Below, piece after piece: positions 1 to 64,000 of a stretch of DNA of 64,000 bases. The position numbers and the translations under genes are program-made. Source of the stretch: an uncultured Burkholderiaceae bacterium (GTDB taxonomy: Bacteria; Pseudomonadota; Gammaproteobacteria; Burkholderiales; Burkholderiaceae_C); contig CAYJLV010000022.1 in assembly GCA_964371405.1 (NCBI GenBank), forward strand, positions 1,227 through 65,226, in the 5' to 3' direction. Under the pieces are notes generated by a model. That model had not been told where the DNA came from and did no database searches. It saw nothing but the letters and a program-made list of their open reading frames with translations. Positions within the stretch are counted from its first letter, which is position 1; each line of letters starts with the position of its first letter.

Positions 1-4
1 GTTT

Positions 5-442
5 GTGCTTGTAATGAGCGCATCGACCGCAACGGGCCAAGGAGGAGCGCATCCTGAGATTGTTGTGAACTATGGGGTGACAAGTGCCGAAGGAATCACC
101 AATTCGGATATGAATCTTGCGCTCTTGAGACGGATTGAGGCCAGAAGTCTAGTTGAGATGAAGGAGAAGGTTGGTGCCCAAGCGCGAGCAGCTGGTGTCT
201 TGCCAACGGAAGTCCCTGCGTTGAAGTCAGACGCAAGCCTCATGAACTATCATAAAACCACGTTGGCCATTATTCGGATACGTAGCGCAGCGACACTGAA
301 CACCGTCTTAGTGCTTGGTGTTGTGGGTGATGAGTTACGCAGGGTCGCATGTTCGCGAACAGCGCATTTCGATGCGAACATTGAACTCTTCTCGGGTCCA
401 TGTGGGGATGCAGTGCGTTTGATGTTCGGTGTGAAACGCTAG
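5..442 (+). CDS. hypothetical protein, probably 5'-partial (frame stays open to the left window edge)
   Basis: ORF with GTG at nt 5; the same frame is open back to nt 2. It is richer in A/T than the rest of the window (27 G+C in nt 61-120). No family recognised. Confidence 0.4.
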   Translation: MLVMSASTATGQGGAHPEIVVNYGVTSAEGITNSDMNLALLRRIEARSLVEMKEKVGAQARAAGVLPTEVPALKSDASLMNYHKTTLAIIRIRSAATLNTVLVLGVVGDELRRVACSRTAHFDANIELFSGPCGDAVRLMFGVKR

Positions 443-468
443 AGGCGCAGGGGCAATGTCGCAGAAGG

Positions 469-564
469 CTCGGCTCGCTGGTCGGCAAGGCGATGGCCGC
501 GTCGAAGGGCAAGGCCAACCCCGCGCAGGTCAACACGATCCTGAAGCGCAAGCTCGGCGGCTGA
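469..564 (+). pseudogene. C-terminal fragment of a GatB/YqeY-domain protein gene
   Basis: nt 469-564 translate to LGSLVGKAMAASKGKANPAQVNTILKRKLGG*. This resembles the conserved tail of YqeY-type proteins (recalled B. subtilis YqeY end: [30 protein letters not shown]). There is no start codon and no homology upstream of about nt 468. Confidence 0.5.
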
Positions 565-592
565 ACTGCCGCCGCGGCGCGCGGACCGCGCG

Positions 593-1009
593 CTACTTGC
601 CCATCCCGACCCCCAGCACGACGAACAGCGCACCCACGCCCAGCGCCGCGATCGGAAAGCCCCACATGCGCATGGGCGTCGCGATCTCGGCGCTGCCTTC
701 CGGGTCGACCGGCAGGTAGCGCACCGGCACCGTCGTGCCTTCGGCGATCTTCTCCCGCTCGCCGAGCGACGACGTGAACTTCATCTTCCTGCCCTCGTGC
801 GCGAACTCGACGATCGGCGCGTAGAGCGTCGTGAATTTCGTCGATCCGCCGCTTCTCGACGACGTCGACATGCTCTCCGACTGGCCGACGACCTTGCCCT
901 GCGCACTCCTGCCGAAATAGACGGTGCGCAGGCGCTGGATCGCCATCATGCACCCCGCGAGGAGCGCGAGCCCGCCGACGGACAGCATCACGATCTGCAT
1001 GGTGCTCAT
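593..1009 (-). CDS. DUF3592-like membrane protein
   Basis: Start set at ATG 1009 (MSTMQIV...), with GGAGG a few nt upstream. It has an N-terminal and a C-terminal TM helix around a soluble core, as in DUF3592 proteins. Confidence 0.6.
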   Translation of the reverse strand: MSTMQIVMLSVGGLALLAGCMMAIQRLRTVYFGRSAQGKVVGQSESMSTSSRSGGSTKFTTLYAPIVEFAHEGRKMKFTSSLGEREKIAEGTTVPVRYLPVDPEGSAEIATPMRMWGFPIAALGVGALFVVLGVGMGK

Positions 1010-1138
1010 GGGGCCTCCCCGTTCGTTCGCCGCGCCGCCGCGATTGGCGGCGCGAGCAACGGAAAGCATGCTCGGGGGACACGGGAGCCGCAACGCGAAT
1101 GTTCGCGCGGGCCCCTCGTCTGGCGAGGCGATGCCGCG

Positions 1139-1621
1139 TCAGGACAGCAGCAGTGCCGCGACGAACATCCCCAGCATCGCGAACACGATCGCGACCTTGA
1201 GCGCGGTGCCGATCACGATGCCGAGCCAGGTGGAGAGCCCGACCTTGCCGGCTCGCAGCATGTCGCGCTCCGCGAGGTACTCGCCGATCGCCGCGCCGGC
1301 GAGCGGCAGGAACAGCAGGCCCACGAGCCCCGTGAAGATGCCGGCAACCGTGCCGATCGCCGCGCCGGCCACGGCCCAGGGGCTCGCCCCCACGCGCCTC
1401 GCGCCGACCGCGGCGGCGGCGAAGTCGACCACCCACGTCAGCGCGGCGAGGACGCCCGCGACGACGACGATCCACACCGGGATCTGCACGAAGTCGCCGA
1501 TCCACGCCGCGAGCGCGATGCCCGCGAACACGAGCGTGCTGCCGGGGATCGCCGGGAGCACGGTGCCCACGACGCCGACGACGATCAGCACGACGGCGAG
1601 CACCCACAGGAAGATCGTCAT
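1139..1621 (-). CDS. DUF456 family inner-membrane protein
   Basis: 160 aa and very hydrophobic. The motifs GTVLPAIPGSTLVFAG and GARRVGAS are typical of DUF456. Confidence 0.65.
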   Translation of the reverse strand: MTIFLWVLAVVLIVVGVVGTVLPAIPGSTLVFAGIALAAWIGDFVQIPVWIVVVAGVLAALTWVVDFAAAAVGARRVGASPWAVAGAAIGTVAGIFTGLVGLLFLPLAGAAIGEYLAERDMLRAGKVGLSTWLGIVIGTALKVAIVFAMLGMFVAALLLS

Positions 1622-1798
1622 GCCGCGATTCTCGGGCCAGAAAGGGTCGGGCGCAACGCGGGGCGCGCCGCCGTGTACACCTTCCGGGCCGCGTAGGCGT
1701 TGATGGCGTGCGTGCCGCCGGCACGCGCCGTCGGGTCGCGCCCACCCGGCCCCTCACGACGGACGAATCGCTGCACACCACCCCGCCAGGACGCCACG

Positions 1799-1969
1799 AT
1801 GAAACGAACCCTACTCGCCTCCGCCGCGCTCGCGGCGCTCGTCACGCTGTCCGGATGCGCCACGGTCGCCGGCACGATGATCGGGACGGGCGTCGGCACG
1901 CTCGTCGGAGCGCCGTTCTCGGGAGCGATGATCGGCGGCGGCATCGGGGTGCTGGTCGACTCCCGCTAG
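1799..1969 (+). CDS. small glycine-zipper lipoprotein
   Basis: MKRTLLASAALAALVTLSGC is a lipobox signal peptide, followed by a Gly-rich stretch (GTMIGTGVGTLVGAPFSGAMIGGGIG). Start set at ATG 1799 within ORF 1700-1969. Confidence 0.6.
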   Translation: MKRTLLASAALAALVTLSGCATVAGTMIGTGVGTLVGAPFSGAMIGGGIGVLVDSR

Positions 1970-1983
1970 CGCGGCGGTCGTCC

Positions 1984-2095
1984 TGTGGGTCGGCCTTCAG
2001 GCCGACGCCTTTCCTTCGATGCAGCAGGACCCGTCGGGCTGAAGCCCTCTTTCTCTCCCCACCACAGAACCCGACGGGCTGAGGCCCGACCTTCG
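1984..2095. repeat. cluster of three REP-like palindromic units
   Basis: The units are ctgtgggtcggccttcaggccgac (stem gtcggcc/ggccgac at 1989-2006), ccgtcgggctgaagccc and cccgacgggctgaggcccgac. They lie between convergent genes. Confidence 0.5.
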
Positions 2096-2114
2096 TGCGC
2101 TCGCCCGGCGCGCG

Positions 2115-2957
2115 TCAGAACCGCCCGGCCTGGTAGTCCTCGAACGCGGCGACGAGCTCGTCGCGCGTGTTCATCACGAACGGCCCGTGCCACGCGACCG
2201 GCTCGCCGATCGGCTTGCCGGCAATGACGAGCACGCGCGCGGTCCCGCCCTTCGCGGTGAAGTGCACCGCGTCACCCGATCCGAGCTCCGCCAGCCCGAG
2301 CGCGCCGACGTCGCTACCATCCGGAAACGTGATCGTGCCTGCATGCACGACGACGAATCCCGCGAACTCGGTGCCCAGCGGTTCCTCGAACGTCGCGCCG
2401 TCGGGCAGTGTCAGGTCGAAGTAGCGCGCGGCAGTCGGATCGACCGTCACCGGCCCCTTCGTGCCGCGCGAGGTCGCGCCCGCGATCACCTTGACCTCGA
2501 CGCCGCCGTCGCGCGTCTCGACCGGCATCGACGCCGCGGGATGCTCCTGGTACGCGGGCGCCTGCATCTTGAGCTTCGCGGGCAGGTTGACCCAGAGCTG
2601 GAAGCCGCGCATCAGCCCCGACGTCTGCTCGGGCATCTCGGAATGCACGATGCCGCGGCCAGCGGTCATCCACTGGACGCCGCCGGTCTCGATCACCCCT
2701 TCGTGGCCGTGGTTGTCCTTGTGGCGCATGCGCCCGTTCAACATGTAGGTGACGGTCTCGAAGCCGCGGTGCGGGTGCGGCGGGAAGCCGGCGAGGTAGT
2801 CGCTCGCGTCCGGGCTGTCGAAGTAGTCGAGCATCAGGAACGGGTCGACCGAGGGCATCGTCGGGTCGCCGCCCATCAGCCGTGTCAGACGGACGCCGGC
2901 GCCGTCGGAGGTCGGGACGCCGCGGGAGACGCGGGTGGGGAGTCGAGGGGTCGTCAT
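2115..2957 (-). CDS. pirin family protein (quercetin 2,3-dioxygenase-like bicupin)
   Basis: Contains GFPPHPHRGFETVTYML...HKDNHGHEG and the C-terminal HGPFVMNT motif. Start set at ATG 2957 (MTTPRL). Confidence 0.9.
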   Translation of the reverse strand: MTTPRLPTRVSRGVPTSDGAGVRLTRLMGGDPTMPSVDPFLMLDYFDSPDASDYLAGFPPHPHRGFETVTYMLNGRMRHKDNHGHEGVIETGGVQWMTAGRGIVHSEMPEQTSGLMRGFQLWVNLPAKLKMQAPAYQEHPAASMPVETRDGGVEVKVIAGATSRGTKGPVTVDPTAARYFDLTLPDGATFEEPLGTEFAGFVVVHAGTITFPDGSDVGALGLAELGSGDAVHFTAKGGTARVLVIAGKPIGEPVAWHGPFVMNTRDELVAAFEDYQAGRF

Positions 2958-2996
2958 GATCGATCGGAGATGGGGACATCGCCGCGGCGGCGCAAG

Positions 2997-3030
2997 AGAC
3001 CCGTAGGTCGGCCCGAAGGCCAACCCACAG
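2997..3030. repeat. REP-like palindromic unit, inverted relative to the 1984 copy
   Basis: The reverse complement of gtaggtcggcccgaaggccaacccacag reads ctgtgggttggccttcgggccgacctac. This nearly matches the unit at 1984-2008. Confidence 0.5.
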
Positions 3031-3034
3031 TCGG

Positions 3035-4702
<1,668 letters not shown>

Positions 4703-4886
4703 GTCAGGGGTCTCGGGTGAACGAAGGGCGCCGGGGCGCCGCAGGCTGGCGGCACGGGTCGATCGCCGTGCCGGATCCTGGCGACGCGGGCGCGCCGCGC
4801 GGCAGGTCGAAACCGCGATTATCCCGGACGGCGCGCGCCGGCGCTCGCGCCAGGCAGGCGCGGATCGCGGCCAGCATCGCAGATGA

Positions 4887-5291
4887 TCAGGTCGGGCCGC
4901 CCGGCGCAAGGCCCGGCCGCAGCGCGGCCGGCAGCCAGGGCCGGATCGCGGCGGCGAGTTGCTGCGGCTCGATCGGCTTGGACAGGTAGCCGTCGAAGCC
5001 GCTGGCCAGCAGGCGCTCGCGGTCACCGGCCATCGCCAGCGCCGTCACCGCGATGACGGGAACGTCGCGCAGCGCCGGGTCTTGCTTGAGCACGCGCACG
5101 ACGTCGAAGCCGTCGAGGCCGGGCATCTGCACGTCGCACAGGACCAGGTCGGGGCGCTCGCGCCGCGCCGCCTCGATGCCCGCTGCGCCGTCGGCGGCGA
5201 CTTCCGTCGTGCAGCCGAACGACTGCAGCGCATACGTCATCAGTTCGCGGCCGATGTCGTTGTCCTCGATGACGAGTACGCGCGGCGTCAT
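4887..5291 (-). CDS. single-domain CheY-like response regulator
   Basis: Receiver-domain motifs: VLVIEDN, DLVLCDVQMPGLDG, and K in SKP. ATG 5291 overlaps the kinase stop (ATGA). Confidence 0.85.
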   Translation of the reverse strand: MTPRVLVIEDNDIGRELMTYALQSFGCTTEVAADGAAGIEAARRERPDLVLCDVQMPGLDGFDVVRVLKQDPALRDVPVIAVTALAMAGDRERLLASGFDGYLSKPIEPQQLAAAIRPWLPAALRPGLAPGGPT

Positions 5292-6772
5292 GGCGCGGGC
5301 GGGTCGAACACCATCTCGAAACGGCTGCCGCGCCCGGGCTCGCTGCGCATCTCGATGCGCCCGCCGAGCATCTCGACGAGCATGCGGCACAGGTACAGGC
5401 CCAGCCCCGTGCCCTCGACGCGATGGCGCACGGCGCCGCCGACCTGCGTGAAGGCCTGGAACAGCCGGGCCTGGTCCTCGGGCGCGATGCCGACGCCGGT
5501 GTCGGCGACGGCCAGCCGCACCGTGCGGCCGCCGCCGGCCGCCGGTGCGCTGGAGAGTTCGATCTCGACGCTGCCGCGCTCGGTGAACTTGATCGCGTTG
5601 TTGGTCAGGTTGATCAGGATCTGCTGCAGCGCGCGGCGGTCGCTCTGCACAACGAGGCTCTCGGCGGGCAACTTCACTTCGAGGCGCAGGCCCTTGGCTT
5701 GCGCGGCCGGGCGCAACGTCGTCGCGACCTCTTCCACGACGGAGCGGCAGTCCAGCGTCTCGAGATGGAGCTGCACGTTGCCCGACTCGATCTTGGCCAC
5801 GTCGAGCAGGTCGTTGATGAGCGACAGCAGGTGCCGCGCGCTCGACTGCACCATGCCGAGCTGCTTTTCCTGGTCGGCCGTCAGCGGGCCGGGCAGCTTC
5901 ATCAGCAGCAGTCCGGTAAAGCCGATGACGGCGTTGAGCGGCGTGCGCAGCTCATGGCTCATCGTCGCGAGGAAGCGGTCCTTGGCCTTGCTGGCCCGTT
6001 CCAGCTCGACATTCTTCTCGTGCAGCGCGCGCTCGGCGCCGCGCCGCTGCGTGATGTCGCGGATCACGCTCATGCCGAGCCGGCCGATGTCGGTCTCCAG
6101 CGGGCTCAGGCTGATCTCGACCGGGAACTCGCCGCCGTCCTTGCGCTGGCCGTACAACTCCAGGCCTGCGCCCATCGGGCGCATGCGCGACTGCTCGAAA
6201 TAGCGTCCGCGGTGGCCGAGGTGGGCCTGCCGGTAGCGCTGCGGAATCAGCGCCTCGATCAGCTCGCCGATCAGTTCGTCGCGCTCGTAGCCGAACATCG
6301 TCTCGGCCTGGCCGTTGACGACGATGATGCGGCCGATGTCGTTGACGACGACGATGGCGTCGGGCATCGATTCGAGCAGGTCGCGGTAGCGACCTTCGAT
6401 GGCGCGGGCGTCGCGGCGGACCTTGAGCCGCGTGATGTCGGTCAGGCAGTGGACGACGCCTTCGAAGCCGTCGTCGTCGCGCACGCTGCGCACCGCGGCA
6501 CCGACGTGGATCAGCGTGCCGTCGTCGCGCCGGCGCACGCCCTCGATCGAACGCTCGCCGAGCGCACCGACGGTCACCACGGTGTCGGCCACGGCGCCGG
6601 GCGCACCGATCAGCTCGGCCAAGGGCCGGCCGGCCGCCTGTTGCGCCTTGTAGCCGAACATCGCCTCGGCGCCGCCGCTCCAGCCGACGATCTCGCCGTC
6701 CGGCCAGGTGACGACGACAGCGCCCGGCCCGCGATCGATCAGTCGCGCCAACCGAATGTCATCACGATGCAT
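5288..6772 (-). CDS. PAS-PAS sensor histidine kinase
   Basis: Two PAS-like segments, the H-box SHELRTPLNAV, and the N/G boxes NLTNNAIKFT and GTGLGL. Confidence 0.9.
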   Translation of the reverse strand: MHRDDIRLARLIDRGPGAVVVTWPDGEIVGWSGGAEAMFGYKAQQAAGRPLAELIGAPGAVADTVVTVGALGERSIEGVRRRDDGTLIHVGAAVRSVRDDDGFEGVVHCLTDITRLKVRRDARAIEGRYRDLLESMPDAIVVVNDIGRIIVVNGQAETMFGYERDELIGELIEALIPQRYRQAHLGHRGRYFEQSRMRPMGAGLELYGQRKDGGEFPVEISLSPLETDIGRLGMSVIRDITQRRGAERALHEKNVELERASKAKDRFLATMSHELRTPLNAVIGFTGLLLMKLPGPLTADQEKQLGMVQSSARHLLSLINDLLDVAKIESGNVQLHLETLDCRSVVEEVATTLRPAAQAKGLRLEVKLPAESLVVQSDRRALQQILINLTNNAIKFTERGSVEIELSSAPAAGGGRTVRLAVADTGVGIAPEDQARLFQAFTQVGGAVRHRVEGTGLGLYLCRMLVEMLGGRIEMRSEPGRGSRFEMVFDPPAP

Positions 6773-7022
6773 GGCGTCAGGGTAGCGGGCTGCCCGGGAT
6801 CATGCAGTAGCCGCTGCGGCGGCGGGGCCTTCGCGAACCCCCGGCAGCGATGCGAAGCGCCATGCGCTGATAGAATCCGCGGCACGCAGCGTCGAAACCA
6901 GTCTCTTTGCTGCCTGTCACCCCCGACACGCGCGCCGCCTCCGGCGCGACGCCCCCCACGATAGCCCCGCGACTGGCGCTGCACGCTGAAGTGAGCGACG
7001 GGCTGTCCATCGATCGCTCCAC

Positions 7023-8336
<1,314 letters not shown>

Positions 8337-8358
8337 CTGCGGCGCGACTGCGCCGCAG
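8337..8358 (+). terminator. stem-loop immediately after the rhlE stop
   Basis: ctgcggcgc-gact-gcgccgcag forms a perfect 9-bp GC-rich stem. No clear T-tract follows. Confidence 0.4.
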
Positions 8359-8424
8359 TGTCGCTGCCGGTCTCGCGAGAGGAGCCCGGCCCCAGGCTCA
8401 TACCTCGTTGGACAAGACCGGCGG

Positions 8425-8454
8425 TTGACAGCAGACACCCTCTGCGCGTTGAAT
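8425..8454 (+). promoter_or_regulatory. possible sigma-70 promoter for the 8562 ORF
   Basis: TTGACA (8425-8430), an 18-nt spacer, then TTGAAT (8449-8454), inside a locally A/T-richer intergenic stretch. The -10 is weak. Confidence 0.3.
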
Positions 8455-8561
8455 AGCCCATTTGTGACAATTGCAGACCGCAGCTTGCAAGCGGTCGCGA
8501 TCCGTACCACCGCGCCGCGCGCGCGGGAGTATCTTGGAGTCGCACTGGAGGGATCACGCCG

Positions 8562-9068
8562 ATGAACCTGAACTGGCGTACCGCTTGGCAGGGCCACGAC
8601 ATCGTCGTCTACCGTGACGACGATGTCGTGGATCGCGTGCATGCACCCGACATCCGGCGCGTCGTCCTCGTCTACCGCAACGCGGGCGACACGCCCGGCG
8701 ACCTTGCCTTCGCCCTCGTCGAACTCACCGACGAACACGTGCTCTTCCCGCCCGAAACGGGCTTCGCCGGCCGCGTCCATTTCGAGCGCCTCGCGTTCTG
8801 GGCCGAACGCTCCTGCGTCTACTGGGTGAGCGAGAGCAAGGCGGCGCTGCCGGCGCGCTTCCGGCCGGGGTTGTGGCTGCTGCGGCGCACACAGCCGCAG
8901 TTCGCGCGCCTGCCGCGCGCCGAGCTGGCCGACACCGTCAACCGCTGGCCGCTCGAAGGGCCGCAGAGCTGGGAAGAGCGCAAGGAGCGCCGCGTCCAGC
9001 GCAGCCTGCCGTTCGCCGACCTGGCGCTGCCGCCGCCCGACTACAGCAACCGGCGCCGCCGCGCTTGA
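8562..9068 (+). CDS. hypothetical protein
   Basis: 168-aa ORF with plausible composition and GGAGGG about 8 nt upstream. No family recognised. Confidence 0.5.
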   Translation: MNLNWRTAWQGHDIVVYRDDDVVDRVHAPDIRRVVLVYRNAGDTPGDLAFALVELTDEHVLFPPETGFAGRVHFERLAFWAERSCVYWVSESKAALPARFRPGLWLLRRTQPQFARLPRAELADTVNRWPLEGPQSWEERKERRVQRSLPFADLALPPPDYSNRRRRA

Positions 9069-9079
9069 TCGGTCGGTGA

Positions 9080-9102
9080 GGCGCGGGCCGCCGACCCGCG
9101 CC
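9080..9102. terminator. stem-loop between convergent genes (possible bidirectional terminator)
   Basis: ggcgcggg-ccgccga-cccgcgcc forms an 8-bp GC stem. It lies between stop 9068 (+) and stop 9108 (-). Confidence 0.4.
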
Positions 9103-9107
9103 GCGGC

Positions 9108-9959
9108 TCACTCGAAGCGCCCGGCGCGCAACCACTTCGTCGCGACCCACTTCTCGCCGGCGCCGACCGGCGCGCCGCCGTGCAGCGTGCGCGTCATCGG
9201 GTGCGGGCGGTCGTAGGCGAAGAACACGGCGTTTCCCTTTACGGGTGCGACGTCGAGACCGACGTCGGGGAATGTGGTGGCCCCGCCCTGCGCCGGCGTG
9301 TTGAGGTAGCACACGAGCGAGCCCACGCGCTGGCCGCCACGCGCGAGGATGGCGGGCGTGCCGGGCGCTGCCGGATCGAAGTAGTCGTAGTGCGGCTTGT
9401 ATTCGGCGCCGCGCCCGTAGCGCAGGATCTGCAGGCCTTCGCCGTTCTCGACCGGCCAGTTCAGCAGCGCCGCGATGCGCGCCTCGATGCGCTCGCACAG
9501 TACGGTCTCGGTGCGGCGGAAGAACATGCCCTCGCTGGTGCGCGCCGCGTTGGTCTCGCTGCCGCCGCTGCGCATGTCGACCGTCTCGGAACGCGCCAGC
9601 CGCTCGCGCGCAAGAGCGACCAGCGCGTCGCACTCGTCGCCCGCGAGCAGCCCGCCGAAGACGATGATGCGCGGATGACGCAGCGTCATCAGCACCTGCA
9701 CGTCGCGGTCGTGCGCGCGCAGCGTCGAGGGCGCATCGGCCAGGTCGGGCCCGGGCACCGGCGACAACGGCGGCAGGTCATGGGCGCGCGCATGCTCGTC
9801 GAGCCAGGTCTGCAGCGTGGTCTCCAGCGCGGCGGCGGCGACTTCGTCGTCCCAGCCGCTGTCGCGCATCGACTGCAGCACAGCCTGCGGCGGATGGCCC
9901 GCCCGTGCCTGCGCGACGATCCACTGCTGCAACTCGGGCGTGACCCGCTGAGAAGTCAT
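9108..9959 (-). CDS. 2OG-Fe(II) oxygenase, prolyl 4-hydroxylase-like
   Basis: HYD...H iron triad context (KPHYDYF ... TLHGGAPV) and the P4H-like C-terminus KWVATKWLR. Start set at ATG 9959. Confidence 0.85.
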   Translation of the reverse strand: MTSQRVTPELQQWIVAQARAGHPPQAVLQSMRDSGWDDEVAAAALETTLQTWLDEHARAHDLPPLSPVPGPDLADAPSTLRAHDRDVQVLMTLRHPRIIVFGGLLAGDECDALVALARERLARSETVDMRSGGSETNAARTSEGMFFRRTETVLCERIEARIAALLNWPVENGEGLQILRYGRGAEYKPHYDYFDPAAPGTPAILARGGQRVGSLVCYLNTPAQGGATTFPDVGLDVAPVKGNAVFFAYDRPHPMTRTLHGGAPVGAGEKWVATKWLRAGRFE

Positions 9960-10109
9960 ACGGCGATTCTGCCAAAGCGCCTGCTGCGGGCAGCATCCGA
10001 CGCCCCTGTAACAGGGGCCCGCCGTCATGCCGCAGCGTGCAATAGGTCCACGGCAAGCCGCGGCCGTTTCGCCAGAATCGTCACTTCCCCCTTCCCTTTG
10101 CTACTCGCC

Positions 10110-10823
10110 ATGCGCAACAGCCGTACCGCCACCTGGCTCGCCCAACTCCTGGCAGGCTTCGCACTGATCGGCGGCGGAGTGCAGGTGGCATGGGTCTTCT
10201 GGCCGAGCTCGACGACGGTTGCGGCGAGCAGCCTGGGCGCGGCGGCGCTCGGGCTGGCGCTCGTCGTCTGGGCGGAGTCGCGCGAGCGCTCGCGCCGGCT
10301 GTTACGCGGCGCGCAGCGCTCGCTGCAGTTGCCCGCGGAATGGAGCGTCGAGCTCGATCTGCCGCTGCCCGAAGGCGGCGGCACGGCGCCGATCGCCATC
10401 ACGCGCAGCGATCGCGCCTGCTTCGTCGTCGGCGTTCGGCCCTGGCGGCAGGTCAGCCTGCGCAAGGAGATCACCGGCCGCGAGCAGGCGCTGCTCGGAC
10501 CCAACGGCAAGGAGCTCGCGCCCGCGCAGCTCGCCGACCTGACGCGCGCCGCGACGGCGCTCGGTGCGCAGGCCGTGCTGTGGCTGCCGCACGCGCGCGA
10601 GCCGCGCAGCCTGCGTCCTGCGGCCCGCAACCTGATCGTCGTGATGGGATCGGCGCGCCACCTCAAGCATGCGCTGCTCGGCGCCGAGGTGGCCGGGCCG
10701 CGCACCGCGCCCGTGCCCGCGCCCGAAACGACGCCCGCGCCGGCGGTGCAGCGGCCCGCCTCGGCCGGTCGAGGCAGGGTTGCCGCCACAGCGCCGAATG
10801 CGGCAGTGACCGCAGGCCGCTGA
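10110..10823 (+). CDS. hypothetical membrane protein with a possible degenerate NERD-like domain
   Basis: ATG 10110 lies within ORF 9180-10823. Two N-terminal TM helices. The segment LPLPEGGGTAPIAITRSDRACFVVGVRPWRQV has a NERD-like layout but lacks the acidic and Lys catalytic residues. Confidence 0.55.
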   Translation: MRNSRTATWLAQLLAGFALIGGGVQVAWVFWPSSTTVAASSLGAAALGLALVVWAESRERSRRLLRGAQRSLQLPAEWSVELDLPLPEGGGTAPIAITRSDRACFVVGVRPWRQVSLRKEITGREQALLGPNGKELAPAQLADLTRAATALGAQAVLWLPHAREPRSLRPAARNLIVVMGSARHLKHALLGAEVAGPRTAPVPAPETTPAPAVQRPASAGRGRVAATAPNAAVTAGR

Positions 10824-10832
10824 CGCGCATAT

Positions 10833-13970
<3,138 letters not shown>

Positions 13971-14008
13971 GGCGGATCACTGCAACGCTTCGAGGGCGCC
14001 GACGGGTT

Positions 14009-15544
14009 TCACGCGAAGCGCCCCTGCAGGTACCAGCCCTGCACCTGCTGCGCCGCCGACAGCGGCAGCCGGCCGCGGAACACCCACACCAGCGAGCCGT
14101 CGGCGGCCTGCGCAATGAAGTAGTCGCGCGCGGCGGGCGCGCCGTCCCACCACCCGGTCTCGATGCGCTCGGGGCCGCACAGCAGTTGCAGCGGCGCGCC
14201 GTCGAGCAGCGGCAGGTCGCGCCGCTCGGCCAGCGGTTCGGGCTCGGGCAGCAGCCAGGCCGGCCGCGAGGTGCGCGGCGTGCCGCGCGGCGGCGCGCGG
14301 CGCGCGGCAGCATCGCCGGCCGCGACAGGCAACGCCGCGCCGGCACGCTCGGGGCGGTGGTCTTCGATGCGCGCGAGCCGCTGCACCTGCTGCGCGCCCA
14401 GCCGCGCCTGCAGACGCTCGATCAGGCGCAGCAGCCCTTCGCTCTCGCCGGCCGGCGCGGCGAACAACTGCCCGTTGGGCGGCGCGGCATGCACGATGTC
14501 GCTGCACTGCAGATGCAGCTCGAACGCCGGCGCGGCGAGCTGCATGCGCGCCAGGTGCTCGCGCAGCAGCAACTGCAGATGGGCTGCGTCGCACGACGGT
14601 TCGGCCAGCGCGATCTCGAGGCGCGTCGGCGGCTGCGCCGCGCCGCGCTGCCGCGACTCGTGCCGCAGGCTCAGCGTGCAGCGGCGCACGCGTGCCTGCT
14701 GCGCCTGCGCCCACGCCACCAGGCGCTGCAGCAGCACGCCGGCGCCGTGCACGAGCTGCGAACTCGTGTCGGCGCGCTCCCACAGCTCGAGCCGGCTCTC
14801 GAAGACGGCAGGCGGCACGACCCGGCAGCGCGGATCGGGGGCGGCGCCGAGCGCGCGGTCGAGCTCGTCGAGCAGCGCCGCGCCGAAACGGCGCGCCAGC
14901 CCGGCGCGCGGCAGGCGCAGCAGATCGCCGACGCTGCACAGCCCCATGCCCTGCAGTGCGTCCCAGTGCTGCCGGCCAGGGCCGAGCAGGTGCACCGGCA
15001 GATCGGCCAGCCTCCGGCGCAACGCCGCCTGGTCGGCGCAATGCAGCGGCTCGGGCGCTGCCGCCGTCGCATCGCCGTGCAGGCCGATGCTGCGCGCCAG
15101 CCAGTCCGCCGCCTGCGCCGTCGGCGCGCTGGCGATGCAGACACGGTGGCCGAGCGGCGCGAACGCAGCGCGCAAGCGCTGCAGCAGCCGCTCGCGCCCG
15201 CCGAAGCAGCGCAGGCTGGCCTGCACTTCCATCAGCACCAGCGACCGATCGGGCGGCGCCAGCGTGACGGCAGGGGTGAAGGCCAGCGCCGCATGCGCCA
15301 CGCCGGCCAGCGCCTGCGCGTCGCGCTGCGCGTCGGCTTGGCCGATGCGCAGCTGCGGCGCCAGCGCGAGCGCCGTCGCGCGGCGCATGCCGGGCCGGAT
15401 GCCGAGGTGCTGTGCAGCGGCGCTGGCCTGCACAACGCGCAGGTCGTCGAGCAGCGCCAGCGGCTCGACCCGCGCTTCGGCCGGCAGCGATGCCGCAAAG
15501 GTTTCCAGCGGCAATGCGGGCAGGTGCAGGCCGATCCACAGCAT
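14009..15544 (-). CDS. imuB: Y-family polymerase-like protein ImuB
   Basis: Start set at ATG 15544 (MLWIGLHLPALPLETF), a typical ImuB N-terminus. The longer ORF reaching 16117 overlaps imuA. Confidence 0.85.
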   Translation of the reverse strand: MLWIGLHLPALPLETFAASLPAEARVEPLALLDDLRVVQASAAAQHLGIRPGMRRATALALAPQLRIGQADAQRDAQALAGVAHAALAFTPAVTLAPPDRSLVLMEVQASLRCFGGRERLLQRLRAAFAPLGHRVCIASAPTAQAADWLARSIGLHGDATAAAPEPLHCADQAALRRRLADLPVHLLGPGRQHWDALQGMGLCSVGDLLRLPRAGLARRFGAALLDELDRALGAAPDPRCRVVPPAVFESRLELWERADTSSQLVHGAGVLLQRLVAWAQAQQARVRRCTLSLRHESRQRGAAQPPTRLEIALAEPSCDAAHLQLLLREHLARMQLAAPAFELHLQCSDIVHAAPPNGQLFAAPAGESEGLLRLIERLQARLGAQQVQRLARIEDHRPERAGAALPVAAGDAAARRAPPRGTPRTSRPAWLLPEPEPLAERRDLPLLDGAPLQLLCGPERIETGWWDGAPAARDYFIAQAADGSLVWVFRGRLPLSAAQQVQGWYLQGRFA

Positions 15545-15566
15545 GGCGAAAGGCCCATCGCAATCG

Positions 15567-16310
15567 TCAAGCGGTGTGCGCCGGCTCGGCCCGCGCGGCC
15601 TCGCGCGCCGCCAGCGACGCGGCCACCGGCGCCGGCAGGACGGCCGGCAGCGACAGCATGAGCGGCTGTGCCAGCGGGGGACCGCGGCGCTTGAGCACGC
15701 GCACGGCCAGCCGGTCGGCGCCGGCGCAGCGCAGCGCCAGCCGCAGCGGCGCGGCGCTCGGCCGCTCGGCGGCGGCGGCTTCGCGCAGCACGAAGGCCGG
15801 CCCGTCGTGTGCCTGCGCCGCGAGTTGCAGCCGGCGCAGCCGCTCGGCGCGCAGGCGCGGCGGCAGCCAGGCCAGCACGGCACCGACATGGCCGCTCGCG
15901 AGCGCCCGCTCGAGCGCCCAGGCGGTATCACCGCCGCCATCAGGACGGGCCGGCTGCGCGGGCCGCGTGCTGACGATGAGCAGCCGTTCGGACTCGATGC
16001 CCCATTGCGCCAGCGCCCAGCCCGACAGCGCCGCCGGCGGATCGAACAGCATCGCGCTGCGCCCCTCGCGCAGCGTCGCGGCCAGGCAGGGGCTGAGCAG
16101 GCGGATCTCGCCGACACCGGCGTGCGGCAGCAACAGCTCCGTCAGCGCGGCGCGCGGCCAGCCGCCGCCGGGCAGTTGCGCGTCGAGCCCGGGGTAGCCG
16201 CTGGGCAGGGCTCGCGCACCACCGCCGCCGAGCTGGTGGGCGCGCCACAGCGCAGGGTGCAGGGATTCGAGACGCTCGGCCGGCGCCACGGTGACTTCGG
16301 AAGGGTTCAT
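15567..16310 (-). CDS. imuA: RecA/SulA-like SOS cell-division inhibitor-type protein ImuA
   Basis: LHPALWRAHQLG...SGYPGLDAQLPGGGWPRAALTELL is typical of ImuA. It is the first gene of the cassette. Confidence 0.8.
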   Translation of the reverse strand: MNPSEVTVAPAERLESLHPALWRAHQLGGGGARALPSGYPGLDAQLPGGGWPRAALTELLLPHAGVGEIRLLSPCLAATLREGRSAMLFDPPAALSGWALAQWGIESERLLIVSTRPAQPARPDGGGDTAWALERALASGHVGAVLAWLPPRLRAERLRRLQLAAQAHDGPAFVLREAAAAERPSAAPLRLALRCAGADRLAVRVLKRRGPPLAQPLMLSLPAVLPAPVAASLAAREAARAEPAHTA

Positions 16311-16319
16311 CGTCGGAAA

Positions 16320-16335
16320 CTGTATATTTATACAG
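16320..16335 (-). promoter_or_regulatory. LexA (SOS) box
   Basis: CTGTATATTTATACAG fits CTGT-N8-ACAG. It lies 9 nt upstream of the imuA ATG. Confidence 0.8.
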
Positions 16336-16385
16336 CATCCGGAACCCCGTGATTGCCCAGGATTGCGGCGGGCGTGTCGCGGCGG

Positions 16386-17708
16386 TCAGCCGATCATTCC
16401 GGGCAGCGCCGTGGCGATCGCGGGGAACCAGAACACCGCCGCCAGCAGCAGCAGGCTCATCGCCACGTAGGGCACGACGGCGCGAAAAATGTGCGCCATC
16501 GTCACTTCGGGCGGTGCGACGCCGCGCATCGTCATCAGCAGCAGGCCGTGCGGCGGCAGCAGCAGGCCGAGCTGCATGCAGATCAGGAACATGACGCCGA
16601 ACCAGATCGGGTCGATCGCCAGTGCCTGCACGATCGGCATGAAGATCGGCAGCGTGATCATCATCATGCTGACCTGGTCGATGAAGACGCCCAGGAAGAT
16701 CAGCAGCAGCATCATGCCGACGACGATCATCGGCGTCGACAGTCCCTGGCCGGTGATGAACTGCACCAGCCCGTTGCTCGCACCCGAGAACGACAGGATC
16801 TGCGCGAACGTCGTGGCGCCGAGGATGATGAACAGGATCATCCCCGAGATGCCGGCCGTGCCCTTGAGCGCCCTGAGCATCGCATCGGCGCTGAGCGCCC
16901 GGTAGGCCATCGCGAGCACGACGGTGGCGAAGGCGCCGAGCGCGGCGCACTCGGTGGGTGTGGCCCAGCCTGCCGCCAGCGCGCCGACGACGACGCCGAA
17001 GATCGACAGCGTCGGCAGCACGTAGCGCACGAACGGGCTCCAGCGCTGCCAGCCGCGGTACTCGACGGCGTCGTCCGCCGCCCCCGGCGCGAGGCCGGGC
17101 TTCGTGCGCACGCGCACGACGATCCACAGCACGAACGCGATCGACAGGATCACGCCGGGCAGCACGCCGCCGATCAGCAGCTTGGAGATCGAGATGCCCG
17201 ACAGCGACCCGAGCAGCACGGTCAGCGCCGACGGCGGAATCAGCATGTCGACGGCGCCGATCGCCATCAGCGGGCCGGTCGCCAGCGTCGGGTGATAGCC
17301 GCGCGCCAGCATGATCGGCAGCATCAGCGAGCCGAGCATCGCCGTCGTCGCGATCGTCGAGCCCGAGATCGCCGAGAACACGGTACCGGCCACGACGGCG
17401 ACGACGGCGAGCCGCCCCGGCACGCGGCGGATCAGGCGCTCGACGCCCTCGATCACCTTCAGCGCGAGGCCGGTGTGGAACAGCACCTCGCCCATCAGCA
17501 CGAACAGCGGGATCGGCGTCAGCGAGAACGCCGTCACCGAGCCGACGCTGCTGCGCGCGAGCTGCACCAGCCCCGATTCGCCGCCCATGTAGATCCAGGC
17601 ACCGACGAGGTTGACGGCGATGAAGGTCAGCGCGACCGGCATGCCGATGAACAGCAGCACGGTCGAGCCGCCCAGCATCATCGCGGCAGCGAACCCCCAG
17701 CCGCTCAT
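16386..17708 (-). CDS. dctM: TRAP transporter large permease subunit
   Basis: 440-aa polytopic membrane protein with DctM-like sequence, adjacent to the dctQ and dctP genes. Confidence 0.9.
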   Translation of the reverse strand: MSGWGFAAAMMLGGSTVLLFIGMPVALTFIAVNLVGAWIYMGGESGLVQLARSSVGSVTAFSLTPIPLFVLMGEVLFHTGLALKVIEGVERLIRRVPGRLAVVAVVAGTVFSAISGSTIATTAMLGSLMLPIMLARGYHPTLATGPLMAIGAVDMLIPPSALTVLLGSLSGISISKLLIGGVLPGVILSIAFVLWIVVRVRTKPGLAPGAADDAVEYRGWQRWSPFVRYVLPTLSIFGVVVGALAAGWATPTECAALGAFATVVLAMAYRALSADAMLRALKGTAGISGMILFIILGATTFAQILSFSGASNGLVQFITGQGLSTPMIVVGMMLLLIFLGVFIDQVSMMMITLPIFMPIVQALAIDPIWFGVMFLICMQLGLLLPPHGLLLMTMRGVAPPEVTMAHIFRAVVPYVAMSLLLLAAVFWFPAIATALPGMIG

Positions 17709-17777
17709 AGGGCATCCTCCGGCCTGGCGGCCTGCGGAATTCGCCTGGGGGCGGCCCGGCGGCTCATCGAAGCCCCC

Positions 17778-20846
<3,069 letters not shown>

Positions 20847-20850
<4 letters not shown>

Positions 20851-23006
20851 GCCGCGAGCCCTTCGAGACGCCGTGCCGCGCGCCGCTGCAGCCAGCCGAT
20901 GACGGCGACGCGCACGCGCTGGCGCCAGCGATCCCACGCCGTCGGGTTGTTCACGATCGCAGCGCGGTAGAACGAGGGGCACAGCACGGCCGCGTGCGCG
21001 ACTTCGCCGCACAAGCCGCAGCCGACGCAGGAGTCGATGACGCTGGCCACCGGGTCGCGGCGCAGCGGATCGGGGTTGGGCCGGATCGTCAGCGACGGGC
21101 AGCCCGAGAGGCGGATGCAGGAGTGGTCGCCGGTGCAGGTGTCGGGGTCGACGCCGTAGCGCTCGCGCACGACGCGCTGCCCGGCCTGGATCGCCCGGTG
21201 CATGGCCGGTCGCTCGCGACGCTGCCGGTTGAGCATGCATTCGCTCGACGCGACGATCACCTTCGGCCCCGCGGCGCGCGTCGTCAGCGCCTCGCGCAGC
21301 GCGCCGCGCATGCGCTCGAGGCTGTAGGTGTGCGTGACGCTGCGCACCCAGTCGACGCCCACGCCGCGCACCGCCTGCTCGATCGCGTGGTGCGTGCTGC
21401 GGATCGGGTTGTCGGCCTTCGACGACAGCACGTCCTGCCCGCCGGTCGCGGCCGCGTAGCCGTTGTCGACGACGAGCAGCACGTTGTCGCTGCGGTTGAA
21501 GACGGCGTTGCCGACGCCGCTGGTCAGCCCGTTGTGCCAGAAGCCGCCGTCGCCCATGATCGACAGCGTGCGCCGGCTCGTCTCGCGCGTGCCGAGCGCC
21601 GACGCGCCGGCCCAGCCCAGGCCGTAGCCCATCGTCGTCGCGCCGATATCGAACGGCGGCAGGATCGAGAACAGGTGGCAGCCGATGTCGCAGCTGACGT
21701 GGTGGTGGGCCCCCAGTTCGCGCTCGACGAGCTTGATCGCGGTGAAGATCGGCCGCTCCGGGCAGCCGGTGCAGAACGTCGGCGGCCGCGGCTGCACCTG
21801 CCCGACGGCGCGTCCGATCACAGGCGCGAGGGGCGCGGCATCGAGCGCCGCCGGCAGCGCGGTGCCGGCGAGCCGCTCGGGCGCGTAGCGCTCGACGAAG
21901 CGCGCGACACCCTGCACGACGACGGCGCCGGTGTATTCGCCGGCCATCGTGAACAGGTCCTTGCCGTGCACCTGCGTCGGCAGGCCCGCCCTGCGCAGCA
22001 CGGCGTGCAGCGCCTGCTCGATGAAGTCGGGCTGCCCCTCCTCGACGAGCAGCACGGCGCGCTTGCCGGCGCAGAAGCGCTCGAGCTCGGCGTCGACCAG
22101 CGGATAGGTGACGTTGAGCACGTACAGCGGCAGCTGCGTGTTGCCGAACGCGTCGGCCAGGCCGAGCAGCTCGAGCGCGCGCAGCACGCCGTTGTAGAGC
22201 CCGCCCTGCATCACGATGCCGAAGTCCAGCGCGTCCTCGGCGAAGAACTCGTTGAGACCGCGCTCGCGGATGAAGCGCACCGCCGCGGGCCAGCGCTGCG
22301 CGATCTTCTCCTGCTCGTGCAGATAGGTGGCGGGCGGCAGCGCGATGCGGTTCACGTCGCGCCGCGGCTGCTCGATCGCGTCCTTCAGCGTGAATGCGGC
22401 GCGGCGATTGCGGCGCGTGGCGAAGCGCCCGTGCACGTGGCAGGCGCGGATGCGCAGCTCGAGCATCACCGGCGTGCGGCTCGCCTCGGACAGCTCGAAG
22501 CCCTGCTCGACCGCCGCGACGATCGACGGCAGGTCGGGCCGCGGGTCGAGCAGCCACACCTGCGACTTCATCGCGAAGGCGTGCGAGCGCTCCTGCATGA
22601 TGCTCGAGCCCTCGCCGTAGTCCTCGCCGACGATCAGCAGCGCGCCGCCCGTCACACCGCCCGACGCCAGGTTGGCCAGCGCATCGGACGCGACGTTGGT
22701 GCCGACCGTCGACTTGAAAGTCACCGCGCCGCGCAGCGGATAATTGACCGACGCCGCCAGCGCGGCCGTCGCAGCCGCCTCCGACGCACTGTGCTCGAAG
22801 TGCACGCCGAGCTCGTCGAGGATGTCCTGCGCGTCGTTGAGCACGTCCATCAGGTGCGAGATCGGCGCGCCCTGGTAGCCGGCGACGTACGACACGCCCG
22901 ACTGCAGCAACGCCTTCGTCACGGCAAGGATGCCTTCGCCGCGGAATTCTTCGCCGTCGCCGAGGCGCAGCTGGGTCACTTCCGACTTGAAGGAGCGTTC
23001 GGCCAT
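20847..23006 (-). CDS. iorA: indolepyruvate ferredoxin oxidoreductase subunit alpha
   Basis: 719 aa. TPP-binding region (GDGGFWHNG) and C-terminal ferredoxin-type Cys clusters (CTGDHSC, CVGCGLC). Confidence 0.9.
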
Positions 23007-23131
23007 GGCGCGGAATCGTCAGGAGCAGCCACTCTAGGCATGCCAGGGGTCGTTTGCGAAACGGATTGTCTGAATGGGGCGCATTGATCTCATGAATAAT
23101 CCGGTGCAACCCGTAGGGGTTCGCCGCCGCC

Positions 23132-24085
23132 ATGAACTTCCGTCAACTCGACCTCAACCTGCTGCGCGTGCTGGCCGCGATCCACCGCACCCGCTCGGTG
23201 ACGCAGGCCGGCAAGGCGCTCGCGCTGTCGCAGTCGGCGACCAGCAACGCACTGGCGCGGCTGCGCCGCTACTTCGACGACGAGCTGTTCGTGCGCTCGC
23301 CCGGCGGTCTGCAGCCGACGCGGCGTTGTGAACTCGTCGCGCCCGCAGTGCTGGAGCATCTGCGGATGCTCGAGACGCTGCTCACCGGGCAGGAAGACTT
23401 CGACGCGGCCAGCAGCGAGATGCAGTGGCGGCTGTCGCTGTCCGACCTGGGCGAGTTGTTGTTCCTGCCGGCGCTGGCGGCGGCGCTGCGCACGCGCGCG
23501 CCGCACACGCAACTGTCGAACGTGTCGGTGCCGGCGGCCGGCGTTCCGGCCGCACTGGAGGCACGCGAGATCGACTGCGCGATCGGCATCCTCCAGGCGC
23601 GCCATCGGGACCTGCGCGCCGACCTGCTGTTTCGCGAGCAGTACATGGTGCTCACCTCGCCAGGCTGGCGCCCGGCAAGCGGGCGTGCCGGGCGCGTGCT
23701 GGCGCCCGCCCAGCTGGCCGAGGCCTCGATCGTGGTCGCGTCGCCGACGGCGACGTTTCACGACAGCGTCGAGCTGATGCTCACGAAGATGAAGCTGGCG
23801 CACCGCGTCGCCGTGCGCGCGCGCCACTTCGGCGCGCTGCCCGAGCTGGCGCGCTCGACCGACCTGCTGGCGATCGTTCCCGACATGTATGCCCGCAAGC
23901 TGGGCGAACGCTACGATCTGCGGCGGTGGCGACTGGCGCAGGCGCCGCACTACGACGTGCAACTGGTCTGGCACGCCAGCACGGCGCGCGACCCGGCGCA
24001 CCAGTGGATGCGCGCGCTGATCCGCCGCCTGTTCGGCCGGACGCCGCCGACGCAGCCGTGGAAGGCGCCGGCCGGCGACCCCTGA
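23132..24085 (+). CDS. LysR family transcriptional regulator
   Basis: The N-terminal HTH MNFRQLDLNLLRVLAAIHRTRSVTQAGKALALSQSATSNALARLR is typical of LysR. It is divergent from iorA. Confidence 0.9.
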   Translation: MNFRQLDLNLLRVLAAIHRTRSVTQAGKALALSQSATSNALARLRRYFDDELFVRSPGGLQPTRRCELVAPAVLEHLRMLETLLTGQEDFDAASSEMQWRLSLSDLGELLFLPALAAALRTRAPHTQLSNVSVPAAGVPAALEAREIDCAIGILQARHRDLRADLLFREQYMVLTSPGWRPASGRAGRVLAPAQLAEASIVVASPTATFHDSVELMLTKMKLAHRVAVRARHFGALPELARSTDLLAIVPDMYARKLGERYDLRRWRLAQAPHYDVQLVWHASTARDPAHQWMRALIRRLFGRTPPTQPWKAPAGDP

Positions 24086-24167
24086 TGCCGGGGCCATCGC
24101 CTGCACCGGCGGCGTAAAGCGGCGAAGATGGCGCGCAGCCACGCGATCCCGACGAAGGAGAACCTGC

Positions 24168-25685
24168 TTGACCGACCTGGAACGACGCCTGCGCGGCCTG
24201 GACCGCGCCCGCCTGCAGGGCATCCGGCGCGGCATCGAGAAGGAAAGCCTGCGCGCGCAGGCCGGAGGCCGGCTTGCGCTGACGCCGCATCCGGCCGCGC
24301 TGGGTTCCGCGCTGACGCACCCGAACATCACGACGGACTTCAGCGAGTCGCAGCTCGAGCTGGTGACGGGCGTCCACGCGAGCGCGACGGCCTGCCTCGA
24401 CGAGCTGACGCAGGTGCACCGCTTCGTCCATCAGGAGATCGGCGACGAACTGCTGTGGGCCGGCAGCATGCCGTGCGAGCTGCCGGGCGACGCGTCGATC
24501 CCGATCGCCCGCTACGGTGCTTCGAACATCGGCCGCGCCAAGAGCGTCTACCGCGAGGGCCTGAGCCACCGCTATGGCCGGCGCATGCAGACGATCTCGG
24601 GCCTCCACTACAACTGGTCGATGCCGGGCCTCTCGAGCGACGACTACTTCGGCCTGATCCGCAATTTCCGGCGCCACGCCTTCCTGCTGCTGGTCCTGTT
24701 CGGCGCGTCGCCCGCCGTCTGCGCGAGCTTCGTCGCCGGGCTCGAACACCGGCTCCGGCCGCTGGGCGACGACACGCTGCACCTGCCCGATGCGACGTCG
24801 CTGCGCATGGGGCGCCTGGGCTACCAGAGCGACGCGCAGGCCACGCTGGCGGTGAGCTACAACGGCCTCGACAGCTACGGCGCCTCGCTGCACGATGCGT
24901 TGACGCGCCCGTATCCGGCTTACGAGGCGCTCGGCCTGCGCGATGCCGACGGCGGGTACCGGCAGCTCGCCACCACGCTGCTGCAGATCGAGAACGAGTT
25001 CTACGGCACGATCCGGCCCAAGCGCGTCATCCGTTCTGGCGAGCGGCCGCTGCACGCGTTGCGCGAGCGTGGCGTCGAATACGTCGAAGTGCGCTGCATG
25101 GACCTCGACCCGTTCTCGCCGGTGGGCATCGAGGCCGCGACGCTGCGGATGCTCGACGTCTTCCTGCTGCACTGCCTGCTGTCCGACAGCCCGCCTGACA
25201 CCCCCGCCGAGATCGCCGCCGTGGCGCGCAACCAGCATCTCGTGGCGGAGCGCGGCCGCGACCCGCTGCTGCGGCTCGAACGCGGGGAGCAGTCGCTGCC
25301 GGTCGCCGAATGGGGCGCGCAGATTCTCGACGAATGCGCACCGGTCGCACGGGCGCTCGATGCTGCTGACGCGAACGGCGCCCACGCCGCCGCCCTCGCT
25401 TCGGCCACGCAGGCGCTGCGCGAACCCGGCCGTCTGCCGTCGGCGCGCGTGCTGGCCGCGATGCGCGAAGCCCACGGCGGCTCGCACCTGCGCTTCGTCG
25501 AGGCCTGTTCGCTGCGCGCACGCGACGCGCTGCGGCAGCCGCCGCTGCCCGCCGACCAGCGACTGCGCTTCGAGCGACTCGCGCGCGAGTCGCTGCAGGA
25601 GCAGCAAGGCATCGAAGCCGCGCAGACCATGGCGTTCGAGGCGTTCCGGCAGCACTACGTTTCGCCGCAGCGTCTGTCGCCTTGA
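24168..25685 (+). CDS. gshA: glutamate-cysteine ligase (proteobacterial type)
   Basis: TTG start. RGIEKESLR ... HPNITTDFSESQLELVTG is characteristic of GshA. 505 aa. Confidence 0.9.
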   Translation: MTDLERRLRGLDRARLQGIRRGIEKESLRAQAGGRLALTPHPAALGSALTHPNITTDFSESQLELVTGVHASATACLDELTQVHRFVHQEIGDELLWAGSMPCELPGDASIPIARYGASNIGRAKSVYREGLSHRYGRRMQTISGLHYNWSMPGLSSDDYFGLIRNFRRHAFLLLVLFGASPAVCASFVAGLEHRLRPLGDDTLHLPDATSLRMGRLGYQSDAQATLAVSYNGLDSYGASLHDALTRPYPAYEALGLRDADGGYRQLATTLLQIENEFYGTIRPKRVIRSGERPLHALRERGVEYVEVRCMDLDPFSPVGIEAATLRMLDVFLLHCLLSDSPPDTPAEIAAVARNQHLVAERGRDPLLRLERGEQSLPVAEWGAQILDECAPVARALDAADANGAHAAALASATQALREPGRLPSARVLAAMREAHGGSHLRFVEACSLRARDALRQPPLPADQRLRFERLARESLQEQQGIEAAQTMAFEAFRQHYVSPQRLSP

Positions 25686-25816
25686 GCGCCCGCAAACACG
25701 GGTCTCGACCAATCCCGCGCTGCCCGACGGCCCTGCTTGCGACCTGCGCGCGAGAGGCGCAGACTGCCCCTTCCACGGGGCCACGCCCGGGCCGCAGCCA
25801 ACACAGGAGTACGAGC

Positions 25817-26020
25817 ATGACCGTCGCGCGCATCACCGAGATCAGCAGCGTCAGCACCGTGAGCTTCCAGGACGCCATCGTGCAGGGCGTCGAGCGCGCC
25901 AACAAGACGCTCAAGAACGTCAAGGGCGCCTGGGTCAAGGACCAGGAAGTGACGATCGACAACGGCAAGGTCACCGGCTACAAGGTCATCCTGAAGGTCA
26001 CCTTCATCCTCTCCGACTGA
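25817..26020 (+). CDS. dodecin family flavin-binding protein
   Basis: 67 aa. ARITEISSVSTVSFQDAIVQGVERANKTLKNV...GYKVILKVTF resembles dodecins. AGGAG lies 8 nt upstream of ATG 25817. Confidence 0.8.
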   Translation: MTVARITEISSVSTVSFQDAIVQGVERANKTLKNVKGAWVKDQEVTIDNGKVTGYKVILKVTFILSD

Positions 26021-26085
26021 AGCCCGTCGCGCGGGCGCGCCGCAGTGCGCACGATCTGCCGACCGGCGCCGGCGGCTCCGCTGCG

Positions 26086-27117
26086 CTAGCGGATCGACGC
26101 GCAGGCCGACTGTCGCTGCGTCATCGACGGCAACTCGCCGAACTGGCGCTTGTACTCGGCCGAGAAGGCGCTCATGTGCCAGAAGCCCCAGCGCGCCGCG
26201 ATGTCGTGCACGGTGAAGTCGGCCCCGACCATGCGCTTGAGGTCGCGGCGCGCGCCGCACAGACGCACGGCGCGCAGATACTTGTGCGGAGAAAGGCCCA
26301 GCACGTCGCGAAAGCACAGTTCGAGCTTGCGCGGGCTGGTCCCGATCTGCTTGCAGACCTCCAGCGTCGTGAGCGGCCGGTCCGGCGTGCCCAGCACGAG
26401 TTCACAGGCGCGATCGACGATGCGCCGACGCGCCGCCACGCTGTGCAGGTCGCACAGCTCGATCGTCGACGGGATCGCCTCCAGCCATTCGACGAGCACG
26501 CTGTCGCGCAACTGGAGCGCCGTTTCGGGGATCTCCAGCAACGAAGGATCGGCCGCTATGGCCTCCAGCGCCCTCGAGTGCGCCGAGCGCGCGTAGCCGG
26601 CAGCCTTCGGCCGCGCCTGCACGACGACCTTGTGGTCCAGCCAGGTCGACCACGGCTTGTCGTAGAGCTGCTGCCACAGCGAACTGAGCAGGTCGGCGTC
26701 CACCACGATGGCGACCAGCAGCGAGTCCTGGCGCAGCGTCAGGTCCAGATCGTCGCCGCGGCCGATCAGGATGCTCTCGCCGTCGATGCGCTGGCCGTGG
26801 AAGTAGCCGTCGCCGGCCGGCGAATCGCAGATCGCGAACCCGATATGGCGCTCGCCGATCTGGCCGCGCTGCCGCGTCGCCTGACTCGCCGTTTCGCGGA
26901 CCAGCCGCAGGTCGGGCAGCTGGACGTGGCGCACCGCGGCCTTGAAGCGCCCCTGCGACAGCTGTTCGTAGCGCAGCTCCCAGCCGGCCTGCGCGGCCGC
27001 CAGCTCGTCGATGTCGTCGAGCTCGGCGGCGTGTGCCCAGGCCGGTGCAGCGGCGGCGGCCGACGGCTCCGCCGGCGCCGCTGCGGCATCGCTGGAGAGA
27101 GCGGGAAGGCTGGGCAT
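26086..27117 (-). CDS. AraC family transcriptional regulator (FeaR/AraC_binding_2-like N-terminus)
   Basis: C-terminal double HTH (TLEVCKQIGTSPRKLELCFR ... HDIAARWGFWHMSAFSAEYKRQFGELPS). Start set at ATG 27117. It is divergent from the DUF1329 operon. Confidence 0.85.
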   Translation of the reverse strand: MPSLPALSSDAAAAPAEPSAAAAAPAWAHAAELDDIDELAAAQAGWELRYEQLSQGRFKAAVRHVQLPDLRLVRETASQATRQRGQIGERHIGFAICDSPAGDGYFHGQRIDGESILIGRGDDLDLTLRQDSLLVAIVVDADLLSSLWQQLYDKPWSTWLDHKVVVQARPKAAGYARSAHSRALEAIAADPSLLEIPETALQLRDSVLVEWLEAIPSTIELCDLHSVAARRRIVDRACELVLGTPDRPLTTLEVCKQIGTSPRKLELCFRDVLGLSPHKYLRAVRLCGARRDLKRMVGADFTVHDIAARWGFWHMSAFSAEYKRQFGELPSMTQRQSACASIR

Positions 27118-27176
27118 GTTCACGTCCGGGAGGTGTCGCCGCACGGCAGTCGAAGTCGATTGCGGAGCCACGATGC

Positions 27177-27215
27177 GTGTTTACCCGAAAAGCGTTCTGC
27201 GGAGAATTGATAACG
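27177..27215 (+). promoter_or_regulatory. bipartite conserved motif, copy A (GTGTTTACCCGAA-N15-AATTGATAACG)
   Basis: Almost identical to nt 35353-35391. A -10-like TAAGGT lies 19 nt downstream (27235-27240). It sits in the AraC/DUF1329 divergent intergenic region. Confidence 0.6.
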
Positions 27216-27303
27216 ACCCGGATGCCTTGCCTCCTAAGGTCGCGGCTGTCGCTGTGCCCGGCCCGCGGGGGGCCGGGCAACCATCGCCCCAAGGAGATCA
27301 GGC

Positions 27304-28692
27304 ATGACGGCAAGCCGTTACTACATCCGACATCTGGCAGCGACGTTCGTCGCGCTGACCGTGGCGCAGGCCTGCATGGCGCAGGCTCGCGATGCGTCGC
27401 GCCTCGGCAAGGATCTGACCCTCGCGGGCGCCGAGCCGGCAGCCAACAAGGACGGCACGATCCCCGCGTTCGCGCCGGCCGACGCGCTGCTGCCGGGCTG
27501 GTCGGCGGGCAAGCGCCGCGCCGACTACTTCCGGCACGCGGGCGACAAGCCCCTCTACACGATCGACGCGGGCAACGTCGACCAGCACGCCGCCAAGCTG
27601 TCGCCCGGCCAGGTGGCGCTGATCAAGCAGATCAAGGGCTACCAGATGGAGGTCTACCCGAGCCGCCGGACCTGCGCCAACCCCGACTTCGTCGTCGAGA
27701 ACACCAAGAAGAACGTCGCCGTCGCCAAGCTCGGCGCCGACGGCTGGAGCCTGAAGGACGCGGTGCTGCCCGGCATCCCGTTCCCGATGCCGGCCAACGG
27801 CGCCGAGGCGATGTGGAACTACAAGCTCAAGTACGCGGGCATCGGCTACGAGTGGCCGCTGAACTGGATCGCGCTGTCGCCGCGCAAGGGCAGCAGCGAC
27901 TGGATCCGCGCCGGCGCGACGCAGACCTACTACTTCCCGTGGGGCAAGAAGGGCAGCACGCCGCTGGCGCAGCTGCCGCAGACCGAGTACTACACCTACT
28001 TCGCCTACGAGTCGCCGCCGGCGCTGGCCGGCCAGGCGCTGGTGGTCATCTACTACACCGACAAGCCGGGCGACACCTTCTACTACTTCCCGGGCCAGCG
28101 CCGCGTGCGCCGCATGCCGACGTATGCCTACGACGCCCCGCAGATCGGCTTCGAGAACCAGTACACCCTGGACGAGCCGCGCATGTTCAACGGCACCATG
28201 GACCGGTTCGACTGGAAGCTGGTCGGCAAGAAGGAGCTGCTGGTCGGCTACAACTCCTTCGGCATGTACGACCCCGCGGTCAAGCTCGACAGCGTGCTCA
28301 AGAACGACATGCTCGCGAGCGCAGCGCGCCGCTATGAGATGCATCGCGTCTGGGTGGTCGAGGCCACGGTCAAGAGCGGCGTGCGGCACGTGACGCCCAA
28401 GCGCACCTTCTATCTCGACGAGGACAGCTGGTCGATCATGGTCGCCGAGGACTACGACGCCCAGGGCAAGCTGTGGAAGGTGCGCGAGAGCTACGCCATC
28501 CCGGTGCACGAGACGGGAAGCTGCGACAACGCGGCCTTCGTCCAGTACAACGTGATCGACGGCCGCTACCTGTTCGATCAAAGCCCCCTGGGCGCAGGCA
28601 AGGACATGCGCTGGGTGGTCGAGTCCAAGGAGCCCAAGTTCAGCGAGGGCTTCTACACCGCAGACAACCTGCGTTCCATCAGCGAGCGCTGA
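27304..28692 (+). CDS. DUF1329 domain protein (LolA-like periplasmic or outer-membrane-associated)
   Basis: Signal peptide, then GKDLTLAGAEPAANKDGTIPAF and the rest typical of DUF1329. AAGGAGA RBS present. Confidence 0.85.
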   Translation: MTASRYYIRHLAATFVALTVAQACMAQARDASRLGKDLTLAGAEPAANKDGTIPAFAPADALLPGWSAGKRRADYFRHAGDKPLYTIDAGNVDQHAAKLSPGQVALIKQIKGYQMEVYPSRRTCANPDFVVENTKKNVAVAKLGADGWSLKDAVLPGIPFPMPANGAEAMWNYKLKYAGIGYEWPLNWIALSPRKGSSDWIRAGATQTYYFPWGKKGSTPLAQLPQTEYYTYFAYESPPALAGQALVVIYYTDKPGDTFYYFPGQRRVRRMPTYAYDAPQIGFENQYTLDEPRMFNGTMDRFDWKLVGKKELLVGYNSFGMYDPAVKLDSVLKNDMLASAARRYEMHRVWVVEATVKSGVRHVTPKRTFYLDEDSWSIMVAEDYDAQGKLWKVRESYAIPVHETGSCDNAAFVQYNVIDGRYLFDQSPLGAGKDMRWVVESKEPKFSEGFYTADNLRSISER

Positions 28693-28723
28693 AGCGCCAA
28701 CCCGCCCCCGAGGAGGAGACCCC

Positions 28724-30412
28724 ATGAAGCATTTCGCCCCTGCGCAGGGCGTTGCCCTCGCCTGCGCCGCGCTGTCCGCACTGGCGCCTGCCAGTTCGGT
28801 CGCCTTCACGTTCGAGACCGAGCAGATGAAGGGATCGTTCGATTCCACCATCACGCTGGGCACGGGCCGCCGGCTCAGCAATCAGAGCTGCGCGCTGCTC
28901 GGCACGCCCAACGCCGTCTGCGGTCCGGGCGACGTCAACCCGCTGACCTGGGCCGGCGCCGACGACGGCAACCTCAACTACAACAAGGGCGACCACTTCA
29001 CGACCTACCTGAAGGGCACGCACGAGCTGCTGCTCACGAGGCCCGCCGACGGCATCAAGTTCATGGGCCGGTTCAACTGGCTCAAGGACTTCACCGCCGA
29101 CGACACGCGCACCACGCCGCTCACGTCCGACGCCAAGAAGCAGATCGTCAACAACGTCAACCTGCTCGACCTGTGGGTCAGCAAGGACTTCAGGCTCGGC
29201 GACCAGTCGGGCCGCGTCAAGATCGGCAACCAGGTCATCAGCTGGGGCGAGAGCCTGTTCGCGCTGGGCGGCATCAACGCCACCAACTCCGTCGACCTGG
29301 TGCGCCTGTCCAACCCGGGCGTGCAGCTCAAGGAAGTGTTCCTGCCCGCGCCGATCGTCAGCGTGTCGAGCTCGCTGGCGACGGGCGTCAACTTCGAAGC
29401 GTACTACCAGCTCCACTGGAACCGCTACAAGTTCCCGCCGGCGGGCTCGTACTGGTCGCAGGGCGACATCTTCGACAAGGGCCGCGGCAACCTGCCGTTC
29501 CTCGACCCCGACAACGAGCCGCGCAACAGCGGGCAGTTCGGCGTCTCGTTGCGCTGGCGGCCCAAGAGCATCGACGCCGACTTCGGCATCTATGCGGTGA
29601 ACTATCACGACAAGACGCCCAATCTCGCCTACAGCACCGGCGCGACGGGGCAGCTGCAATGGAACTTCCTGCCCAACCGCAAGCTGTACGGCATCAGCGC
29701 CAACACGGCGCTCGGCGACTGGGCGCTCGGCGCCGAGCTGTCGTACCGGCCGAAGGATGCCGTCACGCTCACGGCGTGCGCCGATGCCGGCACCGGCGGC
29801 ACGGCTCAGGACTTCACGCCGACGGCGGCGCCGACGACGGCCTGCCCCGGCTGGATCGACAACAAGCGCTGGCAACTGCACCTCACCGGCCTGTACAGCC
29901 TGACGCCGAGCAACGCCGGCGGCTTCCTCGACCTCGTCGGCGCGCAGACCGGCACCTTCCTCGGCGAATTCGTCGTCATCCACTATCCCGGCATCAGCCA
30001 GGACAAGCTGGTCACGCGCACCGTCAACGGCGTCGCCGTCGAGCAGGCGGTGGCCGCGGGCCTGTGGTGGCTGCCGTCGTCGGGCGCCGGCGTGACGCGC
30101 GGCTTCGGCGACGCCACGTCGATGGGCTACATGTTCGACTTCAGCCTGGTCTACGACAGCACGCTGATCCCGGGCTGGCAGGTCGTCCCGGGCGTGTTCG
30201 TGCAGCACGCCGTCAAGGGCTCGACGCCGAGCTTCCTGGCCAACTGGCTCGAAGGTGCGAAGGCGGTCAACTTCTACGTCAACTTCGTGCAGAACCCGGC
30301 GACATGGCAGGCCGGCATCAACGTCGCCAAGTTCTTCGGCGGCAAGACGCCGACGCACCAGCCGCTGGGTGACCGCGACTTCATCGGCCTCTACCTGTCG
30401 CGCAACCTTTGA
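28724..30412 (+). CDS. DUF1302 domain protein (putative outer-membrane beta-barrel)
   Basis: Signal peptide, then FTFETEQMKGSFDSTITLGTG and a beta-rich sequence with a terminal aromatic residue, typical of DUF1302. Confidence 0.85.
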   Translation: MKHFAPAQGVALACAALSALAPASSVAFTFETEQMKGSFDSTITLGTGRRLSNQSCALLGTPNAVCGPGDVNPLTWAGADDGNLNYNKGDHFTTYLKGTHELLLTRPADGIKFMGRFNWLKDFTADDTRTTPLTSDAKKQIVNNVNLLDLWVSKDFRLGDQSGRVKIGNQVISWGESLFALGGINATNSVDLVRLSNPGVQLKEVFLPAPIVSVSSSLATGVNFEAYYQLHWNRYKFPPAGSYWSQGDIFDKGRGNLPFLDPDNEPRNSGQFGVSLRWRPKSIDADFGIYAVNYHDKTPNLAYSTGATGQLQWNFLPNRKLYGISANTALGDWALGAELSYRPKDAVTLTACADAGTGGTAQDFTPTAAPTTACPGWIDNKRWQLHLTGLYSLTPSNAGGFLDLVGAQTGTFLGEFVVIHYPGISQDKLVTRTVNGVAVEQAVAAGLWWLPSSGAGVTRGFGDATSMGYMFDFSLVYDSTLIPGWQVVPGVFVQHAVKGSTPSFLANWLEGAKAVNFYVNFVQNPATWQAGINVAKFFGGKTPTHQPLGDRDFIGLYLSRNL

Positions 30413-30420
30413 ACGAGCGC

Positions 30421-32805
30421 ATGCCGTCGCCCACGTCCTCGTCGGCCTGGACGACGGCCATCGCGCGCGCCGAGGAGTTCTGCTTCTCGCGCCGGGCGCT
30501 CGTGCTCGGCGTGTTGCTGGCGCTGACCGCCGTCATGGGCTGGTTCGCGCTGCAGCTGCGCATGGACGCGGGCTTCGAGAAGCAGATGCCGCTCGGCCAC
30601 GAGTACGTGCGGACGTTCGACGCCTACCGCAACGACGTGCTGGGAGCGAACCGGCTCAACATCGTCGTGCGCGCGCGTGAGGGCGCGATCTGGACCACGG
30701 CCGGGCTCAAGCGGCTGCACGACGTGACGCAGGCCGTCACCTACCTGCCCAATGTCGACCGGCTCGGCGTGCAGTCGCTGTGGACGTCCAACACCTTCGT
30801 CAACGAGATCACCGAGGAGGGATTTCGCGCCGATCCGCTGATCGCCGGCACGATCACGCCCGAGCAGCTCACCACGGCGTCGATCGCAGGCATCCGCCAG
30901 GCCGCCAGCCAGGGCGGCTTCATCGGCACCCTCGTCTCGCGCGACGAAGCCGGCGCCATGGTGGTGGCCGAGCTCGCCGAGACCGGCGGCGACGGCCAGC
31001 GCCTCGACTACGTCGCCTACAACCGCCTGCTCGAACAGGAGATCCGCGCCCGCTTCGAGGACGCCGACTTCGAGATCCAGATCATCGGCTTCGCCAAGCA
31101 GATCGGCGACATCGCCGACGGCGCCGCGGCCGTGCTGCAGTACTGCGCGATCGCGATGGCGCTCACGGCGCTGGCGGTGTACTGGTACTGCCGCTCGATC
31201 GCGTTCACCGTGCTGCCCATCGCCTGCTCGCTGGCCTCGCTCGTCTGGCAGTTCGGCACGCTGCGCCTGCTCGGCTTCGGCCTCGATCCGCTGGCCGTGC
31301 TGGTGCCGTTCCTCGTCTTCGCCATCGGCGTGTCGCACGGCGTGCAGCAGATCAACTTCATCGTGCGCGAGCTGGCGCGCGGACGCACCACGATGCAGGC
31401 CTGCCGCGCCAGCTTCACGGGCCTGCTGATCCCCGGCACGCTGGCCCTCGTGACGGCCTTCGTCACGTTCATCACGCTGCTGGTGATCCCGATCCCGATG
31501 GTGCGCGAGCTGGCGATCACCGCGGCGCTGGGCGTGGCCTACAAGATCGTCACCAACCTCGTCATGCTGCCGGTCGCGGCGTCGTACGTCCGCGTCAGCG
31601 ACGACTGGGCGCGGCGCGCGATGGCCATCAACGACCGGCGCGCCGGCTGGCTGCGCCCGGTGGCTGCGCTGGCGCAGCCGCGGCGCGCCGCGTGGACGCT
31701 GGCCGTGGTCGCCGTCGTCTTCGCCGCAGCGGTATGGCAAAGCAGCGACCGCGTCGTCGGCACGCTGCAGCCGGGCGCGCCCGAGCTGCGGCCCGAGGCG
31801 CGCTTCAACCGCGACGCCGTTTCGATCGCAGGCAGCTTCGACACCGGTCTCGACTGGCTGACCGTGGTGTTCGAGTCGCCGCCGAACTCGTGCGAGAACC
31901 CGTCCGTCGGCGTGTGGCAGGACGAGTTCGTCTGGCAGATGACGCCGGTCGAAGGCGTGCAGTCGGTCGTGTCGTTCGCCGGGCAGATGCGCCTGTTCAA
32001 CGAGGGCTACAACGAAGGCCATCCGAAGATGTCCGTCGTGCCGATCGATCCCGGCAACTACTCGGCGCTGGCCGCCGAGATCGGCCGCACGCGCGGCATG
32101 ATGCGCGGCGACTGCAGCATGGCGGCGGCGCACCTGTTCCTCGCCGACCACAAGGCGACGACGATCAATCGCGTGATCGACTCCGTGAAGCACTTTCGCG
32201 AGGAGCACCCGCTGCCCGGCTCGACGATCCGGCTCGCCTCGGGCAACGCCGGCGTGCTGGCCGCCGTCAACGACGAAGTGCACCGCAGCGAGCTGCCGAT
32301 GATGCTGTACGTCTATGCCGCCATCGTGCTGCTGGTGGCGCTGGTGTACCGCGACCTGCGCGCCGTGCTGACCTGCTGCCTGCCGCTGACCGTCGGCACC
32401 TTCATCGGCTACTGGTTCATGAAGTCGCTCGAGATCGGCCTCACCGTGGCGACGCTGCCGGTGATGGTGCTGGCCGTGGGCATCGGCGTCGACTATGCGT
32501 TCTACATCTACAACCGGCTGCAGCTGCACCTCGCGCACGGCCAGCCGATCGTCAAGGCGATCGAGCACTCGATCCTCGAAGTCGGCGCGGCGACGATCTT
32601 CACCGCGTTCACGCTGGCCATCGGCGTGGCCACCTGGTCGTTCTCGGAGCTCAAGTTCCAGGCCGACATGGGCAAGCTGCTGGCCTTCATGTTCATGGTC
32701 AACATGGTGCTGGCGATGACGGCGCTGCCCGCCTTCGCCGTGTGGCTGGATCGGCTCTTCCCGCGGCGCGGACCAGTGCATGCGCCCGGGCTGCTGGCGC
32801 ACTGA
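30421..32805 (+). CDS. RND-superfamily (MMPL/HpnN-like) transporter
   Basis: About 794 aa with two 6-TM bundles, each preceded by a large loop. An alternative TTG start at 30409 overlaps the DUF1302 stop. Confidence 0.85.
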   Translation: MPSPTSSSAWTTAIARAEEFCFSRRALVLGVLLALTAVMGWFALQLRMDAGFEKQMPLGHEYVRTFDAYRNDVLGANRLNIVVRAREGAIWTTAGLKRLHDVTQAVTYLPNVDRLGVQSLWTSNTFVNEITEEGFRADPLIAGTITPEQLTTASIAGIRQAASQGGFIGTLVSRDEAGAMVVAELAETGGDGQRLDYVAYNRLLEQEIRARFEDADFEIQIIGFAKQIGDIADGAAAVLQYCAIAMALTALAVYWYCRSIAFTVLPIACSLASLVWQFGTLRLLGFGLDPLAVLVPFLVFAIGVSHGVQQINFIVRELARGRTTMQACRASFTGLLIPGTLALVTAFVTFITLLVIPIPMVRELAITAALGVAYKIVTNLVMLPVAASYVRVSDDWARRAMAINDRRAGWLRPVAALAQPRRAAWTLAVVAVVFAAAVWQSSDRVVGTLQPGAPELRPEARFNRDAVSIAGSFDTGLDWLTVVFESPPNSCENPSVGVWQDEFVWQMTPVEGVQSVVSFAGQMRLFNEGYNEGHPKMSVVPIDPGNYSALAAEIGRTRGMMRGDCSMAAAHLFLADHKATTINRVIDSVKHFREEHPLPGSTIRLASGNAGVLAAVNDEVHRSELPMMLYVYAAIVLLVALVYRDLRAVLTCCLPLTVGTFIGYWFMKSLEIGLTVATLPVMVLAVGIGVDYAFYIYNRLQLHLAHGQPIVKAIEHSILEVGAATIFTAFTLAIGVATWSFSELKFQADMGKLLAFMFMVNMVLAMTALPAFAVWLDRLFPRRGPVHAPGLLAH

Positions 32806-32818
32806 GGAGGGACGGATC

Positions 32819-33823
32819 GTGCGCCCGTTTGCCCGCACCGCGGTCGTCGACACCGCGAGGTTCGCAGCGACACTGCTGCTGTCGTGCGCTGCGGGTGCGT
32901 CCCAAGGCGTTGATGTGCCGCCGACGCTGCAGCCGCATCCTGCGGCCGTCGTCGCGCATGCGTCGCATGCGGCGCTGCTCGGCGCCGCGCGCGCCGGGGC
33001 CCGCATGGTCGCCGTCGGCGACCACGGCGTCGTGCTGCTGTCCGACGACGGCGGCCGGCAGTGGCGGCAGGCCCGCGCCGTGCCCGTGAGCTCGACGCTC
33101 ACGTCGGTGAGCTTCGCCGACGATCGGCACGGCTGGGCCGTCGGCCACTGGGGCGTCGTACTCGCGACGCGCGACGGCGGCGAGACGTGGGAGATCACCC
33201 GCATCGACGCGAGCGTGGACCGCCCGCTGTTCGCCGTGCATGCCTTCGACGCGCAGCACCTGGTCGCGGTCGGGCTGTGGTCGCTGGTGCTGACCAGCGC
33301 CGACGGCGGCCGCAGCTGGTCGACCGTGCCGCTCCCGCCGCCGCCCGCCGCCGACGGCCGCACCGGCGGCAAGGCCGACCTCAACCTGTTCGGCCTGGCC
33401 GTGGACGACCGCGGCGTCCTGTACGCCGCCGGCGAGCGCGGCATGGTGCTGCGCTCGACCGATCGCGGCGCCCGCTGGACCTATCTGCCCACCGGCTACA
33501 AGGGTTCGTTCTGGTCGGTGGCATCGCCCGCTGCCGGCGTGGTCGTCGCCGCGGGGCTGCGCGGCTCGATCTACCGCAGCGCCGACGACGGCAAGAGCTG
33601 GTCGCGCGTCGAAAGCCACGGCAAGTCGTCGATCACGGCTCTCGTGCGCGACGGCAGCGAACTGCTCGCGCTGGGCCTGGACGGACTCCTGCTGCGCAGC
33701 GCCGAACACGGCGCGGGCTTCGTCGCCGCGCCGCGCAGCGACCGTGCCGCACTCACCGCTGCGCTGCCGCGCGCCGAAGGCGGCCCCGTGCTGTTCTCGC
33801 GCGGCGGCGTGGTCAAGGACTGA
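32819..33823 (+). CDS. BNR/Asp-box repeat protein (Ycf48/photosystem II stability factor-like beta-propeller)
   Basis: Repeated Asp-boxes (TRDGGETW, SADGGRSW, STDRGARW, SADDGKSW). GTG 32819 has GAGGAG about 8 nt upstream. Confidence 0.8.
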   Translation: MRPFARTAVVDTARFAATLLLSCAAGASQGVDVPPTLQPHPAAVVAHASHAALLGAARAGARMVAVGDHGVVLLSDDGGRQWRQARAVPVSSTLTSVSFADDRHGWAVGHWGVVLATRDGGETWEITRIDASVDRPLFAVHAFDAQHLVAVGLWSLVLTSADGGRSWSTVPLPPPPAADGRTGGKADLNLFGLAVDDRGVLYAAGERGMVLRSTDRGARWTYLPTGYKGSFWSVASPAAGVVVAAGLRGSIYRSADDGKSWSRVESHGKSSITALVRDGSELLALGLDGLLLRSAEHGAGFVAAPRSDRAALTAALPRAEGGPVLFSRGGVVKD

Positions 33824-33860
33824 CGCGCTGCGCGACCCGCATCGAAAGGAAACGCCACTC

Positions 33861-35315
33861 ATGAAGTATCCCCCTCTGGCGCTCCACGTGGCAGGCAGCT
33901 GGCTGCCGCGCGCCTCGGGTGGCGAGCGCTTCGTCATCGGCCCGGCCGACGAGACGCCGCTGGCGACGCTGCCGCTGGCCGGCGCCGCCGAGCTGGCCGC
34001 AGCCGCTGAATCCGCGCAACGCGGATTCGCCGCCTGGCGTCGCCGCAGCGCCCACGACCGCTACGCCATCCTGCGCACCGCGGCCGAGCTGATGCGCCAG
34101 CGCTCCGACCGGATCGCGTCGGTGCTCACGCTGGAGCAAGGCAAGCCGCTGGCCGAGGCGACGCGCGAGGTCAAGCTGTCGGCCGACATCCTCGACTTCC
34201 AGGCCGAAGAGGGCAAGCGCGTGTACGGCCGCACGGTGGCGCCGCGCGCCGAAGGCATCCTGACGCAGACCGTGACGCGCCGGCCCGTGGGCCCCGTCGC
34301 CGCATTCACGGCGTGGAACTTTCCGGTCAACCTGCCGGTGCGCAAGCTCGCGAGCGCGCTGGCCGCCGGCTGCAGCGTCGTGATCAAGCCCGACGAGCAG
34401 ACGCCGGCGACGTGCATGCTGATCGTGCAGGCCTTTCTCGATGCCGGCGTGCCGGCCGACGCGATCAACATGGTGTGCGGGGAGCCGGCCGAGGTGTCGT
34501 CGACACTGATCGCGCATCCGGCGATCGCCAAGGTGTCGATCACCGGCTCGGTCGCGGTGGGCAAGCTGCTCGGCGAACAGGCGGCGCGCCACGTCAAGCG
34601 CTTCACCGGCGAACTCGGCGGGCACGCGCCCGTGATCGTCGCCGACGACATGTGCGACAGCGCGTCGCTCGCCTTCGTGCTCAAGAGTTCGCTGACGGCC
34701 AAGTTCCGCAACGCGGGGCAGGTGTGCGCGTCGCCGATCCGCTTTTTCCTGCCGCGCCGCCACCTTGCGGCTTTCGCCGAGCAGTTCGCGCTCGGCGCGC
34801 AGCAGTTGCGTCTGGGGCCGGGCACCGATCCGCAGACGCAGATGGGGCCGCTGGCGCACGCCCGACGCATCGACGACATGGAGCGCTTCGTCGACGACGC
34901 GGTCGGCTGCGGCGCGCGGCTGCTGACCGGCGGACACCGGCTCGACCGGCCGGGCTACTACTTCGAGCCGACCGTCTTCGCCGACGCACCGCCGGAATGC
35001 CGGCTGATGCGCCAGGAGCCGTTCGGTCCGATCGCCGTGCTGCAGCCCTACGACACGCTCGACGCGGCCATCGCCACGGCGAACGCCCTGCCCTATGGCC
35101 TGGGCGCCTACGGCTTCACGCGTGACCTGCACACCGCGCACCGCCTCGCCGACGAAATCGAGGCCGGCATGGTGGGTATCAACAGCTATGGCGTCTCGCA
35201 ACCCGAGATGCCGTTCGGCGGCTGCAAGGAGAGCGGCATCGGCCACGAGATGGGCGCCGAAGGCATCCTGCACTACACCGAGATCAAGACCGTCACGATC
35301 GGCGTTCCGGGATAA
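33861..35315 (+). CDS. NAD(P)-dependent aldehyde dehydrogenase
   Basis: FTGELGGHAP and catalytic Cys context NAGQVCASP. 484 aa. ATG 33861 lies within ORF 33744-35315. Confidence 0.9.
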   Translation: MKYPPLALHVAGSWLPRASGGERFVIGPADETPLATLPLAGAAELAAAAESAQRGFAAWRRRSAHDRYAILRTAAELMRQRSDRIASVLTLEQGKPLAEATREVKLSADILDFQAEEGKRVYGRTVAPRAEGILTQTVTRRPVGPVAAFTAWNFPVNLPVRKLASALAAGCSVVIKPDEQTPATCMLIVQAFLDAGVPADAINMVCGEPAEVSSTLIAHPAIAKVSITGSVAVGKLLGEQAARHVKRFTGELGGHAPVIVADDMCDSASLAFVLKSSLTAKFRNAGQVCASPIRFFLPRRHLAAFAEQFALGAQQLRLGPGTDPQTQMGPLAHARRIDDMERFVDDAVGCGARLLTGGHRLDRPGYYFEPTVFADAPPECRLMRQEPFGPIAVLQPYDTLDAAIATANALPYGLGAYGFTRDLHTAHRLADEIEAGMVGINSYGVSQPEMPFGGCKESGIGHEMGAEGILHYTEIKTVTIGVPG

Positions 35316-35352
35316 GCGTTTCGCAGTTCGGCGGTCTCGCCCGCCACCCCCG

Positions 35353-35391
35353 GTGTTTACCCGAAGCCCATCGTTCGGGGAACTGATAACG
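35353..35391 (+). promoter_or_regulatory. bipartite conserved motif, copy B (GTGTTTACCCGAA-N15-AACTGATAACG)
   Basis: 23 of 24 specified positions are identical to copy A, with the same 15-nt spacer. A -10-like TATCGT lies 19 nt downstream (35411-35416). Confidence 0.6.
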
Positions 35392-35452
35392 GTCTTGCAG
35401 GCGGCGCGCCTATCGTTTGCACTGTTCCGCAGCCCACCTTCGCGACGCACGC

Positions 35453-36820
35453 ATGAGCCCCGATCGAGACGCCCTCAAGCGCGACAACGCGCAGTTCATC
35501 TGGCACCCGATGGCGCACCCCGGTGCGATGAAGAAGAACGGGCCCGACATCATCGCGCGCGGCGAAGGCTGCTGGATCTGGGACGTCGACGGCCACAAGA
35601 TGCTCGACGGCGTGGGCGGGCTGTGGGCCAGCAACCTCGGCCACAGCAACCGGCGCGTGCGCGACGCCATCGTGGCGCAGCTCGACGAGCTGCCGTTCTA
35701 CAACGTGTTCCGCGGCACCAGCCATGTGCGCGCCATCGAGCTGTCGACGCGGCTCGTGGGCATGATGGCGCCCGAGCAGGTCGGCGCTGTGATGTTCTCC
35801 ACCGGCGGCAGCGATGCCGTCGAAGGTGCGCTCAAGATCGCCCGGCAGTACTGGAAGCTGCGCGGCCAGGCCGACCGCACCAAGTTCATCAGCCTGCGTC
35901 AGGGCTACCACGGCGTGCATTTCGGCGGCATGAGCATCAACGGCAACACCAGCTTCCGCCGCGCGTATGAGCCGCTGCTTCCGGGCTGCTTCCACGTCGA
36001 CACGCCCTGGCTGTACCACAACCCCTATACCGACGACCCGGAGCAGCTGGGCCGCATCTGCGCCGAACTGCTCGAGCGCGAAATCGTGTTCCAGGGGCCC
36101 GACACGGTGGCCGCCTTCATTGCCGAGCCCATCCAGGGCGCCGGCGGCGTGATCGTGCCGCCCCCCAATTACTGGCCCCTGGTGCGCCAGATCTGCGACA
36201 AGCACGGCGTGCTGCTGATCGCCGACGAAGTCGTCACCGGGTTCGGCCGCGCCGGCGCGCTGTTCGGCACGCGGCTGTGGGGCATCAATGCCGACATCTG
36301 GTGCCTGGCCAAGGGCATCAGCTCGGGCTACGTCCCGCTCGGCGCCACCGCCATCGGCAGCAAGGTCGCCGAAGTGTTCGACGCCGATGCCAGCGGCGCC
36401 GGCACGGTGACGCACGGCTACACCTACAGCGCGCATCCGGTGGCGGCGGCGGCGGCGCTGGCCACGCTCGAACAGATCGAGGAACTCGACATCCCGGGCC
36501 ACGCGGCCCGCGTCGGCGCGCACCTGCACCAGCGGCTGGCCGGCTTCGTCGACAAGTTCGGCGTCGTCGGCGACTTGCGCGGGCGCGGCCTGATGGCCGG
36601 CATCGAGATGGTCGCCGACAAGGCGCGGCGCGTCCCGATGCCGCGCAGCAGCGACGTGCCATCGCGCGTCGCGCGCGAAGCCTACCGGCGCGGCCTGATG
36701 GTGCGCATCTCGGGGCCGAACCTGATCCTGTCGCCGCCGCTCGTGATCACGCTCGAGGAGGTGGACTTCATGGTCGACGTGCTCGACGCCAGCTTCGCCG
36801 CCGTGCAGGCTACGCTGTGA
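35453..36820 (+). CDS. class III (omega) aminotransferase, PLP-dependent
   Basis: GGLWASNLGH, DEVVTGFGRAG and the PLP-Lys context WCLAKGISSGY. Start set at ATG 35453, downstream of the predicted -10. Confidence 0.9.
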   Translation: MSPDRDALKRDNAQFIWHPMAHPGAMKKNGPDIIARGEGCWIWDVDGHKMLDGVGGLWASNLGHSNRRVRDAIVAQLDELPFYNVFRGTSHVRAIELSTRLVGMMAPEQVGAVMFSTGGSDAVEGALKIARQYWKLRGQADRTKFISLRQGYHGVHFGGMSINGNTSFRRAYEPLLPGCFHVDTPWLYHNPYTDDPEQLGRICAELLEREIVFQGPDTVAAFIAEPIQGAGGVIVPPPNYWPLVRQICDKHGVLLIADEVVTGFGRAGALFGTRLWGINADIWCLAKGISSGYVPLGATAIGSKVAEVFDADASGAGTVTHGYTYSAHPVAAAAALATLEQIEELDIPGHAARVGAHLHQRLAGFVDKFGVVGDLRGRGLMAGIEMVADKARRVPMPRSSDVPSRVAREAYRRGLMVRISGPNLILSPPLVITLEEVDFMVDVLDASFAAVQATL

Positions 36821-36843
36821 CGGCTCGCAACGAAGGGATTCCC

Positions 36844-38211
36844 ATGATCGGCAAGCAGCCTGCGGCTTCGGCCGGCCTCGGCTTCAGCGCCCTGTTCGCC
36901 GCGGCCGTCGGCGTGATCGTGGCGCAGATCAGCATGGCCAGCTCGGCGCAGGGCATCGGCATCGGCGGTTGGGGCTTCGTGGCCGCGCTGGTGATCGCCT
37001 TCGCGCTGTCGATGGCCAACGCGCTGGCCTATGCCGAGATGTCGCTGATGATGCCCAGCCAGGGCAGCCTGTCGAGCTTCGCCGAGGCGGCGATCGGCAA
37101 CTTCCCGGCCATCATGCTGGTCTTCGCCGGCTACGTGACGCCGGCGATGTTCGGCCTGCCCGCCGAGCTGATCCTGGCCGACCAGATCCTCACGCAGACG
37201 GTCCCGCTGCCGCTGCCCAAGCACTTCTGGCCGGTGGCCCTGGTGGTGCTGTTCGCGGTGCTCAACATCCTCGGCACCGACGTGTTCGCGCGCGTGCAGA
37301 CGGCGCTGAGCTTCGTCGTGCTGCTGTTCCTGGGGGTCACCGGGGTGCTGGCGCTGTCGGGCGGCGCCGCCACGGCGCCCGACGCCGCGGCGGGCCTGGC
37401 GCAGCTCGCGCAGGGGACGACGGTGCTCAGCCTGGTGGCGCTCGCCTTCTGGGTGTTCGCCGGCATCGAGTTCGTCACGCCGCTGGTGACGGAAGCACGC
37501 GACGCGCGGCGCGACCTGCCGCGCGCCATGGTGCTGGGGCTGGTGACGCTGCTCGCGGTGCAACTCGTGTTCGTGCTCGGCGCCGCGGCGCTCGCGCCGC
37601 GCGACAAGCTCGCCGCCGCACCGACGCCGCATCTGGACGTGGCGATGGCCGTGTACGGCCCGGGCGCGAAGGTGTTCGTCGCGGTGCTGGCGCTGCTGGC
37701 TTCGGCCAGCCTCATCAACACCGTGCTGGCCGCCGTGCCGCGCATGCTCGCCGGCATGGCCGACAACGGCCAGGTGTTCCCGCTGCTGAAGTACCGCCAC
37801 CCGACGCGCGGCACGCCCGTCGTCGCCATCGTCTTCGTCGCGGCGCTGCCGCTGGTCGGCCTGTTCTGGTCCGGCGGCAATGTCGAGTCGATCCTGCCGC
37901 TGATGGTGGCGGCCTCGGTGGCCTGGCTGATGGCGTACATCATGGCGCAGGTGTCGCTGATCGTGCTGCGCGGCCGCCATGCGTCGATGGCGCGGCCGTT
38001 TCGCGTGCCCGGCTATCCCGTCGTGCCCGCGCTGGCGATCGCCGGCATGGTGTTCGTCATCGCCAACAGCTCGCCGGCGCCCGAGCTGACGCGCCCGATC
38101 GTCACCTACACCGGCGTCGTTCTGGCCGTGTTCGCGCTGGTCGGTGCAGTGTGGGTCAAGCTCGTCATGAAGAAGGGCCTGTTCGAGCCCGTGAAGCCGC
38201 ACGTCGGCTGA
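36844..38211 (+). CDS. APC family amino acid/amine permease
   Basis: About 455 aa with 12 predicted TM segments and an APC-like N-terminus (AYAEMSLMMPSQGS). ATG 36844 lies within ORF 36277-38211. Confidence 0.85.
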   Translation: MIGKQPAASAGLGFSALFAAAVGVIVAQISMASSAQGIGIGGWGFVAALVIAFALSMANALAYAEMSLMMPSQGSLSSFAEAAIGNFPAIMLVFAGYVTPAMFGLPAELILADQILTQTVPLPLPKHFWPVALVVLFAVLNILGTDVFARVQTALSFVVLLFLGVTGVLALSGGAATAPDAAAGLAQLAQGTTVLSLVALAFWVFAGIEFVTPLVTEARDARRDLPRAMVLGLVTLLAVQLVFVLGAAALAPRDKLAAAPTPHLDVAMAVYGPGAKVFVAVLALLASASLINTVLAAVPRMLAGMADNGQVFPLLKYRHPTRGTPVVAIVFVAALPLVGLFWSGGNVESILPLMVAASVAWLMAYIMAQVSLIVLRGRHASMARPFRVPGYPVVPALAIAGMVFVIANSSPAPELTRPIVTYTGVVLAVFALVGAVWVKLVMKKGLFEPVKPHVG

Positions 38212-38227
38212 CGTCGGCGATCTCGTC

Positions 38228-39487
38228 ATGACCCGCGCAGTTCCCCGCATCCTGATCATCGGCACCGTCGACACCAAGCGCGACGAGATCGACTTCCTGT
38301 GCCGCAGCGTCGAGCACTGCGGCGGCGAGGCGCTCGTGATGGACGTCGGCGTGCTGGACGCGGGCGGCATCGCGGCCGCCATTGCGAACACCGAAGTCGC
38401 GGCGGCGGCCGGCGTCACGCTGCAGCAGCTGATCGACAGTGGCGACGAGAACTCGGCGATGGCAGCGATGGCGCGCGGCGCCTCGGCGCTCGCGCTGCAG
38501 TGGCACACCGCCGGCCGCTACGACGGCCTGCTGGCGCTCGGCGGCACGATGGGTACCGACCTCGCGCTCGACGTGGCGCAGGCGCTGCCGCTGGGCGTGC
38601 CCAAGGTCGTGCTGTCGACGATCGCCTACTCGCACCTCGTGCCGCCCGACCGCGTGCCGCCCGACCTGATCATGCGCCTGTGGGCGGGCGGGCTGTACGG
38701 CCTGAACCGCCTGTGCCGCAACGCGCTGGCGCAAGCCGCCGGGGCGGCGGTGGGGGCCTGCCTGGCGCGTGTCGACGAGGTCGATGCCGACGGCGCGCCG
38801 CGCCCGGTCGTCGGCATGACCTCGCTCGGCTCGAGCGTGCTGCGCTACATGAAGCTGCTCAAGCCCGCGCTCGAGCAGCGCGGCTACGAGCTCGCCGTGT
38901 TCCACACCACGGGCATGGGCGGGCGCGCGTTCGAAGAGCTGGCCGCGCGCGGCTGGTTCGTCGCCGTGATGGACTTCAGCCTCCAGGAACTCGTCAACCA
39001 CATGGGCGGATCCTGCGTGACGGCGGGCGCCGACCGGTTGCGCAGCGCGGGGCGCGCCGGCATCCCGCAGATCGTCGCGCCGGGAGCCACCGACATGATC
39101 GACTACGCGACCTGGTCGAGCTGCCCGAGCCGCTTCGAGGGCCGCCCCACGCACGCCCACAACCGCCTGATCGCGTCGGTGTGCATCGATGCGCCGATGC
39201 GCCGCGAAGTGGCGCGCGAGATCGCCGCGCGGCTGGCCGAGTCGCGTGGGCCGGCCTGCGTGCTGCTGCCCGTACAGGGCATCGAGGAATGGGACCGCCC
39301 CGGCCAGCCGCTGCACGATCCCGAAGGCCTGGCGGCGCTCGTCGACGAGTTGCCGCGCCATCTGGGCGGTGCGACGCAGCTCGAGCGGCTCGACGCGCAC
39401 ATCAACGACGATGCCTTCGCGCAGGCGGCGCTGCGCGTGTTCGATGATTGGGTCGAGCGCGGCCTGATCCCGCGAGGCCGGTCATGA
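38228..39487 (+). CDS. UPF0261 / Tm-1-like ATP-binding domain protein
   Basis: [17 protein letters not shown] ... LGGTMGTDL ... VLSTIA resembles the UPF0261 family. Confidence 0.8.
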
Positions 39488-40164
39488 CGCAGGCGCTGGT
39501 GCTCGACTTCGGCGGCGTGATCACGCGCACGCTGTTCGAGACGCACGCGGCGAGCGAGGCCGCGCTCGGGCTGCCGCCGGGCACGCTCGCGTGGCGCGGC
39601 CCGTTCGACCCGGAACACGACGCGCTGTGGCGCGACATGCAGGCCGACCGGATCTCGGAACGCGACTACTGGATGGCGCGCACGCGAGAAGTCGGCCGGC
39701 TCGTCGGCGAAGACTGGGACCGCATGGAGACCTTCGTGCAGCGCGCCCGCGGCGCCGACGTCGAGACCGTGATCCGGCCCGAGGCCGTCGCTGCGATCGA
39801 CGCAGCAAGCGCTGCGGGCTGCAAGCTGGCGCTGCTGTCCAACGAGCTGGACCTGTTCTACGGGCAGGGCTTTCGCGAGCGGCTGCCGTTGCTGCGCGAT
39901 TTCGACGTCGTCGTCGACGCGACCTACACCCACATCCTCAAGCCGGACCCACGCGCCTACCGCGCTTGCCGGGAACAACTCGGCGTGCCGGCGGACGCCT
40001 GCGTCTTCATCGACGACCAGCAGCGCAACGTCGACGGCGCCTTGCGCGAAGGCTGGCGCGCCGTGTACCTCGACGTGCGCTCGCCGGGCCGCGCCTTCGC
40101 GCAGGCGCTCGCGCTGCTCGGCGTCGACGCGCCCGAAGCGCTGATCGACCACACCACCCCATGA
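39484..40164 (+). CDS. HAD superfamily hydrolase
   Basis: Motif [10 protein letters not shown], motif III K in ILKPD, motif IV FIDDQ. Its ATG overlaps the upstream stop (ATGA). Confidence 0.8.
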
Positions 40165-41414
40165 AGATCGCGATCCTCGGCAGCGGCGTCATCGGAACGA
40201 CCGCGGCCTGGTACCTCGCGCGCGACGGCCACGAGGTCATCGTCATCGATCGGCAGGACGGCGTGGCGCTCGAAACGAGCTTCGCCAACGCGGGCGAAGT
40301 GTCGCCCGGCTACTCGGCGCCGTGGGCCGGCCCGGGCGTGCCGCTCAAGGCGATCCGCTGGCTCATGATGCGTCACCGCCCGCTGGTGATCCGACCGGCG
40401 CTCGACGCCGCGATGTGGCGCTGGGGCTGGGCGATGCTGCCCAATTGCACACAGGCGCGCTACCGCGTCAACAAGGCGCGCATGCTGCGGCTGGCCGAGT
40501 ACAGCCGCGACTGCCTGGTCGCGTTGCGCGCCGACACCGGCATCCGCTACGACGAGCGCAGTCGAGGCACGCTGCAACTGTTCCGCACACATAAGCAGCT
40601 CGACGCAACGGCCAAGGACATCGAGATCCTGAGCCGCTTCGGCGTCCCCTTCGAACTGCTCGACCGCGATGGATACGTCGAGCACGAGCCGGCGCTGGCG
40701 CGCGTGCGCGACAAGTTCGTCGGCGCGCTGCGCCTGCCCGGCGACGAGACGGGCGACTGCCACAAGTTCAGCCAGGCGCTGGCCGAGCGGGCGCAAGGCC
40801 TCGGCGTGCAGTTCCGCTTCGGCACGCACATCCGCGCACTCGCGAGCGACGGCCAGGCCGTCACGTCGGTCGAGACTGACGCGGGGCCGGTGCGGGCCGA
40901 CCGCTACCTCGTGGCCCTCGGCAGCCACTCGACCCCGATGCTGGCGCGGCTGGGCGTGCGGCTGCCGGTGTACCCCGTCAAGGGCTACTCGATCACCGTG
41001 CCGATCACCGACGCGGCGGGCGCGCCCGAATCGACCGTGATGGACGAGACGCACAAGGTCGCCGTCACGCGGCTGGGCGATCGCATTCGCGTCGGCGGCA
41101 CGGCCGAACTGGCGGGCTATGACCTGGCGCTGGACCCGGCGCGCCGGCGCACGCTCGAGTTCGTCGTCGGCGACCTGTTCCCGCACGGCGGCGACATCGC
41201 GAACGCCGAGTTCTGGACCGGCCTCAGGCCGATGACGCCCGACGGCACGCCCATCGTCGGCCCGACCCGGCTCGCCAACCTGTGGCTCGCCACCGGCCAC
41301 GGCACGCTGGGCTGGACGATGGCCACCGGAACGGGCCGCCTGCTGTCGCACTGGATGACGGGGCGCGAGCCCGACATCGACACCGAAGGGCTGGCGCTCG
41401 AACGGTACGCGTGA
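40161..41414 (+). CDS. dadA: D-amino acid dehydrogenase small subunit
   Basis: [32 protein letters not shown] is a FAD-binding fold, and DadA-like sequence runs throughout. Its ATG overlaps the HAD stop. Confidence 0.9.
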
Positions 41415-41435
41415 GACACGCGCGTGCGGTGAAGT

Positions 41436-41909
41436 TCAGCCGCCGTCGCGCGTCGAGGGATCGTCGCTGCGCGATGTCGTGGCGACGACGCCGGACGGAT
41501 CGAAGTGCACGTTGAAGATGCCCCGCTCCGTTCGCGTCTCCCACCAGCGGTAGCTCCACATCTCCTCGGGCTTCAGCGCGAACGTTTGCACCCGGGTCGG
41601 CTTGCCGAGCAGATCCCGGACCCCGTCGCGGTCCATGCCGGGCCACACGCGCGCGAAGTTCTCGGCCGTCAGCACCTGCTCGATCTTCGCCACCTTGCCG
41701 TCGGCGCCGATCGTGACCCTCCACGTGGTCGCGCCTTCGGGGCCGCGCGGATACTCGAGGCGACGCCCGCCTTGCGCCGTGTCGCGCACGGTCTCGGGCG
41801 GGCCGGCCCGGCGCCGCACGTCGTCCTCGGTCGACACGCCGACCCGGATGCCCTTGAACAACCCGTTGTCGGGCTTGACGGCGTTCCAGAGGTCACGCAA
41901 GTGCTTCAT
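41436..41909 (-). CDS. BamE/SmpA_OmlA-like domain protein with no recognisable signal peptide
   Basis: Two OmlA-like segments (GVSTEDDVRRRAGPPETV; GMDRDGVRDLLGKPTRV). The N-terminus MKHLRDLWNAVKPDNG is not hydrophobic. Confidence 0.5.
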   Translation of the reverse strand: MKHLRDLWNAVKPDNGLFKGIRVGVSTEDDVRRRAGPPETVRDTAQGGRRLEYPRGPEGATTWRVTIGADGKVAKIEQVLTAENFARVWPGMDRDGVRDLLGKPTRVQTFALKPEEMWSYRWWETRTERGIFNVHFDPSGVVATTSRSDDPSTRDGG

Positions 41910-41920
41910 GCTCGTACCCG

Positions 41921-42090
41921 TCAGTGATAGTCGACTTCGAGCTGATGCCGCATCACGGGGATCACGACGTTGGCGGCGTCTTCAATCTCGAAGAGTGCGG
42001 CGCAACCTGCTCGGCAAGCTCGCGATCGAGCACGAATTCGAACAAGCGTTCGAGGTCGTCCTGCGCTACGCGCGACAAGCGGACTCGAAA
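41921..42090 (-). pseudogene. internally deleted, frameshifted ParE/RelE-type toxin remnant
   Basis: One frame reads FRVRLSRVAQDDLERLFEFVLDRELAE (ParE-like N-terminus) and then stops. Another frame ends LFEIEDAANVVIPVMRHQLEVDYH* (ParE-like C-terminus). Only about 170 nt in total and no start codon. Confidence 0.55.
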
Positions 42091-42374
42091 GCTCGCTTGC
42101 GCTTCTTGGAGGATTCGGCGCGCGCAGCATCGAGCTTGCGCTGCAGGATTTCGAGCACCACATCGGCGTCGACGTACTCACCGGTACGCCGAACCTCTTC
42201 ACGGGAACGTAGGCCGCAGGCCACGAATTCCGCCTGAACCCGCCTGCGCTCGACGCTGGCACGCACCGACGCTTCGACGGACTCGGAAAGCGTCTCGCCT
42301 TCATCCAGCACAGCCTCGACCTTGGCGCGGAACTCGGGTTCGACGCGAGCGGAAGGGACGGTGGCCGTCTTCAT
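42066..42374 (-). CDS. ribbon-helix-helix antitoxin, ParD-like
   Basis: Start ATG 42374 (MKTATVPSARVEPEFRAKVEAVLDEGETLSESVEASVR...), 102 aa, directly upstream of the toxin remnant. Confidence 0.6.
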   Translation of the reverse strand: MKTATVPSARVEPEFRAKVEAVLDEGETLSESVEASVRASVERRRVQAEFVACGLRSREEVRRTGEYVDADVVLEILQRKLDAARAESSKKRKRAFESACRA

Positions 42375-42566
42375 GCGATCAGTGTATTGCACTTGCGCTG
42401 CACGATGACGCGCGCCAACGGGATGAAAAGGCAGTCGGCGGGCCAGCGCCACGACACGCATAGGCGCTTCGCTTGCAGACAGTTTGCCGAGCCGCTGAAC
42501 CTCCGCCTCGCCTTTCCTGCGGCGGCGACTCTGGTATTCGTTGATGCATCGCAAGTCGCAATTGGT

Positions 42567-42586
42567 TAGTAATAGAATACTTACTA
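42567..42586. promoter_or_regulatory. inverted repeat TAGTAA-N8-TTACTA, candidate TetR operator
   Basis: Perfect 6-bp arms in an A/T-rich patch 16 nt upstream of the tetR ATG (42602). Confidence 0.4.
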
Positions 42587-42601
42587 CTCGAGGTTGCCGG
42601 A

Positions 42602-43294
42602 ATGTCCACCGCATCAACACGCTTGCCCACCGACGAACGCCGCGCGGCGACGATCGAGACCGTCCTCGCGCTGGCTGCCGAGCAGGATCCGAACGCGATC
42701 ACCACCACCGCGATCGCCGAGCGCATGAAGCTCACGCAAGGAGCGCTGTTCCGCCACTTCCCGACCAAGGACGCGATCTGGGAGGCCGTGATCGGCTGGG
42801 CCAGCGAGCGGCTGCTCGGCCGCATCGACGCCGCCGCTCGGGCCGCGGCCTCGCCGATGGCCGCACTCGAAGGCGTATTCCTCGCTCACATCGACTTTGT
42901 CGCCAGGCATCCGGGCGTGCCGCGCATGATGTTCGGCGAGTTGCAGCGCAAGGAGCGCACGCCGGCCAAGCGCATGGCACAGCAGTTGATGCGAGGCTAT
43001 GGCGAACGACTGCAGTTCCTGGTCGAACAGGGGAAGCGGCAAGGCGAAATCGCGCCGCAGATCGACGCCGCGACGGCGGCCACGCTGCTGATCGGCATGG
43101 TCCAGGGTCTTGTCATGCAGGCGATGTTGAACGGCGATCTCAAGTGTGTGCGGGCGCAGGCGCCGAGTGCCTTCGCCATCTATCGCCGCGGCCTTGGCTT
43201 CCGTGACGTGGTCGCCGGCCCGCAGATCGCGACACACGCATCCGCAGGTGCCGGGCCGGGGCTGCCACGGGGCGTCGACGGGAGCCTCCGATGA
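42602..43294 (+). CDS. TetR family transcriptional regulator
   Basis: The N-terminal HTH ITTTAIAERMKLTQGALFRHFPTKDAIW is typical of TetR. Confidence 0.9.
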   Translation: MSTASTRLPTDERRAATIETVLALAAEQDPNAITTTAIAERMKLTQGALFRHFPTKDAIWEAVIGWASERLLGRIDAAARAAASPMAALEGVFLAHIDFVARHPGVPRMMFGELQRKERTPAKRMAQQLMRGYGERLQFLVEQGKRQGEIAPQIDAATAATLLIGMVQGLVMQAMLNGDLKCVRAQAPSAFAIYRRGLGFRDVVAGPQIATHASAGAGPGLPRGVDGSLR

Positions 43295-44715
43295 CCCTCA
43301 GCGCCGACATCAGGCGCGGCGGATCGCACCAACGCAGCGACGGCCACAGAGCGTGGCGGCCATGGCTCGGCTTGGCGCTGGCCGCCGCGGCCCAGGCGGC
43401 CGTGGCGCAGAGTGCCGGCCTGAGCCTGCCGGAGGTGCTGCGCCAGGCACTCGCCAACAACCCGCAGCACCTTTCTCGGCAGCTCGAAATCGACCGTGCC
43501 GGTGCGGGTCTTGCAGCGGCGCGAGCGGCCACAAGCCCGGTACTCGATGCCAACGCAAGCGCCACACGCTACGGCTACCCGACCTTCGTGCACGGCATCC
43601 GGGCGCCGGGGGTATTTCCGCCGCTGGACGAGACCATCGTCGCACTCGGCGTGGCGCTCAAGCTGCCGCTGTACACCGGCGGCCGACTCGAACAAGGCGT
43701 GGCGCTGGCCGACCTGGGGCAACAGATCGCGCTCGAGCGCGAGCGGCTCGGCGTGCAGGAACTCGCGTTCAACGTCGGTTCGGTGTACTTCAAGATCCAG
43801 CACCTCGCCGCTTTGGCGGAGGTCTATGCGGCGCGCATCGTGTCGCTCGAGAGTCAGGCGAAGCGCGCGGCGCTGCTGCGCGAGACCGGAAAGACCGGCA
43901 AGCTCGATCAGCTGAAGATCGGCACGCTGCTGACCAAGGCTCGCCACGACCGCCTGCAGATCGAGCACCGCGGCCGCGAGGCGTGGACGCTGCTGTATCA
44001 GCTCGCCGGCGCACAGCGTCCGGCGCAAGTGCCGGCGCTGACGCGTTACGTGGCGGCATGGGCACCCGATGCGACGCTCGAGCAGATGCGACAGAAGGCG
44101 CTCGCGCAGCGCCCCGAACTGCAGATCGCCGAGCGACAGACAGCCGCCGGCCTCGCCAAGGAAAAGCTGGCGCGCGGCGACTCGCGCCCCGCGGTGTCGC
44201 TGCTCAGCGGCCTGAGCGAGCGCAGCGGCGGCAATGGCCGCTTCTACAACGACTGGAATATCGGCGTGATGTTGAGCGTGCCGCTGTTCGACGGCGGCCT
44301 TCGTCGCGCGCGCGTCGAGGACGCGGTGGTGGCGCGGCGCCAGACCGAACTGGCCGCGCAACAGCTGCGGCTCGAGGTCGGCAAGCAGGTCGAGGACGCA
44401 TGGAACGCCCACGCAGAGGCCGAGTCGCGCCTGCGCGTCACGGCCACCAGCATCGCCGAGGCGAGCGAGGTGCTGGCGATCGAGAAGCTCAAGCTCGACC
44501 AGGGCGTGGGCCTGGTCACCGACGTGCTCAATGCCGAGACCGCGCTGCTCGGCGCGCAGGTCGATCGACTGCAGGCGCAATTCGACCTGATCACCACGCG
44601 CCTGAACCTGCTGCGCGCTACCGGTGCGTTGAGCCCTGAGCGCGTCGCCACGCTGGTCGCACCTGACAACGGTGCGCCCGAGGCCGGTTCACCTTCGGAG
44701 CGCGACAAGCGATGA
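43291..44715 (+). CDS. TolC-family outer-membrane efflux protein
   Basis: Its ATG overlaps the tetR stop. LSLPEVLRQALANNPQ ... with repeated coiled-coil/beta segments, OMF-like. Confidence 0.85.
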   Translation: MTLSADIRRGGSHQRSDGHRAWRPWLGLALAAAAQAAVAQSAGLSLPEVLRQALANNPQHLSRQLEIDRAGAGLAAARAATSPVLDANASATRYGYPTFVHGIRAPGVFPPLDETIVALGVALKLPLYTGGRLEQGVALADLGQQIALERERLGVQELAFNVGSVYFKIQHLAALAEVYAARIVSLESQAKRAALLRETGKTGKLDQLKIGTLLTKARHDRLQIEHRGREAWTLLYQLAGAQRPAQVPALTRYVAAWAPDATLEQMRQKALAQRPELQIAERQTAAGLAKEKLARGDSRPAVSLLSGLSERSGGNGRFYNDWNIGVMLSVPLFDGGLRRARVEDAVVARRQTELAAQQLRLEVGKQVEDAWNAHAEAESRLRVTATSIAEASEVLAIEKLKLDQGVGLVTDVLNAETALLGAQVDRLQAQFDLITTRLNLLRATGALSPERVATLVAPDNGAPEAGSPSERDKR

Positions 44716-45722
44716 AAGCCAACCCACGGATCGTCAAACCCCTCCTGACCGTCGTCGTGCTGGCGGCGGTCGCCGCGGGGGCATGGCTGGCCGCGCCGCA
44801 CTTTCTCGACGGCGGCGAGACGGGCCTGATCGCCTCGGGCACCGTCGAGGCCACCGAGACGCAGCTCGGTTTCCTGAGCGCCGGCCGCATCGAGTCGCTC
44901 GCGCCGCGCGAGGGCGAGGCGGTGAAGCCGGGCACCGAGCTGGGCCGCCTCGACCGCAGCGAACTGCTCGCGCGTCGCGAACAGGCTCTGGCGCAGGTGG
45001 CCACCGCACAGGCGCTGCTGCGCGAACTGCAAAGCGGCTTTCGCGGCGAAGAGGTCGCACAGGGTCGCGCGGCGCTTGCCGCCGCGGCCGATCGGCTGGC
45101 CGACACCCGACGCGACGTCGAGCGCGCGCAGCGCCTGTTCGAAGGCGGCGCGGTCGGCGCCGAGAGTCTCGACAAGGCACGCATGGTCTTCGACGTGGCG
45201 ACCAGCCAGCACGAGCAGGCGCGCCAGCAGCTGCGCATCCTGCAGACCGGCACCCGGCGCGAGAAGATCGACGTGCAGCGCGCGCAGGTGGCGCAGGCCG
45301 AAGCGGCGATCAAGCCGATCGACGCGACGCTGGCGCAGATGGTGATCCATGCGCCCTTCGGGGGCATCGTCACGGTGCGCCATCGCGAGCCCGGCGAGAC
45401 CGTCGTGCCCGGCGCGCCGGTATTCACGCTGATGAACCCCGACGACCGCTGGGTGCGCATCTACGTACCCGAGTACCGCATCGGCCAGCTGGGGCTGGGG
45501 GCGAAGGCGACGATCAGCACCGACAGCTTCGCCGGCAAGGCCTATCGCGGCGAAGTGGTGTTCATCGCGTCGGCAGCCGAGTTCACGCCGAAGACGGTGC
45601 AGACGACCGAGGAGCGCGTCAAGCTCGTCTACGCCGTGAAGGTGCGGGTGCTGGAGGATGCGGCGCTCGAGCTCAAGCCGGGCATGCCTGCCGACGTGCA
45701 ACTCGACAGCGCCGCGCCATGA
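44712..45722 (+). CDS. HlyD-family membrane fusion protein (YbhG-like)
   Basis: N-terminal TM, coiled-coil hairpin and C-terminal beta-barrel (PGMPADVQL). Start and stop overlap the neighbouring genes on both sides. Confidence 0.85.
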   Translation: MKANPRIVKPLLTVVVLAAVAAGAWLAAPHFLDGGETGLIASGTVEATETQLGFLSAGRIESLAPREGEAVKPGTELGRLDRSELLARREQALAQVATAQALLRELQSGFRGEEVAQGRAALAAAADRLADTRRDVERAQRLFEGGAVGAESLDKARMVFDVATSQHEQARQQLRILQTGTRREKIDVQRAQVAQAEAAIKPIDATLAQMVIHAPFGGIVTVRHREPGETVVPGAPVFTLMNPDDRWVRIYVPEYRIGQLGLGAKATISTDSFAGKAYRGEVVFIASAAEFTPKTVQTTEERVKLVYAVKVRVLEDAALELKPGMPADVQLDSAAP

Positions 45723-46672
45723 ACCCGGCAAACGCCGCCGCGACAGGGGCCGCGCCCGCGATTCGCGTGCAGGGCCTGACGCGCCGCTTCGGCTCCACGC
45801 TGGCCGTGGACGACTTGAGTTTCGAGGTCGCCGCCGGCGAACTGTTCGGCTTGGTCGGCCCCGACGGCGCGGGCAAGACCACCGCGCTGCGCATGCTGGC
45901 CGGCGTGCTGCGGCCGACTGCGGGCGACGCGGTGCTCGGCGGCGTCAGCGTCGCGCGCGATCCAGAGGGCGTGAAGCACGAGATCGCCTACATGTCGCAG
46001 CGTTTCGGACTGTATGCCGACCTGACGGTGCTGGAGAACCTGCACTTCTATGCCGACTTGTACCAGGTGCCGCAGCAGGATCGCGCGGCACGCCTGGTGC
46101 GCCTGTTCCACTTTTCCAACCTCGAACCGTTCAAGGACCGTCTGGCCGGCAAGCTCTCCGGCGGCATGAAGCAGAAGCTCGGCCTGTCTTGCGCGCTGAT
46201 CCACCAGCCGAAGATCCTGCTGCTCGACGAGCCGACGTTCGGCGTCGACCCGATCTCGCGTCGCGACCTGTGGCTGATCGTGCACGACATGGTCGCGCAG
46301 GGCGTCACCGTCGTCGTCAGCACAGCCTACATGGACGAGGCCGAACGCTTCGACCGTGTCGCGCTGCTGCACCAGGGCCGGCTGCTCGCGCTCGATTCGC
46401 CGGCGGCGCTGCAGCGTTCGCTCGCCGGCGAGGTGCTGGTGGTGCAGGTCGAGCCGGCGCGCGCCGCGCGCGATCTGCTGCGTTCGCATCCGAAGGTGCA
46501 GCGCGCAGCGCTGTTCGGCGACAAGCTGCATGTCACCGTGGCGTCGGCCGCCGACGACGCGCCGGCGATCGATGCCGCGCTGCGCGGCGCGGGGTTCGTG
46601 CCGGGCGAACTGCATGCAGCGGCGGCGTCGATGGAGGATGTATTCATCGACCGCATGACGGAGGCGGTGTGA
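45719..46672 (+). CDS. ABC transporter ATP-binding protein (first of two)
   Basis: Walker A GPDGAGKTT, signature LSGGMKQKL, Walker B LLLDEPT. ATG 45719 overlaps the HlyD stop. Confidence 0.9.
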   Translation: MNPANAAATGAAPAIRVQGLTRRFGSTLAVDDLSFEVAAGELFGLVGPDGAGKTTALRMLAGVLRPTAGDAVLGGVSVARDPEGVKHEIAYMSQRFGLYADLTVLENLHFYADLYQVPQQDRAARLVRLFHFSNLEPFKDRLAGKLSGGMKQKLGLSCALIHQPKILLLDEPTFGVDPISRRDLWLIVHDMVAQGVTVVVSTAYMDEAERFDRVALLHQGRLLALDSPAALQRSLAGEVLVVQVEPARAARDLLRSHPKVQRAALFGDKLHVTVASAADDAPAIDAALRGAGFVPGELHAAAASMEDVFIDRMTEAV

Positions 46673-47622
46673 ACGCGACGACGGGTGCACCGGCGGTCGT
46701 CGCCGACCGGCTCAGGCGCGTGTTCGGCGATTTCGTCGCCGTCGACGACGTGTCGTTCGAGGTCCGCGAGGGCGAGATCTTCGGCTTTCTCGGCCCCAAT
46801 GGCGCAGGCAAGACCACGACCATCAAGATGCTCGCCGGGCTGCTGCTGCCCAGTTCGGGCCGCGGCTCGGTCGCTGGCCTGGACATCCTGACCCAGAGCG
46901 AAACGATCAAGCGCCGCATCGGCTACATGTCGCAGCTTTTCTCGCTGTACGCCGACCTGAGCGTCGACGAGAACCTCGCCTTCTTCTCGGGCCTGTACGG
47001 CGTGCCGCGGCAGCGCCGCGCCGAACGTCGCGACTGGGCGCTGCAGATGGCAGGGCTGGTCGGCCAGGGCAAGCGGCTCACGGGCGAGCTGCCGCTGGGG
47101 TTGAAGCAGCGGCTGGCGCTCGGCTGCGCGGTGTTGCACGAACCGAAGATCCTGTTCCTCGATGAGCCGACTTCGGGTGTTGACCCGCTGTCGCGCCGGC
47201 GTTTCTGGGACCTGATCGACGCGCTCACACAGCAGGGCACCACGGTGTTCGTCAGCACGCATTACATGGAGGAAGCCGAGTACTGCCACCGACTCGCGTT
47301 GATGAATCGCGGCCGGCTGATCGCGCTCGACACGCCGGCGCGGCTGCGCGCCGGCGTCAAGGAGCCGCTGCTGGAGTTGCACACAGACGACGGTCCGCGC
47401 GCTGTCGAAGCGCTGCGGAGCCTCCCTGGCGTCATCGAAACCGCGATGTTCGGGCGCGCGGTCCACGTCGCGCTGCGCGATCCGGCTGGTGCGCGCGAGG
47501 CGATCGCTGCTCGGCTGGCGGATCGCGGTCTTGCGCTGACCACGCTGAACCCGATTGCGCCCTCGCTCGAAGACGCGTTCGTGTCGATCGTGCGCGCCGC
47601 CGGCGGCGCGCCGGTGGGCTGA
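46669..47622 (+). CDS. ABC transporter ATP-binding protein (second of two)
   Basis: GTG 46669 overlaps the upstream stop (GTGA). Walker A GPNGAGKTT, signature-position LPLGLKQRL, Walker B LFLDEPT. Confidence 0.9.
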   Translation: MNATTGAPAVVADRLRRVFGDFVAVDDVSFEVREGEIFGFLGPNGAGKTTTIKMLAGLLLPSSGRGSVAGLDILTQSETIKRRIGYMSQLFSLYADLSVDENLAFFSGLYGVPRQRRAERRDWALQMAGLVGQGKRLTGELPLGLKQRLALGCAVLHEPKILFLDEPTSGVDPLSRRRFWDLIDALTQQGTTVFVSTHYMEEAEYCHRLALMNRGRLIALDTPARLRAGVKEPLLELHTDDGPRAVEALRSLPGVIETAMFGRAVHVALRDPAGAREAIAARLADRGLALTTLNPIAPSLEDAFVSIVRAAGGAPVG

Positions 47623-47636
47623 CGGAAGCGGCGGCG

Positions 47637-48752
47637 ATGAAACTTCAACGCCTGTGGACGGTGGCACGCAAAGAGGTGATCCAGCTGCGGCGCGACACGC
47701 GCAGCCTGATCCTCGCCTTCGCGCTGCCGCTGCTGCTGCTGGTTCTGTTCGGCTACGCGATCAGCTTCGACGTGCGCCACATCAAGACCTCGGTGCTCGA
47801 CCAGGACCAGTCGGCGCCGTCCCGCGCGCTGATCGACGCGTTCAGCGCCTCGGGCTATTTCGAGTTCGACGCCGGCATCTCCCGCACTGCCGACATCGGA
47901 CCGCTGCTCGACCGCGGGCAGGCGCAGCTGGTGCTCGTGATCCCGCCGGACTTCGCGCGCCGGCTCGGCAGCGGGCAAACCGCCGATGTGCAGGCCATCG
48001 TCGACGGCTCGGACGCCAACAGCGCGACCATCGTGCTGGCCTACGCGCGCGCGCTCGTGCAGTCGTTTGCGCTCGCCGCGCAACTCGACGGCCGCATCAT
48101 CGAGCGGCCGGTGAACGCGGCGAGCCGCGTCTGGTACAACGAACAACTCACCTCGCGCAACATGATCGTGCCGGGGCTGATCGCGGTGATCATGATGATC
48201 GTCGCCGCGATGCTGACCTCGCTGACGATCGCGCGCGAGTGGGAGCGCGGCACGATGGAGCAGCTCGCCGCGACGCCGGTGACGCGCGCCGAGCTGGTGC
48301 TCGGCAAGCTGCTGCCCTACGTGGCGATCGGCTTGGCCGACGTGGTGCTCTGCGCGGTGCTCGGCGTGTGGCTGTTCGGTGTGCCCTTCCACGGCTCGGC
48401 GCTGCTGCTGATGGCGCTGGCCGGCACGTTCCTGGTCGGCGCGCTGGGACTGGGCATCTTCATCTCGGCAGCGGCGCGCTCGCAGCTGCTGGCCACCCAG
48501 GTGGCGATGGTGGCAACCTTCCTGCCGGCGTTCCTGCTGTCGGGCTTCATGTACGCGATCGACGTGATGCCCAAGGCGCTGCAGACGGTGACCTACCTGG
48601 TGCCGGCGCGCTACTTCCTGGTCGTCACCCGCGGCATCTTCCTGAAGGGCGTCGGCGCCGAGGTGCTGCAGATCCAGGGCCTGCTGATGATCGCCTTCGC
48701 GGTCGTCGGCCTCACGCTTGCGATCCACGTCTTCCGCAAGGAGATCCGCTGA
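47637..48752 (+). CDS. ABC-2 type transporter permease (YbhS/YbhR-like)
   Basis: 371 aa. One N-terminal TM, a large loop and five C-terminal TMs. ABC-2 motif around EREWERGTMEQL. Confidence 0.85.
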   Translation: MKLQRLWTVARKEVIQLRRDTRSLILAFALPLLLLVLFGYAISFDVRHIKTSVLDQDQSAPSRALIDAFSASGYFEFDAGISRTADIGPLLDRGQAQLVLVIPPDFARRLGSGQTADVQAIVDGSDANSATIVLAYARALVQSFALAAQLDGRIIERPVNAASRVWYNEQLTSRNMIVPGLIAVIMMIVAAMLTSLTIAREWERGTMEQLAATPVTRAELVLGKLLPYVAIGLADVVLCAVLGVWLFGVPFHGSALLLMALAGTFLVGALGLGIFISAAARSQLLATQVAMVATFLPAFLLSGFMYAIDVMPKALQTVTYLVPARYFLVVTRGIFLKGVGAEVLQIQGLLMIAFAVVGLTLAIHVFRKEIR

Positions 48753-49858
48753 TGCGGCGCGAATCGCTGCAACGCATCTGGGAGCTGCTGCGCAAGGAGT
48801 TCCTGCAGATTGCGCGCGACCCGCGGCTCGTGCGCGTGATCTTCATCGCGCCGGTGATCCAGTTGATGGTGTTCGGCTACGCGGTGTCGACCGACATCCG
48901 CAACACCTCGACCTTCGTCGTCGACCACGACCGCACGCGGGCCTCGCGCGAGCTGGTCGAGGCGTTCACCGCGTCGGGCTACTTCGAGGTCGTCGGGCGA
49001 TCGGACCGGCCGGCCGACCTGGTGAGCGCGCTGCAGCACGGGGACGCCATCGTCGGCCTCACGCTGCCCGCGGGCTTTGCTGCGGCGATCGGCAGCGGCG
49101 CGCAGGTGCAGTTGCTGCTCGACGGCACAAACTCGAACACCGCGACGGTGGCGCTCGGTTATGCCGAGCGCATCGTGCAGAGCTTCGGAGCGCGCCATGC
49201 AGGCGGTGCGGCGCTGGCGATCGACCTGCGCGAGCGCGCCTGGTTCAACCCCGACCTGAAGAGCCGCGACTACAACGTGCCCGCAGTGGTCGGCGCGATC
49301 ATCCTGCTGGTGTGTCTGCTGCTGACCTCGCTGGCGGTGGTGCGCGAGCGCGAGATCGGCACGCTCGAGCAACTGATGGTGACGCCACTCACCGCCTTCG
49401 AGCTGATCGCCGGCAAGACCATCCCGTTCGCGCTGATCGGCCTGGTCGACCTGGGCGTCGTCACCGCCGTTGCGTTGTGGTGGTTCGAGGTGCCGTTCGC
49501 GGGCAACTTCTTCGCGCTGCTGCTGGCCAGCGTGCTGTTCCTGCTGTCGGGGTTGGGGCTCGGGCTGCTGATCTCGACCGTCTCGAAGACCCAGCAGGAG
49601 GCATTCATGACGAGCTTCCTGGTCTTCATGCCGACCATCCTGCTGTCGGGTTTCATGTTCCCGGTGACCAGCATGCCCGAAGCCTTTCAGTGGCTGACGC
49701 TGGTGAACCCGACCCGCCACTACCTGGAGATCGTGCGCGGCATCTTTCTCAAGGGCGTGGGCGTCGTCGAGCTGTGGGCACAGTTCGCGGCGCTGCTGCT
49801 TCTGGGAACTGCGCTGCTCGGTTTCGCGGGCGGGCGCTTCCGCAAGACCGTCGGATGA
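48752..49858 (+). CDS. ABC-2 type transporter permease (paralogue)
   Basis: ATG 48752 overlaps the upstream TGA. Same architecture as its paralogue, with the REREIGTLEQL motif. Confidence 0.85.
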   Translation: MRRESLQRIWELLRKEFLQIARDPRLVRVIFIAPVIQLMVFGYAVSTDIRNTSTFVVDHDRTRASRELVEAFTASGYFEVVGRSDRPADLVSALQHGDAIVGLTLPAGFAAAIGSGAQVQLLLDGTNSNTATVALGYAERIVQSFGARHAGGAALAIDLRERAWFNPDLKSRDYNVPAVVGAIILLVCLLLTSLAVVREREIGTLEQLMVTPLTAFELIAGKTIPFALIGLVDLGVVTAVALWWFEVPFAGNFFALLLASVLFLLSGLGLGLLISTVSKTQQEAFMTSFLVFMPTILLSGFMFPVTSMPEAFQWLTLVNPTRHYLEIVRGIFLKGVGVVELWAQFAALLLLGTALLGFAGGRFRKTVG

Positions 49859-50292
49859 GATTCGCGGACGACAATAGGACGACGATGACTGCAATTCAAA
49901 CCACTCGCCGACGCTGGATGATCGGGGCCTCGCTCGTTGCCGTGGTCTTCGGCCTGCTCACGCTGAAGGAAGGCGGCACGACCCTGTTCGGCGGCCCGCA
50001 GGCGCGCGCCGCCGCCGGCCAGATCGTGCCGTTCGTGCTGTGGTTCAACTTCCTGGCGGGCTTCGCCTACGTCATCGCCGGCGTCGGGCTGTGGATGCAG
50101 CGACGCTGGGCGCTTTGGCTGGCTGTGGCCATCACGGCGTCGACCGCCATCGTCTTCGCCGCCTTCGGCGTGCATGTGCTCGGCGGCGGTGCCTACGAGC
50201 CGCGCACCGTGATTGCGATGACGCTGCGCATCCTGGTGTGGGCTGCACTCGCCGCCATCGCGTGGACGGCGCTGGCGCCGCGCCGGACTTGA
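49855..50292 (+). CDS. small polytopic membrane protein, last gene of the efflux operon
   Basis: ATG 49855 overlaps the permease stop (ATGA); an alternative ATG is at 49885. About four TM helices. No family recognised. Confidence 0.5.
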   Translation: MRFADDNRTTMTAIQTTRRRWMIGASLVAVVFGLLTLKEGGTTLFGGPQARAAAGQIVPFVLWFNFLAGFAYVIAGVGLWMQRRWALWLAVAITASTAIVFAAFGVHVLGGGAYEPRTVIAMTLRILVWAALAAIAWTALAPRRT

Positions 50293-50478
50293 CCGATGCC
50301 ACGGTCACCGGCTCTGGTGATCGTCGGCGGCGTGTCGATGGTCGCGGCGATGGTCTGGTTCGGGTTCGCTGCGGTCGGGCTGCGGCTGCCCGGCGGCGGG
50401 CCGGCGCCGGTACCCTGCAGGGGGCGGCAAATCGACTCGACGCGTTCGGCAGCTACGCTGCGGCTACGCCAGAAAGAC

Positions 50479-50509
50479 CAACGGCCTAGGCATCACGCCT
50501 AAGCCGTTG
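50479..50509. terminator. 13-bp stem-loop downstream of the tRNA-Lys pair
   Basis: caacggcctaggc-atcac-gcctaagccgttg pairs at 12 of 13 positions. On the minus strand GTCTTTCT follows. It is also about 190 nt downstream of the efflux operon on the plus strand. Confidence 0.45.
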
Positions 50510-50516
50510 ATTCGAT

Positions 50517-50592
50517 TGGTGGGCCCTGTAGGATTCGAACCTACGACCAACGGATTAAGAGTCCGCTGCTCTACCAACTGAGCTAAGAGCCC
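50517..50592 (-). tRNA. tRNA-Lys (anticodon CTT)
   Basis: The reverse complement GGGCTCTTAGCTCAGTTGGTAGAGCAGCGGACTCTTAATCCGTTGGTCGTAGGTTCGAATCCTACAGGGCCCACCA folds by hand as a cloverleaf. Anticodon loop CTCTTAA. CCA is encoded. Confidence 0.9.
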
Positions 50593-50615
50593 CGGATTCG
50601 CACCGTCCTTGCGGA

Positions 50616-50691
50616 TGGTGGGTTGTGCAGGATTCGAACCTGCGACCAACGGATTAAAAGTCCGCTGCTCTACCGACTGAGCTAACAACCC
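50616..50691 (-). tRNA. tRNA-Lys (anticodon TTT)
   Basis: The reverse complement GGGTTGTTAGCTCAGTCGGTAGAGCAGCGGACTTTTAATCCGTTGGTCGCAGGTTCGAATCCTGCACAACCCACCA has anticodon loop CTTTTAA. CCA is encoded. Confidence 0.9.
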
Positions 50692-51506
50692 GTAGAGCGC
50701 GCCATTATATCGGTCCTTTCGAGCTGCCCGGCCGCGCAGCGGCGCAGCACTTCGCCGGCGGCCACCAGGCCGAAGGTCGCGGTCACGGCGACGCTCGATC
50801 CGTAGCCACTGCAGTTGAGGCTGCCGTCGGTGAAGGCCGCTGCGTCGTCGCCGCACACCTGCGGGCGCGCCACGTTCTCGCGCGAGTACACGCAGTCGAT
50901 GCCGATCGGCCCGCTGCGCGGCGCGCCGTGCTGCTTGCGCAGGCGCTGGCGCAGCGACGCGAGCAACGGGTCGTGCGTCGTCGCTGCGAGATCGGCCACT
51001 CCAACGTCCTGCGCGCGTTGCTTGCCGCCTGCCGCGCCGGCGACGAGGAGCGCATGGCTGCCCGCGAGCGCCCAGGCGGCAATCGCCGTCTTGGCTCGCA
51101 CCTGGTCGCAGGCGTCGATCACGGCGTCGACTTCGCAGGACAGCAGCGCGGGCCAGTTCGACTCGTCGACGAACTGGTCGACGACGCGCACGTCGCAGCC
51201 CGGATGGATCTGCGCGATGCGTTCGGCCAGCGCGGCGCCCTTGTGGCGGCCGATCGTCGATTCGAGCGCCTGCACCTGGCGGTTGAGGTTGCTCTCGGCG
51301 ACGTGGTCGAGGTCGATCAGCACGAGTTGCGCGACGCCGCTGCGCGCCAGCGCTTCGACGGCCCACGAGCCGACGCCGCCGAGCCCGACGACGACGACGC
51401 TCGCCGCGCGGATGCGCGCATAACCCGGCGCACCGTAGAGACGCCGCAGCCCGCCGAAGCGCCGCTCCAGGTCGGCGTCGGGCGGCAGCGGCTCGACCCG
51501 GTTCAT
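50682..51506 (-). CDS. tcdA: tRNA threonylcarbamoyladenosine dehydratase (ThiF/MoeB-family, TcdA/CsdL)
   Basis: RRFGGLRRLYG...VVVVGLGGVGSWAVEALARSGV...IDLDHVAESNLNRQ resembles TcdA. The ORF tail runs 10 nt into the tRNA gene. Confidence 0.85.
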   Translation of the reverse strand: MNRVEPLPPDADLERRFGGLRRLYGAPGYARIRAASVVVVGLGGVGSWAVEALARSGVAQLVLIDLDHVAESNLNRQVQALESTIGRHKGAALAERIAQIHPGCDVRVVDQFVDESNWPALLSCEVDAVIDACDQVRAKTAIAAWALAGSHALLVAGAAGGKQRAQDVGVADLAATTHDPLLASLRQRLRKQHGAPRSGPIGIDCVYSRENVARPQVCGDDAAAFTDGSLNCSGYGSSVAVTATFGLVAAGEVLRRCAAGQLERTDIMARSTGC

Positions 51507-52663
51507 GGCGTCGACGACGCAGCGCTGTGCGCGCGCGGCGGCGGTGCTTCAGCCTGGCGCTCGATGCGCCAGAGCTGGTAGCGCAGCCCCAGCACGGCGC
51601 CTGCGATGATGCCGCCGAGCGCGATGAAGCTGCCGAGTGCCAGCGTCGACAGCCCCGTGATGCCCTGCCCGATGGTGCAGCCGAGCGCGGTGACGCCGCC
51701 GACGCCCATCAGCGTCGCGCCGACGAGGTGGTTGGCGAGATCCTCGCGGCTGCGAAAGCCCTCCCAGCGGAAGTCGCGCGTCGCCAGCGCATGCGCCGCC
51801 GAGCCGGCGACGACGCCGACCACGGAAACGATGCCCAGGGTCAGCAGCTTGCTCTTGTCGCTGAAGAACATCAGCCAGTCGAGCGTGTAGGCGAACGGCG
51901 CGACGAAGGTCAGCGACTCCATGCGCTGCGAGTTCGTCGCGACGAATGCCTCCTGCAACGTGTTCGGATCCTCGGCAACGTAGCCGAGCCGCCCCGACAC
52001 CCACCACACCGCGGCGACGACGGCGCCGCTGCCGACGCCGCCGAGCAGCACCTCGCCGCGCCGCCCCTCCTCGCGCGACAGCACCCACGCCAGCATCGCC
52101 AGGCCGATCGCGCCGCCGAGCGCGAGCGCAAGCGTGCCCCGCGCGATGCCGCTGGCCGCGGCGAAGATCGACGGCAGATCCTGCCCGGTCGCGAACTCGA
52201 AGGCGACGCGGTCCACCGTCGCCACGCGCGCCACCGCCGTGATGCCGCGCAGTGTCGCGAACGCGGCGATGCCCATCACGAGGAAGACGACGAGCGACTT
52301 CAGGTTGCCGGTGCCGATGCGCACCAGCGTGCGGCTGCCGCAGCCCGACGCGAGCACCATGCCGATGCCGAACAGCAGGCCGCCGGCCAGCGCCGACAGC
52401 CAGCGCAACGTCGTCGTTGCGTAGATCGTGTCGGCCGCTTCGAGCCAGCCGAGAGCAACCATCGCGTTGAAGCCGAGCATCGCGACGGCCATCGCCAGCA
52501 CCCACATGCGCATGCGCGTCCAGTCGCCGAGACCGACGATGTCGGAGACGGCGCCCATCGTGCAGAAGCGCGTGCGCTGGCCGATCGCGCCGAACACGGC
52601 GGCGAGCGCGAACACGGCCCACAGCACGCGCGTCGCGAAGGCCTGAACGTCCACGTCCTGCAT
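51503..52663 (-). CDS. YeeE/YedE family sulfur-compound (thiosulfate-type) transporter
   Basis: Two repeats carrying conserved Cys motifs (RTRFCTMGAV, ASGCGSRTL, ALGCTIGQG). Its stop overlaps the tcdA start (ATGA). Confidence 0.85.
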   Translation of the reverse strand: MQDVDVQAFATRVLWAVFALAAVFGAIGQRTRFCTMGAVSDIVGLGDWTRMRMWVLAMAVAMLGFNAMVALGWLEAADTIYATTTLRWLSALAGGLLFGIGMVLASGCGSRTLVRIGTGNLKSLVVFLVMGIAAFATLRGITAVARVATVDRVAFEFATGQDLPSIFAAASGIARGTLALALGGAIGLAMLAWVLSREEGRRGEVLLGGVGSGAVVAAVWWVSGRLGYVAEDPNTLQEAFVATNSQRMESLTFVAPFAYTLDWLMFFSDKSKLLTLGIVSVVGVVAGSAAHALATRDFRWEGFRSREDLANHLVGATLMGVGGVTALGCTIGQGITGLSTLALGSFIALGGIIAGAVLGLRYQLWRIERQAEAPPPRAHSAASSTP

Positions 52664-52706
52664 CGATCGTCGCTCCGGATCCGGGCCGCGCGGCGCGCGG
52701 CGAAGC

Positions 52707-53507
52707 TCAGCGCAATGAGGCGAGCCGCTCGCGGCCGGCCTGCGCCGCTTCCGAGCCGGGGTAGGTCTTCATCAACTCGTCGATCGTGCGGCGCGCCGAC
52801 TTGGTGTCCTTCAGCTCGACCTGGCAATTGGCGATCGAGAGCATCGCCTCGGGGGCGCGCGGACTCGTCGGCGCGTTCTTGACGACGTTGCGGAACGAGA
52901 CGATCGCTTCCTTGTAGTCGCGCATGCCGTACTGCGCATTGCCGAGCCAGAACGTCGCCGAGTCGGCGTAGCCGCTGCCCGGCCAGCGCCGCATGAAGGC
53001 CGAGAGCGCCGCCGCAGCCGGGGCAAACTCGCCCTTGCGGAACACGGCGATCGCCTCGTCGTACATGCGCTTCTCGTCGACCTCGGCCATGAACTCCTTG
53101 CCGTCGACGCTCGCCTTCTGCGGCTCGAACTTGCGCATGCGCTCGTCGACGCCCTGCGTGATGTCCTTCTGCCGGCGCTGCAGCTCGGCGACGTCGCGCG
53201 CGAGCTGTTCGTCCTGGCCGCGCAGCTTGGCCATCTCGGCACGCGTCAGCTCGAGCTGGCTGTTGAGCTCGAGGATGCTGCGCTTCAACGCCGCGATCTG
53301 CTCGCCGAGCTGCGCGTTCTGCTCGGCCTGACGCGTGCGGCTTTCGTCGGCGCTCTTGTCGATGCGCTGGCGCAGATCAAGGATCGCGCGGCGCGCCTCG
53401 TCGTCGTCGAACAGGCCGGCGTGCGCCGCCGGCGCGAACGCGGCGACGCACGCCGCCGCGAGTGCGGCGCGATGCAGCACCGCCGCCATGCCTTGCAGGG
53501 AAGTCAT
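52707..53507 (-). CDS. cpoB: Tol-Pal system protein YbgF/CpoB
   Basis: Signal peptide, coiled-coil N-domain and C-terminal TPR (YDEAIAVFRKGEF ... FWLGNAQY). It lies downstream of pal. Confidence 0.85.
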   Translation of the reverse strand: MTSLQGMAAVLHRAALAAACVAAFAPAAHAGLFDDDEARRAILDLRQRIDKSADESRTRQAEQNAQLGEQIAALKRSILELNSQLELTRAEMAKLRGQDEQLARDVAELQRRQKDITQGVDERMRKFEPQKASVDGKEFMAEVDEKRMYDEAIAVFRKGEFAPAAAALSAFMRRWPGSGYADSATFWLGNAQYGMRDYKEAIVSFRNVVKNAPTSPRAPEAMLSIANCQVELKDTKSARRTIDELMKTYPGSEAAQAGRERLASLR

Positions 53508-53514
53508 CGCATCC

Positions 53515-54054
53515 TCACTTCGGGATCAGTTCGACACGCCGGTTCTTGGCCCAGGCCGCTTCGTCGCTGCCCTGCACCGCCGGGCGCTCCTTGCCGTAGC
53601 TGACGGCCTCGAGCTGGCTTTCGCTCGCGCCGAGCAGCACCAGCGACTTCAGCACCGCCTCGGCACGCTTCTGGCCGAGCGCCAGGTTGTATTCGCGGCC
53701 GCCGCGCTCGTCGGTGTGGCCTTCGAGCGTCATGCGCTTCTTGCGGTCAGCGGCGAGCGCCTTCGCGTTGGTGTCGACGATCGAGCGGTACTGGTCCTTC
53801 ACGACATAGCTGTCGTAGTCGAAGTAGATGGTGCGGCCTTCGCGCGAGTCGGCCCCCGCGCCCTTGGACAGGTCGACGCTCGTCACCTGCGACTGCCCGG
53901 CGCCGCCCGCACCCGCGCCGGCGCCGCCGGGGCCCACGCTGGTGCCGGTGCGCGACTCGACCGGCGGCTTGTCTTCGAGCGGCACGCTCGACGCGCAGCC
54001 CGAGATCAGTGCCACGGCGGCGAGGGCCCAGAGGGCGTTGCTGAAGGGTTTCAT
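53515..54054 (-). CDS. pal: peptidoglycan-associated lipoprotein Pal
   Basis: ATG 54054. Lipobox LISGC, a Gly/Ala-rich linker, and an OmpA-like domain (TLEGHTDERGGREYNLALGQKRAEAV). Confidence 0.9.
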   Translation of the reverse strand: MKPFSNALWALAAVALISGCASSVPLEDKPPVESRTGTSVGPGGAGAGAGGAGQSQVTSVDLSKGAGADSREGRTIYFDYDSYVVKDQYRSIVDTNAKALAADRKKRMTLEGHTDERGGREYNLALGQKRAEAVLKSLVLLGASESQLEAVSYGKERPAVQGSDEAAWAKNRRVELIPK

Positions 54055-54133
54055 CGTGGAAGGCTCCTTGTGGTGAATCGGGATCGGGTCGCGCAACCAG
54101 GCGCGCGCACCGTGTGTTCCGCAGGGGCAGGCG

Positions 54134-55435
54134 TCAGCGGCTGTACGGCCCCCAGGCGGGCTCGCGCACGTCGGCCAGCGACGAGACGAGGCGCGCCTTG
54201 ATCTTGCCATCGAGGGTGGTGGTCATCAACACGTCGCGCCCCTGGGCGCGCGTCGCATAGATGATCAGCCGGCCGTTGGGCGCGAAGCTCGGGCTCTCGT
54301 CTTCGGTGGTCTCGGTGACGGCCTGCGCCGAGCCGCCGGCGACGTCCATCACCATCAGCTTGAACGCGCCGCCCTGGCGCGTGATGTAGGCCAGCATGCG
54401 GCCGTCGGGGCTGATGCTCGGGCTGATGTTGTAGCCGCCCTCGAAGGTGACGCGCTGCACCGCGCCGCCGCCGGCGGGCATGCGATAGATCTGCGGGCCA
54501 CCGCCGCGGTCGCTGACGAAATAGAGCGACTTGCCGTCGGGCGCGAATACGGGCTCGGTGTCGATCGCGCTGCTCGTCGTCAGCCGCGTGACGCCGTTGC
54601 CGCCGCGGCCGAGCGCGTAGAGCTGCGAGCCACCGTCGCGCGTCAGCGTCGCGACGAGCTGGCGCCCGTCGGGCGACCAGGCCGGCGCGCTGTTCGAGCC
54701 GCGGAAGTTGGCGACCATCGAACGCTTGCCGGACCACACGTCCTGCACCCAGATCGCCGCCTTCTGTCCCTCGAACGAGACATAGGCCAGCTCGCGACCC
54801 TCGGGCGACCAGGCCGGCGAGATGATCGGCTCGGGGCTGTTGAGCGCGACCTGCGCGCCCTCGCCGTCGGCGTCGGCGATGCGCAGGGTGTAGTGGTTGC
54901 CTGCCTTCGTGACGTAGGCGATGCGCGTCGAGAACACGCCCTTCTCGCCGGTGAGCTTTTCGTAGACGTAGTCCGAGATGCGGTGCGCCGCGAGACGCAG
55001 GTCGCCGGCCGGCACGGCGCTGCTCTGGCCGCCGATCTCGGCGCCCTTGACGACGTCCCAGAGCTTGAAGCGCACGTCGAAGCGGCCATCGGCGAGCCGC
55101 GTCACCGAGCCGCCGACCAGCGCGTCGGCGGCGCGTCCGCGCCACTCGCTCATCGCCGGCTGCGCGCGCTCGTCGACTGTGGCGTTGTTGTCGATGCCCT
55201 TGAACAGGCCGCTGCGCTCGAGGTCGGCGCGCACGATCGCCGACAGCGCCAGGCCCGCGCTGTTCTCGTCGCGAAAGCGCGCGATCGCGATCGGCACCTG
55301 CGTCGCGCCGACGCCCGAGATCTCGACGCGGAATTGCGCGAGCGCCGGCCAGGCCAGGCCGGCGCTGCAGGCGCCGATGAAGCTGCGTCGTGGCCACATG
55401 ACTTTCGATGATCCGACAGGGGGCATTTGGTTCAT
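54134..55435 (-). CDS. tolB: Tol-Pal system beta-propeller protein TolB
   Basis: TolB N-domain plus WD-like repeats (PAWSPDG, PSISPDG, PSFAPNG). Start chosen at ATG 55435; an alternative is ATG 55399. Confidence 0.9.
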   Translation of the reverse strand: MNQMPPVGSSKVMWPRRSFIGACSAGLAWPALAQFRVEISGVGATQVPIAIARFRDENSAGLALSAIVRADLERSGLFKGIDNNATVDERAQPAMSEWRGRAADALVGGSVTRLADGRFDVRFKLWDVVKGAEIGGQSSAVPAGDLRLAAHRISDYVYEKLTGEKGVFSTRIAYVTKAGNHYTLRIADADGEGAQVALNSPEPIISPAWSPEGRELAYVSFEGQKAAIWVQDVWSGKRSMVANFRGSNSAPAWSPDGRQLVATLTRDGGSQLYALGRGGNGVTRLTTSSAIDTEPVFAPDGKSLYFVSDRGGGPQIYRMPAGGGAVQRVTFEGGYNISPSISPDGRMLAYITRQGGAFKLMVMDVAGGSAQAVTETTEDESPSFAPNGRLIIYATRAQGRDVLMTTTLDGKIKARLVSSLADVREPAWGPYSR

Positions 55436-55587
55436 TGCACCGCGCGGCGGTGGAGCCGCGATTCGTATCCGGATGTGTCGGCTGCGCGACGTCGCGCAGC
55501 AGCAGGCATTGTAGGCAGGCAGCCGGGGCCGCGCGGCCCCGGCGGGCGGAGGTTCCATAATCGCACCCGCCGCCATCTCCGCCCCGC

Positions 55588-57312
55588 ATGCCCTCGCTTT
55601 CGTCGCGCCTCGCGCGCATCGCCCCGTATTACGCGAGCGGACGCCGTGGCTTCGTCGTCGCCATCGCCGCGATGGTGATCGCAGCAGCGACCGAGCCGGC
55701 GATTCCCGCATTGCTGCAGCCCGTGCTCGACCGCGGCTTCCAGCAGGGCACGCTGCCGCTGTGGTTCGTGCCGGCGGCGCTGATCGGGCTGTTCCTGGTG
55801 CGCGGCAGCGCCGGTTACCTGGCCGATATCGCGCTGGCCTGGGGCTCCAACCGCGGTCTGTTCGAGTTGCGGCGCACGATTTTCGAGCGCGTGCTGACGG
55901 CGCAGCCGGCGCTGTTCGGCGGGCAGTCGGCGAGCAGCCTGACCAACACCGTCGTCTACGAGGCGCTGCAGGGCTCGAACCTGCTCGTCTACTCGCTGCT
56001 GACGCTGCTCAAGGACTCGCTGGCCGTCGTCGCGCTGCTCGGCTACCTGCTGTGGCTGAACTGGCAGCTCACGCTGTTCGTGCTGGTGCTCGCGCCGGCT
56101 GTCGCCATCGTGATGCGGGTCGTCAGCAAGCGGCTGCACCGGCTGACGCTGCAGAGCCAGACCGCCACCGACGAGCTGGCCTACGTCGTCGAGGAGAACG
56201 TGCTCGCGTGGCGCATCGTGCGGCTGCACGGCGCGGCGGCGCAGCAGGCGGCGCGCTTCGCACGCAGCAGCGAATGGCTGCGCCGGCTGATGCTGAAGTC
56301 GACCGCCGCCGGCTCGTCGGTAACGCCGATCACGCAGATGATGGCCGCCGCCGCGCTGTCGGCCGTCATCGCCGTCGCGCTGTGGCAGGGCAAGGAGGGC
56401 GGCACTTCGGTCGGCGGCTTCGTCGCCTTCGTCACGGCGATGCTGATGCTGATCGCGCCGGTGAAGCGCCTGTCGGACCTGGCCGGCCCGCTGACGCGCA
56501 GCCTGACGGCGCTGGAGCGCGGCGTCGCGCTGATCGAGGCTCACCAGCCCGAAGCCGGCGGCACGCACGACCCCGGCCGCGCGAAAGGCCACGTCGAGCT
56601 GCGCGACGTGTCGGTCCGCTACCGCGATGACCAGTCGCCCGCGCTCGACGGCGTGACGCTCGAATTGCGCCCGGGCGAAGCCGTCGCGTTGGTCGGCCCC
56701 TCGGGCGGCGGCAAGTCGACGCTGGTCAACCTGCTGCCGCGCTTCATCGAGCCGACCGGCGGCGACCTGCGCCTCGACGGCCACCCGATCGACTGGTGGG
56801 AGACGCAGGCGCTGCGCCGCCAGTTCGCGCTGGTCAGCCAGGACGTCGTGCTGTTCAACGACACGATCGCCGAGAACGTGTGCCTCGGCGGCACACTCGA
56901 CCGCGAGCGCGTGCAGGGCGCACTGCGCAGCGCCAACCTGGCGGACTACGTCGCGACGCTGCCCCAGGGCATCGACACCATGATCGGGCACAACGGCAGC
57001 GCGCTGTCGGGCGGCCAGCGCCAGCGGCTGGCGATCGCGCGCGCCATCTACAAGGACGCGCCGATCCTGATCCTCGACGAGGCGACGTCGGCGCTCGACT
57101 CCGAGTCGGAGCGCTCGGTGCAGTCCGCGCTCGAGCTGCTGATGAAGGGCCGCACCTCGCTCGTCATCGCGCACCGGCTCTCGACGATCGAGCGCGCTGA
57201 CCGCATCGTCGCGCTCGAGGCCGGTCGCATCGTCGAACAGGGCACGCACGCCGAGCTGCTGGCGCGCGGCGGCCTCTATGCACGCCTGCACGCCTTGCAG
57301 TTCAGGAGTTGA
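55588..57312 (+). CDS. msbA: lipid A export ABC transporter permease/ATPase MsbA
   Basis: Six-TM domain plus NBD (GPSGGGKST, LSGGQRQRLAIARA, ILILDEATS). 574 aa. Confidence 0.85.
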   Translation: MPSLSSRLARIAPYYASGRRGFVVAIAAMVIAAATEPAIPALLQPVLDRGFQQGTLPLWFVPAALIGLFLVRGSAGYLADIALAWGSNRGLFELRRTIFERVLTAQPALFGGQSASSLTNTVVYEALQGSNLLVYSLLTLLKDSLAVVALLGYLLWLNWQLTLFVLVLAPAVAIVMRVVSKRLHRLTLQSQTATDELAYVVEENVLAWRIVRLHGAAAQQAARFARSSEWLRRLMLKSTAAGSSVTPITQMMAAAALSAVIAVALWQGKEGGTSVGGFVAFVTAMLMLIAPVKRLSDLAGPLTRSLTALERGVALIEAHQPEAGGTHDPGRAKGHVELRDVSVRYRDDQSPALDGVTLELRPGEAVALVGPSGGGKSTLVNLLPRFIEPTGGDLRLDGHPIDWWETQALRRQFALVSQDVVLFNDTIAENVCLGGTLDRERVQGALRSANLADYVATLPQGIDTMIGHNGSALSGGQRQRLAIARAIYKDAPILILDEATSALDSESERSVQSALELLMKGRTSLVIAHRLSTIERADRIVALEAGRIVEQGTHAELLARGGLYARLHALQFRS

Positions 57313-57315
57313 ACC

Positions 57316-57906
57316 ATGACGAATCCGCCCATCAGCCGCTGGCCGGTGCCCGCCCTCGAAGATCTGCCCGACGACATCCGTGTGCGCATCCTCGAAGTGC
57401 AGGCCAAGGCCGGCTTCGTGCCCAACGTGTTCCTCACGCTGGCGCACCGCCCCGACGAGTTCCGCGCCTTCATGGCCTACCACGACGCGCTGCTGCTGCG
57501 CGAGTCGGGCCTGACCAAGGGCGAGAAGGAGATGATCATCGTCGCCACGAGCGGCGCCAACGGCTGCCTCTACTGCGTCGTCGCGCACGGTGCGATCCTG
57601 CGCGTCTACGAGAAGAAGCCCCTCATCGCCGACCAGATCGCGGTCAACTACCGCAAGGCCGACCTCACGCCGCGCCAGCAGGCCATGCTCGACTTCGCGA
57701 TGAAGGTCTGCACCGACTCGGCCGCCATCGCCGACGCCGAATTCGACGCGCTGCGCGCGCACGGCTTCGGCGATGAAGACATCTGGGACATCGGCGCCAT
57801 CACGGCCTTCTTCGGTTTGTCCAACCGCATGGCCAACCTGATCTCGATGCGGCCGAACGACGAGTTCTATCTGATGGGGCGGGTGCCGCGGGCGGCGAAG
57901 AGCTGA
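57316..57906 (+). CDS. AhpD-like / carboxymuconolactone decarboxylase family peroxidase-related protein
   Basis: CMD-domain motif with CxxC (GANGCLYCVVAHG). Starts 4 nt after the msbA stop. Confidence 0.8.
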   Translation: MTNPPISRWPVPALEDLPDDIRVRILEVQAKAGFVPNVFLTLAHRPDEFRAFMAYHDALLLRESGLTKGEKEMIIVATSGANGCLYCVVAHGAILRVYEKKPLIADQIAVNYRKADLTPRQQAMLDFAMKVCTDSAAIADAEFDALRAHGFGDEDIWDIGAITAFFGLSNRMANLISMRPNDEFYLMGRVPRAAKS

Positions 57907-57989
57907 GCGGCGTAGCCGAGTACCTTCTCTGCGAACGCGATCATGTCGTCGATGTCGAAGCGCCATTCGCGATCGGCGGGTTCAGACAT
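57867..57989 (-). pseudogene. N-terminal stub of a DUF86/HepT-type toxin gene
   Basis: MSEPADREWRFDIDDMIAFAEKVLGYAAQ resembles the DUF86 N-terminus. The frame then runs antisense into the ahpD-like 3' end and stops after 40 codons, whereas full-length proteins have about 115-140 aa. Confidence 0.5.
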
Positions 57990-58002
57990 GGACTGCCTCG
58001 CG

Positions 58003-58194
58003 CTATTTGAACGGCTGCAATTCGGGCCGCAGCGCCTTGTCGGTGACGAGATCGACCGGCCGCCCGAGCAGATCCTCCAGGAAGAACTGAATCCCAAAGC
58101 AGCGATCCGACGTGGCAGGGCCGTTGAAGGAAGCCAGGATGTCGACGTCGCTGTCGGATCGTGCTGCATCGCGCGCGGTCGATCCGAGCGCGGT
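58003..58194 (-). pseudogene. minimal nucleotidyltransferase (MNT antitoxin) remnant with in-frame TGA and no start codon
   Basis: Reads (TGA)TALGSTARDAARSDSDVDILASFNGPATSDRCFGIQFFLEDLLGRPVDLVTDKALRPELQPFK*. This is a GS-x9-13-D-x-D NTase core. The upstream frame has no ATG/GTG/TTG start. Its stop lies 13 nt before the HepT stub ATG. Confidence 0.55.
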
Positions 58195-58299
58195 TCATTC
58201 GAGACTCTGATTCTCAGCGAGGTCGATACGAGCGAAGTCTGGGCGCAGTCCTGTCAGATCCCGATTGTCGCTGCGTCTCGTCGATGCACAGGCAACCCC

Positions 58300-58521
58300 T
58301 CACAGCAGCACGATGTCGTATTGAGGGGGCGGATTCGGAAAGCGTTGACGGGACAACGACTTGCGCTCACGCCCTCGGCTTGTGTCGGTTCGAGCTACCC
58401 GTCTGGCTACCCTCGACCATCGGGCTTTGCCGAGACGCCGAAACACGTCGTGATCCACAAGGTCATCGCCCGAGACGTTCATCTTGATGAAGGCTACACC
58501 AATCCCGTTTGGGATCCGCAT
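58300..58521 (-). other. 73-codon ORF ending in an RNase G-like C-terminus (possible displaced rng 3' remnant)
   Basis: Ends ...QRFPNPPPQYDIVLL*, compared with the rng end ...AEPTGSPERYDIVLM*. Its ATG shares one nt with the HEPN stop (TGATG). Coding status is uncertain. Confidence 0.3.
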
Positions 58522-58928
58522 CAGAGCACGCCTTCCGCCCAGGCTGCGAACTCGTCCAACTCGACCAGCAGCCGCTGCGCCTCTTCGCGCGTGGTGCTTC
58601 GAGCGCCATAGTTGACTTCATCCTTGCGGCCGATCAGCTTGCGAAAGAATTTCTCCTGCTTGTCGGGCAGGCGGTTGCCCAACACCTCGCGCAGGAGCCT
58701 CGGCGCACTCTGGTGGTCCTGCTTGTTGACCACGCCCTTAGCCTTGGCTGTCACCGCGTCGCCGTACGCGATCGTCGCGGTGACCATCAGCGTGATGGCG
58801 CCGTTGTAGCTCTTGCTCTGGCCGAGCACGACCAAGCTGCGCGCCGACTCGTGGAACTCGCGCGCCTGCAGCAGCCGAGCCGACGAATGCACGGCGTCGA
58901 CCGCCTTGCGAGGGCCCTGATTCGTCAT
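58521..58928 (-). CDS. HEPN-like protein
   Basis: 135 aa and helical. ARLLQAREFHESARSLVVLGQSKSYNGAITLMVTATIAYGDAV ... GRKDEVNYGARSTTREEAQRLLVELDEFAAW has a HEPN-like layout. It shows R101-x5-Y107 where the canonical motif would be Rx4-6H. Its ATG overlaps the NTase stop (ATGA). Confidence 0.6.
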   Translation of the reverse strand: MTNQGPRKAVDAVHSSARLLQAREFHESARSLVVLGQSKSYNGAITLMVTATIAYGDAVTAKAKGVVNKQDHQSAPRLLREVLGNRLPDKQEKFFRKLIGRKDEVNYGARSTTREEAQRLLVELDEFAAWAEGVL

Positions 58929-59575
58929 GCGGTTGCCTTCGCGAGCCTCCGGCGCGCTTGATCGGGCGCCGCGCCCTTGAGGACTCGGCCATCACGCACG
59001 ACATCGGACCACCAGGGGTCGTCTTCGGGTAGGGCCGCCAGCTCCTTCGGCGTGAGCGCCGTCAGCGAGATGCGCAGTTGCTGGCCATCTTCGAGAGGCA
59101 TCAGATCCTCCCGGACCTGATCGGCCACAGCCTGTGAGCGGACCAGGATCGCGATGTCGAGATCGCTGGCGGGCGAGTCCTCCCCGCGTGCGACGCTGCC
59201 GTAGAGCCACGCAGCGCTGACCGCCGGGCCGCGCCTGGCCAGTACCTCGCGGATCGATTCGAGCAAGGCATCCCAGCGCCGTTGTTCTTCCTGAAACAGA
59301 GCGACGAGCGCGCCGGAAAAAGGGTGTGACGGTTTCAGTGCGTACAGCTGAGTTCGCCCTGAACCGTGGATGATCACCAGTTGCTGTCGGGCGAGCGTGT
59401 CCAGAACCAGCCTAACGCCCTGCGGCGTGAGGCCTGCCACCCCGGCGAGTTGTGGCGCCGATTGCGGTGCCCGGTCTGCCACCAGCGCGCGCAGGACGCG
59501 CACGCTTCCGGCGCTACCCAGGATGCTGGTGAGCGGGTACCGAAGGTGGCTTTGGGTCTGGGACAGCGCAGGCAT
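58925..59575 (-). CDS. winged-helix DNA-binding domain fused to a minimal nucleotidyltransferase
   Basis: N-terminal MarR/ArsR-like wHTH (VRVLRALVADRAPQSAPQLAGVAGLTPQGVRLVLDTLARQQLV). NTase motif LYGSVARGEDSPASDLDIAIL (G126-S127 ... D138-x-D140). Confidence 0.75.
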   Translation of the reverse strand: MPALSQTQSHLRYPLTSILGSAGSVRVLRALVADRAPQSAPQLAGVAGLTPQGVRLVLDTLARQQLVIIHGSGRTQLYALKPSHPFSGALVALFQEEQRRWDALLESIREVLARRGPAVSAAWLYGSVARGEDSPASDLDIAILVRSQAVADQVREDLMPLEDGQQLRISLTALTPKELAALPEDDPWWSDVVRDGRVLKGAAPDQARRRLAKATA

Positions 59576-59580
59576 GCCGA

Positions 59581-59609
59581 AACATATGACTTTGCTTACG
59601 ACAAGTCAA
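59581..59609 (-). promoter_or_regulatory. sigma-70-like promoter TTGACT-N17-TATGTT for the wHTH-NTase/HEPN pair
   Basis: On the minus strand, TTGACT (59609-59604), a 17-nt spacer, then TATGTT (59586-59581). Only 5 nt (tcggc) lie between the -10 and the ATG at 59575, and there is no SD. Confidence 0.5.
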
Positions 59610-59632
59610 GTTTCTCTATGGAAAGTTGACTT
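59603..59632. promoter_or_regulatory. 12-bp inverted repeat overlapping the -35 (candidate autoregulatory operator)
   Basis: aagtcaagtttc-tctatg-gaaagttgactt has 11 of 12 complementary positions. It lies in a very A/T-rich spacer (22 G+C in nt 59581-59640). Confidence 0.5.
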
Positions 59633-59753
59633 CTCACTACGCAACCCTACTCGGGTGCACCTGCCGCCGCACTTCGCGGGAGGCACTCTCAACCAGGCGT
59701 CTAGTCCCAAGATGGGACTTCGGTCAATCTCGAGCCCTCGACGGCCGCTTCCA

Positions 59754-61349
59754 TCAGCCCGACCTCCAAACGAGTTCCTCGTCGATGACCTCGATGAACC
59801 TCGCGGCAGTGAAGCCGCCGGGGTAGAGCCCTTCTCGATCCTGCGAGGCCCGCGGTTGCCGCTCAGCGCTTCTCTCGGAGCGCGCAGACAGCAGTCCTTC
59901 CGGGTCGTCGAGCAGGTGGCGGTCGTCGCGCAAGGCGATGAGGATCTCCTCGAGCGAGACCTTGAGGAAGCCGGAGAAGCGCTGGTGATCGCACTCGATG
60001 GACGTGTCGACGATCCAGCCATGGACGTCGGTCAAGGGCACGTGCGCAGGGCCGCCGAACGCCTCGACCAGCGAGGAGTCGACCTCCAGCGCCGACCGCA
60101 CTGCGGCAAGCTTCCGACCGATCTGCCGGCCCGCCCTGCGCAAGGTGGATGTCCCGTGCACCCAGGCGTCGCGCTGTGACTGGCGCACGTAGGTCGACTT
60201 GATCTCCAGGACGAACAGATGGCCGTCGCGTGCGGCGATCACGTCGACCTCACCGGCCTCCTTCGCGTCGGCGGGAGGATTCCAGTTCGTCACGACGCGG
60301 AAGCCTCTCCCGCGCAGAAGGTCCGCCAGCCGAGTCTCGATCTGCTGTGTCTCGTCCCGAGCCTCGGTGCGCCGTGACCCCAGGCGGCGCAGATTGTTGA
60401 TGGCCGCAGTGCTGTTGTTCTGCGTGCCGACGACCCAGGGCAACTGGACGAACGTCGCGCCGAACCGGAGCACCGGGCGCTCGAACAGGCGTGGATGCAG
60501 TCCGCCCTCACCGCGCTGGAGCCGCTCGGCGATCGCCACGAGGTCATAGGTCCAGAAGTCCAGGATCGCCGCGGCCATTCGGGCGCTGCCCTGAGGCTGC
60601 GCGTCGTTGACCGTCCAGCCGGTGATGTTCGCGATCCTCGCCGACCGATCGGACCAGGTCAGCGGCCAGCGGTTCTGCAACCCATCGCGCAGGCCGTTGA
60701 AGGCCAGTGCGCGCAGGCCGGCGATCCAGTCTCCGCTCTGCGAGGTCAGCACCGCGAACTCGGCGAGGAAGTCGCGCAGGAAGAACACCGACATCAGCTC
60801 CAGCGAGAGCAAGGCCTGGAACAGATCCACGCTCTCGCCGGACTCGGCCACGACCCGGTCGCCGACCCCGTACACCTCGCGCAGGCGCAGCTGGGTTCGC
60901 ATCGCCCGGATGTAGGCGAGCCGGTTGTGATCCGCGTTCTCGGGACTGCCGATTCGGGCATGTGCGAGCGCCGAGTCGGCAAAGGCACCGGCAGCCCGGT
61001 AGAACCAGTAGCCGTGCAGGCGCTCGAGCTTGCTGCCGTCGCAAGACCAGCGGGCCCTGCTTGCCGGATCGATCTCGACAATCTCCAGTCGGTTGCCACG
61101 TCGCTCGAATCGGATCGAGTCATCGTGGCAGAAAGCGTCGATGCTTCTCGACATGAACTCGTCGAGCTCGATCTGCGCCTCCAGCATCGTGCCGAAAAAA
61201 TCCAGCGTCGCGTGCGCGGCTGAAGCGTCCGGGAACTCCGGGAACAGCGCCGCCGAGATGAAGCTCCTGACAGAACCGGCGATGGCCTGGTCGTCCAGGC
61301 GCAAGGACGCCGGGGCAGCGCTTCGCAGCTTGCCCCGCTCTCCTGCCAT
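59754..61349 (-). CDS. 531-aa protein with an unrecognised N-terminal region and a C-terminal PD-(D/E)xK (restriction-endonuclease-fold) signature
   Basis: aa 333-384, ETQQIETRLADLLRGRGFRVVTNWNPPADAKEAGEVDVIAARDGHLFVLEIKS, matches the E ... GEiDlIa ... lvfvEvK pattern of YraN/NERD/Mrr-type nucleases (D369, E382, K384). AAGGAG lies 8 nt upstream of the ATG. Confidence 0.7.
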   Translation of the reverse strand: MAGERGKLRSAAPASLRLDDQAIAGSVRSFISAALFPEFPDASAAHATLDFFGTMLEAQIELDEFMSRSIDAFCHDDSIRFERRGNRLEIVEIDPASRARWSCDGSKLERLHGYWFYRAAGAFADSALAHARIGSPENADHNRLAYIRAMRTQLRLREVYGVGDRVVAESGESVDLFQALLSLELMSVFFLRDFLAEFAVLTSQSGDWIAGLRALAFNGLRDGLQNRWPLTWSDRSARIANITGWTVNDAQPQGSARMAAAILDFWTYDLVAIAERLQRGEGGLHPRLFERPVLRFGATFVQLPWVVGTQNNSTAAINNLRRLGSRRTEARDETQQIETRLADLLRGRGFRVVTNWNPPADAKEAGEVDVIAARDGHLFVLEIKSTYVRQSQRDAWVHGTSTLRRAGRQIGRKLAAVRSALEVDSSLVEAFGGPAHVPLTDVHGWIVDTSIECDHQRFSGFLKVSLEEILIALRDDRHLLDDPEGLLSARSERSAERQPRASQDREGLYPGGFTAARFIEVIDEELVWRSG

Positions 61350-61374
61350 GCCCAGCTCCTTGGCACCGGATCGC

Positions 61375-61406
61375 AGCTACCACTCTAGCTACCATTCCAG
61401 CTTCCA
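61375..61406. repeat. three 8-bp direct repeats AGCT(A/T)CCA at exact 12-bp phasing
   Basis: AGCTACCA at 61375, AGCTACCA at 61387, AGCTTCCA at 61399. They lie 26-57 nt upstream of the 531-aa ORF start. Confidence 0.5.
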
Positions 61407-61525
61407 AATTCTGGTGGAACAGGGTGGGACTTCAAGAGTCCTGGTGAAGCGCTGAAACCCGGAATCGCCAGGATTCATGCGGGTTTGCGGGTGGCAAGTG
61501 GGTCGGCGTGAGACGCCGTGAAACC

Positions 61526-63007
61526 TCACATCAGAACAATGTCGTAGCGCTCAGGCGACCCCGTCGGCTCGGCCCGCAGCGAGATCGGCTTGCCGATGAA
61601 TTCCGACAGCGCCGCCAGGTGCAGCCCCTCCTCGTCGAGCAGCATCTCGACGACGGCGGCCGAGGCGACGACGCGGAACTCCTTGGGGTTGAACTGGCGC
61701 GCCTCGCGCAGGATCTCGCGCAGGATGTCGTAGCAGACGCTGCGCGGCGTCTTGACCTGGCCCTTGCCTTCGCAGGTCGGGCACGGCTCGCACAGCATGT
61801 GGGCGAGCGATTCGCGGGTGCGCTTGCGCGTCATCTCCACCAGCCCGAGCTGCGTGAAGCCGCTGACGGTGATCTTGGTGCGGTCGCGCGCGAGCTGGCG
61901 CCGCAGCTCGGCGAGCACGGCGACGCGGTGGTCCTCGCGCGCCATGTCGATGAAGTCGAGGATGATGATGCCGCCGAGGTTGCGCAGCCGCAGCTGGCGA
62001 GCGATCGCCTGCGTCGCCTCGAGGTTGGTCTTGAAGACGGTGTCGTCGAAGTTGCGCGCGCCGACGTAGCCGCCGGTGTTGACGTCGACCGTCGTCAGCG
62101 CTTCGGTCTGGTCGATCACCAGGTAGCCGCCCGACTTCAGCTCGACGCGCCGCGCCAGCGCGCGCGTGATCTCCTCGTCGATGCCGTAGAGGTCGAATAT
62201 CGGCCGCTCGCCCTTGTAATGCTCGAGCTTCTTCACTGCACCGGGCGTGAAGGCCTCGCCGAAGGCGCGCAGCGTCTCGTACTGCAGCTTCGAGTCGATG
62301 CGGATCGACTGCGTCGCGTCGTTGGTCAGGTCGCGCAGCACACGCTCGCCGAGGCTCAGGTCCAGGTGCAGCAGCGTGCCGGGCGGCGCCGCCTGGCTGC
62401 GCTCGCGCACCGCGGCCCAGGTGCGGCGCAGGTAGCGGATGTCGTCGGCCAGCTCGGCGTCGGTCGCGTCCTCGGCGTTGGTGCGCAGGATGAAGCCGCC
62501 GCCCACGGTGCCGGCCTCGGGCGCGGCGGCCAGCAGCGCCATGCGCGCGCGAAGTTGCTCGCGCAGCTCGGGCGAACCGATCTTCTGGCTGATGCCGATG
62601 CGCTCGTCCTGCGGCAGGAAGACCAGCAGCCGGCCGGCGATGCTGATCTGCGACGACAGGCGCGCACCCTTGGTGCCGATCGGGTCCTTGATCACCTGCA
62701 CCGTCAGCGGTTGGCCCTCGAACACGAGTCGCTCGATCGGCGGCGGTGCCGCGTCGCCGGCGCCGTTGCGCGCCGGCATGTTGGCGAGGTGCAGGTCGGC
62801 AACGTGCAGGAACGCGGCGCGTTCGAGGCCGATGTCGACGAAGGCCGACTGCATGCCCGGCAGCACGCGCGCGACGCGGCCGGCATAGATGTTGCCGACC
62901 AGCCCGCGTTCGAGCGCGCGCTCGAGGTGCAGCTCCTGGACGGCGCCGTTCTCGACGATCGCGACCCGCGTTTCCTGCGGCGTCCAGTTGATCAGGATGT
63001 CTTGCAT
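61526..63007 (-). CDS. rng: ribonuclease G
   Basis: MQDILINWTPQETRVAIVENGAVQELHLE..., an S1 domain and RNase E/G catalytic-core motifs. 493 aa. Confidence 0.95.
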   Translation of the reverse strand: MQDILINWTPQETRVAIVENGAVQELHLERALERGLVGNIYAGRVARVLPGMQSAFVDIGLERAAFLHVADLHLANMPARNGAGDAAPPPIERLVFEGQPLTVQVIKDPIGTKGARLSSQISIAGRLLVFLPQDERIGISQKIGSPELREQLRARMALLAAAPEAGTVGGGFILRTNAEDATDAELADDIRYLRRTWAAVRERSQAAPPGTLLHLDLSLGERVLRDLTNDATQSIRIDSKLQYETLRAFGEAFTPGAVKKLEHYKGERPIFDLYGIDEEITRALARRVELKSGGYLVIDQTEALTTVDVNTGGYVGARNFDDTVFKTNLEATQAIARQLRLRNLGGIIILDFIDMAREDHRVAVLAELRRQLARDRTKITVSGFTQLGLVEMTRKRTRESLAHMLCEPCPTCEGKGQVKTPRSVCYDILREILREARQFNPKEFRVVASAAVVEMLLDEEGLHLAALSEFIGKPISLRAEPTGSPERYDIVLM

Positions 63008-63022
63008 CTCGTCGGCGGTGCG

Positions 63023-63649
63023 TCAGCCGAACCGGACGCCCGCCTGCCGCAGCAGGCGCGCCGTCTCGTACAGCGGCAAACCCATGATACTGGAGTGGCT
63101 GCCGTCGATGTGCTCGATCCAGCGCGCTGCCTCGCTCTGGATCGCATAGGCGCCGGCCTTGCCGAACGGCTCGCCGCGCGCGACGTAGGTCTCGATCTCG
63201 GCGCGCGGCACGGTGGCGAAACGCACATGCGAGACCTGCGCCGCGCAGCGCGCGCGCCGACCATCCCACACGGCGACGGCCGTGATCACGCGGTGCGTGC
63301 GACCGCTCAGGTGCCCGAGCGTCACGATCGCATCGGTCGCGTCGCGCGGCTTGCCGAGGATGCGCCGGCCGAGCGCGACCGTCGTGTCGGCGCACAGGAT
63401 CGGCGCGAGAGGCAGTCGCGAGCGATCGAGTCGTGTGCGCGCGGCCACAAGCTTGGCGCGCGTCACGCGCACGACGTAGTCGGCCGGCAATTCGCCGGCG
63501 CGCTCGGCTTCGAGCGCCTCGGCGTCCTCGTCGGCACCCGGCAGCAGCAGCTCGTGGCGCACCTGGATCTGCGCGAGCAGCTGGCGCCGCCGCGGGCTCT
63601 GCGAAGCGAGGTAGACGAAGTCGTGCGTCGCCATGAGGAGCCGATTCAT
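63023..63649 (-). CDS. maf: Maf-like nucleoside triphosphate pyrophosphatase
   Basis: [13 protein letters not shown] ... GKAGAYAIQ resembles Maf. ATG 63649 overlaps the rlmH stop (ATGA). Confidence 0.9.
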
Positions 63650-64000
63650 TCGCGGTGATACGGGTGACCGGCGGCCAGCGACCAGGCGCGGTACAGCGCC
63701 TCGGCGAGCAGCACGCGCACGAAGGCATGCGGCAGCGTCAGGTCCGACAGGCGCAGCCGTTCGTCGGCGCCCTCCTTCAGCGCGGCATCGAGGCCGTCGG
63801 GGCCGCCGACGAGCAGCGCGACGTCGCGTCCGCCGCGCTGCCAGACGCCGAGGCGCGCCGCCAGCTCGCGCGTCGTGACGCGCTCGCCGCGCTCGTCGAG
63901 CGCGACGCGGCGCACGCCGCGGGGCAAGGCGGCCTCGATGCGCGCGCCCTCGGCCGCCATCAGCGCCGCTGCGGGCCGCCCGTCGCGCGACTCCGCCTTC
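63646..64000 (-). CDS. rlmH: 23S rRNA (pseudouridine1915-N3)-methyltransferase RlmH, 5'-partial (runs off the right edge)
   Basis: The C-terminus [10 protein letters not shown]...[34 protein letters not shown] matches E. coli RlmH. The frame stays open to nt 63999, and about 50 N-terminal codons are missing. Confidence 0.85.

What the first reader, a model, noticed from the sequence alone, without database searches (positions are those of the whole stretch)
27177..27215. 39-bp bipartite motif shared almost exactly by two promoters 8 kb apart (copy A, AraC/DUF1329 divergent region)
GTGTTTACCCGAA-N15-AATTGATAACG at 27177-27215 recurs as GTGTTTACCCGAA-N15-AACTGATAACG at 35353-35391. Of the 24 specified positions 23 are identical, and the 15-nt spacer length is the same. 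In both copies a -10-like hexamer (TAAGGT at 27235, TATCGT at 35411) follows exactly 19 nt later. This places the TGATAACG block over the -35 position, which is the usual arrangement for AraC/XylS-type class II activation. The only regulator nearby is the divergent AraC-family gene (26086-27117). The motif therefore links the DUF1329/DUF1302/RND/BNR/ALDH operon and the aminotransferase operon into one putative regulon.
Basis: seen in the sequence. Interest (0 to 1): 0.6.

Follow-up and report, generated by a model that had tools for sequence, protein, structure and literature searches.

The report
Shared operator of an AraC-type regulator
The two near-identical 39-bp motifs are real and are almost certainly the DNA-binding site of the neighbouring AraC-type regulator, which puts an envelope-transport/aldehyde dehydrogenase operon and an aminotransferase operon under one switch; this is an ordinary, if previously undescribed, bacterial regulon.

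Summary
GTGTTTACCCGAA-N15-AAYTGATAACG occurs at 27177-27215 and 35353-35391, and each copy is followed 19 nt later by a -10-like hexamer. These are the only two copies in the 4.2-Mb genome.

It is not a dispersed repeat. A weight matrix built only from sites upstream of orthologous regulators in other genera ranks these two sites first and second in the whole genome (41 and 34 bits; the next is 21.6).

The motif is really a three-block site of about 40 bp: G.g.T.ACCC, then a gap, then TGCGCA, then N5, then GATAACG. A TAnnnT hexamer follows 18 nt later. This geometry is kept across orthologs sharing 43-86% identity, whatever gene lies downstream (DUF1329, ALDH, deacetylase, amidase, GATase, permease).

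The strict core occurs only in family genomes that carry the regulator (3 of 18, against 0 of 383).

The best reading is an operator for the divergent EutR-like AraC/XylS protein that overlaps the -35 region, giving class-II-type activation of an amine/amide catabolic regulon. Copy B is a genus-specific internal promoter.

Binding, transcription start sites and the inducer are all inferred, not shown. This is a new member of a known kind, of modest interest.

The parts
27177..27215 (+). Operator copy A, in the 186-bp divergent region between the regulator gene and the DUF1329 gene. Blocks: TGTTTACCCGAA, TGCGGA, TTGATAACG.
   Evidence: PWM score 34.0 bits, second best in the genome. Identical in the same-genus genome G003 except for one base.
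35353..35391 (+). Operator copy B, in the 137-bp gap between the ALDH stop (35315) and the aminotransferase ATG (35453).
   Evidence: PWM score 41.0 bits, best in the genome. In G003 the blocks and the -10 are kept, while the spacer and upstream flank differ.
27235..27240 (+). -10-like hexamer TAAGGT of promoter A. The inferred transcription start is near 27247.
   Evidence: A TAnnnT hexamer lies at this fixed offset in the 28-site alignment. The start site is not mapped.
35411..35416 (+). -10-like hexamer TATCGT of promoter B. The inferred transcription start is near 35423.
   Evidence: The same CCTATCGT occurs at the same offset in L012, L013 and L015.
26086..27117 (-). EutR-like AraC/XylS-family regulator (343 aa): cupin-like N-terminal domain, helical linker and C-terminal double HTH.
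   Evidence: Pfam HTH_18 at residues 255-336. NCBIfam EutR model aligned over residues 29-336, but at 132 bits against a cutoff of 319. AF2 model with pLDDT 89.5. Foldseek hits to ToxT, CuxR and Rns. The ATG at 27117 is supported by frame-breaking indels just upstream in G003.
27304..33823 (+). DUF1329 (27304-28692), DUF1302 (28724-30412), HAE3/MMPL-type RND (30409-32805) and BNR/Ycf48-like (32780-33823): an AmeABCD-like envelope quartet forming the first genes of operon A.
   Evidence: Pfam and NCBIfam. Literature on the quartet.
33861..35315 (+). NAD(P)-dependent aldehyde dehydrogenase, the last gene of operon A. The likely start is the ATG at 33861, which has a Shine-Dalgarno-like AAGGAAA; the mechanical ORF starts at 33744.
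   Evidence: Pfam Aldedh. Ortholog matches start at residues 23-40. Start-codon scan.
35453..41414 (+). Operon B: class-III omega-aminotransferase (35453-36820), APC amino-acid permease (36844-38211), UPF0261 (38228-39487), HAD hydrolase (39484-40164) and D-amino-acid dehydrogenase (40161-41414).
   Evidence: The nearest solved relatives of the aminotransferase are amine:pyruvate omega-transaminases 5LH9 and 6S54.

Best explanation
The two motifs are operators for the divergently encoded EutR-like AraC/XylS-family regulator (26086-27117).

The full site is about 40 bp with three contact blocks: G.g.T.ACCC, then about 11 nt, then TGCGCA, then N5, then GATAACG. Its promoter-proximal GATAAC block lies at about -38 to -33. 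That is 18-19 nt upstream of a TAnnnT -10 hexamer, at promoters that lack a usable -35.

The regulator has a cupin-like sensor domain that presumably binds an amine or amide substrate, or a derivative of one. When loaded, it would occupy the site and recruit RNA polymerase (class-II-type activation) at two promoters:
- PA drives DUF1329-DUF1302-RND-BNR-ALDH.
- PB is an internal promoter that boosts aminotransferase-permease-UPF0261-HAD-DadA.

Because copy A starts only 60 bp from the regulator's own ATG, it probably also autoregulates.

What is shown:
- the motif is unique in the genome;
- it is conserved, with its geometry, upstream of orthologs;
- it co-occurs with the regulator.

What is inferred:
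- binding by this protein;
- activation rather than repression;
- the transcription start sites;
- the identity of the inducer.
For: - **Uniqueness.** Only two copies exist in the genome.
- **Same genus.** G003 keeps both copies. At copy B the blocks and the -10 are conserved while the spacer and flank diverge; the region is 79% identical overall and carries a 24-bp indel.
- **Other genera.** Orthologous regulators (43-66% identity) in Piscinibacter, Sphaerotilus, Rhizobacter, Rhodoferax, Aquabacterium, Curvibacter and others carry the motif in the divergent promoter with the same 29-bp register between box 1 and box 2. This holds whether the first gene is DUF1329, ALDH, an HDAC-like deacetylase or something else.
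- **Cross-validation.** A PWM trained on 15 sites from other genera scores copy B at 41.0 and copy A at 34.0 bits. These are the top two of 8.4 million positions; the third is 21.6 and the rest are 10 or less.
- **Untrained sites.** Further sites appear beside untrained orthologs and as second sites in the same loci.
- **Specificity.** 1.1 Mb of loci that hold only distant homologs (37% identity or less) reach at most 13.2 bits.
- **Co-occurrence.** The strict core ACCC-N11-TGCGC-N6-GATAAC is found in 3 of 18 regulator-bearing family genomes, in 0 of 383 without the regulator, and 0 times for the reversed control.
- **-10 element.** A TAnnnT hexamer is conserved at a fixed offset, and nothing between it and the site is conserved.
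- **Promoter and terminator scans.** No consensus sigma-70 promoter or terminator is found in either gap.
- **Regulator architecture.** It has the canonical AraC layout.
- **Coherent function.** Genes behind the sites in relatives are ALDH, class-III aminotransferase, amidase, Amidohydro_3, HDAC-like, GATase/Peptidase_C26, permease and binding proteins, all consistent with amine/amide catabolism.
Against: - There are no binding, expression or transcription-start data.
- The two halves of the site are not an obvious 21-bp direct repeat like araI or the XylS sites, so the stoichiometry and orientation of binding are unknown.
- A site overlapping -35 could equally serve a repressor.
- The middle TGCGCA block is degenerate in this genus.
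- 5 of the 27 loci with orthologs or paralogs of the regulator lack a hit of 20 bits or more. One of them is cut by a contig end.
Confidence: 0.8

Rival explanations
1. The same protein binds the same site but acts as a repressor. By occupying the -35 region it would block RNA polymerase until an inducer releases it.
For: The site overlaps the -35 region, which is also a classic repressor position. Copy A lies within 60 bp of the regulator's own start codon, so negative autoregulation is plausible in any case.
Against: Neither promoter has a recognisable -35 hexamer at 16-18 nt from the -10. This is typical of activator-dependent promoters. From established knowledge, AraC/XylS members with sites abutting -35 are overwhelmingly activators. 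The site extends about 40 bp upstream of the promoter rather than over the -10 or +1.
Confidence: 0.1
2. The motif is recognised by a different factor, such as another transcription factor or an alternative sigma factor, and its position next to the AraC gene is coincidental.
For: No binding data exist. GATAAC resembles half of a Fur-type hexamer, and AAC...CGT is reminiscent of ECF promoters.
Against: The regulator ortholog is the only gene constantly adjacent to the site across loci whose other genes differ. The motif is absent from family genomes that lack the regulator, from the two same-genus genomes without it, and from loci of distant homologs. A global factor would have more than 2 sites per genome. 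The distance from AAC to CGT is 22 nt, and many orthologous sites do not keep CGT (TAAGGT, TAGCAT). This does not fit an ECF promoter.
Confidence: 0.06
3. The motif is a non-functional duplicated segment, a dispersed repeat or an RNA element.
For: The two copies are almost identical in 24 positions. Copy B contains a CCCGAA/TTCGGG inverted repeat that can fold (-11.2 kcal/mol).
Against: - There are only two copies in the genome.
- Identity is confined to discrete blocks, with unrelated spacer and flanks.
- The blocks are conserved across genera at orthologous promoters.
- Copy A has no comparable fold (z = +1.1) and Rfam has no match.
Confidence: 0.02

Closest known systems
EutR, the AraC-family activator of the eut ethanolamine operon in E. 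coli and Salmonella
   Same: It is the closest named family. The NCBIfam EutR model aligns over nearly the whole protein, residues 29-336, at E = 1.9e-38. Both proteins sit next to catabolic genes for a small amine, and EutR is an activator (established knowledge).
   Different: The score of 132 bits is far below the equivalog cutoff of 319, so this protein is not EutR. There are no eut genes here. The target genes are an envelope quartet, an ALDH and an omega-aminotransferase. The operator defined here has not, to my knowledge, been described for EutR.
XylS at Pm, AraC at araI1-I2 and RhaS at rhaBAD (class-II AraC/XylS activation)
   Same: The site is about 40 bp, runs from about -70 to about -32 and overlaps the -35 region of a promoter with a poor -35. 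The regulator has an N-terminal cupin-like sensor and a C-terminal double HTH.
   Different: Those sites are two clear direct-repeat half-sites with 21-bp periodicity (established knowledge). Here the distal block (T.ACCC) and the proximal blocks (TGCGCA-N5-GATAAC) are not evidently repeats of one another.
AmeABCD of Castellaniella defragrans and PP_0765/0766 plus PP_2018/2019 of P. putida (the DUF1302/DUF1329/BNR/RND quartet)
   Same: Operon A has the same four protein families. The literature links the quartet to hydrophobic substrates such as monoterpenes, Tween 20 and fatty esters.
   Different: In P. putida the DUF1302/DUF1329 pair is thought to be under a LuxR-type regulator. Here the quartet is fused in one operon with an ALDH, and shares an AraC-type operator with an aminotransferase operon.

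Membership tests
AraC/XylS family of transcription regulators | C-terminal DNA-binding domain of about 100 aa with two helix-turn-helix motifs | tested here: met
   Pfam HTH_18 at residues 255-336, 80.5 bits against a cutoff of 33.6. The AF2 model has seven helices over 251-340. Foldseek matches isolated AraC DNA-binding domains 3oio, 3mn2 and 3mkl with TM 0.76-0.86 normalised to the target.
AraC/XylS family of transcription regulators | N-terminal ligand-binding/dimerisation domain of cupin/jelly-roll type (present in the sugar- and effector-responsive subgroup) | tested here: inconclusive
   The model shows a beta-rich domain at 27-140 followed by long helices. Full-length hits to ToxT, CuxR and Rns have probability 1.0 but TM of only 0.27-0.36. 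There is no Pfam match for residues 1-250.
EutR (NCBIfam NF007522 equivalog) | Score above the curated equivalog cutoff | tested here: not met
   132.5 bits against a cutoff of 319. The protein is a homolog of EutR, not EutR itself.
Class-II activator-dependent promoter | Activator site abutting or overlapping the -35 element relative to a mapped transcription start | not testable with these tools
   The position is inferred only from the conserved TAnnnT hexamer 18-19 nt downstream.
Class-II activator-dependent promoter | Weak or absent -35 hexamer | tested here: met
   No sigma-70 promoter-like pair was found in 27050-27330 or 35250-35480.
Transcription-factor operator (as opposed to a dispersed repeat) | Few copies per genome, conserved at orthologous promoters, co-occurring with the factor | tested here: met
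   Two copies per genome. Conserved upstream of orthologs. The strict core is present only in regulator-bearing genomes: 3 of 18 against 0 of 383.
DUF1302/DUF1329/RND/BNR (AmeABCD-like) envelope quartet | All four families adjacent and co-directional | tested here: met
   PF07044, PF06980, MMPL/HAE3 and BNR/PSII_BNR lie at 27304-33823.

The most novel reading that the evidence does not exclude
The shared operator means that the enigmatic DUF1329-DUF1302-RND-BNR envelope system is co-induced with an omega-aminotransferase, an ALDH, a permease and DadA by one amine-sensing regulator. On this reading, the quartet in this lineage handles a hydrophobic or bulky amine or amide substrate, such as a long-chain alkylamine, an omega-amino fatty acid or an acylated polyamine. 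That substrate would then be transaminated to an aldehyde and oxidised to an acid. This would give the first regulator- and inducer-based handle on what this widespread quartet actually transports.
Probability: 0.25. Interest if true: 0.55.

Novelty: new member of a known kind. Interest (0 to 1): 0.33.

Why it matters
- It gives a defined operator consensus and a small, testable regulon for an uncharacterised EutR-like AraC subfamily that is scattered through the Burkholderiales.
- It supports the downstream ATG at 35453 as the aminotransferase start.
- It shows how an internal promoter was added within one genus.
- It ties the DUF1329/DUF1302/RND/BNR quartet, whose function is still debated (efflux, esterase or envelope export), to amine/aldehyde catabolism through a shared switch. 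A reporter on either promoter could therefore be used to screen for the inducer, and so for the quartet's substrate class.

This is useful annotation-level knowledge, not a new principle.

Tried and rejected
- **Dispersed repeat.** Rejected: only two copies genome-wide.
- **RNA element.** Rejected: no Rfam match in 26900-35700 at E of 1 or less, and the two copies share no fold.
- **ECF or sigma-54 promoter.** Rejected on spacing and on the lack of conserved CGT or GG-N10-GC in the alignment.
- **Recent duplication of copy A as the origin of copy B.** Not supported: the flanks and spacer are unrelated. Piscinibacter defluvii, with the same six-gene order, has only a 45-bp ALDH-aminotransferase gap and one site.
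- **21-bp direct-repeat half-site structure.** Looked for in the 28-site alignment and not seen.
- **Third regulon member.** The only other genomic hit (contig C43:31227, 21.6 bits) has CGACAC in place of GATAAC, and its G003 homolog scores below 8 bits. It was not accepted as a target.
- **Literature.** Searches for a characterised ortholog or a published operator found nothing relevant. The 'EutR' hits were matches to 'eutropha'.
- **Pfam on the N-terminal 250 residues.** No family was found.

Full report
**Observation.** GTGTTTACCCGAA-N15-AATTGATAACG lies at 27177-27215 and GTGTTTACCCGAA-N15-AACTGATAACG at 35353-35391. Both are on the + strand, with 23 of 24 specified positions identical. 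TAAGGT (27235-27240) and TATCGT (35411-35416) follow 19 nt later. With up to three mismatches the pattern matches only these two places in the window and none in 100 shuffles. The window belongs to a 4.23-Mb, 70% G+C draft genome. A scan of that genome allowing spacers of 13-17 nt and up to five mismatches returns only these two sites. The 9-mer TGTTTACCC occurs nowhere else in it.

**Gene context.** The relevant genes are as follows.
- 26086-27117 (-): a 343-aa AraC/XylS protein. It has HTH_18 at residues 255-336, and the NCBIfam EutR model aligns over residues 29-336 but far below its cutoff.
- Operon A: DUF1329 (27304-28692), DUF1302 (28724-30412), an HAE3/MMPL-type RND protein (30409-32805), a BNR/Ycf48-like protein (32780-33823) and an aldehyde dehydrogenase (probable ATG 33861, stop 35315).
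- A 137-bp gap containing copy B.
- Operon B: a class-III omega-aminotransferase (ATG 35453-36820), an APC permease (36844-38211), UPF0261 (38228-39487), a HAD hydrolase (39484-40164) and a D-amino-acid dehydrogenase (40161-41414).
- Upstream of the regulator lie gshA (24168-25685) and a LysR gene (23132-24085). An earlier first-reader note (e1-3003883, not tested here) places the LysR gene divergent from iorA.

Frame-breaking indels between this genome and its congener just upstream of 27117 show that the ATG there, and not the GTG at 27171, is the regulator's start. The divergent intergenic region is therefore 186 bp.

**Same-genus comparison.** Of the three other genomes in the genus, only one (G003, a Burkholderiaceae MAG) has the regulator, at 86% identity. 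The same genome is the only one with the motif, and it has both copies. Region A is 93% identical overall, so it says little. Region B is only 79% identical and carries a 24-bp indel. Even so, CCCCGGTGTTTACCCGAAG, GTTCGG-GAACTGATAAC and GCGCGCCTAT-GT are preserved while the spacer is rewritten. This is the pattern expected of protein-contact blocks plus a -10 element.

**Orthologous loci.** A scan of the species-representative genome collection and of 400 family genomes found orthologs of the regulator (43-66% identity). They occur in Piscinibacter defluvii, Sphaerotilus, Rhizobacter, Rhodoferax, Aquabacterium, Curvibacter and several unnamed genera. The gene divergent from the regulator varies between them:
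- the DUF1329 quartet in L011, L014, L018 and L090;
- ALDH-aminotransferase-UPF0261 directly in L013, L015 and L016;
- an HDAC-like deacetylase in L012;
- a GATase/Peptidase_C26 protein in L092, L095, L097, L098, L100 and L089, by sequence similarity; Pfam was run on the L092 representative only;
- a beta-lactamase-fold hydrolase in L017.

In almost all of these loci the divergent promoter carries the same element in the same orientation. The distance between the TTTACCC-type block and the GATAAC block is an invariant 29 bp.

**Site structure.** An alignment of 28 sites shows conservation confined to four elements:
- G.g.T.ACCCga;
- TGCGCaaa.ctGATAACGc;
- 18 unconserved nucleotides;
- tA...T.

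Nothing is conserved upstream of the first block. The site is therefore tripartite and about 40 bp long. Counting from a start 7 nt after the -10, it spans roughly -70 to -32, and GATAAC lies at about -38 to -33.

**Cross-validation and controls.**
- A weight matrix was built from 15 sites, 14 from other genera and one upstream of the 53% paralogue in same-genus G003 (L009); none came from this genome or from the orthologous locus in G003. It scores copy B at 41.0 bits and copy A at 34.0 bits. These are the two best of all positions in the genome. The third hit is 21.6 bits and every other hit is 10 or less.
- The same matrix finds untrained sites beside further orthologs (L092, L096, L098-L100, at 26-36 bits). 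It also finds second sites within L012, L014, L015, L093, L097 and L098, so regulons with two promoters are common in this family.
- In 69 loci (1.1 Mb) that hold only distant homologs (37% identity or less) the best score is 13.2 bits.
- The strict core ACCC-N11-TGCGC-N6-GATAAC occurs in 3 of the 18 family genomes that have an ortholog and in none of the 383 that lack one. The reversed control gives no hits. My own hypergeometric arithmetic puts this at about 8e-5.

The regulator gene is the only constant neighbour of the site. This is the standard comparative-genomic argument that the regulator binds it.

**Promoter logic.** Neither intergenic region contains a consensus sigma-70 -35/-10 pair, and there is no intrinsic terminator after the ALDH gene. 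A conserved -10 without a -35, with an activator-type site overlapping the -35 position, is the architecture of class-II AraC/XylS activation (established knowledge for AraC, XylS and RhaS). The absence of a terminator means PB is best seen as an internal promoter added to a unit that can also be read through from PA. Piscinibacter defluvii has the same six-gene order but only 45 bp between ALDH and aminotransferase, and a single site. Copy B is therefore a gain specific to this genus. Because A and B share nothing outside the contact blocks, their near-identity reflects constraint by one protein rather than a recent duplication.

**The regulator.** An AlphaFold2 model built on 23 homologs (pLDDT 89.5) shows three parts: a beta-rich N-terminal domain (27-140), long helices (141-243) and the double-HTH domain (251-340). 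Foldseek returns full-length AraC proteins (ToxT, CuxR, Rns, CsvR) with high probability but low TM scores, and isolated AraC DNA-binding domains with TM 0.76-0.86. No Pfam family covers the N-terminal 250 residues. The protein is thus a canonical two-domain AraC protein from an uncharacterised, EutR-related subfamily.

**Likely physiology.** The aminotransferase's nearest solved relatives are amine:pyruvate omega-transaminases (5LH9, 6S54). Genes behind the operator in other genera encode ALDH, class-III aminotransferase, amidase, Amidohydro_3, an HDAC-type deacetylase, GATase/Peptidase_C26, an APC permease and periplasmic binding proteins. The common theme is uptake and catabolism of amines or amides. 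The inducer is unknown. The DUF1302/DUF1329/BNR/RND quartet has been linked to monoterpene tolerance (AmeABCD, PMC6394551) and to growth on Tween 20 and fatty esters (bioRxiv 10.1101/2020.07.04.188060). Its co-regulation with amine catabolism here suggests a hydrophobic amine or amide substrate. That is speculation.

**Rivals.**
- A repressor mode cannot be excluded without expression data (about 0.1).
- A different binding factor is unlikely, given the co-occurrence and the two-sites-per-genome count (about 0.06).
- A repeat or RNA element is excluded in practice: there is no Rfam match and no shared fold.

**Limits.** Binding, activation, start sites and inducer are inferences. The half-site organisation is unresolved, since no 21-bp direct repeat is evident.

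**Verdict.** The finding is a new operator and regulon for an uncharacterised member of a very well known kind of regulator. It is of modest interest, chiefly as a handle on the DUF1329/DUF1302 quartet.

Noticed in passing
own genome contig C43:31227-31272 (-), outside the window; homolog L105:1639-1700: This is the only other PWM hit in the genome (21.6 bits): GGGCTTACCC...CTGCGCG...TCGACACCG followed by CCTAGACT at the -10 offset. It lies between a D-threonine-aldolase-like gene and an IclR gene that is followed by Liv-type ABC transporter genes. The blocks GGGCTTACCCGCGA, CTCGACACCG and CCTAGACT are conserved in G003. The geometry is the same as the operator but GATAAC is replaced by CGACAC. 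It may be the operator of a related regulator, or a weak cross-talk site.
   Followed up: partly
window 27255-27279: A 10-bp G+C-rich stem-loop (GCCCGGCCCG cgggg GGCCGGGC) lies in the inferred 5' UTR of the DUF1329 gene and has no U-tract. It is identical in G003. Piscinibacter (L011) has a different-sequence hairpin, CCGGCC-N7-GGCCGG, at the same place. It could be a 5' mRNA-stabilising or translation-modulating element. Its fold z-score is unremarkable (-1.05).
   Followed up: partly
window 33744-33861 and 30409-30421: The mechanical ORF starts are probably too far upstream. The ALDH gene most likely starts at the ATG at 33861 (Shine-Dalgarno AAGGAAA; ortholog matches begin at residues 23-40), not the GTG at 33744, which would overlap the BNR gene by 80 nt. 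The RND gene may start at the ATG at 30421 rather than the TTG at 30409.
   Followed up: partly
L014:8770-9800: In this MAG, about 1 kb carrying a MarR-like gene on the opposite strand lies between the operator and promoter and the DUF1329 gene. The operon there may therefore be under dual control or have been rearranged.
   Followed up: no
G312 (contigs C34, C35, C46); L012:5664; L093:1426: Several relatives have two or three operators. G312 has three strict-core sites on three contigs. L012 has a second site before a Peripla_BP_6 gene. L093 has one site on each side of the regulator gene (APC permease and ALDH). Regulon size varies between genera.
   Followed up: partly
window 26086-41414: The whole regulator-plus-operons locus is accessory. 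Two of the four genomes of the genus (G001, G002) lack both the regulator and the motif. More distant EutR-like AraC homologs (about 35% identity; L022, L024, L026) also sit within a few kb of DUF1329 clusters but lack this operator.
   Followed up: partly

Follow-up and report, generated by a model that had tools for sequence, protein, structure and literature searches.

Probable eroded mobile defence island abutting the rng 3' end, with an intact wHTH-nucleotidyltransferase/HEPN pair

The window analysed here is a stretch of 64,000 nucleotides from an uncultured Burkholderiaceae bacterium. The block of interest, 57907-61525, lies between an ahpD-like gene and rng, and contains or adjoins the following features.

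57316-57906, plus strand: left flank, ahpD-like peroxidase-related CMD-family gene (TIGR01926 3e-66, PF02627 2e-13)
57909-58299, minus strand: Class I MNT/HepT (type VII-like) pseudogene pair outside the repeat-bounded island, from frame translations
58298-58320, minus strand: att-like direct repeat at the distal end, copying the rng stop region (QYDIVLL-stop), 20/23 bases identical to 61524-61546
58300-58520, minus strand: island tail, non-coding or a degenerate rng-3'-like 73-aa ORF, 93-94% identical to L002 and L101
58521-58928, minus strand: intact 135-aa non-canonical HEPN protein (HEPN135), putative Class II HEPN/MNT partner
58925-59575, minus strand: intact 216-aa wHTH-fused minimal nucleotidyltransferase (NT216) with GSX10DXD, 4-nt overlap with the HEPN gene
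59576-59632, minus strand: promoter/operator region conserved ahead of the pair (TTGACT-17-TATGTT, 59609-59581)
59633-59742, minus strand: 110-nt filler at the site of the PD-Lambda-1 (DUF4041/T5orf172) gene in related islands
59754-61349, minus strand: 531-aa ORF, 5'-truncated remnant of a gene for a ~750-aa helical-domain and NERD-like PD-(D/E)xK nuclease
61332-61525, minus strand: unique DNA joining rng to the truncated nuclease gene
61524-61546, minus strand: att-like repeat at the proximal end, formed by the functional stop region of rng
61526-63007, minus strand: right flank, rng (RNase G), followed by maf and rlmH; rng is 76-87% identical in related loci

The right backbone flank (rng, then maf and rlmH) is supported by the Pfam labels on L098. 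The block is the lowest in GC of all 3.6-kb segments (rank 1 of 604, z = -3.4; GC 0.649 vs 0.705 +/- 0.017, relative to non-overlapping 3.6-kb segments), and GC3 is 0.75-0.87 for its three ORFs vs 0.94 for msbA, the ahpD-like gene and rng. Five spot counts in the preliminary description were reproduced exactly (40, 35, 38, 22 and 49 G+C per 60 nt), the ORFs it had placed on the minus strand were all present there, and in line with its claim no integrase homologue was found within the window.

NT216 gave domain matches above cut-off to PF18765 (37.6 bits) and PF01909 (33.5 bits), along with a PADLOC match to PDC-M05A (2.3e-16) running across both the wHTH and the NTase. The GS...DxD motif proposed earlier is found as G126-S127-x10-D138-x-D140 and is invariant in 25 homologues. 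The partner had been called HEPN-like, and its predicted fold confirms this (pLDDT 93.7, TM 0.75/0.80 to AF_0298). In HEPN135 D57 and K102 are invariant and H72, Y107 and W130 are conserved at 90% or more, and the Rx4-6H motif was absent from the alignment of 60 sequences. Ahead of the pair the promoter scan returned one site against 0.2 expected, whose -10 hexamer precedes the ATG by 6 nt, and this region is kept in L002, L098, L099, L100 and L101. The dN/dS of the pair is 0.12-0.19. Judged by its sequence, the pair is an intact, autonomous module with its own conserved promoter. It immediately follows rng in L098 and L181-183; in L184 it is part of an IS/TA-rich island, and L185/186 have it within a prophage accessory region. 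One of 29 ahpD-rng loci carries it. In L072 the HEPN gene is intact and the NTase is a frameshifted fragment, an arrangement awkward for a strict toxin/antitoxin reading.

The preliminary description had not recognised a named system here. The pair is not unnamed, however: it belongs with the Class II HEPN/MNT modules and the PADLOC candidate system PDC-M05. Class II modules (PF05168 + PF01909; Yao et al. 2020, PMC7641770) have a HEPN protein without Rx4H and with a conserved Tyr, as does HEPN135, and they share with the window a GSX10DXD NTase placed upstream of, and overlapping, a HEPN-fold protein of about 135 aa. It should be noted that relatives of HEPN135 match PDC-M05B and PF05168, whereas HEPN135 itself is sub-threshold for PF05168 (13.4 vs 22 bits) and has no match to PDC-M05B at E <= 0.1. 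The window's subfamily is small (387 representatives in a whole-library profile search), its named close homologues are Burkholderiales, and its signature is D57, H72, K102 and Y107. With HepT/MntA the pair shares the gene order, the overlap and the GSX10DXD NTase, and its HEPN-fold partner also has a Tyr near the motif position. Unlike HepT, HEPN135 lacks RX4HXY and has no DUF86 or NTase_sub_bind match; NT216 has an N-terminal wHTH and, at 37 bits, falls short of the MntA equivalog model's 60-bit cut-off.

Transcription of the pair would be driven by a conserved promoter of its own. By analogy with HepT/MntA, NT216 with its GSX10DXD motif probably nucleotidylylates the HEPN partner, with the conserved Tyr107 as the most plausible site, and this modification probably keeps HEPN135 inactive; the operon is probably autoregulated through the N-terminal wHTH. 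As HEPN135 is without Rx4H, canonical HEPN RNase cleavage is unlikely to be its effector activity. The missing motif would also suit a two-subunit nucleotidyltransferase/regulator, in which a non-catalytic HEPN serves as substrate-binding or regulatory subunit and the pair is neither toxin-antitoxin nor defence. The closest folds indeed include non-catalytic HEPNs such as that of sacsin, the L072 arrangement is compatible with it, in L098 and L181 the pair sits directly behind rng amid ordinary genes, and PDC-M05 is itself still a candidate for an antiviral role. We nevertheless regard this as unlikely: the distribution is sporadic and mobile (prophage accessory region, IS/TA island, rng-targeting islands), with the pair in so few of the ahpD-rng loci, the gene order, 4-nt overlap and GSX10DXD match HepT/MntA, and the conserved Tyr stands at the Class II position.

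The nuclease gene, previously described as intact, is not. Its homologues are 740-770 aa long, and the alignment of P0001 to the full-length family covers residues 220-744 only, the C-terminal 525 codons. Homology spans 59743-61331; the first six codons and the ATG are junction-derived. The first 219 codons, lacking here, correspond to a conserved N-terminal region of about 220 residues which is retained in 94 of 99 homologous loci, the others being the window, L097 (same organism, contig end), two loci cut by contig ends, and L166, whose nuclease starts at residue 57 inside its contig. The lost region is dense in nearly invariant residues, the helical N-terminal domain conserved in the family is missing, and short database products of the family are split genes with the N-terminus still encoded. 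The proposed PD-(D/E)xK triad, D369/E382/K384, was correct and is invariant in 60 homologues.

Most likely, then, the truncated ORF is a recent, non-functional or crippled remnant. It is unlikely to be still expressed and functional as a sensor-less or re-wired NERD-like nuclease, using a new SD and ATG and possibly read-through from rng. An SD-like AAGGAG does lie at 61361-61356, 6 nt upstream of the ATG, the frame is free of stops and frameshifts for 1.6 kb, and the catalytic triad is intact. The window branch has 15 synonymous and 7 nonsynonymous changes, much as the intact L002 branch (16 and 8), with no relaxed selection. However, an intact frame and such substitutions would equally be expected after a recent deletion, the truncation has no parallel among the 99 loci, the lost part is strongly conserved, and the promoter scan found no promoter-like site upstream of the ORF.

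The top Foldseek match of the full-length nuclease model is Upx (PDB 9wuf; E 4.7e-4, probability 1.0), a single-protein PD-(D/E)xK defence nuclease. Both have a big non-catalytic N-terminal or middle region ahead of a C-terminal PD-(D/E)xK ExK nuclease, and both are stand-alone genes in defence islands. The TM scores are only 0.16-0.23, though, the PADLOC and PDB profile comparisons gave no similarity in sequence or profile, and Upx has about 1270 aa vs about 750 in the nuclease family, of which the window copy lacks the N-terminal third. With NERD/Hjc/YraN-type nucleases the family shares the core E-x-D ... E-x-K (D369/E382/K384 in the window). The C-terminal domain matches the PADLOC NERD model ('Viperin-associated NERD') at 1e-22 over only the last ~140 of 542 positions, and scores 19.9 bits for Pfam NERD, under the 22.1 cut-off. 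The ~540-residue region upstream matches no known family.

Near-identical islands in other hosts are fuller. They carry a tyrosine-recombinase-like integrase, a 187-aa gene, AbiLi/AbiLii (2e-95 and 8e-26), the full-length nuclease gene of ~744 aa and PD-Lambda-1 (2e-142), followed by the wHTH-NTase/HEPN pair and then the same tail and rng-end relic. Of these, the integrase, AbiL and PD-Lambda-1 are lost from the window, together with the first third of the nuclease gene. The stretch 3258-4865 of L002 has no counterpart here, and the 110-nt filler matches only L097.

The preliminary description had combined nuclease, wHTH-NTase and HEPN into one uncharacterised three-gene defence or abortive-infection system. 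All three are indeed conflict-type genes that share a strand and fit into 2.8 kb of foreign DNA, and the same three are close together in L002 and L101. In both of these, however, PD-Lambda-1 intervenes (complete in L002, a fragment in L101) and the nuclease gene overlaps the upstream AbiLii. The co-occurrence suggested as a check was seen in a single locus: of 80 sampled loci of the nuclease family, 1 has NT216/HEPN135 homologues at a distance of up to 10 kb and the other 79 are without them, none of the neighbour clusters recurs in more than 10 of about 85 loci, and at least five other contexts have the pair but not the nuclease gene. With the window's nuclease gene truncated and the pair under its own promoter, we consider the three-gene system very improbable, and it was rejected as contradicted by the gene distribution data. 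As only the pair is intact and the nuclease gene is a 5'-truncated leftover, there is no new three-gene system, and the pair is likely the only module working as originally built.

The variability between msbA and rng that had been suggested was confirmed by a synteny comparison of 80 genomes anchored on the ahpD-like gene. The site is empty in L023, L036, L037 and L089, with only 19-38 nt from the ahpD-like gene to rng, and other related genomes have gaps of 0.6-9.3 kb with varied, unrelated cargo. The island is 94-95% identical to L002 (metagenomic islands) vs 78% for the flanking backbone. The earlier interpretation of the block as a horizontally acquired, variable insertion of conflict-type genes is supported; its intact three-gene system is what did not hold. 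That the block is ancestral backbone DNA of lower GC by chance would fit the pair adjoining rng in several lineages, but we give this next to no credence and rejected it, refuted as it is by the empty sites in the closest rng relatives and the contrast in identity between island and backbone, and opposed by the lowered GC3 and by the pseudogenes and deletion scars in the block.

An imperfect 23-nt repeat, derived from the stop region of rng, delimits the insert, and QYDIVLL-stop is the consensus rng C-terminus. The diverged rng 3'-end copy noted previously is real but short (23 nt, 58298-58320). The same relic is at the distal island end in L002, L101, L102, L103, L156, L157 and L028. Homology between the window and L002 stops exactly at 58300, and the tail is 85% identical to L156, L157 and L028 across 139 nt. 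At the other end, a hairpin at 61518-61504 lies in the junction DNA immediately past the rng stop.

We consider it quite probable that 57907-61525 is an eroded remnant of a mobile defence island targeting the rng 3' end, and not a three-gene system. Such an island would have inserted there by means of an integrase, as inferred from L001, L101 and L156, whose contigs stop short of rng, and the window copy would then have lost the integrase, AbiL, PD-Lambda-1 and the nuclease 5' part. Integrase-borne islands with defence cargo that target gene 3' ends are likewise bounded by a short direct repeat of the target end; the window's relatives resemble them in carrying an integrase (PF12835), AbiLi/AbiLii and PD-Lambda-1 and in a cargo that is mosaic between hosts. 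Unlike these, the window copy is without integrase and most cargo is gone, and the target is rng, not a tRNA gene, with integration read from the sequence. As the pair adjoins rng in L098, L181 and L072 with no second rng-end copy, it may have occupied this site before the larger island did.

Outside the repeat there is an older Class I MNT/HepT pair in a decayed state. The second MNT/HepT wreck reported previously is real, and represents a true Class I pair in pseudogene form. Its MNT remnant (about 58194-57982) has in-frame stops at 58197-58195 and 58005-58003, and the HepT stub at 57989-57909 comprises 27 codons. L156, L157 and L028 match this stretch at 78% identity, and L157 has the intact counterpart, a 106-aa MNT and a HepT with RNRLVHAY.

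We find the block 57907-61525 to be a decayed defence island at an insertion hot spot linked to rng. Its content is one intact, already catalogued two-gene module of putative function and one truncated gene from an unnamed stand-alone nuclease family. The preliminary description had seen here a candidate for an intact, uncharacterised three-gene system; most of what it observed is correct, but that reading is unsupported. It would have added a new defence system, whereas a decaying defence island, as seen here, is common. All ORFs claimed earlier were found on the minus strand, and a recount of the five spot G+C counts gave exact agreement. The three ORFs are as follows.

59754-61349, minus strand, ORF of 531 aa (the proposed nuclease)
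58925-59575, minus strand, ORF of 216 aa (NT216, the wHTH-NTase)
58521-58928, minus strand, ORF of 135 aa (HEPN135, the HEPN-fold partner), with a 4-nt overlap with the 216-aa ORF

The GC content of 57907-61525 is 0.649, the lowest rank among 604 sliding windows of 3.6 kb (z = -3.4 with non-overlapping windows as reference), and the three ORFs have a GC3 of 0.75-0.87, vs 0.94 for msbA, the ahpD-like gene and rng. An Rfam scan of 57000-62000 gave nothing at E <= 0.1, and neither the three window proteins nor P0001, the 744-aa full-length homologue of the 531-aa ORF from related islands, had a match in PHROGs. From the plasmid collection we obtained three weak rhizobial matches to HEPN135 and nothing else.

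For the synteny comparison the ahpD-like protein was used as anchor and 80 Burkholderiales loci were fetched, of which 29 have rng within 10 kb. The gap between the ahpD-like gene and rng is 19 nt in Caldimonas manganoxidans (L023), 29-38 nt in L089, L036 and L037, and 0.6 to 9.3 kb in the remaining loci with rng within this distance. The gaps of 19-38 nt show that empty sites exist, in the relatives with the closest rng (82-83%). Cargo at occupied sites is unrelated to that of the window and includes LPS glycosyltransferase-type genes and a VapBC-like pair. The block is thus variable among relatives, as had been supposed, with both empty and differently occupied sites among the 29 loci. We regard the rng 3' end beside the ahpD-like gene as a recurrent insertion hot spot in Burkholderiales genomes, with a mosaic, integrase-borne cargo of AbiL, PD-Lambda-1, MNT/HepT, Class II HEPN/MNT and the 750-aa nuclease. 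In L027, L066 and L081 the site is filled by clusters of 7-9 kb that appear LPS/glycosyltransferase-like, as judged by N-terminal sequences and heptosyltransferase-like ORFs, hence the hot spot is not defence-specific.

Target repeats, as in a site-specific island, are present at both ends of the element (58298-58320 and 61524-61546), with 20 of 23 bases identical. The proximal copy is the true rng stop region, while the distal copy, here called the relic, encodes QYDIVLL-stop, the consensus rng C-terminus of related genomes. The diverged copy of the rng 3' end reported earlier is therefore real, although limited to about 23 nt; a longer copy was rejected, as DNA and protein alignments match only over QYDIVL(L/M)-stop, with loose resemblance upstream. 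The relic is also found at the distal end of seven other islands (L002, L101, L102, L103, L156, L157 and L028). In one of these, the metagenomic contig L002, homology to the window stops exactly at 58300, and the island is 94-95% identical to the window at the nucleotide level vs just 78% for the msbA/ahpD-like backbone, a pattern expected from horizontal transfer. The second hallmark of a site-specific island, an integrase inside the element, is lacking in agreement with the preliminary description, as integrase homologues are absent from the entire window; the related islands L001, L101 and L156 carry a PF12835 integrase. Just outside the gene, 8 nt past the rng stop, we noted a perfect 6-bp hairpin (CGGCGT-CTC-ACGCCG, 61504-61518) that is not followed by a T-run. 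The initial ~12 nt past the window rng stop resemble those of L072, another locus with rng.

Fuller islands illustrate what has been lost. The gene order in L001, L002 and L101 is integrase, a 187-aa gene, AbiLi (2e-95), AbiLii (8e-26), the 744-aa gene, PD-Lambda-1 (DUF4041/T5orf172, 2e-142), wHTH-NTase, HEPN, and tail with relic, where AbiLii overlaps the downstream 744-aa gene by 4 nt. The ahpD-like gene directly follows the relic in L002 and was not seen after it in L101. In L001, L101 and L102 the nuclease gene is preceded by both AbiLi and AbiLii, and the end of L103 shows just a cut AbiLii; both genes are absent from the window. Here 194 nt of unique DNA replace the integrase and AbiL together with the 5' third of the nuclease gene, and a 110-nt filler stands at the place of PD-Lambda-1. 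Searches on the origin of these segments were uninformative: 61332-61535 gave a single 52-nt match in L018, and 59633-59742 matches L097 alone, which is the window's own organism.

The wrecked second MNT/HepT pair of the preliminary description was confirmed at 57909-58299, as an MNT remnant that lacks its N-terminus and is interrupted by two in-frame stops, and a HepT stub of 27 codons running into the ahpD-like end. In L157 the pair is intact and of Class I, type VII-like, with an MNT of 106 aa and RNRLVHAY in the HepT; it is located between the nuclease gene and the tail with the relic. As the window wreck lies outside the relic, the arrangement suggests two successive or recombined islands in the history of the window.

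The nuclease gene is not intact as had been stated. The 531-aa ORF has 1074 database homologues, and among the matches listed nearly all are 740-770 aa. The window protein aligns only to residues 220-744 of P0001, its closest homologue, and DNA homology of the gene ends at 61331. The copy thus lacks the conserved N-terminal ~220 residues of the family, a region in which many positions hardly vary across 60 aligned sequences and which is confidently all-helical in the AlphaFold model of P0001 (pLDDT 84.8, pTM 0.85) and kept in 94 of 99 loci with a family member. The loci without a full N-terminus are the window, L097 (at a contig end), two others at contig ends, and L166, in which the match starts at residue 57.

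An SD-like AAGGAG stands 6 nt upstream of the 531-aa ORF ATG, and branch-specific substitutions, polarised with L007 as outgroup, amount to 15 synonymous and 7 nonsynonymous on the window branch, much as on the branch of the intact L002 gene (16 and 8), so that selection on the window copy does not look relaxed. This leaves two options, a recent deletion or continued selection on the short product; both the SD-like sequence and the substitution counts speak for the latter, which we nevertheless consider unlikely. A natural short isoform, with products of 476-532 aa, was rejected, as in P0111 (491 aa) and P0092 (532 aa) the gene is split and retains its N-terminal ORF just upstream. A split is also seen in L011-L014 (7207-9476), where the family gene forms ORFs of 264 and 491 aa with base 8001 common to both. 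At least 24 contigs, drawn from several samples, show this form, which represents either one widespread frameshifted strain or a tolerated two-part form.

The PD-(D/E)xK triad D369/E382/K384 was correctly recognised in the preliminary description; it corresponds to D582/E595/K597 of P0001 and is invariant in 60 sequences. With this D...ExK core of NERD-like PD-(D/E)xK nucleases, and a beta-strand core that was modelled with confidence, the domain is NERD/Hjc/YraN-like. It should be noted that the Pfam NERD gathering score is not reached (19.9 vs 22.1 bits), and that the PADLOC 'Viperin-associated NERD' match (1e-22) covers the C-terminal 140 model positions only. A PDB sequence search with the nuclease profile gave nothing significant, and fold comparison alone was informative. 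The best structural match of the family is Upx (9wuf), a single-protein defence nuclease (PMC13099982, PMC13601566), with a Foldseek E of 4.7e-4 and probability 1.0, but TM is just 0.23/0.16 with an rmsd of 26 A. Sequence or profile similarity to Upx was not found, PADLOC giving no match for P0001 and 9wuf not appearing among PDB profile matches at E <= 1. We read the likeness to Upx as architectural analogy and not as membership. None of the NERD-domain anti-phage systems found in a literature search corresponds to the ~750-aa family.

This family of a helical domain and a NERD-like domain has more than 1000 homologues under uninformative names ('hypothetical protein', 'Holliday junction resolvase-like predicted endonuclease'). 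In a metagenome scan of 80 further loci with a family member, NTase and HEPN homologues were found within 10 kb in one locus only, of the same island type, so the co-occurrence expected from a three-gene system did not appear. AbiLi/AbiLii were adjacent in 3 of the 80 loci and a pair of SACS and DrmD-like SNF2 genes in 5; elsewhere, family members lie near Wadjet or AbiE, and a solo copy stands immediately after rng, followed by VapBC. A fixed partner was rejected, as every neighbour cluster is limited to at most 10 of about 85 loci. The neighbourhoods are always of defence type, and given the varied contexts and the lack of a recurrent partner, the family behaves as a stand-alone gene in them. 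It is a reasonable stand-alone defence candidate, for which a full-length copy, not that of the window, is suited to study. The bolder view, that the family is an undescribed single-gene anti-phage system of rng-targeting islands and that the window copy is an active, sensor-less effector beside a Class II pair whose HEPN is a non-RNase, seems to us very improbable. A same-strand trio was observed in L015/L016 (1-10265), L107-L110 and L112, and with a split gene in L011-L014. It consists of a 2518-aa sacsin-like gene (PF25794 SACS), an 880-aa SNF2 helicase (PADLOC DrmD 6e-257) and the ~750-aa nuclease gene 43 nt downstream, and could represent a separate system, DISARM-like or not yet described.

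Both genes of the NTase/HEPN pair are intact, and the pair is autonomous. NT216 (216 aa) and HEPN135 (135 aa) have the lengths that are constant in their family, and dN/dS of the pair is 0.12-0.19. The N-terminus of NT216 is a winged-helix region with weak ArsR/HTH_20-type matches, followed by an MNT domain above the Pfam thresholds (PF18765, 37.6 bits with a cut-off of 26.9; PF01909, 33.5 bits with a cut-off of 21), and G126, S127, D138 and D140 of its GSX10DXD are invariant in 25 homologues. A sigma-70-like promoter, TTGACT-17-TATGTT at 59609-59581, is predicted just upstream of the NT216 ATG; the promoter scan found 1 site vs 0.2 expected, and the upstream region of the pair is kept in loci with proteins of just 77% identity. 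At 59590-59632, upstream of the NTase gene, an inverted repeat AAGTCAA-N16-TTGACTT surrounds TTTCCATAGAGAAA and is a candidate operator for the wHTH. A related ATAG(A/G)GAAA motif is conserved, and duplicated inverted, in L098.

The three-gene combination had not been recognised as a named system, but the PADLOC and Pfam runs show that the pair is already catalogued: NT216 matches PADLOC PDC-M05A at 2.3e-16 over residues 16-196, and Class II features are present. HEPN135 alone scores 13.4 bits against PF05168 (cut-off 22) and does not match PDC-M05B. A profile search of 1.84 billion representatives yielded 387 relatives of HEPN135, and in a 60-sequence alignment of these 8 match PF05168 (best 6e-5) and 4-6 match PDC-M05B (best 3e-5). 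A PDB sequence search with the HEPN profile gave nothing significant; only the fold comparison was informative. The AlphaFold model (pLDDT 93.7) superposes on AF_0298 (TM 0.75/0.80), TT1696, ST0689 and the sacsin HEPN, with TM 0.65-0.80 to the PF05168-type HEPNs AF_0298, TT1696 and ST0689 and a poorer fit to HepT. In the alignment D57 and K102 do not vary, conservation is at least 90% at H72, Y107 and W130, and an R-x4-6-H motif is absent.

Class II HEPN/MNT modules, as defined by Yao et al. (PMC7641770), combine PF05168 and PF01909, keep GSX10DXD, lack RX4H and have a conserved Tyr; their toxin function is putative. The pair agrees with Class II, which equals PDC-M05, in NTase family, in GSX10DXD and in the absent RX4H with conserved Tyr, and fits a Class II HEPN/MNT module. 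PDC-M05 is a candidate system whose anti-phage activity is unconfirmed in the literature (PMC12988326). The pseudogene pair derives from a Class I type VII HepT/MntA module, a type to which HEPN135 does not belong, as it has no RX4HXY and matches neither PF01934 nor PF08780; NT216 scores 37.2 bits against the MntA equivalog NF047752, below the cut-off of 60. By analogy, HEPN135 would be a nucleotidylylation target of NT216, with Y107 as the probable site, and the NT216 wHTH would autoregulate the operon. Within Class II HEPN/MNT, a bacterial subfamily is now defined that is compact and well conserved. It is marked by a conserved promoter, by the GSX10DXD motif of the NTase and by the HEPN residues D57, H72, K102 and Y107, and the pair is a tractable model for this class of putative function.

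The pair is found without the nuclease gene directly after rng in Paucibacter (L098) and L181-183, in an IS- and TA-rich island (L184), and in a prophage accessory region past tail-fibre genes (L185/186). In the latter (5142-7408) it follows lambda-type tail genes (GpJ-like), a Dam-type methyltransferase and a SIS-domain gene. At the pair site after rng in L072 (13346-14090) the HEPN135 homologue is intact, full length and 79% identical, and the NTase is a frameshifted fragment of residues 103-213. A strict toxin/antitoxin pair is not expected to tolerate loss of the NTase, so this locus calls for caution on such a reading. In L181-L183 (7593-10775) a 1060-aa PLD-nuclease/helicase/DUF3427 gene, a further defence-type neighbour, is convergent to the rng-adjacent pair. 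Large ORFs of 909, 823 and 764 aa, with no Pfam match recorded and not homologous to the 750-aa nuclease family, flank the pair in L099 (4113-6842 and 8571-11042) and L100 (2-2296), where pair and ORFs adjoin a VapBC-like pair.

What the first reader, a model, noticed from the sequence alone, without database searches (positions are those of the whole stretch)
58521..59575. wHTH-fused nucleotidyltransferase translationally coupled to a HEPN-like protein with a non-canonical motif
This is an MNT/HEPN-type pair with a 4-nt ATGA overlap at 58925-58928, and it differs from the classical module in two ways. First, the NTase carries an N-terminal MarR/ArsR-like winged helix of about 95 aa, so the DNA-binding and NTase functions sit in one polypeptide. 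Second, the HEPN-like partner shows R101-KDEVN-Y107 at the place where a catalytic Rx4-6H would be expected, so it may not be an RNase. The gene order (NTase first, HEPN second) matches type VII-like HepT/MntA logic.
Basis: partly seen in the sequence, partly recalled or inferred. Interest (0 to 1): 0.6.

Follow-up and report, generated by a model that had tools for sequence, protein, structure and literature searches.

The report
wHTH-nucleotidyltransferase plus HEPN toxin-antitoxin-like pair
This is an intact, mobile two-gene cassette: a DNA-binding nucleotidyltransferase followed by a small HEPN-fold protein. It belongs to an already catalogued but barely studied candidate phage-defence / toxin-antitoxin type (PADLOC PDC-M05), so it is a real but fairly ordinary find.

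Summary
Two minus-strand genes, 216 aa at 58925-59575 and 135 aa at 58521-58928, overlap by ATGA.

- **216-aa protein.** It has an ArsR/MarR-like winged helix (about residues 14-82) fused to an MntA-type minimal nucleotidyltransferase with an exact GS-X10-DXD motif.
- **135-aa protein.** It is a confident HEPN fold: pLDDT 94, best PDB match AF0298/2hsb at TM 0.75. Pfam, NCBIfam and PADLOC do not call it.
- **Neither claimed departure is new.**
  - The wHTH-NTase fusion is the defining architecture of PADLOC's PDC-M05A, which matches full length at E 2e-16.
  - A HEPN motif without histidine is the described AF0298-like HEPN-T pattern.
  - Across the family, R101 and N106 vary. K102 and D57 are invariant, and H72 and Y107 are at least 90% conserved. 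K102, H72 and Y107 map onto the basic residue, the alternative His and the acceptor Tyr of UPF0332 HEPNs.
- **The pair is a unit.** It is kept together in 24 of 24 Burkholderiales loci and in 4 of 4 distant relatives. dN/dS is about 0.17 for both genes. A conserved, probably leaderless promoter carries a co-varying inverted repeat. The pair recurs just downstream of rng.
- **Most likely function.** An autoregulated type VII-like toxin-antitoxin or defence module.

No biochemistry was tested.

The parts
59581..59609 (-). Sigma-70-type promoter: -35 TTGACT (59604-59609), 17-nt spacer, -10 TATGTT (59581-59586). Only 5 nt separate the -10 from the ATG, so the mRNA is probably leaderless.
   Evidence: It is the only promoter-like site found in 57800-61600. 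The -35, the -10 and their distance to the start codon are conserved in 24 loci, while DNA further upstream does not align.
59603..59632 (.). Candidate operator: inverted repeat AAGTCAACTTTC / GAAACTTGACTT. Arms are at 59621-59632 and 59603-59614, 11 of 12 complementary, with a 6-nt spacer. It overlaps the -35.
   Evidence: This upstream position is shared only with the closest relative, L029.
59588..59607 (.). Degenerate copy of the family-wide operator GACTTTC-N6-GAAAGTC, which spans the -35 and -10. Here it reads GACTTGT-N6-CAAAGTC.
   Evidence: In relatives this repeat starts at a fixed 33 nt from the start codon. It has at most 1 arm mismatch in 17 of 24 loci (including the window). The arms co-vary: GATTTTC/GAAAATC versus GACTTTC/GAAAGTC.
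58925..59575 (-). Gene for the 216-aa wHTH-nucleotidyltransferase (PDC-M05A-like, MntA-like). It is the predicted antitoxin and autorepressor.
   Evidence: dN/dS is 0.18.
59330..59536 (-). Winged helix-turn-helix domain, residues about 14-82.
   Evidence: AF2 elements H22-33, H40-47, H51-63, E67-70 and E77-80. Foldseek matches SmtB 1smt, AntR 6uvu and MarR-family regulators such as 3cdh. dN/dS is 0.18 for residues 1-95.
59156..59200 (-). NTase catalytic motif: G126-S127-X10-D138-x-D140.
   Evidence: These residues are invariant in 30 homologues. This is the GSX10DXD motif shown to be essential in MntA (PMC7641770).
58925..58928 (-). ATGA stop/start overlap that couples translation of the two genes.
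   Evidence: An ATGA or GTGA junction is present in 24 of 24 loci.
58521..58928 (-). Gene for the 135-aa HEPN-fold protein (AF0298-like HEPN-T type). It is the predicted toxin or effector.
   Evidence: pLDDT 94. PDB matches are 2hsb at TM 0.75, then 1ufb, 1wol, 4nqf, 3o10, 5yep and 7ae6. hhalign to UPF0332 gives E 4e-4. dN/dS is 0.16.
58608..58625 (-). K102-D-E-V-N-Y107, the family-conserved K-x4-Y motif. It sits where UPF0332 HEPNs have R-x3-D-Y and HepT has R-x4-H-x-Y.
   Evidence: K102 is invariant and Y107 is at least 90% conserved in 62 sequences. The AF0298 sequence reads DLREESDYG at this place.
58713..58715 (-). His72, at the start of helix 3 just after the insert between helices 2 and 3. 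It is the candidate alternative catalytic histidine.
   Evidence: At least 90% conserved. It aligns with H60 of UPF0332 and with the THRG motif of AF0298. The rationale is in PMC3710099.
58758..58760 (-). Asp57, an invariant acidic residue on helix 2.
   Evidence: By analogy, helix-2 Q44 and E47 of the Legionella HEPN form its Mg site. Its position in the model could not be measured because no coordinates were available.

Best explanation
This is a self-contained, horizontally mobile two-gene module of the MNT-HEPN (type VII toxin-antitoxin-like) kind. More exactly, it is a Burkholderiales subfamily of PADLOC's candidate defence system PDC-M05.

**Proposed working (every step below is inferred).**
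1. A sigma-70 promoter placed 5 nt before the ATG gives a probably leaderless bicistronic mRNA.
2. The second gene is translated by coupling through the ATGA overlap.
3. The first protein dimerises and binds the inverted repeats over its own -35/-10 through its ArsR/MarR-like winged helix. This represses the operon.
4. Its MntA-type NTase domain (GS-X10-DXD) nucleotidylylates the HEPN partner, most likely on the conserved Tyr107 next to the invariant Lys102. This keeps the partner inactive.
5. The HEPN partner is an AF0298-like HEPN-T protein. Its putative active site uses Lys102, the alternative His72 and perhaps Asp57 instead of the canonical Rx4-6H.
6. When the NTase is lost or blocked, for example by transcription shut-off or phage infection, unmodified HEPN would cut RNA and arrest growth.

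**Shown here:** folds, motifs, gene linkage, purifying selection, promoter and operator conservation, and mobility.

**Inferred only:** DNA binding, nucleotidylylation, RNase activity, toxicity and defence.
For: **Folds and motifs**
- NTase domain and GSX10DXD motif.
- The NTase model matches MntA (7bxo_A, 6m6v), the Aphanizomenon MNT (7ae9_G) and the Legionella MNT (8xeo), as well as ArsR, SmtB and MarR repressors.
- PDC-M05A matches full length at E 2.3e-16.
- The HEPN model has pLDDT 94 and its top PDB matches are all HEPN domains, including the HepT and HEPN toxins 5yep and 7ae6.
- In the HEPN family, 7 of 62 members touch Pfam HEPN and 3-4 of 62 touch PDC-M05B.
- hhalign to UPF0332 plus AF0298 gives E 4e-4, with K102=R92, H72=H60 and Y107=Y97.

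**Linkage and selection**
- The NTase gene lies directly upstream of the HEPN gene in 24 of 24 Burkholderiales loci.
- The same holds in 4 of 4 relatives at 29-40% identity, whose NTases also hit PDC-M05A.
- dN/dS is 0.16-0.18 for both genes and for both halves of the NTase.

**Regulation**
- The promoter is conserved and carries a co-varying inverted repeat.

**Mobility**
- Only 1 of 41 related genomes carries it.
- Contexts vary: a TA/IS island, a prophage end, and next to a PLD-helicase.
- It recurs just after rng.

**Literature**
- MntA AMPylates the Tyr next to the HEPN motif (PMC7641770).
- A conserved Tyr in MNT-linked HEPNs was predicted to be the acceptor (PMC3710099).
- One PDC-M05 system protected E. 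coli B against at least one of T4, T5 and T7 (bioRxiv 10.1101/2024.09.26.614923).
Against: - The 135-aa protein fails every curated sequence model. Pfam HEPN scores 13.4 bits against a cut-off of 22, and there is no PADLOC or NCBIfam hit.
- The canonical RX4HXY motif is absent, and Lys replaces the motif Arg.
- NCBIfam MntA_antitoxin scores 37 bits against a cut-off of 60.
- hhalign probability is only 35%.
- No complex model, no expression data and no biochemistry were available.
- The spatial clustering of D57, H72, K102 and Y107 could not be measured.
- In this window the family-wide operator is degenerate, and the cassette sits in a decaying island.
Confidence: 0.62

Rival explanations
1. 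The pair is a two-subunit nucleotidyltransferase, not a toxin-antitoxin pair. The HEPN protein would be the substrate-binding subunit, as the helical C-terminal domain is in kanamycin nucleotidyltransferase. The enzyme would modify a small molecule or a nucleic acid, and the wHTH would only regulate expression.
For: - The HEPN lacks Rx4-6H.
- The NTase has weak matches to ANT(4')/KNTase families.
- The historical view of HEPN as the substrate-binding subunit of MNTs is summarised in PMC3710099 and PMC2701414.
Against: - ANT matches are far below their cut-offs (20 bits against 350), and the best structural matches are MntA and MNT antitoxins.
- The conserved Lys, His, Asp and Tyr sit at the positions used by toxin-type HEPN-T proteins.
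- The distribution is patchy and mobile, and the pair keeps company with TA, IS, prophage and defence genes.
Confidence: 0.12
2. It is a toxin-antitoxin-like module in which the HEPN protein acts without catalysis, for example by binding RNA or ribosomes, or as a co-repressor or sensor bound to the wHTH-NTase. In this reading the Arg-to-Lys change and the missing His mark a dead nuclease.
For: - Anantharaman et al. note that some MNT-linked HEPNs without the motif are still toxic, possibly by a non-catalytic mode.
- There is no canonical motif here.
Against: Invariant or near-invariant polar residues (D57, H72, K102, Y107) across 29-88% identity argue for a chemical role, not mere binding.
Confidence: 0.13
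3. The copy in this window is a non-functional passenger, left over in a decaying island and no longer expressed or active.
For:
- The family-wide operator is degenerate in this copy.
Against: - Both ORFs are full length and keep every family-invariant residue.
- The promoter hexamers are intact.
- A near-identical pair in L029 has the same operator variant.
Confidence: 0.08

Closest known systems
PADLOC candidate defence system PDC-M05 (M05A nucleotidyltransferase + M05B HEPN protein)
   Same: - Two adjacent genes. M05A combines an ArsR-like HTH with an NT_KNTase-like domain, and M05B is a HEPN protein.
- The window's NTase matches M05A over residues 16-196 of a 201-position model at E 2.3e-16.
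- NTases paired with distant members of the HEPN family also match M05A.
   Different: - The window's HEPN protein does not match any M05B model. Only 3-4 of 62 family members do, at about 1e-4 to 3e-5.
- PDC-M05 is reported as enriched in Archaea, whereas this clade is from Burkholderiales, with distant relatives on rhizobial megaplasmids.
Type VII HepT/MntA (HEPN/MNT) toxin-antitoxin systems: Shewanella SO_3165/3166, Aphanizomenon HEPN-MNT, Legionella HEPN-MNT
   Same: - The MNT gene comes first and overlaps the HEPN gene.
- The NTase has the GSX10DXD motif.
- Both proteins match the solved structures of these systems.
- A Tyr sits just after the motif's basic residue, which is where MntA adds AMP.
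   Different: - Those MNTs are under 150 aa and carry no wHTH.
- Those HEPNs carry RX4HXY, whereas this one has K-x4-Y with no His.
- The NCBIfam MntA model scores below its cut-off.
AF0298-like HEPN-T / UPF0332 proteins (PF05168; PDB 2hsb, 9xbd)
   Same: - Best structural match, at TM 0.75.
- They also have no His in the motif, have an alternative His between helices 2 and 3, and have D/N-Y-G after the basic residue: AF0298 REESDYG against KDEVNYG here.
- They are paired with an upstream overlapping MNT, as in L007.
   Different: - An invariant Lys replaces the Arg.
- The helix-2 Asp (D57) is not at the UPF0332 D39 position in the hhalign alignment.
- The Pfam score is below the gathering threshold.
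- The partner NTase carries a wHTH, whereas the L007 MNT has 115 aa and none.

Membership tests
Type VII HepT/MntA TA system | Antitoxin is a minimal nucleotidyltransferase with the GSX10DXD motif | tested here: met
   G126-S127, ten residues, then D138-L-D140, all invariant in 30 homologues. Pfam Polbeta and NTP_transf_2 score above their cut-offs. Foldseek finds MntA. NCBIfam MntA_antitoxin is below its cut-off, 37 against 60 bits.
Type VII HepT/MntA TA system | Toxin has a HEPN fold | tested here: met
   The AF2 model has pLDDT 94.1. PDB matches include 2hsb, 1ufb, 1wol, 4nqf, 3o10, 5yep and 7ae6.
Type VII HepT/MntA TA system | Toxin carries the RX4HXY (Rx4-6H plus Tyr) motif | tested here: not met
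   The sequence reads R101-K102-D-E-V-N106-Y107. Across the family only K102 and Y107 are conserved, and there is no His.
Type VII HepT/MntA TA system | MNT gene lies 5' of the HEPN gene in one operon | tested here: met
   There is an ATGA overlap. The arrangement is conserved in 24 of 24 loci plus 4 of 4 distant relatives.
Type VII HepT/MntA TA system | HEPN is toxic, and the MNT neutralises it by oligo-AMPylation of the Tyr | not testable with these tools
   This needs expression tests and mass spectrometry.
PADLOC PDC-M05 | M05A: HTH + NTase protein matching the M05A HMMs | tested here: met
   PDLC04368 E 2.3e-16, residues 16-196 on model positions 7-184 of 201. PDLC04369 E 3.1e-13.
PADLOC PDC-M05 | M05B: adjacent HEPN protein matching the M05B HMMs | tested here: inconclusive
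   The window's protein has no M05B hit at E up to 1. Three of 62 family members hit PDLC04379 (best E 3.1e-5) and one hits PDLC04375. A canonical UPF0332 HEPN hits M05B equally weakly, at 6.7e-5.
PADLOC PDC-M05 | Confers phage resistance | not testable with these tools
   One PDC-M05 representative from another organism was reported to be protective. This subfamily is untested.
HEPN-T, AF0298-like / UPF0332 (PF05168) | Pfam PF05168 match above the gathering score | tested here: not met
   13.4 bits against 22, E 0.092. Seven of 62 family members match at E up to 0.1, best 1e-3.
HEPN-T, AF0298-like / UPF0332 (PF05168) | Basic residue at the motif position, alternative His between helices 2 and 3, and a conserved Tyr after the motif | tested here: met
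   K102 (Lys rather than Arg), H72 and Y107 align with R92, H60 and Y97 of UPF0332 (hhalign E 4e-4). They also align with THRG and REESDY of AF0298. The feature is described in PMC3710099.
ArsR/SmtB-MarR winged-helix repressors | wHTH fold: three helices plus a beta-hairpin wing | tested here: met
   Model elements at residues 22-80. Foldseek finds 1smt, 6uvu, 6j05, 3cdh and 3cuo. Sequence models are only sub-threshold.
ArsR/SmtB-MarR winged-helix repressors | Binds an inverted-repeat operator at its own promoter | not testable with these tools
   A co-varying inverted repeat over the -35/-10 in 17 of 24 loci is consistent with this. Binding itself needs EMSA or footprinting.

The most novel reading that the evidence does not exclude
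The Lys-for-Arg HEPN subfamily is not an RNase toxin. It is instead the regulatory or acceptor subunit of a DNA-tethered nucleotidyltransferase. In this reading the wHTH-NTase sits on DNA and builds a nucleotide chain or signal on Tyr107 or on another target. The weak resemblance of the NTase to the Hailong HalB nucleotidyltransferase hints at this. Phage infection would be sensed through loss of that product. That would make PDC-M05 a signalling-type defence and not a type VII TA.
Probability: 0.12. Interest if true: 0.6.

Novelty: new member of a known kind. Interest (0 to 1): 0.3.

Why it matters
- **Naming.** The analysis gives a name and a testable model to a family annotated only as 'hypothetical protein'. 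About 250 clusters at 50% identity match at E up to 0.001, with intact copies in many Burkholderiales.
- **Sequence models miss the HEPN half.** Pfam and PADLOC models do not detect the HEPN partner of this PDC-M05-like module.
- **Testable active site.** The family documents a natural Arg-to-Lys, His-less HEPN motif that keeps the acceptor Tyr. This could help settle which residues HEPN-T toxins really use for catalysis, a question reopened by the Legionella HEPN work.
- **Possible hotspot.** Recurrence just downstream of rng suggests an integration hotspot for defence and TA cargo in this order.

None of this would surprise a specialist.

Tried and rejected
- **PDB sequence searches.** Searches with the 135-aa protein and with its 62-sequence profile found nothing usable.
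- **First hhalign run.** Against a narrow UPF0332 alignment it was weak (E 0.024, probability 2%, with a gap inside the motif). It improved only after AF0298 and 9xbd were added.
- **PADLOC on the HEPN protein.** No defence-family hit for the window's copy.
- **Spurious weak hits.** DUF4129, the FimV C-terminal domain and the 'oligonucleotide cyclase' hits are short, sub-threshold and inconsistent, and were judged spurious.
- **Phage and viral searches.** No match in the phage records, and no significant match in the viral structure library.
- **AbiE (AbiEi/AbiEii).** It was considered because of the wHTH plus NTase theme. It was rejected because in AbiE the two functions sit on different proteins with a DUF1814 NTase, and only one family member touched AbiEi, at 9e-4.
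- **R101 as the motif Arg.** Rejected because R101 is not conserved across the family.
Full report
**1. Observation**

The minus strand carries two ORFs: 58925..59575 (216 aa) and 58521..58928 (135 aa). The plus strand reads TCAT at 58925-58928. The stop of the first gene and the start of the second therefore overlap as ATGA.

**2. The 216-aa protein**

- Pfam Polbeta (2.6e-9) and NTP_transf_2 (5.5e-8) match residues 106-164, both above their cut-offs.
- The sequence has G126-S127, ten residues, then D138-L-D140. This is exactly the GSX10DXD motif that MntA needs to adenylylate HepT (PMC7641770). These residues are invariant in 30 homologues.
- Sequence models see the N-terminal part only weakly: O-methyltransferase dimerisation wHTH 7e-4, HTH_20 0.018, ArsR 0.04.
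- The AF2 model (pLDDT 84) shows three helices and a beta-hairpin wing at residues 22-80. A long helix at 87-114 follows, and then the NTase core.
- Foldseek against the PDB returns two groups. One is the type VII antitoxins: Shewanella MntA 7bxo, 6m6u and 6m6v, Aphanizomenon MNT 7ae9 and Legionella MNT 8xeo. The other is ArsR, SmtB, AntR and MarR repressors.
- It is not new. PADLOC's PDC-M05A model aligns over residues 16-196 of its 201 positions at E 2.3e-16.
- PDC-M05 is described as a nucleotidyltransferase plus a HEPN-domain protein (PMC12988326). [quoted passage not shown]

**3. The 135-aa protein**

- No curated model calls it. Pfam HEPN gives 13.4 bits against a cut-off of 22, and NCBIfam and PADLOC give nothing. 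PDB sequence searches are empty.
- An exhaustive search of 1.8 billion cluster representatives finds 252 relatives at E up to 0.001. Most are 135-140 aa.
- With a 62-sequence alignment at 29-88% identity, AF2 gives a helical bundle at pLDDT 94.1 and pTM 0.89.
- Its top PDB matches are all HEPN domains: AF0298 (2hsb, TM 0.75, rmsd 2.2), TT1696 (1ufb), ST0689 (1wol), 4nqf, the sacsin HEPN (3o10) and the toxins HepT (5yep) and Aphanizomenon HEPN (7ae6).
- Seven of 62 family members touch Pfam HEPN, and three or four touch PDC-M05B.
The fold is HEPN.

**4. The motif**

- The window's protein reads R101-K-D-E-V-N-Y107.
- Across the family, R101 and N106 vary. D57 and K102 are invariant. R18, A22, A58, H72, Y107 and W130 are at least 90% conserved.
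- A canonical MNT/HEPN pair from a related genome served as a yardstick (L007: a 115-aa MNT overlapping a 132-aa UPF0332 HEPN). Its HEPN family has invariant R92, D96, Y97 and H60, and also has no motif His.
- The AF0298 sequence shown reads ...SKTHRG... and ...DLREESDYG....
- The profile-profile comparison used the 62-sequence family on one side. The other side was UPF0332 plus AF0298 plus 9xbd. It gives E 4e-4 (probability 35%) over 112-121 columns, with no gap in the motif region. It maps K102 to R92, N106 to D96, Y107 to Y97 and H72 to H60.
- This is the pattern Anantharaman et al. describe for AF0298-like HEPN-T proteins and for AbiV. The His of Rx4-6H is absent and the basic residue is kept. 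A second conserved His from the insert between helices 2 and 3 may complete an alternative active site.
- The same paper predicts that the conserved Tyr of MNT-linked HEPNs is the nucleotidylylation site (PMC3710099).
- In the model, H72 sits at the start of helix 3, right after a short strand that follows helix 2.
- The only real departure is Lys for Arg, and it is invariant in this family.
- The inference that the protein 'may not be an RNase' is weak. In the Legionella HEPN toxin, R98A and H103A hardly affect RNase activity or toxicity, whereas helix-2 Q44 and E47 do (PMC11586414). Here helix 2 carries the invariant D57.

**5. The pair is one unit**

- A scan of species-representative genomes gave 26 loci, all Burkholderiales: Paucibacter, Ideonella, Rubrivivax, Ramlibacter, Azohydromonas, Accumulibacter and Rhodoferax.
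- In all 24 loci that contain upstream DNA, the wHTH-NTase gene directly precedes the HEPN gene. The junction is ATGA or GTGA in 24 of 24.
- Four distant family members (29-40% identity) also have an overlapping upstream NTase gene. The three full-length upstream NTases that were scanned hit PDC-M05A at 1e-13 to 5e-16.
- Over 16 intact loci, the median dN/dS is 0.18 for the NTase. It is the same for the wHTH half and the NTase half. It is 0.16 for the HEPN gene.

**6. Regulation**

- The only promoter-like site in 57800-61600 is TTGACT-17-TATGTT at 59609-59581. It ends 5 nt before the ATG, and there is no Shine-Dalgarno sequence.
- The last 45-50 nt before the start codon align across 24 loci: GGAAAnTTGACTTTC-TnTAnG-GAAAGTCATAT followed by about 9 nt and the start codon. 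DNA further upstream does not align.
- This marks the module's boundary and points to a leaderless mRNA.
- The inverted repeat GACTTTC-N6-GAAAGTC begins at a fixed 33 nt from the start codon. It has at most one arm mismatch in 17 of 24 loci. The arms co-vary: GATTTTC/GAAAATC in three loci against GACTTTC/GAAAGTC in six. A dimeric wHTH operator would show this pattern.
- In the window, and in its closest relative L029, this repeat is degenerate (GACTTGT / CAAAGTC in the window).
L029 has only a weaker repeat at that position.

**7. Context and mobility**

- The cassette lies in a lower-GC stretch (about 61-68% against about 70% in the flanks) between an AhpD-like gene and rng.
- Of 41 related genomes, only the window's own has the HEPN family.
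- Elsewhere the pair sits in a TA/IS/integrase island, at a prophage end, or next to a PLD-helicase.
- In at least nine loci the stop of rng (...YDIVL[LM]*) lies upstream of the pair on the same strand. In most of these it is less than about 330 nt from the NTase start; in one locus it is about 1 kb away.
- Distant homologues occur on Rhizobium and Sinorhizobium megaplasmids. None occur in phage records or in the viral structure library.

**8. Verdict**

- This is a real, intact, selected two-gene module.
- Its best description is a Burkholderiales subfamily of the PDC-M05 / MNT-HEPN kind. The components are an autoregulating wHTH-MntA-like NTase and an AF0298-like HEPN-T partner with K-x4-Y in place of R-x4-H-x-Y.
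- The mechanism is inferred from relatives, not shown: operator binding, Tyr107 nucleotidylylation, and RNase toxicity through K102, H72 and D57.
- One PDC-M05 from another organism has been reported to protect E. coli against phage. This subfamily is untested.
- Interest is modest.

Noticed in passing
window 57870-58194 (minus strand): There is a decayed canonical MNT-HepT pair here. A 63-residue NTase core at 58006-58194 (GSTARD...SDVDIL...VDLV) follows an in-frame stop and still hits NTP_transf_2 at 1.4e-10. About 40 codons of a HepT-like N-terminus (MSEPADREWRFDIDDMIAFAEKVLGYA..., 57870-57989) run into the 3' end of the convergent AhpD-like gene. Pfam does not detect the stub.
   Followed up: partly
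window 58298-58320 and 61524-61546; loci L002, L014, L015, L018, L020, L023, L028, L030, L034: The last codons of rng (..YDIVL[LM] plus stop) occur twice in the window. One copy ends the real rng and a second lies just downstream of the HEPN gene. In at least nine other genomes the rng stop lies upstream of the pair on the same strand, usually within about 330 nt. This suggests an integration hotspot, or an att-like site, at the 3' end of rng.
   Followed up: partly
window 59754-61349 (minus strand): The 531-aa neighbour matches PADLOC 'viperin-associated NERD' at 9.6e-23 over its C-terminal 200 residues. It matches Pfam NERD, Hjc and YraN only weakly. That claim was not re-examined here.
   Followed up: no
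window 59528-59575 (residues 1-16 of the NTase): The first 16 residues (MPALSQTQSHLRYPLT) are predicted to be disordered (pLDDT below 50 for residues 1-13). Even so they are strongly conserved: M1, S5, S9, R12, P14, L15 and T16 are invariant in 30 homologues. This could be a degron, a contact with the HEPN partner, or a constraint from leaderless initiation.
   Followed up: no
loci L021, L023, L024, L026, L034, L036, L037: In 7 of 24 loci the NTase gene starts with GTG at the same distance from the -10. That is unusual if the mRNA really is leaderless.
   Followed up: no
L002 6593-9775; L041 465-1655: Neighbours of the pair in other genomes include a 1060-aa PLD-nuclease/helicase/DUF3427 protein and an AAA_16/nSTAND1 ATPase. 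Both are of the kind found in defence islands.
   Followed up: no
loci L026, L030, L032, L034, L035: Several relatives have frameshifted or internally deleted copies of one or other gene. These may be decay or MAG assembly errors, and the two were not told apart.
   Followed up: no
plasmid records H2-H12 (Sinorhizobium megaplasmids): Matches to only the C-terminal half of the HEPN protein, split into two pieces, recur on many S. meliloti and S. medicae megaplasmids. They may be conserved pseudogene fragments.
   Followed up: no

Follow-up and report, generated by a model that had tools for sequence, protein, structure and literature searches.

ZwsA (Zowangsin), so far described in a single preprint, is a stand-alone RNA endonuclease of P. 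aeruginosa that acts against ssRNA phages (bioRxiv 10.64898/2026.04.06.716636). Its subunits of 716 residues (82.4 kDa) carry E535, D567, E580 and K582; D567, E580 and K582 were probed by mutation, and a K582A mutant retained residual activity in vitro (bioRxiv 10.64898/2026.04.06.716636). The NERD-type domain cuts ssRNA-phage genomic RNA and leaves cellular mRNA. For full protection ZwsA needs its N-terminal region as well as the middle and C-terminal ones; a VHS-domain (N-terminal) substitution weakened defence, and a plasmid that carried only ZwsA protected P. aeruginosa (bioRxiv 10.64898/2026.04.06.716636). Upx is likewise a single-protein defence nuclease with a C-terminal D...ExK core (PMC13099982, PMC13601566).

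Here we analyse an ATG-started, 531-aa open reading frame (ORF) taken from the ORF list of a 64-kb stretch of DNA, hereafter the window. The first-pass annotation was right to call the product a nuclease, and the gene proves to be a decayed member of a known, recently described family rather than something new: it is a truncated derivative of the ZwsA family, not an intact member. We put at roughly 0.8 the probability that the ORF is a deletion-made, in-frame chimera, a recently truncated relic that is impaired or dead for defence and lies in a decaying island.

A coding sequence from a large family

The first-pass annotation reported a 531-aa ORF with a nuclease motif, and both are present; the motif takes the form E...GEvDvI...hhhEhK (within residues 333-385, ETQQIETRLADLLRGRGFRVVTNWNPPADAKEAGEVDVIAARDGHLFVLEIKS). 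Chance ORFs as long as 844 aa are found close by in this high-GC DNA. Because 1,074 of 8,000 scored candidates are homologues of the 531-aa protein at E<=1e-3, and the frame shows a dN/dS of ~0.20 against its closest relative, sequence comparison identifies the frame as genuinely coding rather than as another such spurious high-GC ORF.

The protein is also no orphan, as had been proposed: an exhaustive profile search yielded 769 clusters at 50% identity. The family comprises more than 1,000 homologues, nearly all of 710-770 aa; NCBI uses the name 'NERD domain-containing protein' for members. The family is found in at least 198 species genomes, mostly of Beta- and Gammaproteobacteria, with many wastewater and activated-sludge bacteria among the carriers. 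The columns of E551, D582, E595 and K597 are invariant in all 64 aligned family sequences, and the N-terminal module contributes 17 further invariant columns to the same alignment. Every one of the 64 members tested matched the PADLOC NERD model. Pfam NERD, the commonest Pfam match, was found in 21 of them at E<=0.01 (best 8.9e-5), and UPF0102 (YraN) in 10.

An intact single ORF is kept at 70 of 75 assessable species-level loci (93%). The idea that some members are naturally short, with a start near residue 210-225, was considered and rejected, the candidates being split, truncated or full-length: P0092, P0111 and P0130 are frameshift-split genes with the N-module still encoded upstream, P0147 and an Aeromonas plasmid copy are 5'-truncated, and the P. 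veronii protein runs to full length but has diverged at its N-terminus. Copies disrupted at the N-terminus nevertheless turn up repeatedly across the family, among them a split form present on at least 24 contigs.

A predicted NERD-like nuclease core

The PD-(D/E)xK assignment holds: the C-terminal third of the window protein is a NERD/YraN/Hjc-type nuclease domain, matched by the PADLOC NERD model at E=9.6e-23 over residues 327-529. Matches were weaker to NCBIfam YraN (1.2e-4), Pfam NERD (E=0.0011; 19.9 bits, under the 22.1-bit gathering cut-off) and Pfam Hjc (E=0.0028, just under cut-off), so that the domain is NERD-like yet lies close to the limit of what the Pfam NERD model recognises. The proposed NERD kinship thus stands, whereas that with Shedu/DUF4263 does not, nothing being found at E<=1 in Pfam or PADLOC; Mrr_cat and Cap4, also named as candidates, were likewise without a match at E<=1 in either library. 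PF14082, PF04471 and the PADLOC Shedu and Cap4 models gave no match at that threshold for the window protein or for 64 relatives.

We made an AlphaFold (AF2) model of P0001, a full-length relative 96% identical to the window copy (pLDDT 84.6, pTM 0.84). It contains the α-β-β-β-α-β core that the nuclease call implied, namely α(542-560) β(564-569) β(581-587) β(590-597) α(605-636) β(654-661), with D582 on strand 2 and E595/K597 on strand 3 (P0001 numbering). Foldseek matches for the model included McrC, AF1548, Hjc, Cdn1, Can2 and R2 endonuclease; against a viral structure library nothing fell under E=1e-3. Invariant columns of the C-terminal extension, a region termed S4-like by the ZwsA authors (bioRxiv 10.64898/2026.04.06.716636), include I659, D661, T662, D667 and H668.

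The first ~325 aa had been described as unrecognised and as a possible sensor. Curated libraries are indeed blank here: Pfam, NCBIfam, PHROGs, PADLOC and PDB sequence searches gave no identification of residues 1-325, and those other than PADLOC matched only residues ~325-421 of the protein, weakly. This stretch is not an N-terminal domain, however, but the middle of a longer protein, from which the genuine N-terminal module of ~215 aa has been deleted. The middle region has a pLDDT of ~85-90 within the full-length model versus 60.6 when modelled alone, and so is not an autonomous domain in AF2 terms. Foldseek matches for that poor isolated model (residues 1-325) were meaningless and disclosed no sensor fold. 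The truncation point, residues 219/220, falls inside helix 206-223 of the full-length model.

Relationship to ZwsA

The P. aeruginosa members came to light only in a search that took the P. veronii member as query. Eight of the 11 examined have E535/D567/E580/K582, and these eight are 716-717 aa long (seven exactly 716) with masses of 81.6-82.0 kDa. On species, length, mass, NERD annotation and four exact residue positions, we take the 716-aa P. aeruginosa NERD proteins to be ZwsA, an equation drawn from sequence features. One of them, P0393 (716 aa), matches the family profile at E=1.3e-168. Its residues 204-713 align with window residues 7-529 (41% identity over 529 aa, E=8e-128), and through this alignment window E338, D369, E382 and K384 fall on ZwsA E535, D567, E580 and K582. 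Thalassomonas proteins, the first candidates for ZwsA from an exact-residue-position search among representatives, were rejected.

An intact family member would accordingly be pictured as a single polypeptide that works alone with an E...D...ExK nuclease, a mechanism borrowed from P. aeruginosa ZwsA. We infer RNA-endonuclease chemistry for the window family member in the same way; with an identity of 41% to P. aeruginosa ZwsA, the window protein may have a different substrate preference (RNA or DNA).

An in-frame junction with an integrase gene

The 531-aa ORF falls short of a complete gene: it lacks the ~219 residues with which family proteins begin. Window residues 7-531 correspond to residues 220-744 of P0001, a 744-aa protein, at 96% identity, and tblastn of the whole window found no remnant of the missing 219 N-terminal residues. 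The remaining six codons come from an integrase gene (Table 1), which in locus L038 (L038:1464-2678) encodes a 404-aa tyrosine integrase (Arm-DNA-bind_3 1.2e-17, Phage_integrase 1e-18). The 194 nt of window block 61332-61525 match L038 1288-1481 at 98.5% identity, whereas from 61331 on the window DNA follows the family gene of loci L001/L002 at 95.5% identity (blastn). A three-way junction alignment places the switch from integrase to family gene at 61331, in frame. The Shine-Dalgarno sequence (SD) AAGGAG at 61356-61361, six nt ahead of the ATG, belongs to the integrase gene, and neither a sigma-70-like promoter nor a terminator was detected in the upstream region 61350..61525.

Table 1 Features of the truncated ZwsA-family gene and its island, in window coordinates
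Feature	Position	Strand	Details
CMD/AhpD-family gene	57316..57906	+	right chromosomal flank, followed by msbA; CMD 2e-13
Small nucleotidyltransferase pseudogene	58003..58251	-	NTP_transf_2 7.4e-11; in-frame TGA 58195-58197
135-aa partner ORF, weakly HEPN-like	58521..58928	-	4-nt overlap with MNT gene; Pfam HEPN E=0.092, under cut-off
wHTH + nucleotidyltransferase (MNT-like)	58925..59575	-	Polbeta 2.6e-9, NTP_transf_2 5.5e-8, PADLOC PDC-M05A 2.3e-16
110 nt of unrelated DNA	59633..59742	-	at the position of the 1.6-kb PD-Lambda-1 (SNIPE/GIY-YIG) cassette of L002
Chimeric 531-aa ORF	59754..61349	-	integrase codons 1-6 fused in frame to ZwsA-family codons 220-744 + stop
C-terminal extension	59754..60005	-	window residues 449-531 + stop; conserved; part of invariant IVDTSIECDHQRF motif
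NERD-type PD-(D/E)xK core	60006..60365	-	window residues 329-448; α-β-β-β-α-β
Catalytic tetrad	60198..60338	-	E338 60336-60338, D369 60243-60245, E382 60204-60206, K384 60198-60200
Middle region	60375..61331	-	window residues 7-325 = P0001 220-538; mostly helical, conserved family-wide
Deletion crossover	61326..61331	-	imperfect A-GCTG microhomology; blastn breakpoint and three-way alignment
MAGERG, codons 1-6	61332..61349	-	identical to start of integrase gene L038:1464-2678
Integrase upstream region	61350..61525	-	between RNase G stop and ATG; retained
RNase G gene	61526..63007	-	left chromosomal flank; RNase_E_G 3.7e-97

These junctions suggest how the locus arose. Intact islands of this kind have a tyrosine-integrase gene first, just downstream of RNase G, together with a ~745-aa stand-alone ZwsA-family gene. 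A deletion with its ends in the A-GCTG microhomology would have taken out everything from integrase codon 7 through family codon 219, leaving the integrase upstream region, SD, ATG and six codons to drive family residues 220-744. The chimeric ORF may still be translated from these integrase signals, and we infer that its defence function has been lost.

A decaying island

L001/L002 carry a fuller version of the island, which includes the intact 744-aa copy that is 96% identical to the window's; it runs integrase, AbiLi (2.3e-95), AbiLii (8.5e-26), 744-aa gene, PD-Lambda-1, MNT pair and CMD-msbA, PD-Lambda-1 lying at L002:3457-4788 (PADLOC 2.2e-142). AbiL genes are absent from the window. The pair formed by the MNT-like and 135-aa genes is also present in L002, the MNT-like gene being 93.9% identical in DNA to that island (blastn), and the nucleotidyltransferase pseudogene marks further island decay. 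Between the window and L002, island DNA is 94-95% identical while the flanks (CMD/AhpD gene) are ~78% identical (blastn); GC content is 0.649 in the island against 0.705-0.714 in the flanks. We found no att repeats, tRNA genes or Rfam families at the island borders, and a 40-aa ORF at 57867-57992, considered as a HepT start, had no Pfam match.

A single microhomology-mediated deletion took out the integrase gene together with AbiL and the start of zwsA, which immobilised the island and probably disarmed it. Elsewhere the family gene stands alone in mobile/defence islands, in contexts that include Wadjet+BrxR, AbiE, recombinases and IS elements.

Alternative readings

The truncated chimera could still work, as an N-terminally deleted nuclease that either goes on defending or has deregulated or altered specificity, is kept by selection and is expressed from the integrase signals or via RNase G read-through. 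We consider this unlikely, although several observations favour it. The 525 family-derived codons hold no frameshifts or stops and show no decay beyond the truncation; dN/dS is low, as given above; and no relaxed selection was detected on the window branch (18 synonymous to 14 nonsynonymous changes, against 18 to 12 for an intact relative; Fisher p=0.80). All catalytic and most invariant residues are kept, the consensus SD is ideally spaced, and no terminator follows RNase G. The recurrence of N-terminally split or truncated copies in the family would fit a C-terminal ~500 aa that is tolerated or useful alone, and in Upx, possibly of related fold, MD-CTD without the N-terminal domain cut ssDNA like the full-length protein in vitro (PMC13099982). 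Yet the absence of decay fits a recent deletion equally well, because the island still shares 94-95% identity with an intact counterpart. In the compact model (pTM 0.84) the break interrupts a helix, the retained middle region gives a poor model once its partners are removed, 17 invariant positions are lost and an otherwise invariant lysine, K451, is Arg in the window copy. Damage to the N-terminal domain impaired defence by ZwsA, as noted above, and the full-length gene is kept at nearly all assessable loci. A broader version, in which the C-terminal ~500-530 residues are a self-sufficient nuclease, the fast-evolving ~215-aa N-module is a detachable regulator or specificity element, and the chimera and split copies are all functional, seems to us distinctly unlikely; such variants might be deregulated, retargeted or supplied with the N-module in trans.

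Independently of that modular scheme, the whole family might be a compact structural relative of Upx that senses a phage protein (e.g. terminase) through the scaffold before the core and degrades DNA, and so is not RNA-phage-specific. With the full-length model as query against the PDB, Foldseek returned the Upx cryo-EM structure 9wuf as its best match (probability 1.00, E=1.1e-4, 746 columns), ~400-fold ahead of the next, and the two proteins share the single-chain design with a C-terminal D...ExK core (PMC13099982, PMC13601566). The superposition is nonetheless poor (TM 0.24/0.17, rmsd 24 Å, identity 13%), the family profile had no match to the 9wuf chain among PDB sequences at E<=10, none of 64 members matched any PADLOC Upx model at E<=1, and the nuclease-free fragment (the poor model, pLDDT 60.6) did not retrieve Upx. 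We give this reading little credence; a kinship in fold between Upx and the ZwsA family may still serve as a structural lead. It is more improbable again, to the point of being barely credible, that family members act as effector, the third subunit, in an AbiL-type ATPase + RloB system of which the window gene would be an orphaned component. The idea draws on L001, L002 and L003, where the 744-aa gene follows AbiLi and AbiLii with a 4-bp overlap with the AbiLii stop, on L007, which is arranged alike, and on L079, which has AbiL downstream. Against it, AbiLi (AAA_21) and AbiLii (RloB) were within reach at just two of 80 species-level loci, for which AbiL was rejected as a conserved partner; no neighbour gene was conserved across these loci, the largest neighbour cluster reaching 7 of 80; and plasmid-borne ZwsA protected P. 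aeruginosa by itself (bioRxiv 10.64898/2026.04.06.716636).

Implications

A deletion-made relic of a ZwsA-family gene is a trap for annotation, since the ORF would pass for an entire protein and be labelled 'hypothetical' or 'NERD domain'. Because the window gene is a fusion relic, biochemical work should be done on a full-length relative, for example P0001. The analysis also gives an RNA-phage-defence family from P. aeruginosa a betaproteobacterial branch of ~745-770-aa proteins, and the locus offers a base-resolved example of defence-island turnover.

Comparison with known systems

YraN (UPF0102) and the archaeal Hjc Holliday-junction resolvases share the minimal E...D...ExK arrangement with the window protein, as weak HMM matches and the Hjc structures among the Foldseek matches indicate. 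They are, however, single-domain proteins of ~120-140 aa, all matches lie under family cut-offs, and the window protein shows no sign of a junction-resolving function. The Pfam NERD domain (PF08378) is set apart by the sub-threshold score reported above. The PADLOC model that does match, PDLC02906 'Viperin-associated NERD', aligns its positions 399-542 with window residues 327-529, but its first 398 of 542 positions are unmatched, so that only the nuclease end is common, and no viperin gene lies near the ORF.

Upx resembles the family in joining a large non-catalytic region to a C-terminal D...ExK core in one polypeptide. It differs in its length of 1,272 aa, in its three domains, which include a second, atypical nuclease, and in sensing phage terminase or gp16 and degrading ssDNA (PMC13099982, PMC13601566); it has no detectable sequence similarity to the family, and the global TM-score is low. 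ZwsA is of the same protein family as the window copy, which keeps the catalytic tetrad, and both are single genes in variable genomic/defence islands. The window copy differs from it in belonging to the betaproteobacterial branch of ~745-770 aa, only ~41% identical to ZwsA, and in having no equivalent of ZwsA residues 1-203 (the 'VHS' module), in place of which stand six residues derived from an integrase.

A chimeric reading frame for a truncated protein

The window is 70% G+C, and spurious ORFs as long as 844 aa occur nearby, antisense to genuine genes. The 844-aa ORF (55432-57966 (-), antisense to msbA) is evidently spurious, so the length of an ORF is no evidence for a gene here. Homologues and substitution patterns nevertheless indicate that the 531-aa ORF is a genuine coding sequence: 1,074 of the 8,000 candidates scored are homologous at E<=1e-3, and dN/dS against the closest relative is ~0.20. 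The first-pass annotation had called the protein an orphan, a description overturned by these homologues and by the 769 clusters that a profile search, run exhaustively over 1.84 billion representatives, returned at E<=1e-3 (218 of them at E<=1e-30).

Almost all homologues are 710-770 aa long, as are full-length representatives from the exhaustive search (~700-770 aa). In the best match, P0001 (744 aa, 96% identical), the alignment starts at residue 220, opposite window residue 7, and tblastn found no trace of the first 219 family residues anywhere in the window. DNA homology to the P0001 gene begins sharply at 61331 and extends to 59743 with 95.5% identity. The adjoining 194 nt (61332-61525) are 98.5% identical to positions 1288-1481 of L038, a contig from an uncultured Methylibium genome, where they directly follow the RNase G stop codon. 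The corresponding ATG in L038 starts a 404-aa ORF, continuing MAGERGRLTDLQIRHW..., that encodes a tyrosine integrase (Arm-DNA-bind_3 1.2e-17; Phage_integrase 1e-18). In a three-way alignment, the window tracks the integrase gene to GGGGCA; from AAGCTGCGAAGC onwards it matches the family gene, the reading frame is kept, and the two parts meet at an imperfect A-GCTG microhomology. Given this alignment and the shared integrase start, the sequences indicate that a deletion produced the ORF as an integrase(1-6)::family(220-744) chimera.

Coordinates of the window features
Feature	Position	Strand	Basis
Low-GC island, 3.6 kb, between RNase G and CMD genes	57907-61525		GC, identity contrast
Small second nucleotidyltransferase pseudogene	58003-58251	-	NTP_transf_2 7.4e-11; in-frame TGA 58195-58197
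wHTH + nucleotidyltransferase gene overlapping 135-aa ORF by 4 nt	58521-59575	-	PADLOC PDC-M05A 2.3e-16
531-codon ORF, ATG start	59754..61349	-	ORF list
Codons of D369; E382; K384	60243-60245; 60204-60206; 60198-60200	-	Coordinates
Intergenic region, AAGGAG Shine-Dalgarno (6 nt upstream of ATG), ATG and MAGERG codons	Within 61332-61525	-	Block common to L038

A NERD-type nuclease core

Curated libraries match the C-terminal third of the window protein only: PADLOC 'Viperin-associated NERD' covers residues 327-529 (E=9.6e-23), Pfam NERD (19.9 bits vs a 22.1-bit cut-off) and Pfam Hjc fall slightly under threshold, and NCBIfam YraN matches are weak. Residues 1-325 had no match in the libraries searched, Pfam, PADLOC and NCBIfam among them, and checks against Shedu, Mrr_cat and Cap4 yielded no matches.

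An AlphaFold2 model of P0001, built from a 64-sequence alignment, was confident (mean pLDDT 84.6, pTM 0.84). Its residues 542-661 are modelled as α-β-β-β-α-β, with D582 on strand 2 and E595/K597 on strand 3, the predicted PD-(D/E)xK topology; E551, D582, E595 and K597 are invariant across the 64 sequences. The nuclease call made earlier from the motif at window residues 333-385, including catalytic residues D369/E382/K384, is upheld by the NERD-type matches, predicted topology and invariant columns. The truncation point (219/220) falls inside helix 206-223 of the model, and the lost N-terminal region has 17 invariant columns. Modelled alone, window residues 1-325 reached a pLDDT of 60.6 and a pTM of 0.49 and are not an autonomous domain in AlphaFold2 terms; the reading of them as an unknown N-terminal domain was incorrect.

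Likely assignment to the ZwsA family

A stand-alone defence protein carried on islands, ZwsA (Zowangsin) of P. aeruginosa blocks ssRNA phages (PP7 and LeviOr01) but none of the DNA phages tested (bioRxiv 10.64898/2026.04.06.716636). In vitro it cuts the genomic RNA of PP7 and MS2 and leaves lacZ mRNA uncut; its 716-residue subunits (deduced mass 82.4 kDa) carry a NERD domain in which E535, D567, E580 and K582 are essential, and defence is also weakened by substitutions in either the N-terminal ('VHS') or the C-terminal ('S4') domain (bioRxiv 10.64898/2026.04.06.716636). The preprint gives no ZwsA accession, and P. aeruginosa proteins were equated with it indirectly, by residue positions, length and mass.

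A Pseudomonas veronii plasmid member fits the family profile from end to end (E=2.1e-162), and a search seeded from it returned many entries named 'NERD domain-containing protein [Pseudomonas aeruginosa]'. Eight of 11 examined have E/D/E/K at exactly 535/567/580/582, and these eight are 716-717 aa long (7 exactly 716) with masses of 81.6-82.0 kDa. One of them, P0393, present on 272 contigs, hits the family profile with E=1.3e-168, and its alignment with the window protein (41% identity over 529 residues, E=8e-128) places window E338, D369, E382 and K384 opposite ZwsA E535, D567, E580 and K582. With high but not complete certainty, these sequence correspondences identify the family as that of ZwsA. 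The VHS, DUF647 and S4 labels were not recovered in Pfam scans.

A decaying defence island

The 96%-identical intact gene is located on six contigs (L001-L006). The gene order pieced together from L001 and L002 is an integrase (Integrase_1 type), a 187-aa ORF, AbiLi (PADLOC 2.3e-95), AbiLii/RloB (8.5e-26), the 744-aa gene, PD-Lambda-1 (2.2e-142), a wHTH-nucleotidyltransferase, a 135-aa ORF, a CMD-family gene and msbA. The right-hand genes are the same in the window, where 59632..58300 matches L002 at 93.9% identity; 110 unrelated nt lie between 59743 and 59632, at the position of the 1.6-kb PD-Lambda-1 cassette of L002. In L002 (3257-4866; window counterpart 59633-59742), a 443-aa PD-Lambda-1 gene (DUF4041 + T5orf172/GIY-YIG) sits between the zwsA-like and MNT genes. 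Island DNA is 94-95% identical between window and L002, vs 77.7% for the CMD/msbA flank, and GC is 0.649 in the island and 0.705-0.714 in the flanks; by these sequence measures the island DNA was recently transferred.

The L002 island also has the nucleotidyltransferase gene and the weakly HEPN-like 135-aa ORF (E=0.092), which together resemble an intact pair of the MNT/HEPN type. A 40-aa ORF after the small nucleotidyltransferase pseudogene (57867-58251 (-)) is similar to the beginning of a HepT toxin, a similarity that Pfam did not confirm, and runs into the CMD gene 3' end. Taken as a whole, the locus is a defence island in decay that no longer has its integrase. Just downstream of RNase G, L007, L038 and L055 also have islands with a zwsA-like gene, which makes this site look like a hotspot for integration in these Burkholderiales.

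All ORFs neighbouring the gene in 80 species-level loci, drawn from 198 positive genomes, were clustered without bias; no conserved partner emerged, the largest neighbour cluster occupying <=7/80 loci. Where annotated, the neighbourhoods are variable defence islands of a typical kind, with Wadjet JetABCD and BrxR, AbiE, recombinases and IS elements. The family gene behaves as a stand-alone gene; a role as third component of AbiL was rejected, AbiLi/AbiLii adjoining it in 2 of the 80 loci. The zwsA-like gene is directly beside AbiLi/AbiLii in L001 (3391-7646), L007 and L079, a linkage missing in 78/80 loci; in L001 a 4-bp overlap with the AbiLii stop suggests that the genes are co-transcribed there. 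Several genomes, as in L089 (1-9958) and L091 (1-9164), have the family gene immediately downstream of two overlapping genes, which encode a giant SACS-like protein (>2,518 aa) and a helicase of the SNF2 type (880 aa).

State of the window copy

By analogy with the preprint, a full-length family protein alone would act as a selective RNA endonuclease via its NERD active site. The window copy retains the active site, middle region and C-terminal region, but its whole N-terminal module is gone and a helix is cut; our best inference from sequence and model is a relic that is impaired or inactive. Certainty is limited by several observations. No further lesions occur in 525 codons, synonymous and nonsynonymous changes on the window branch (18:14) are indistinguishable from those on the intact relative's branch (18:12; p=0.80), the ORF has a consensus Shine-Dalgarno inherited from the integrase, and no terminator was found after the RNase G gene. 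Of the positions that are otherwise invariant, only one is seen to differ: R238 (60636-60638, -), which is Lys in 64/64 full-length relatives (P0001 K451).

Disrupted copies occur elsewhere but are a minority among species-level loci, with 70 of 75 assessable loci intact and 4 5'-truncated within their contig. Frameshifts split the gene in L091 (9207-11476, P0111; at least 24 contigs, different samples), L097 and L098, and 5'-truncated copies occur in L099 and Aeromonas plasmid pE31A (L095); N-terminal disruptions break between residues ~110 and ~265. Since tblastn did not detect the N-terminal ~215 aa in gammaproteobacterial members, this part is faster-evolving than the rest.

Relation to known systems

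The window feature is a 5'-truncated, integrase-fused, degenerate member of a family with an experimentally characterised representative. Its main interest lies in correct annotation of the ORF; it also documents the family well outside Pseudomonas and provides a base-resolved example of decay in a defence island. The window copy has in common with ZwsA its homology, catalytic tetrad and stand-alone island context, but lacks the complete architecture, the N-terminal module being absent. A NERD-type domain is supported by the strong PADLOC match and NCBI naming, although the Pfam threshold was narrowly missed.

Searching the P0001 model against the PDB with Foldseek gave one significant match, the cryo-EM structure of the defence nuclease Upx (9wuf; probability 1.00, E=1.1e-4, 746 columns), spanning the whole query with low TM (0.24/0.17). 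Weaker matches included several PD-(D/E)xK nucleases (McrC, AF1548, Cdn1, Hjc, R2 endonuclease, Can2), and a viral structure library gave no significant match. At the sequence level, 0/64 members matched PADLOC Upx models, and the family profile did not match the Upx chain among PDB sequences. The likeness to Upx is a lead at the fold level only, with no sequence similarity, and the model makes a distant relationship between the ZwsA family and Upx possible.
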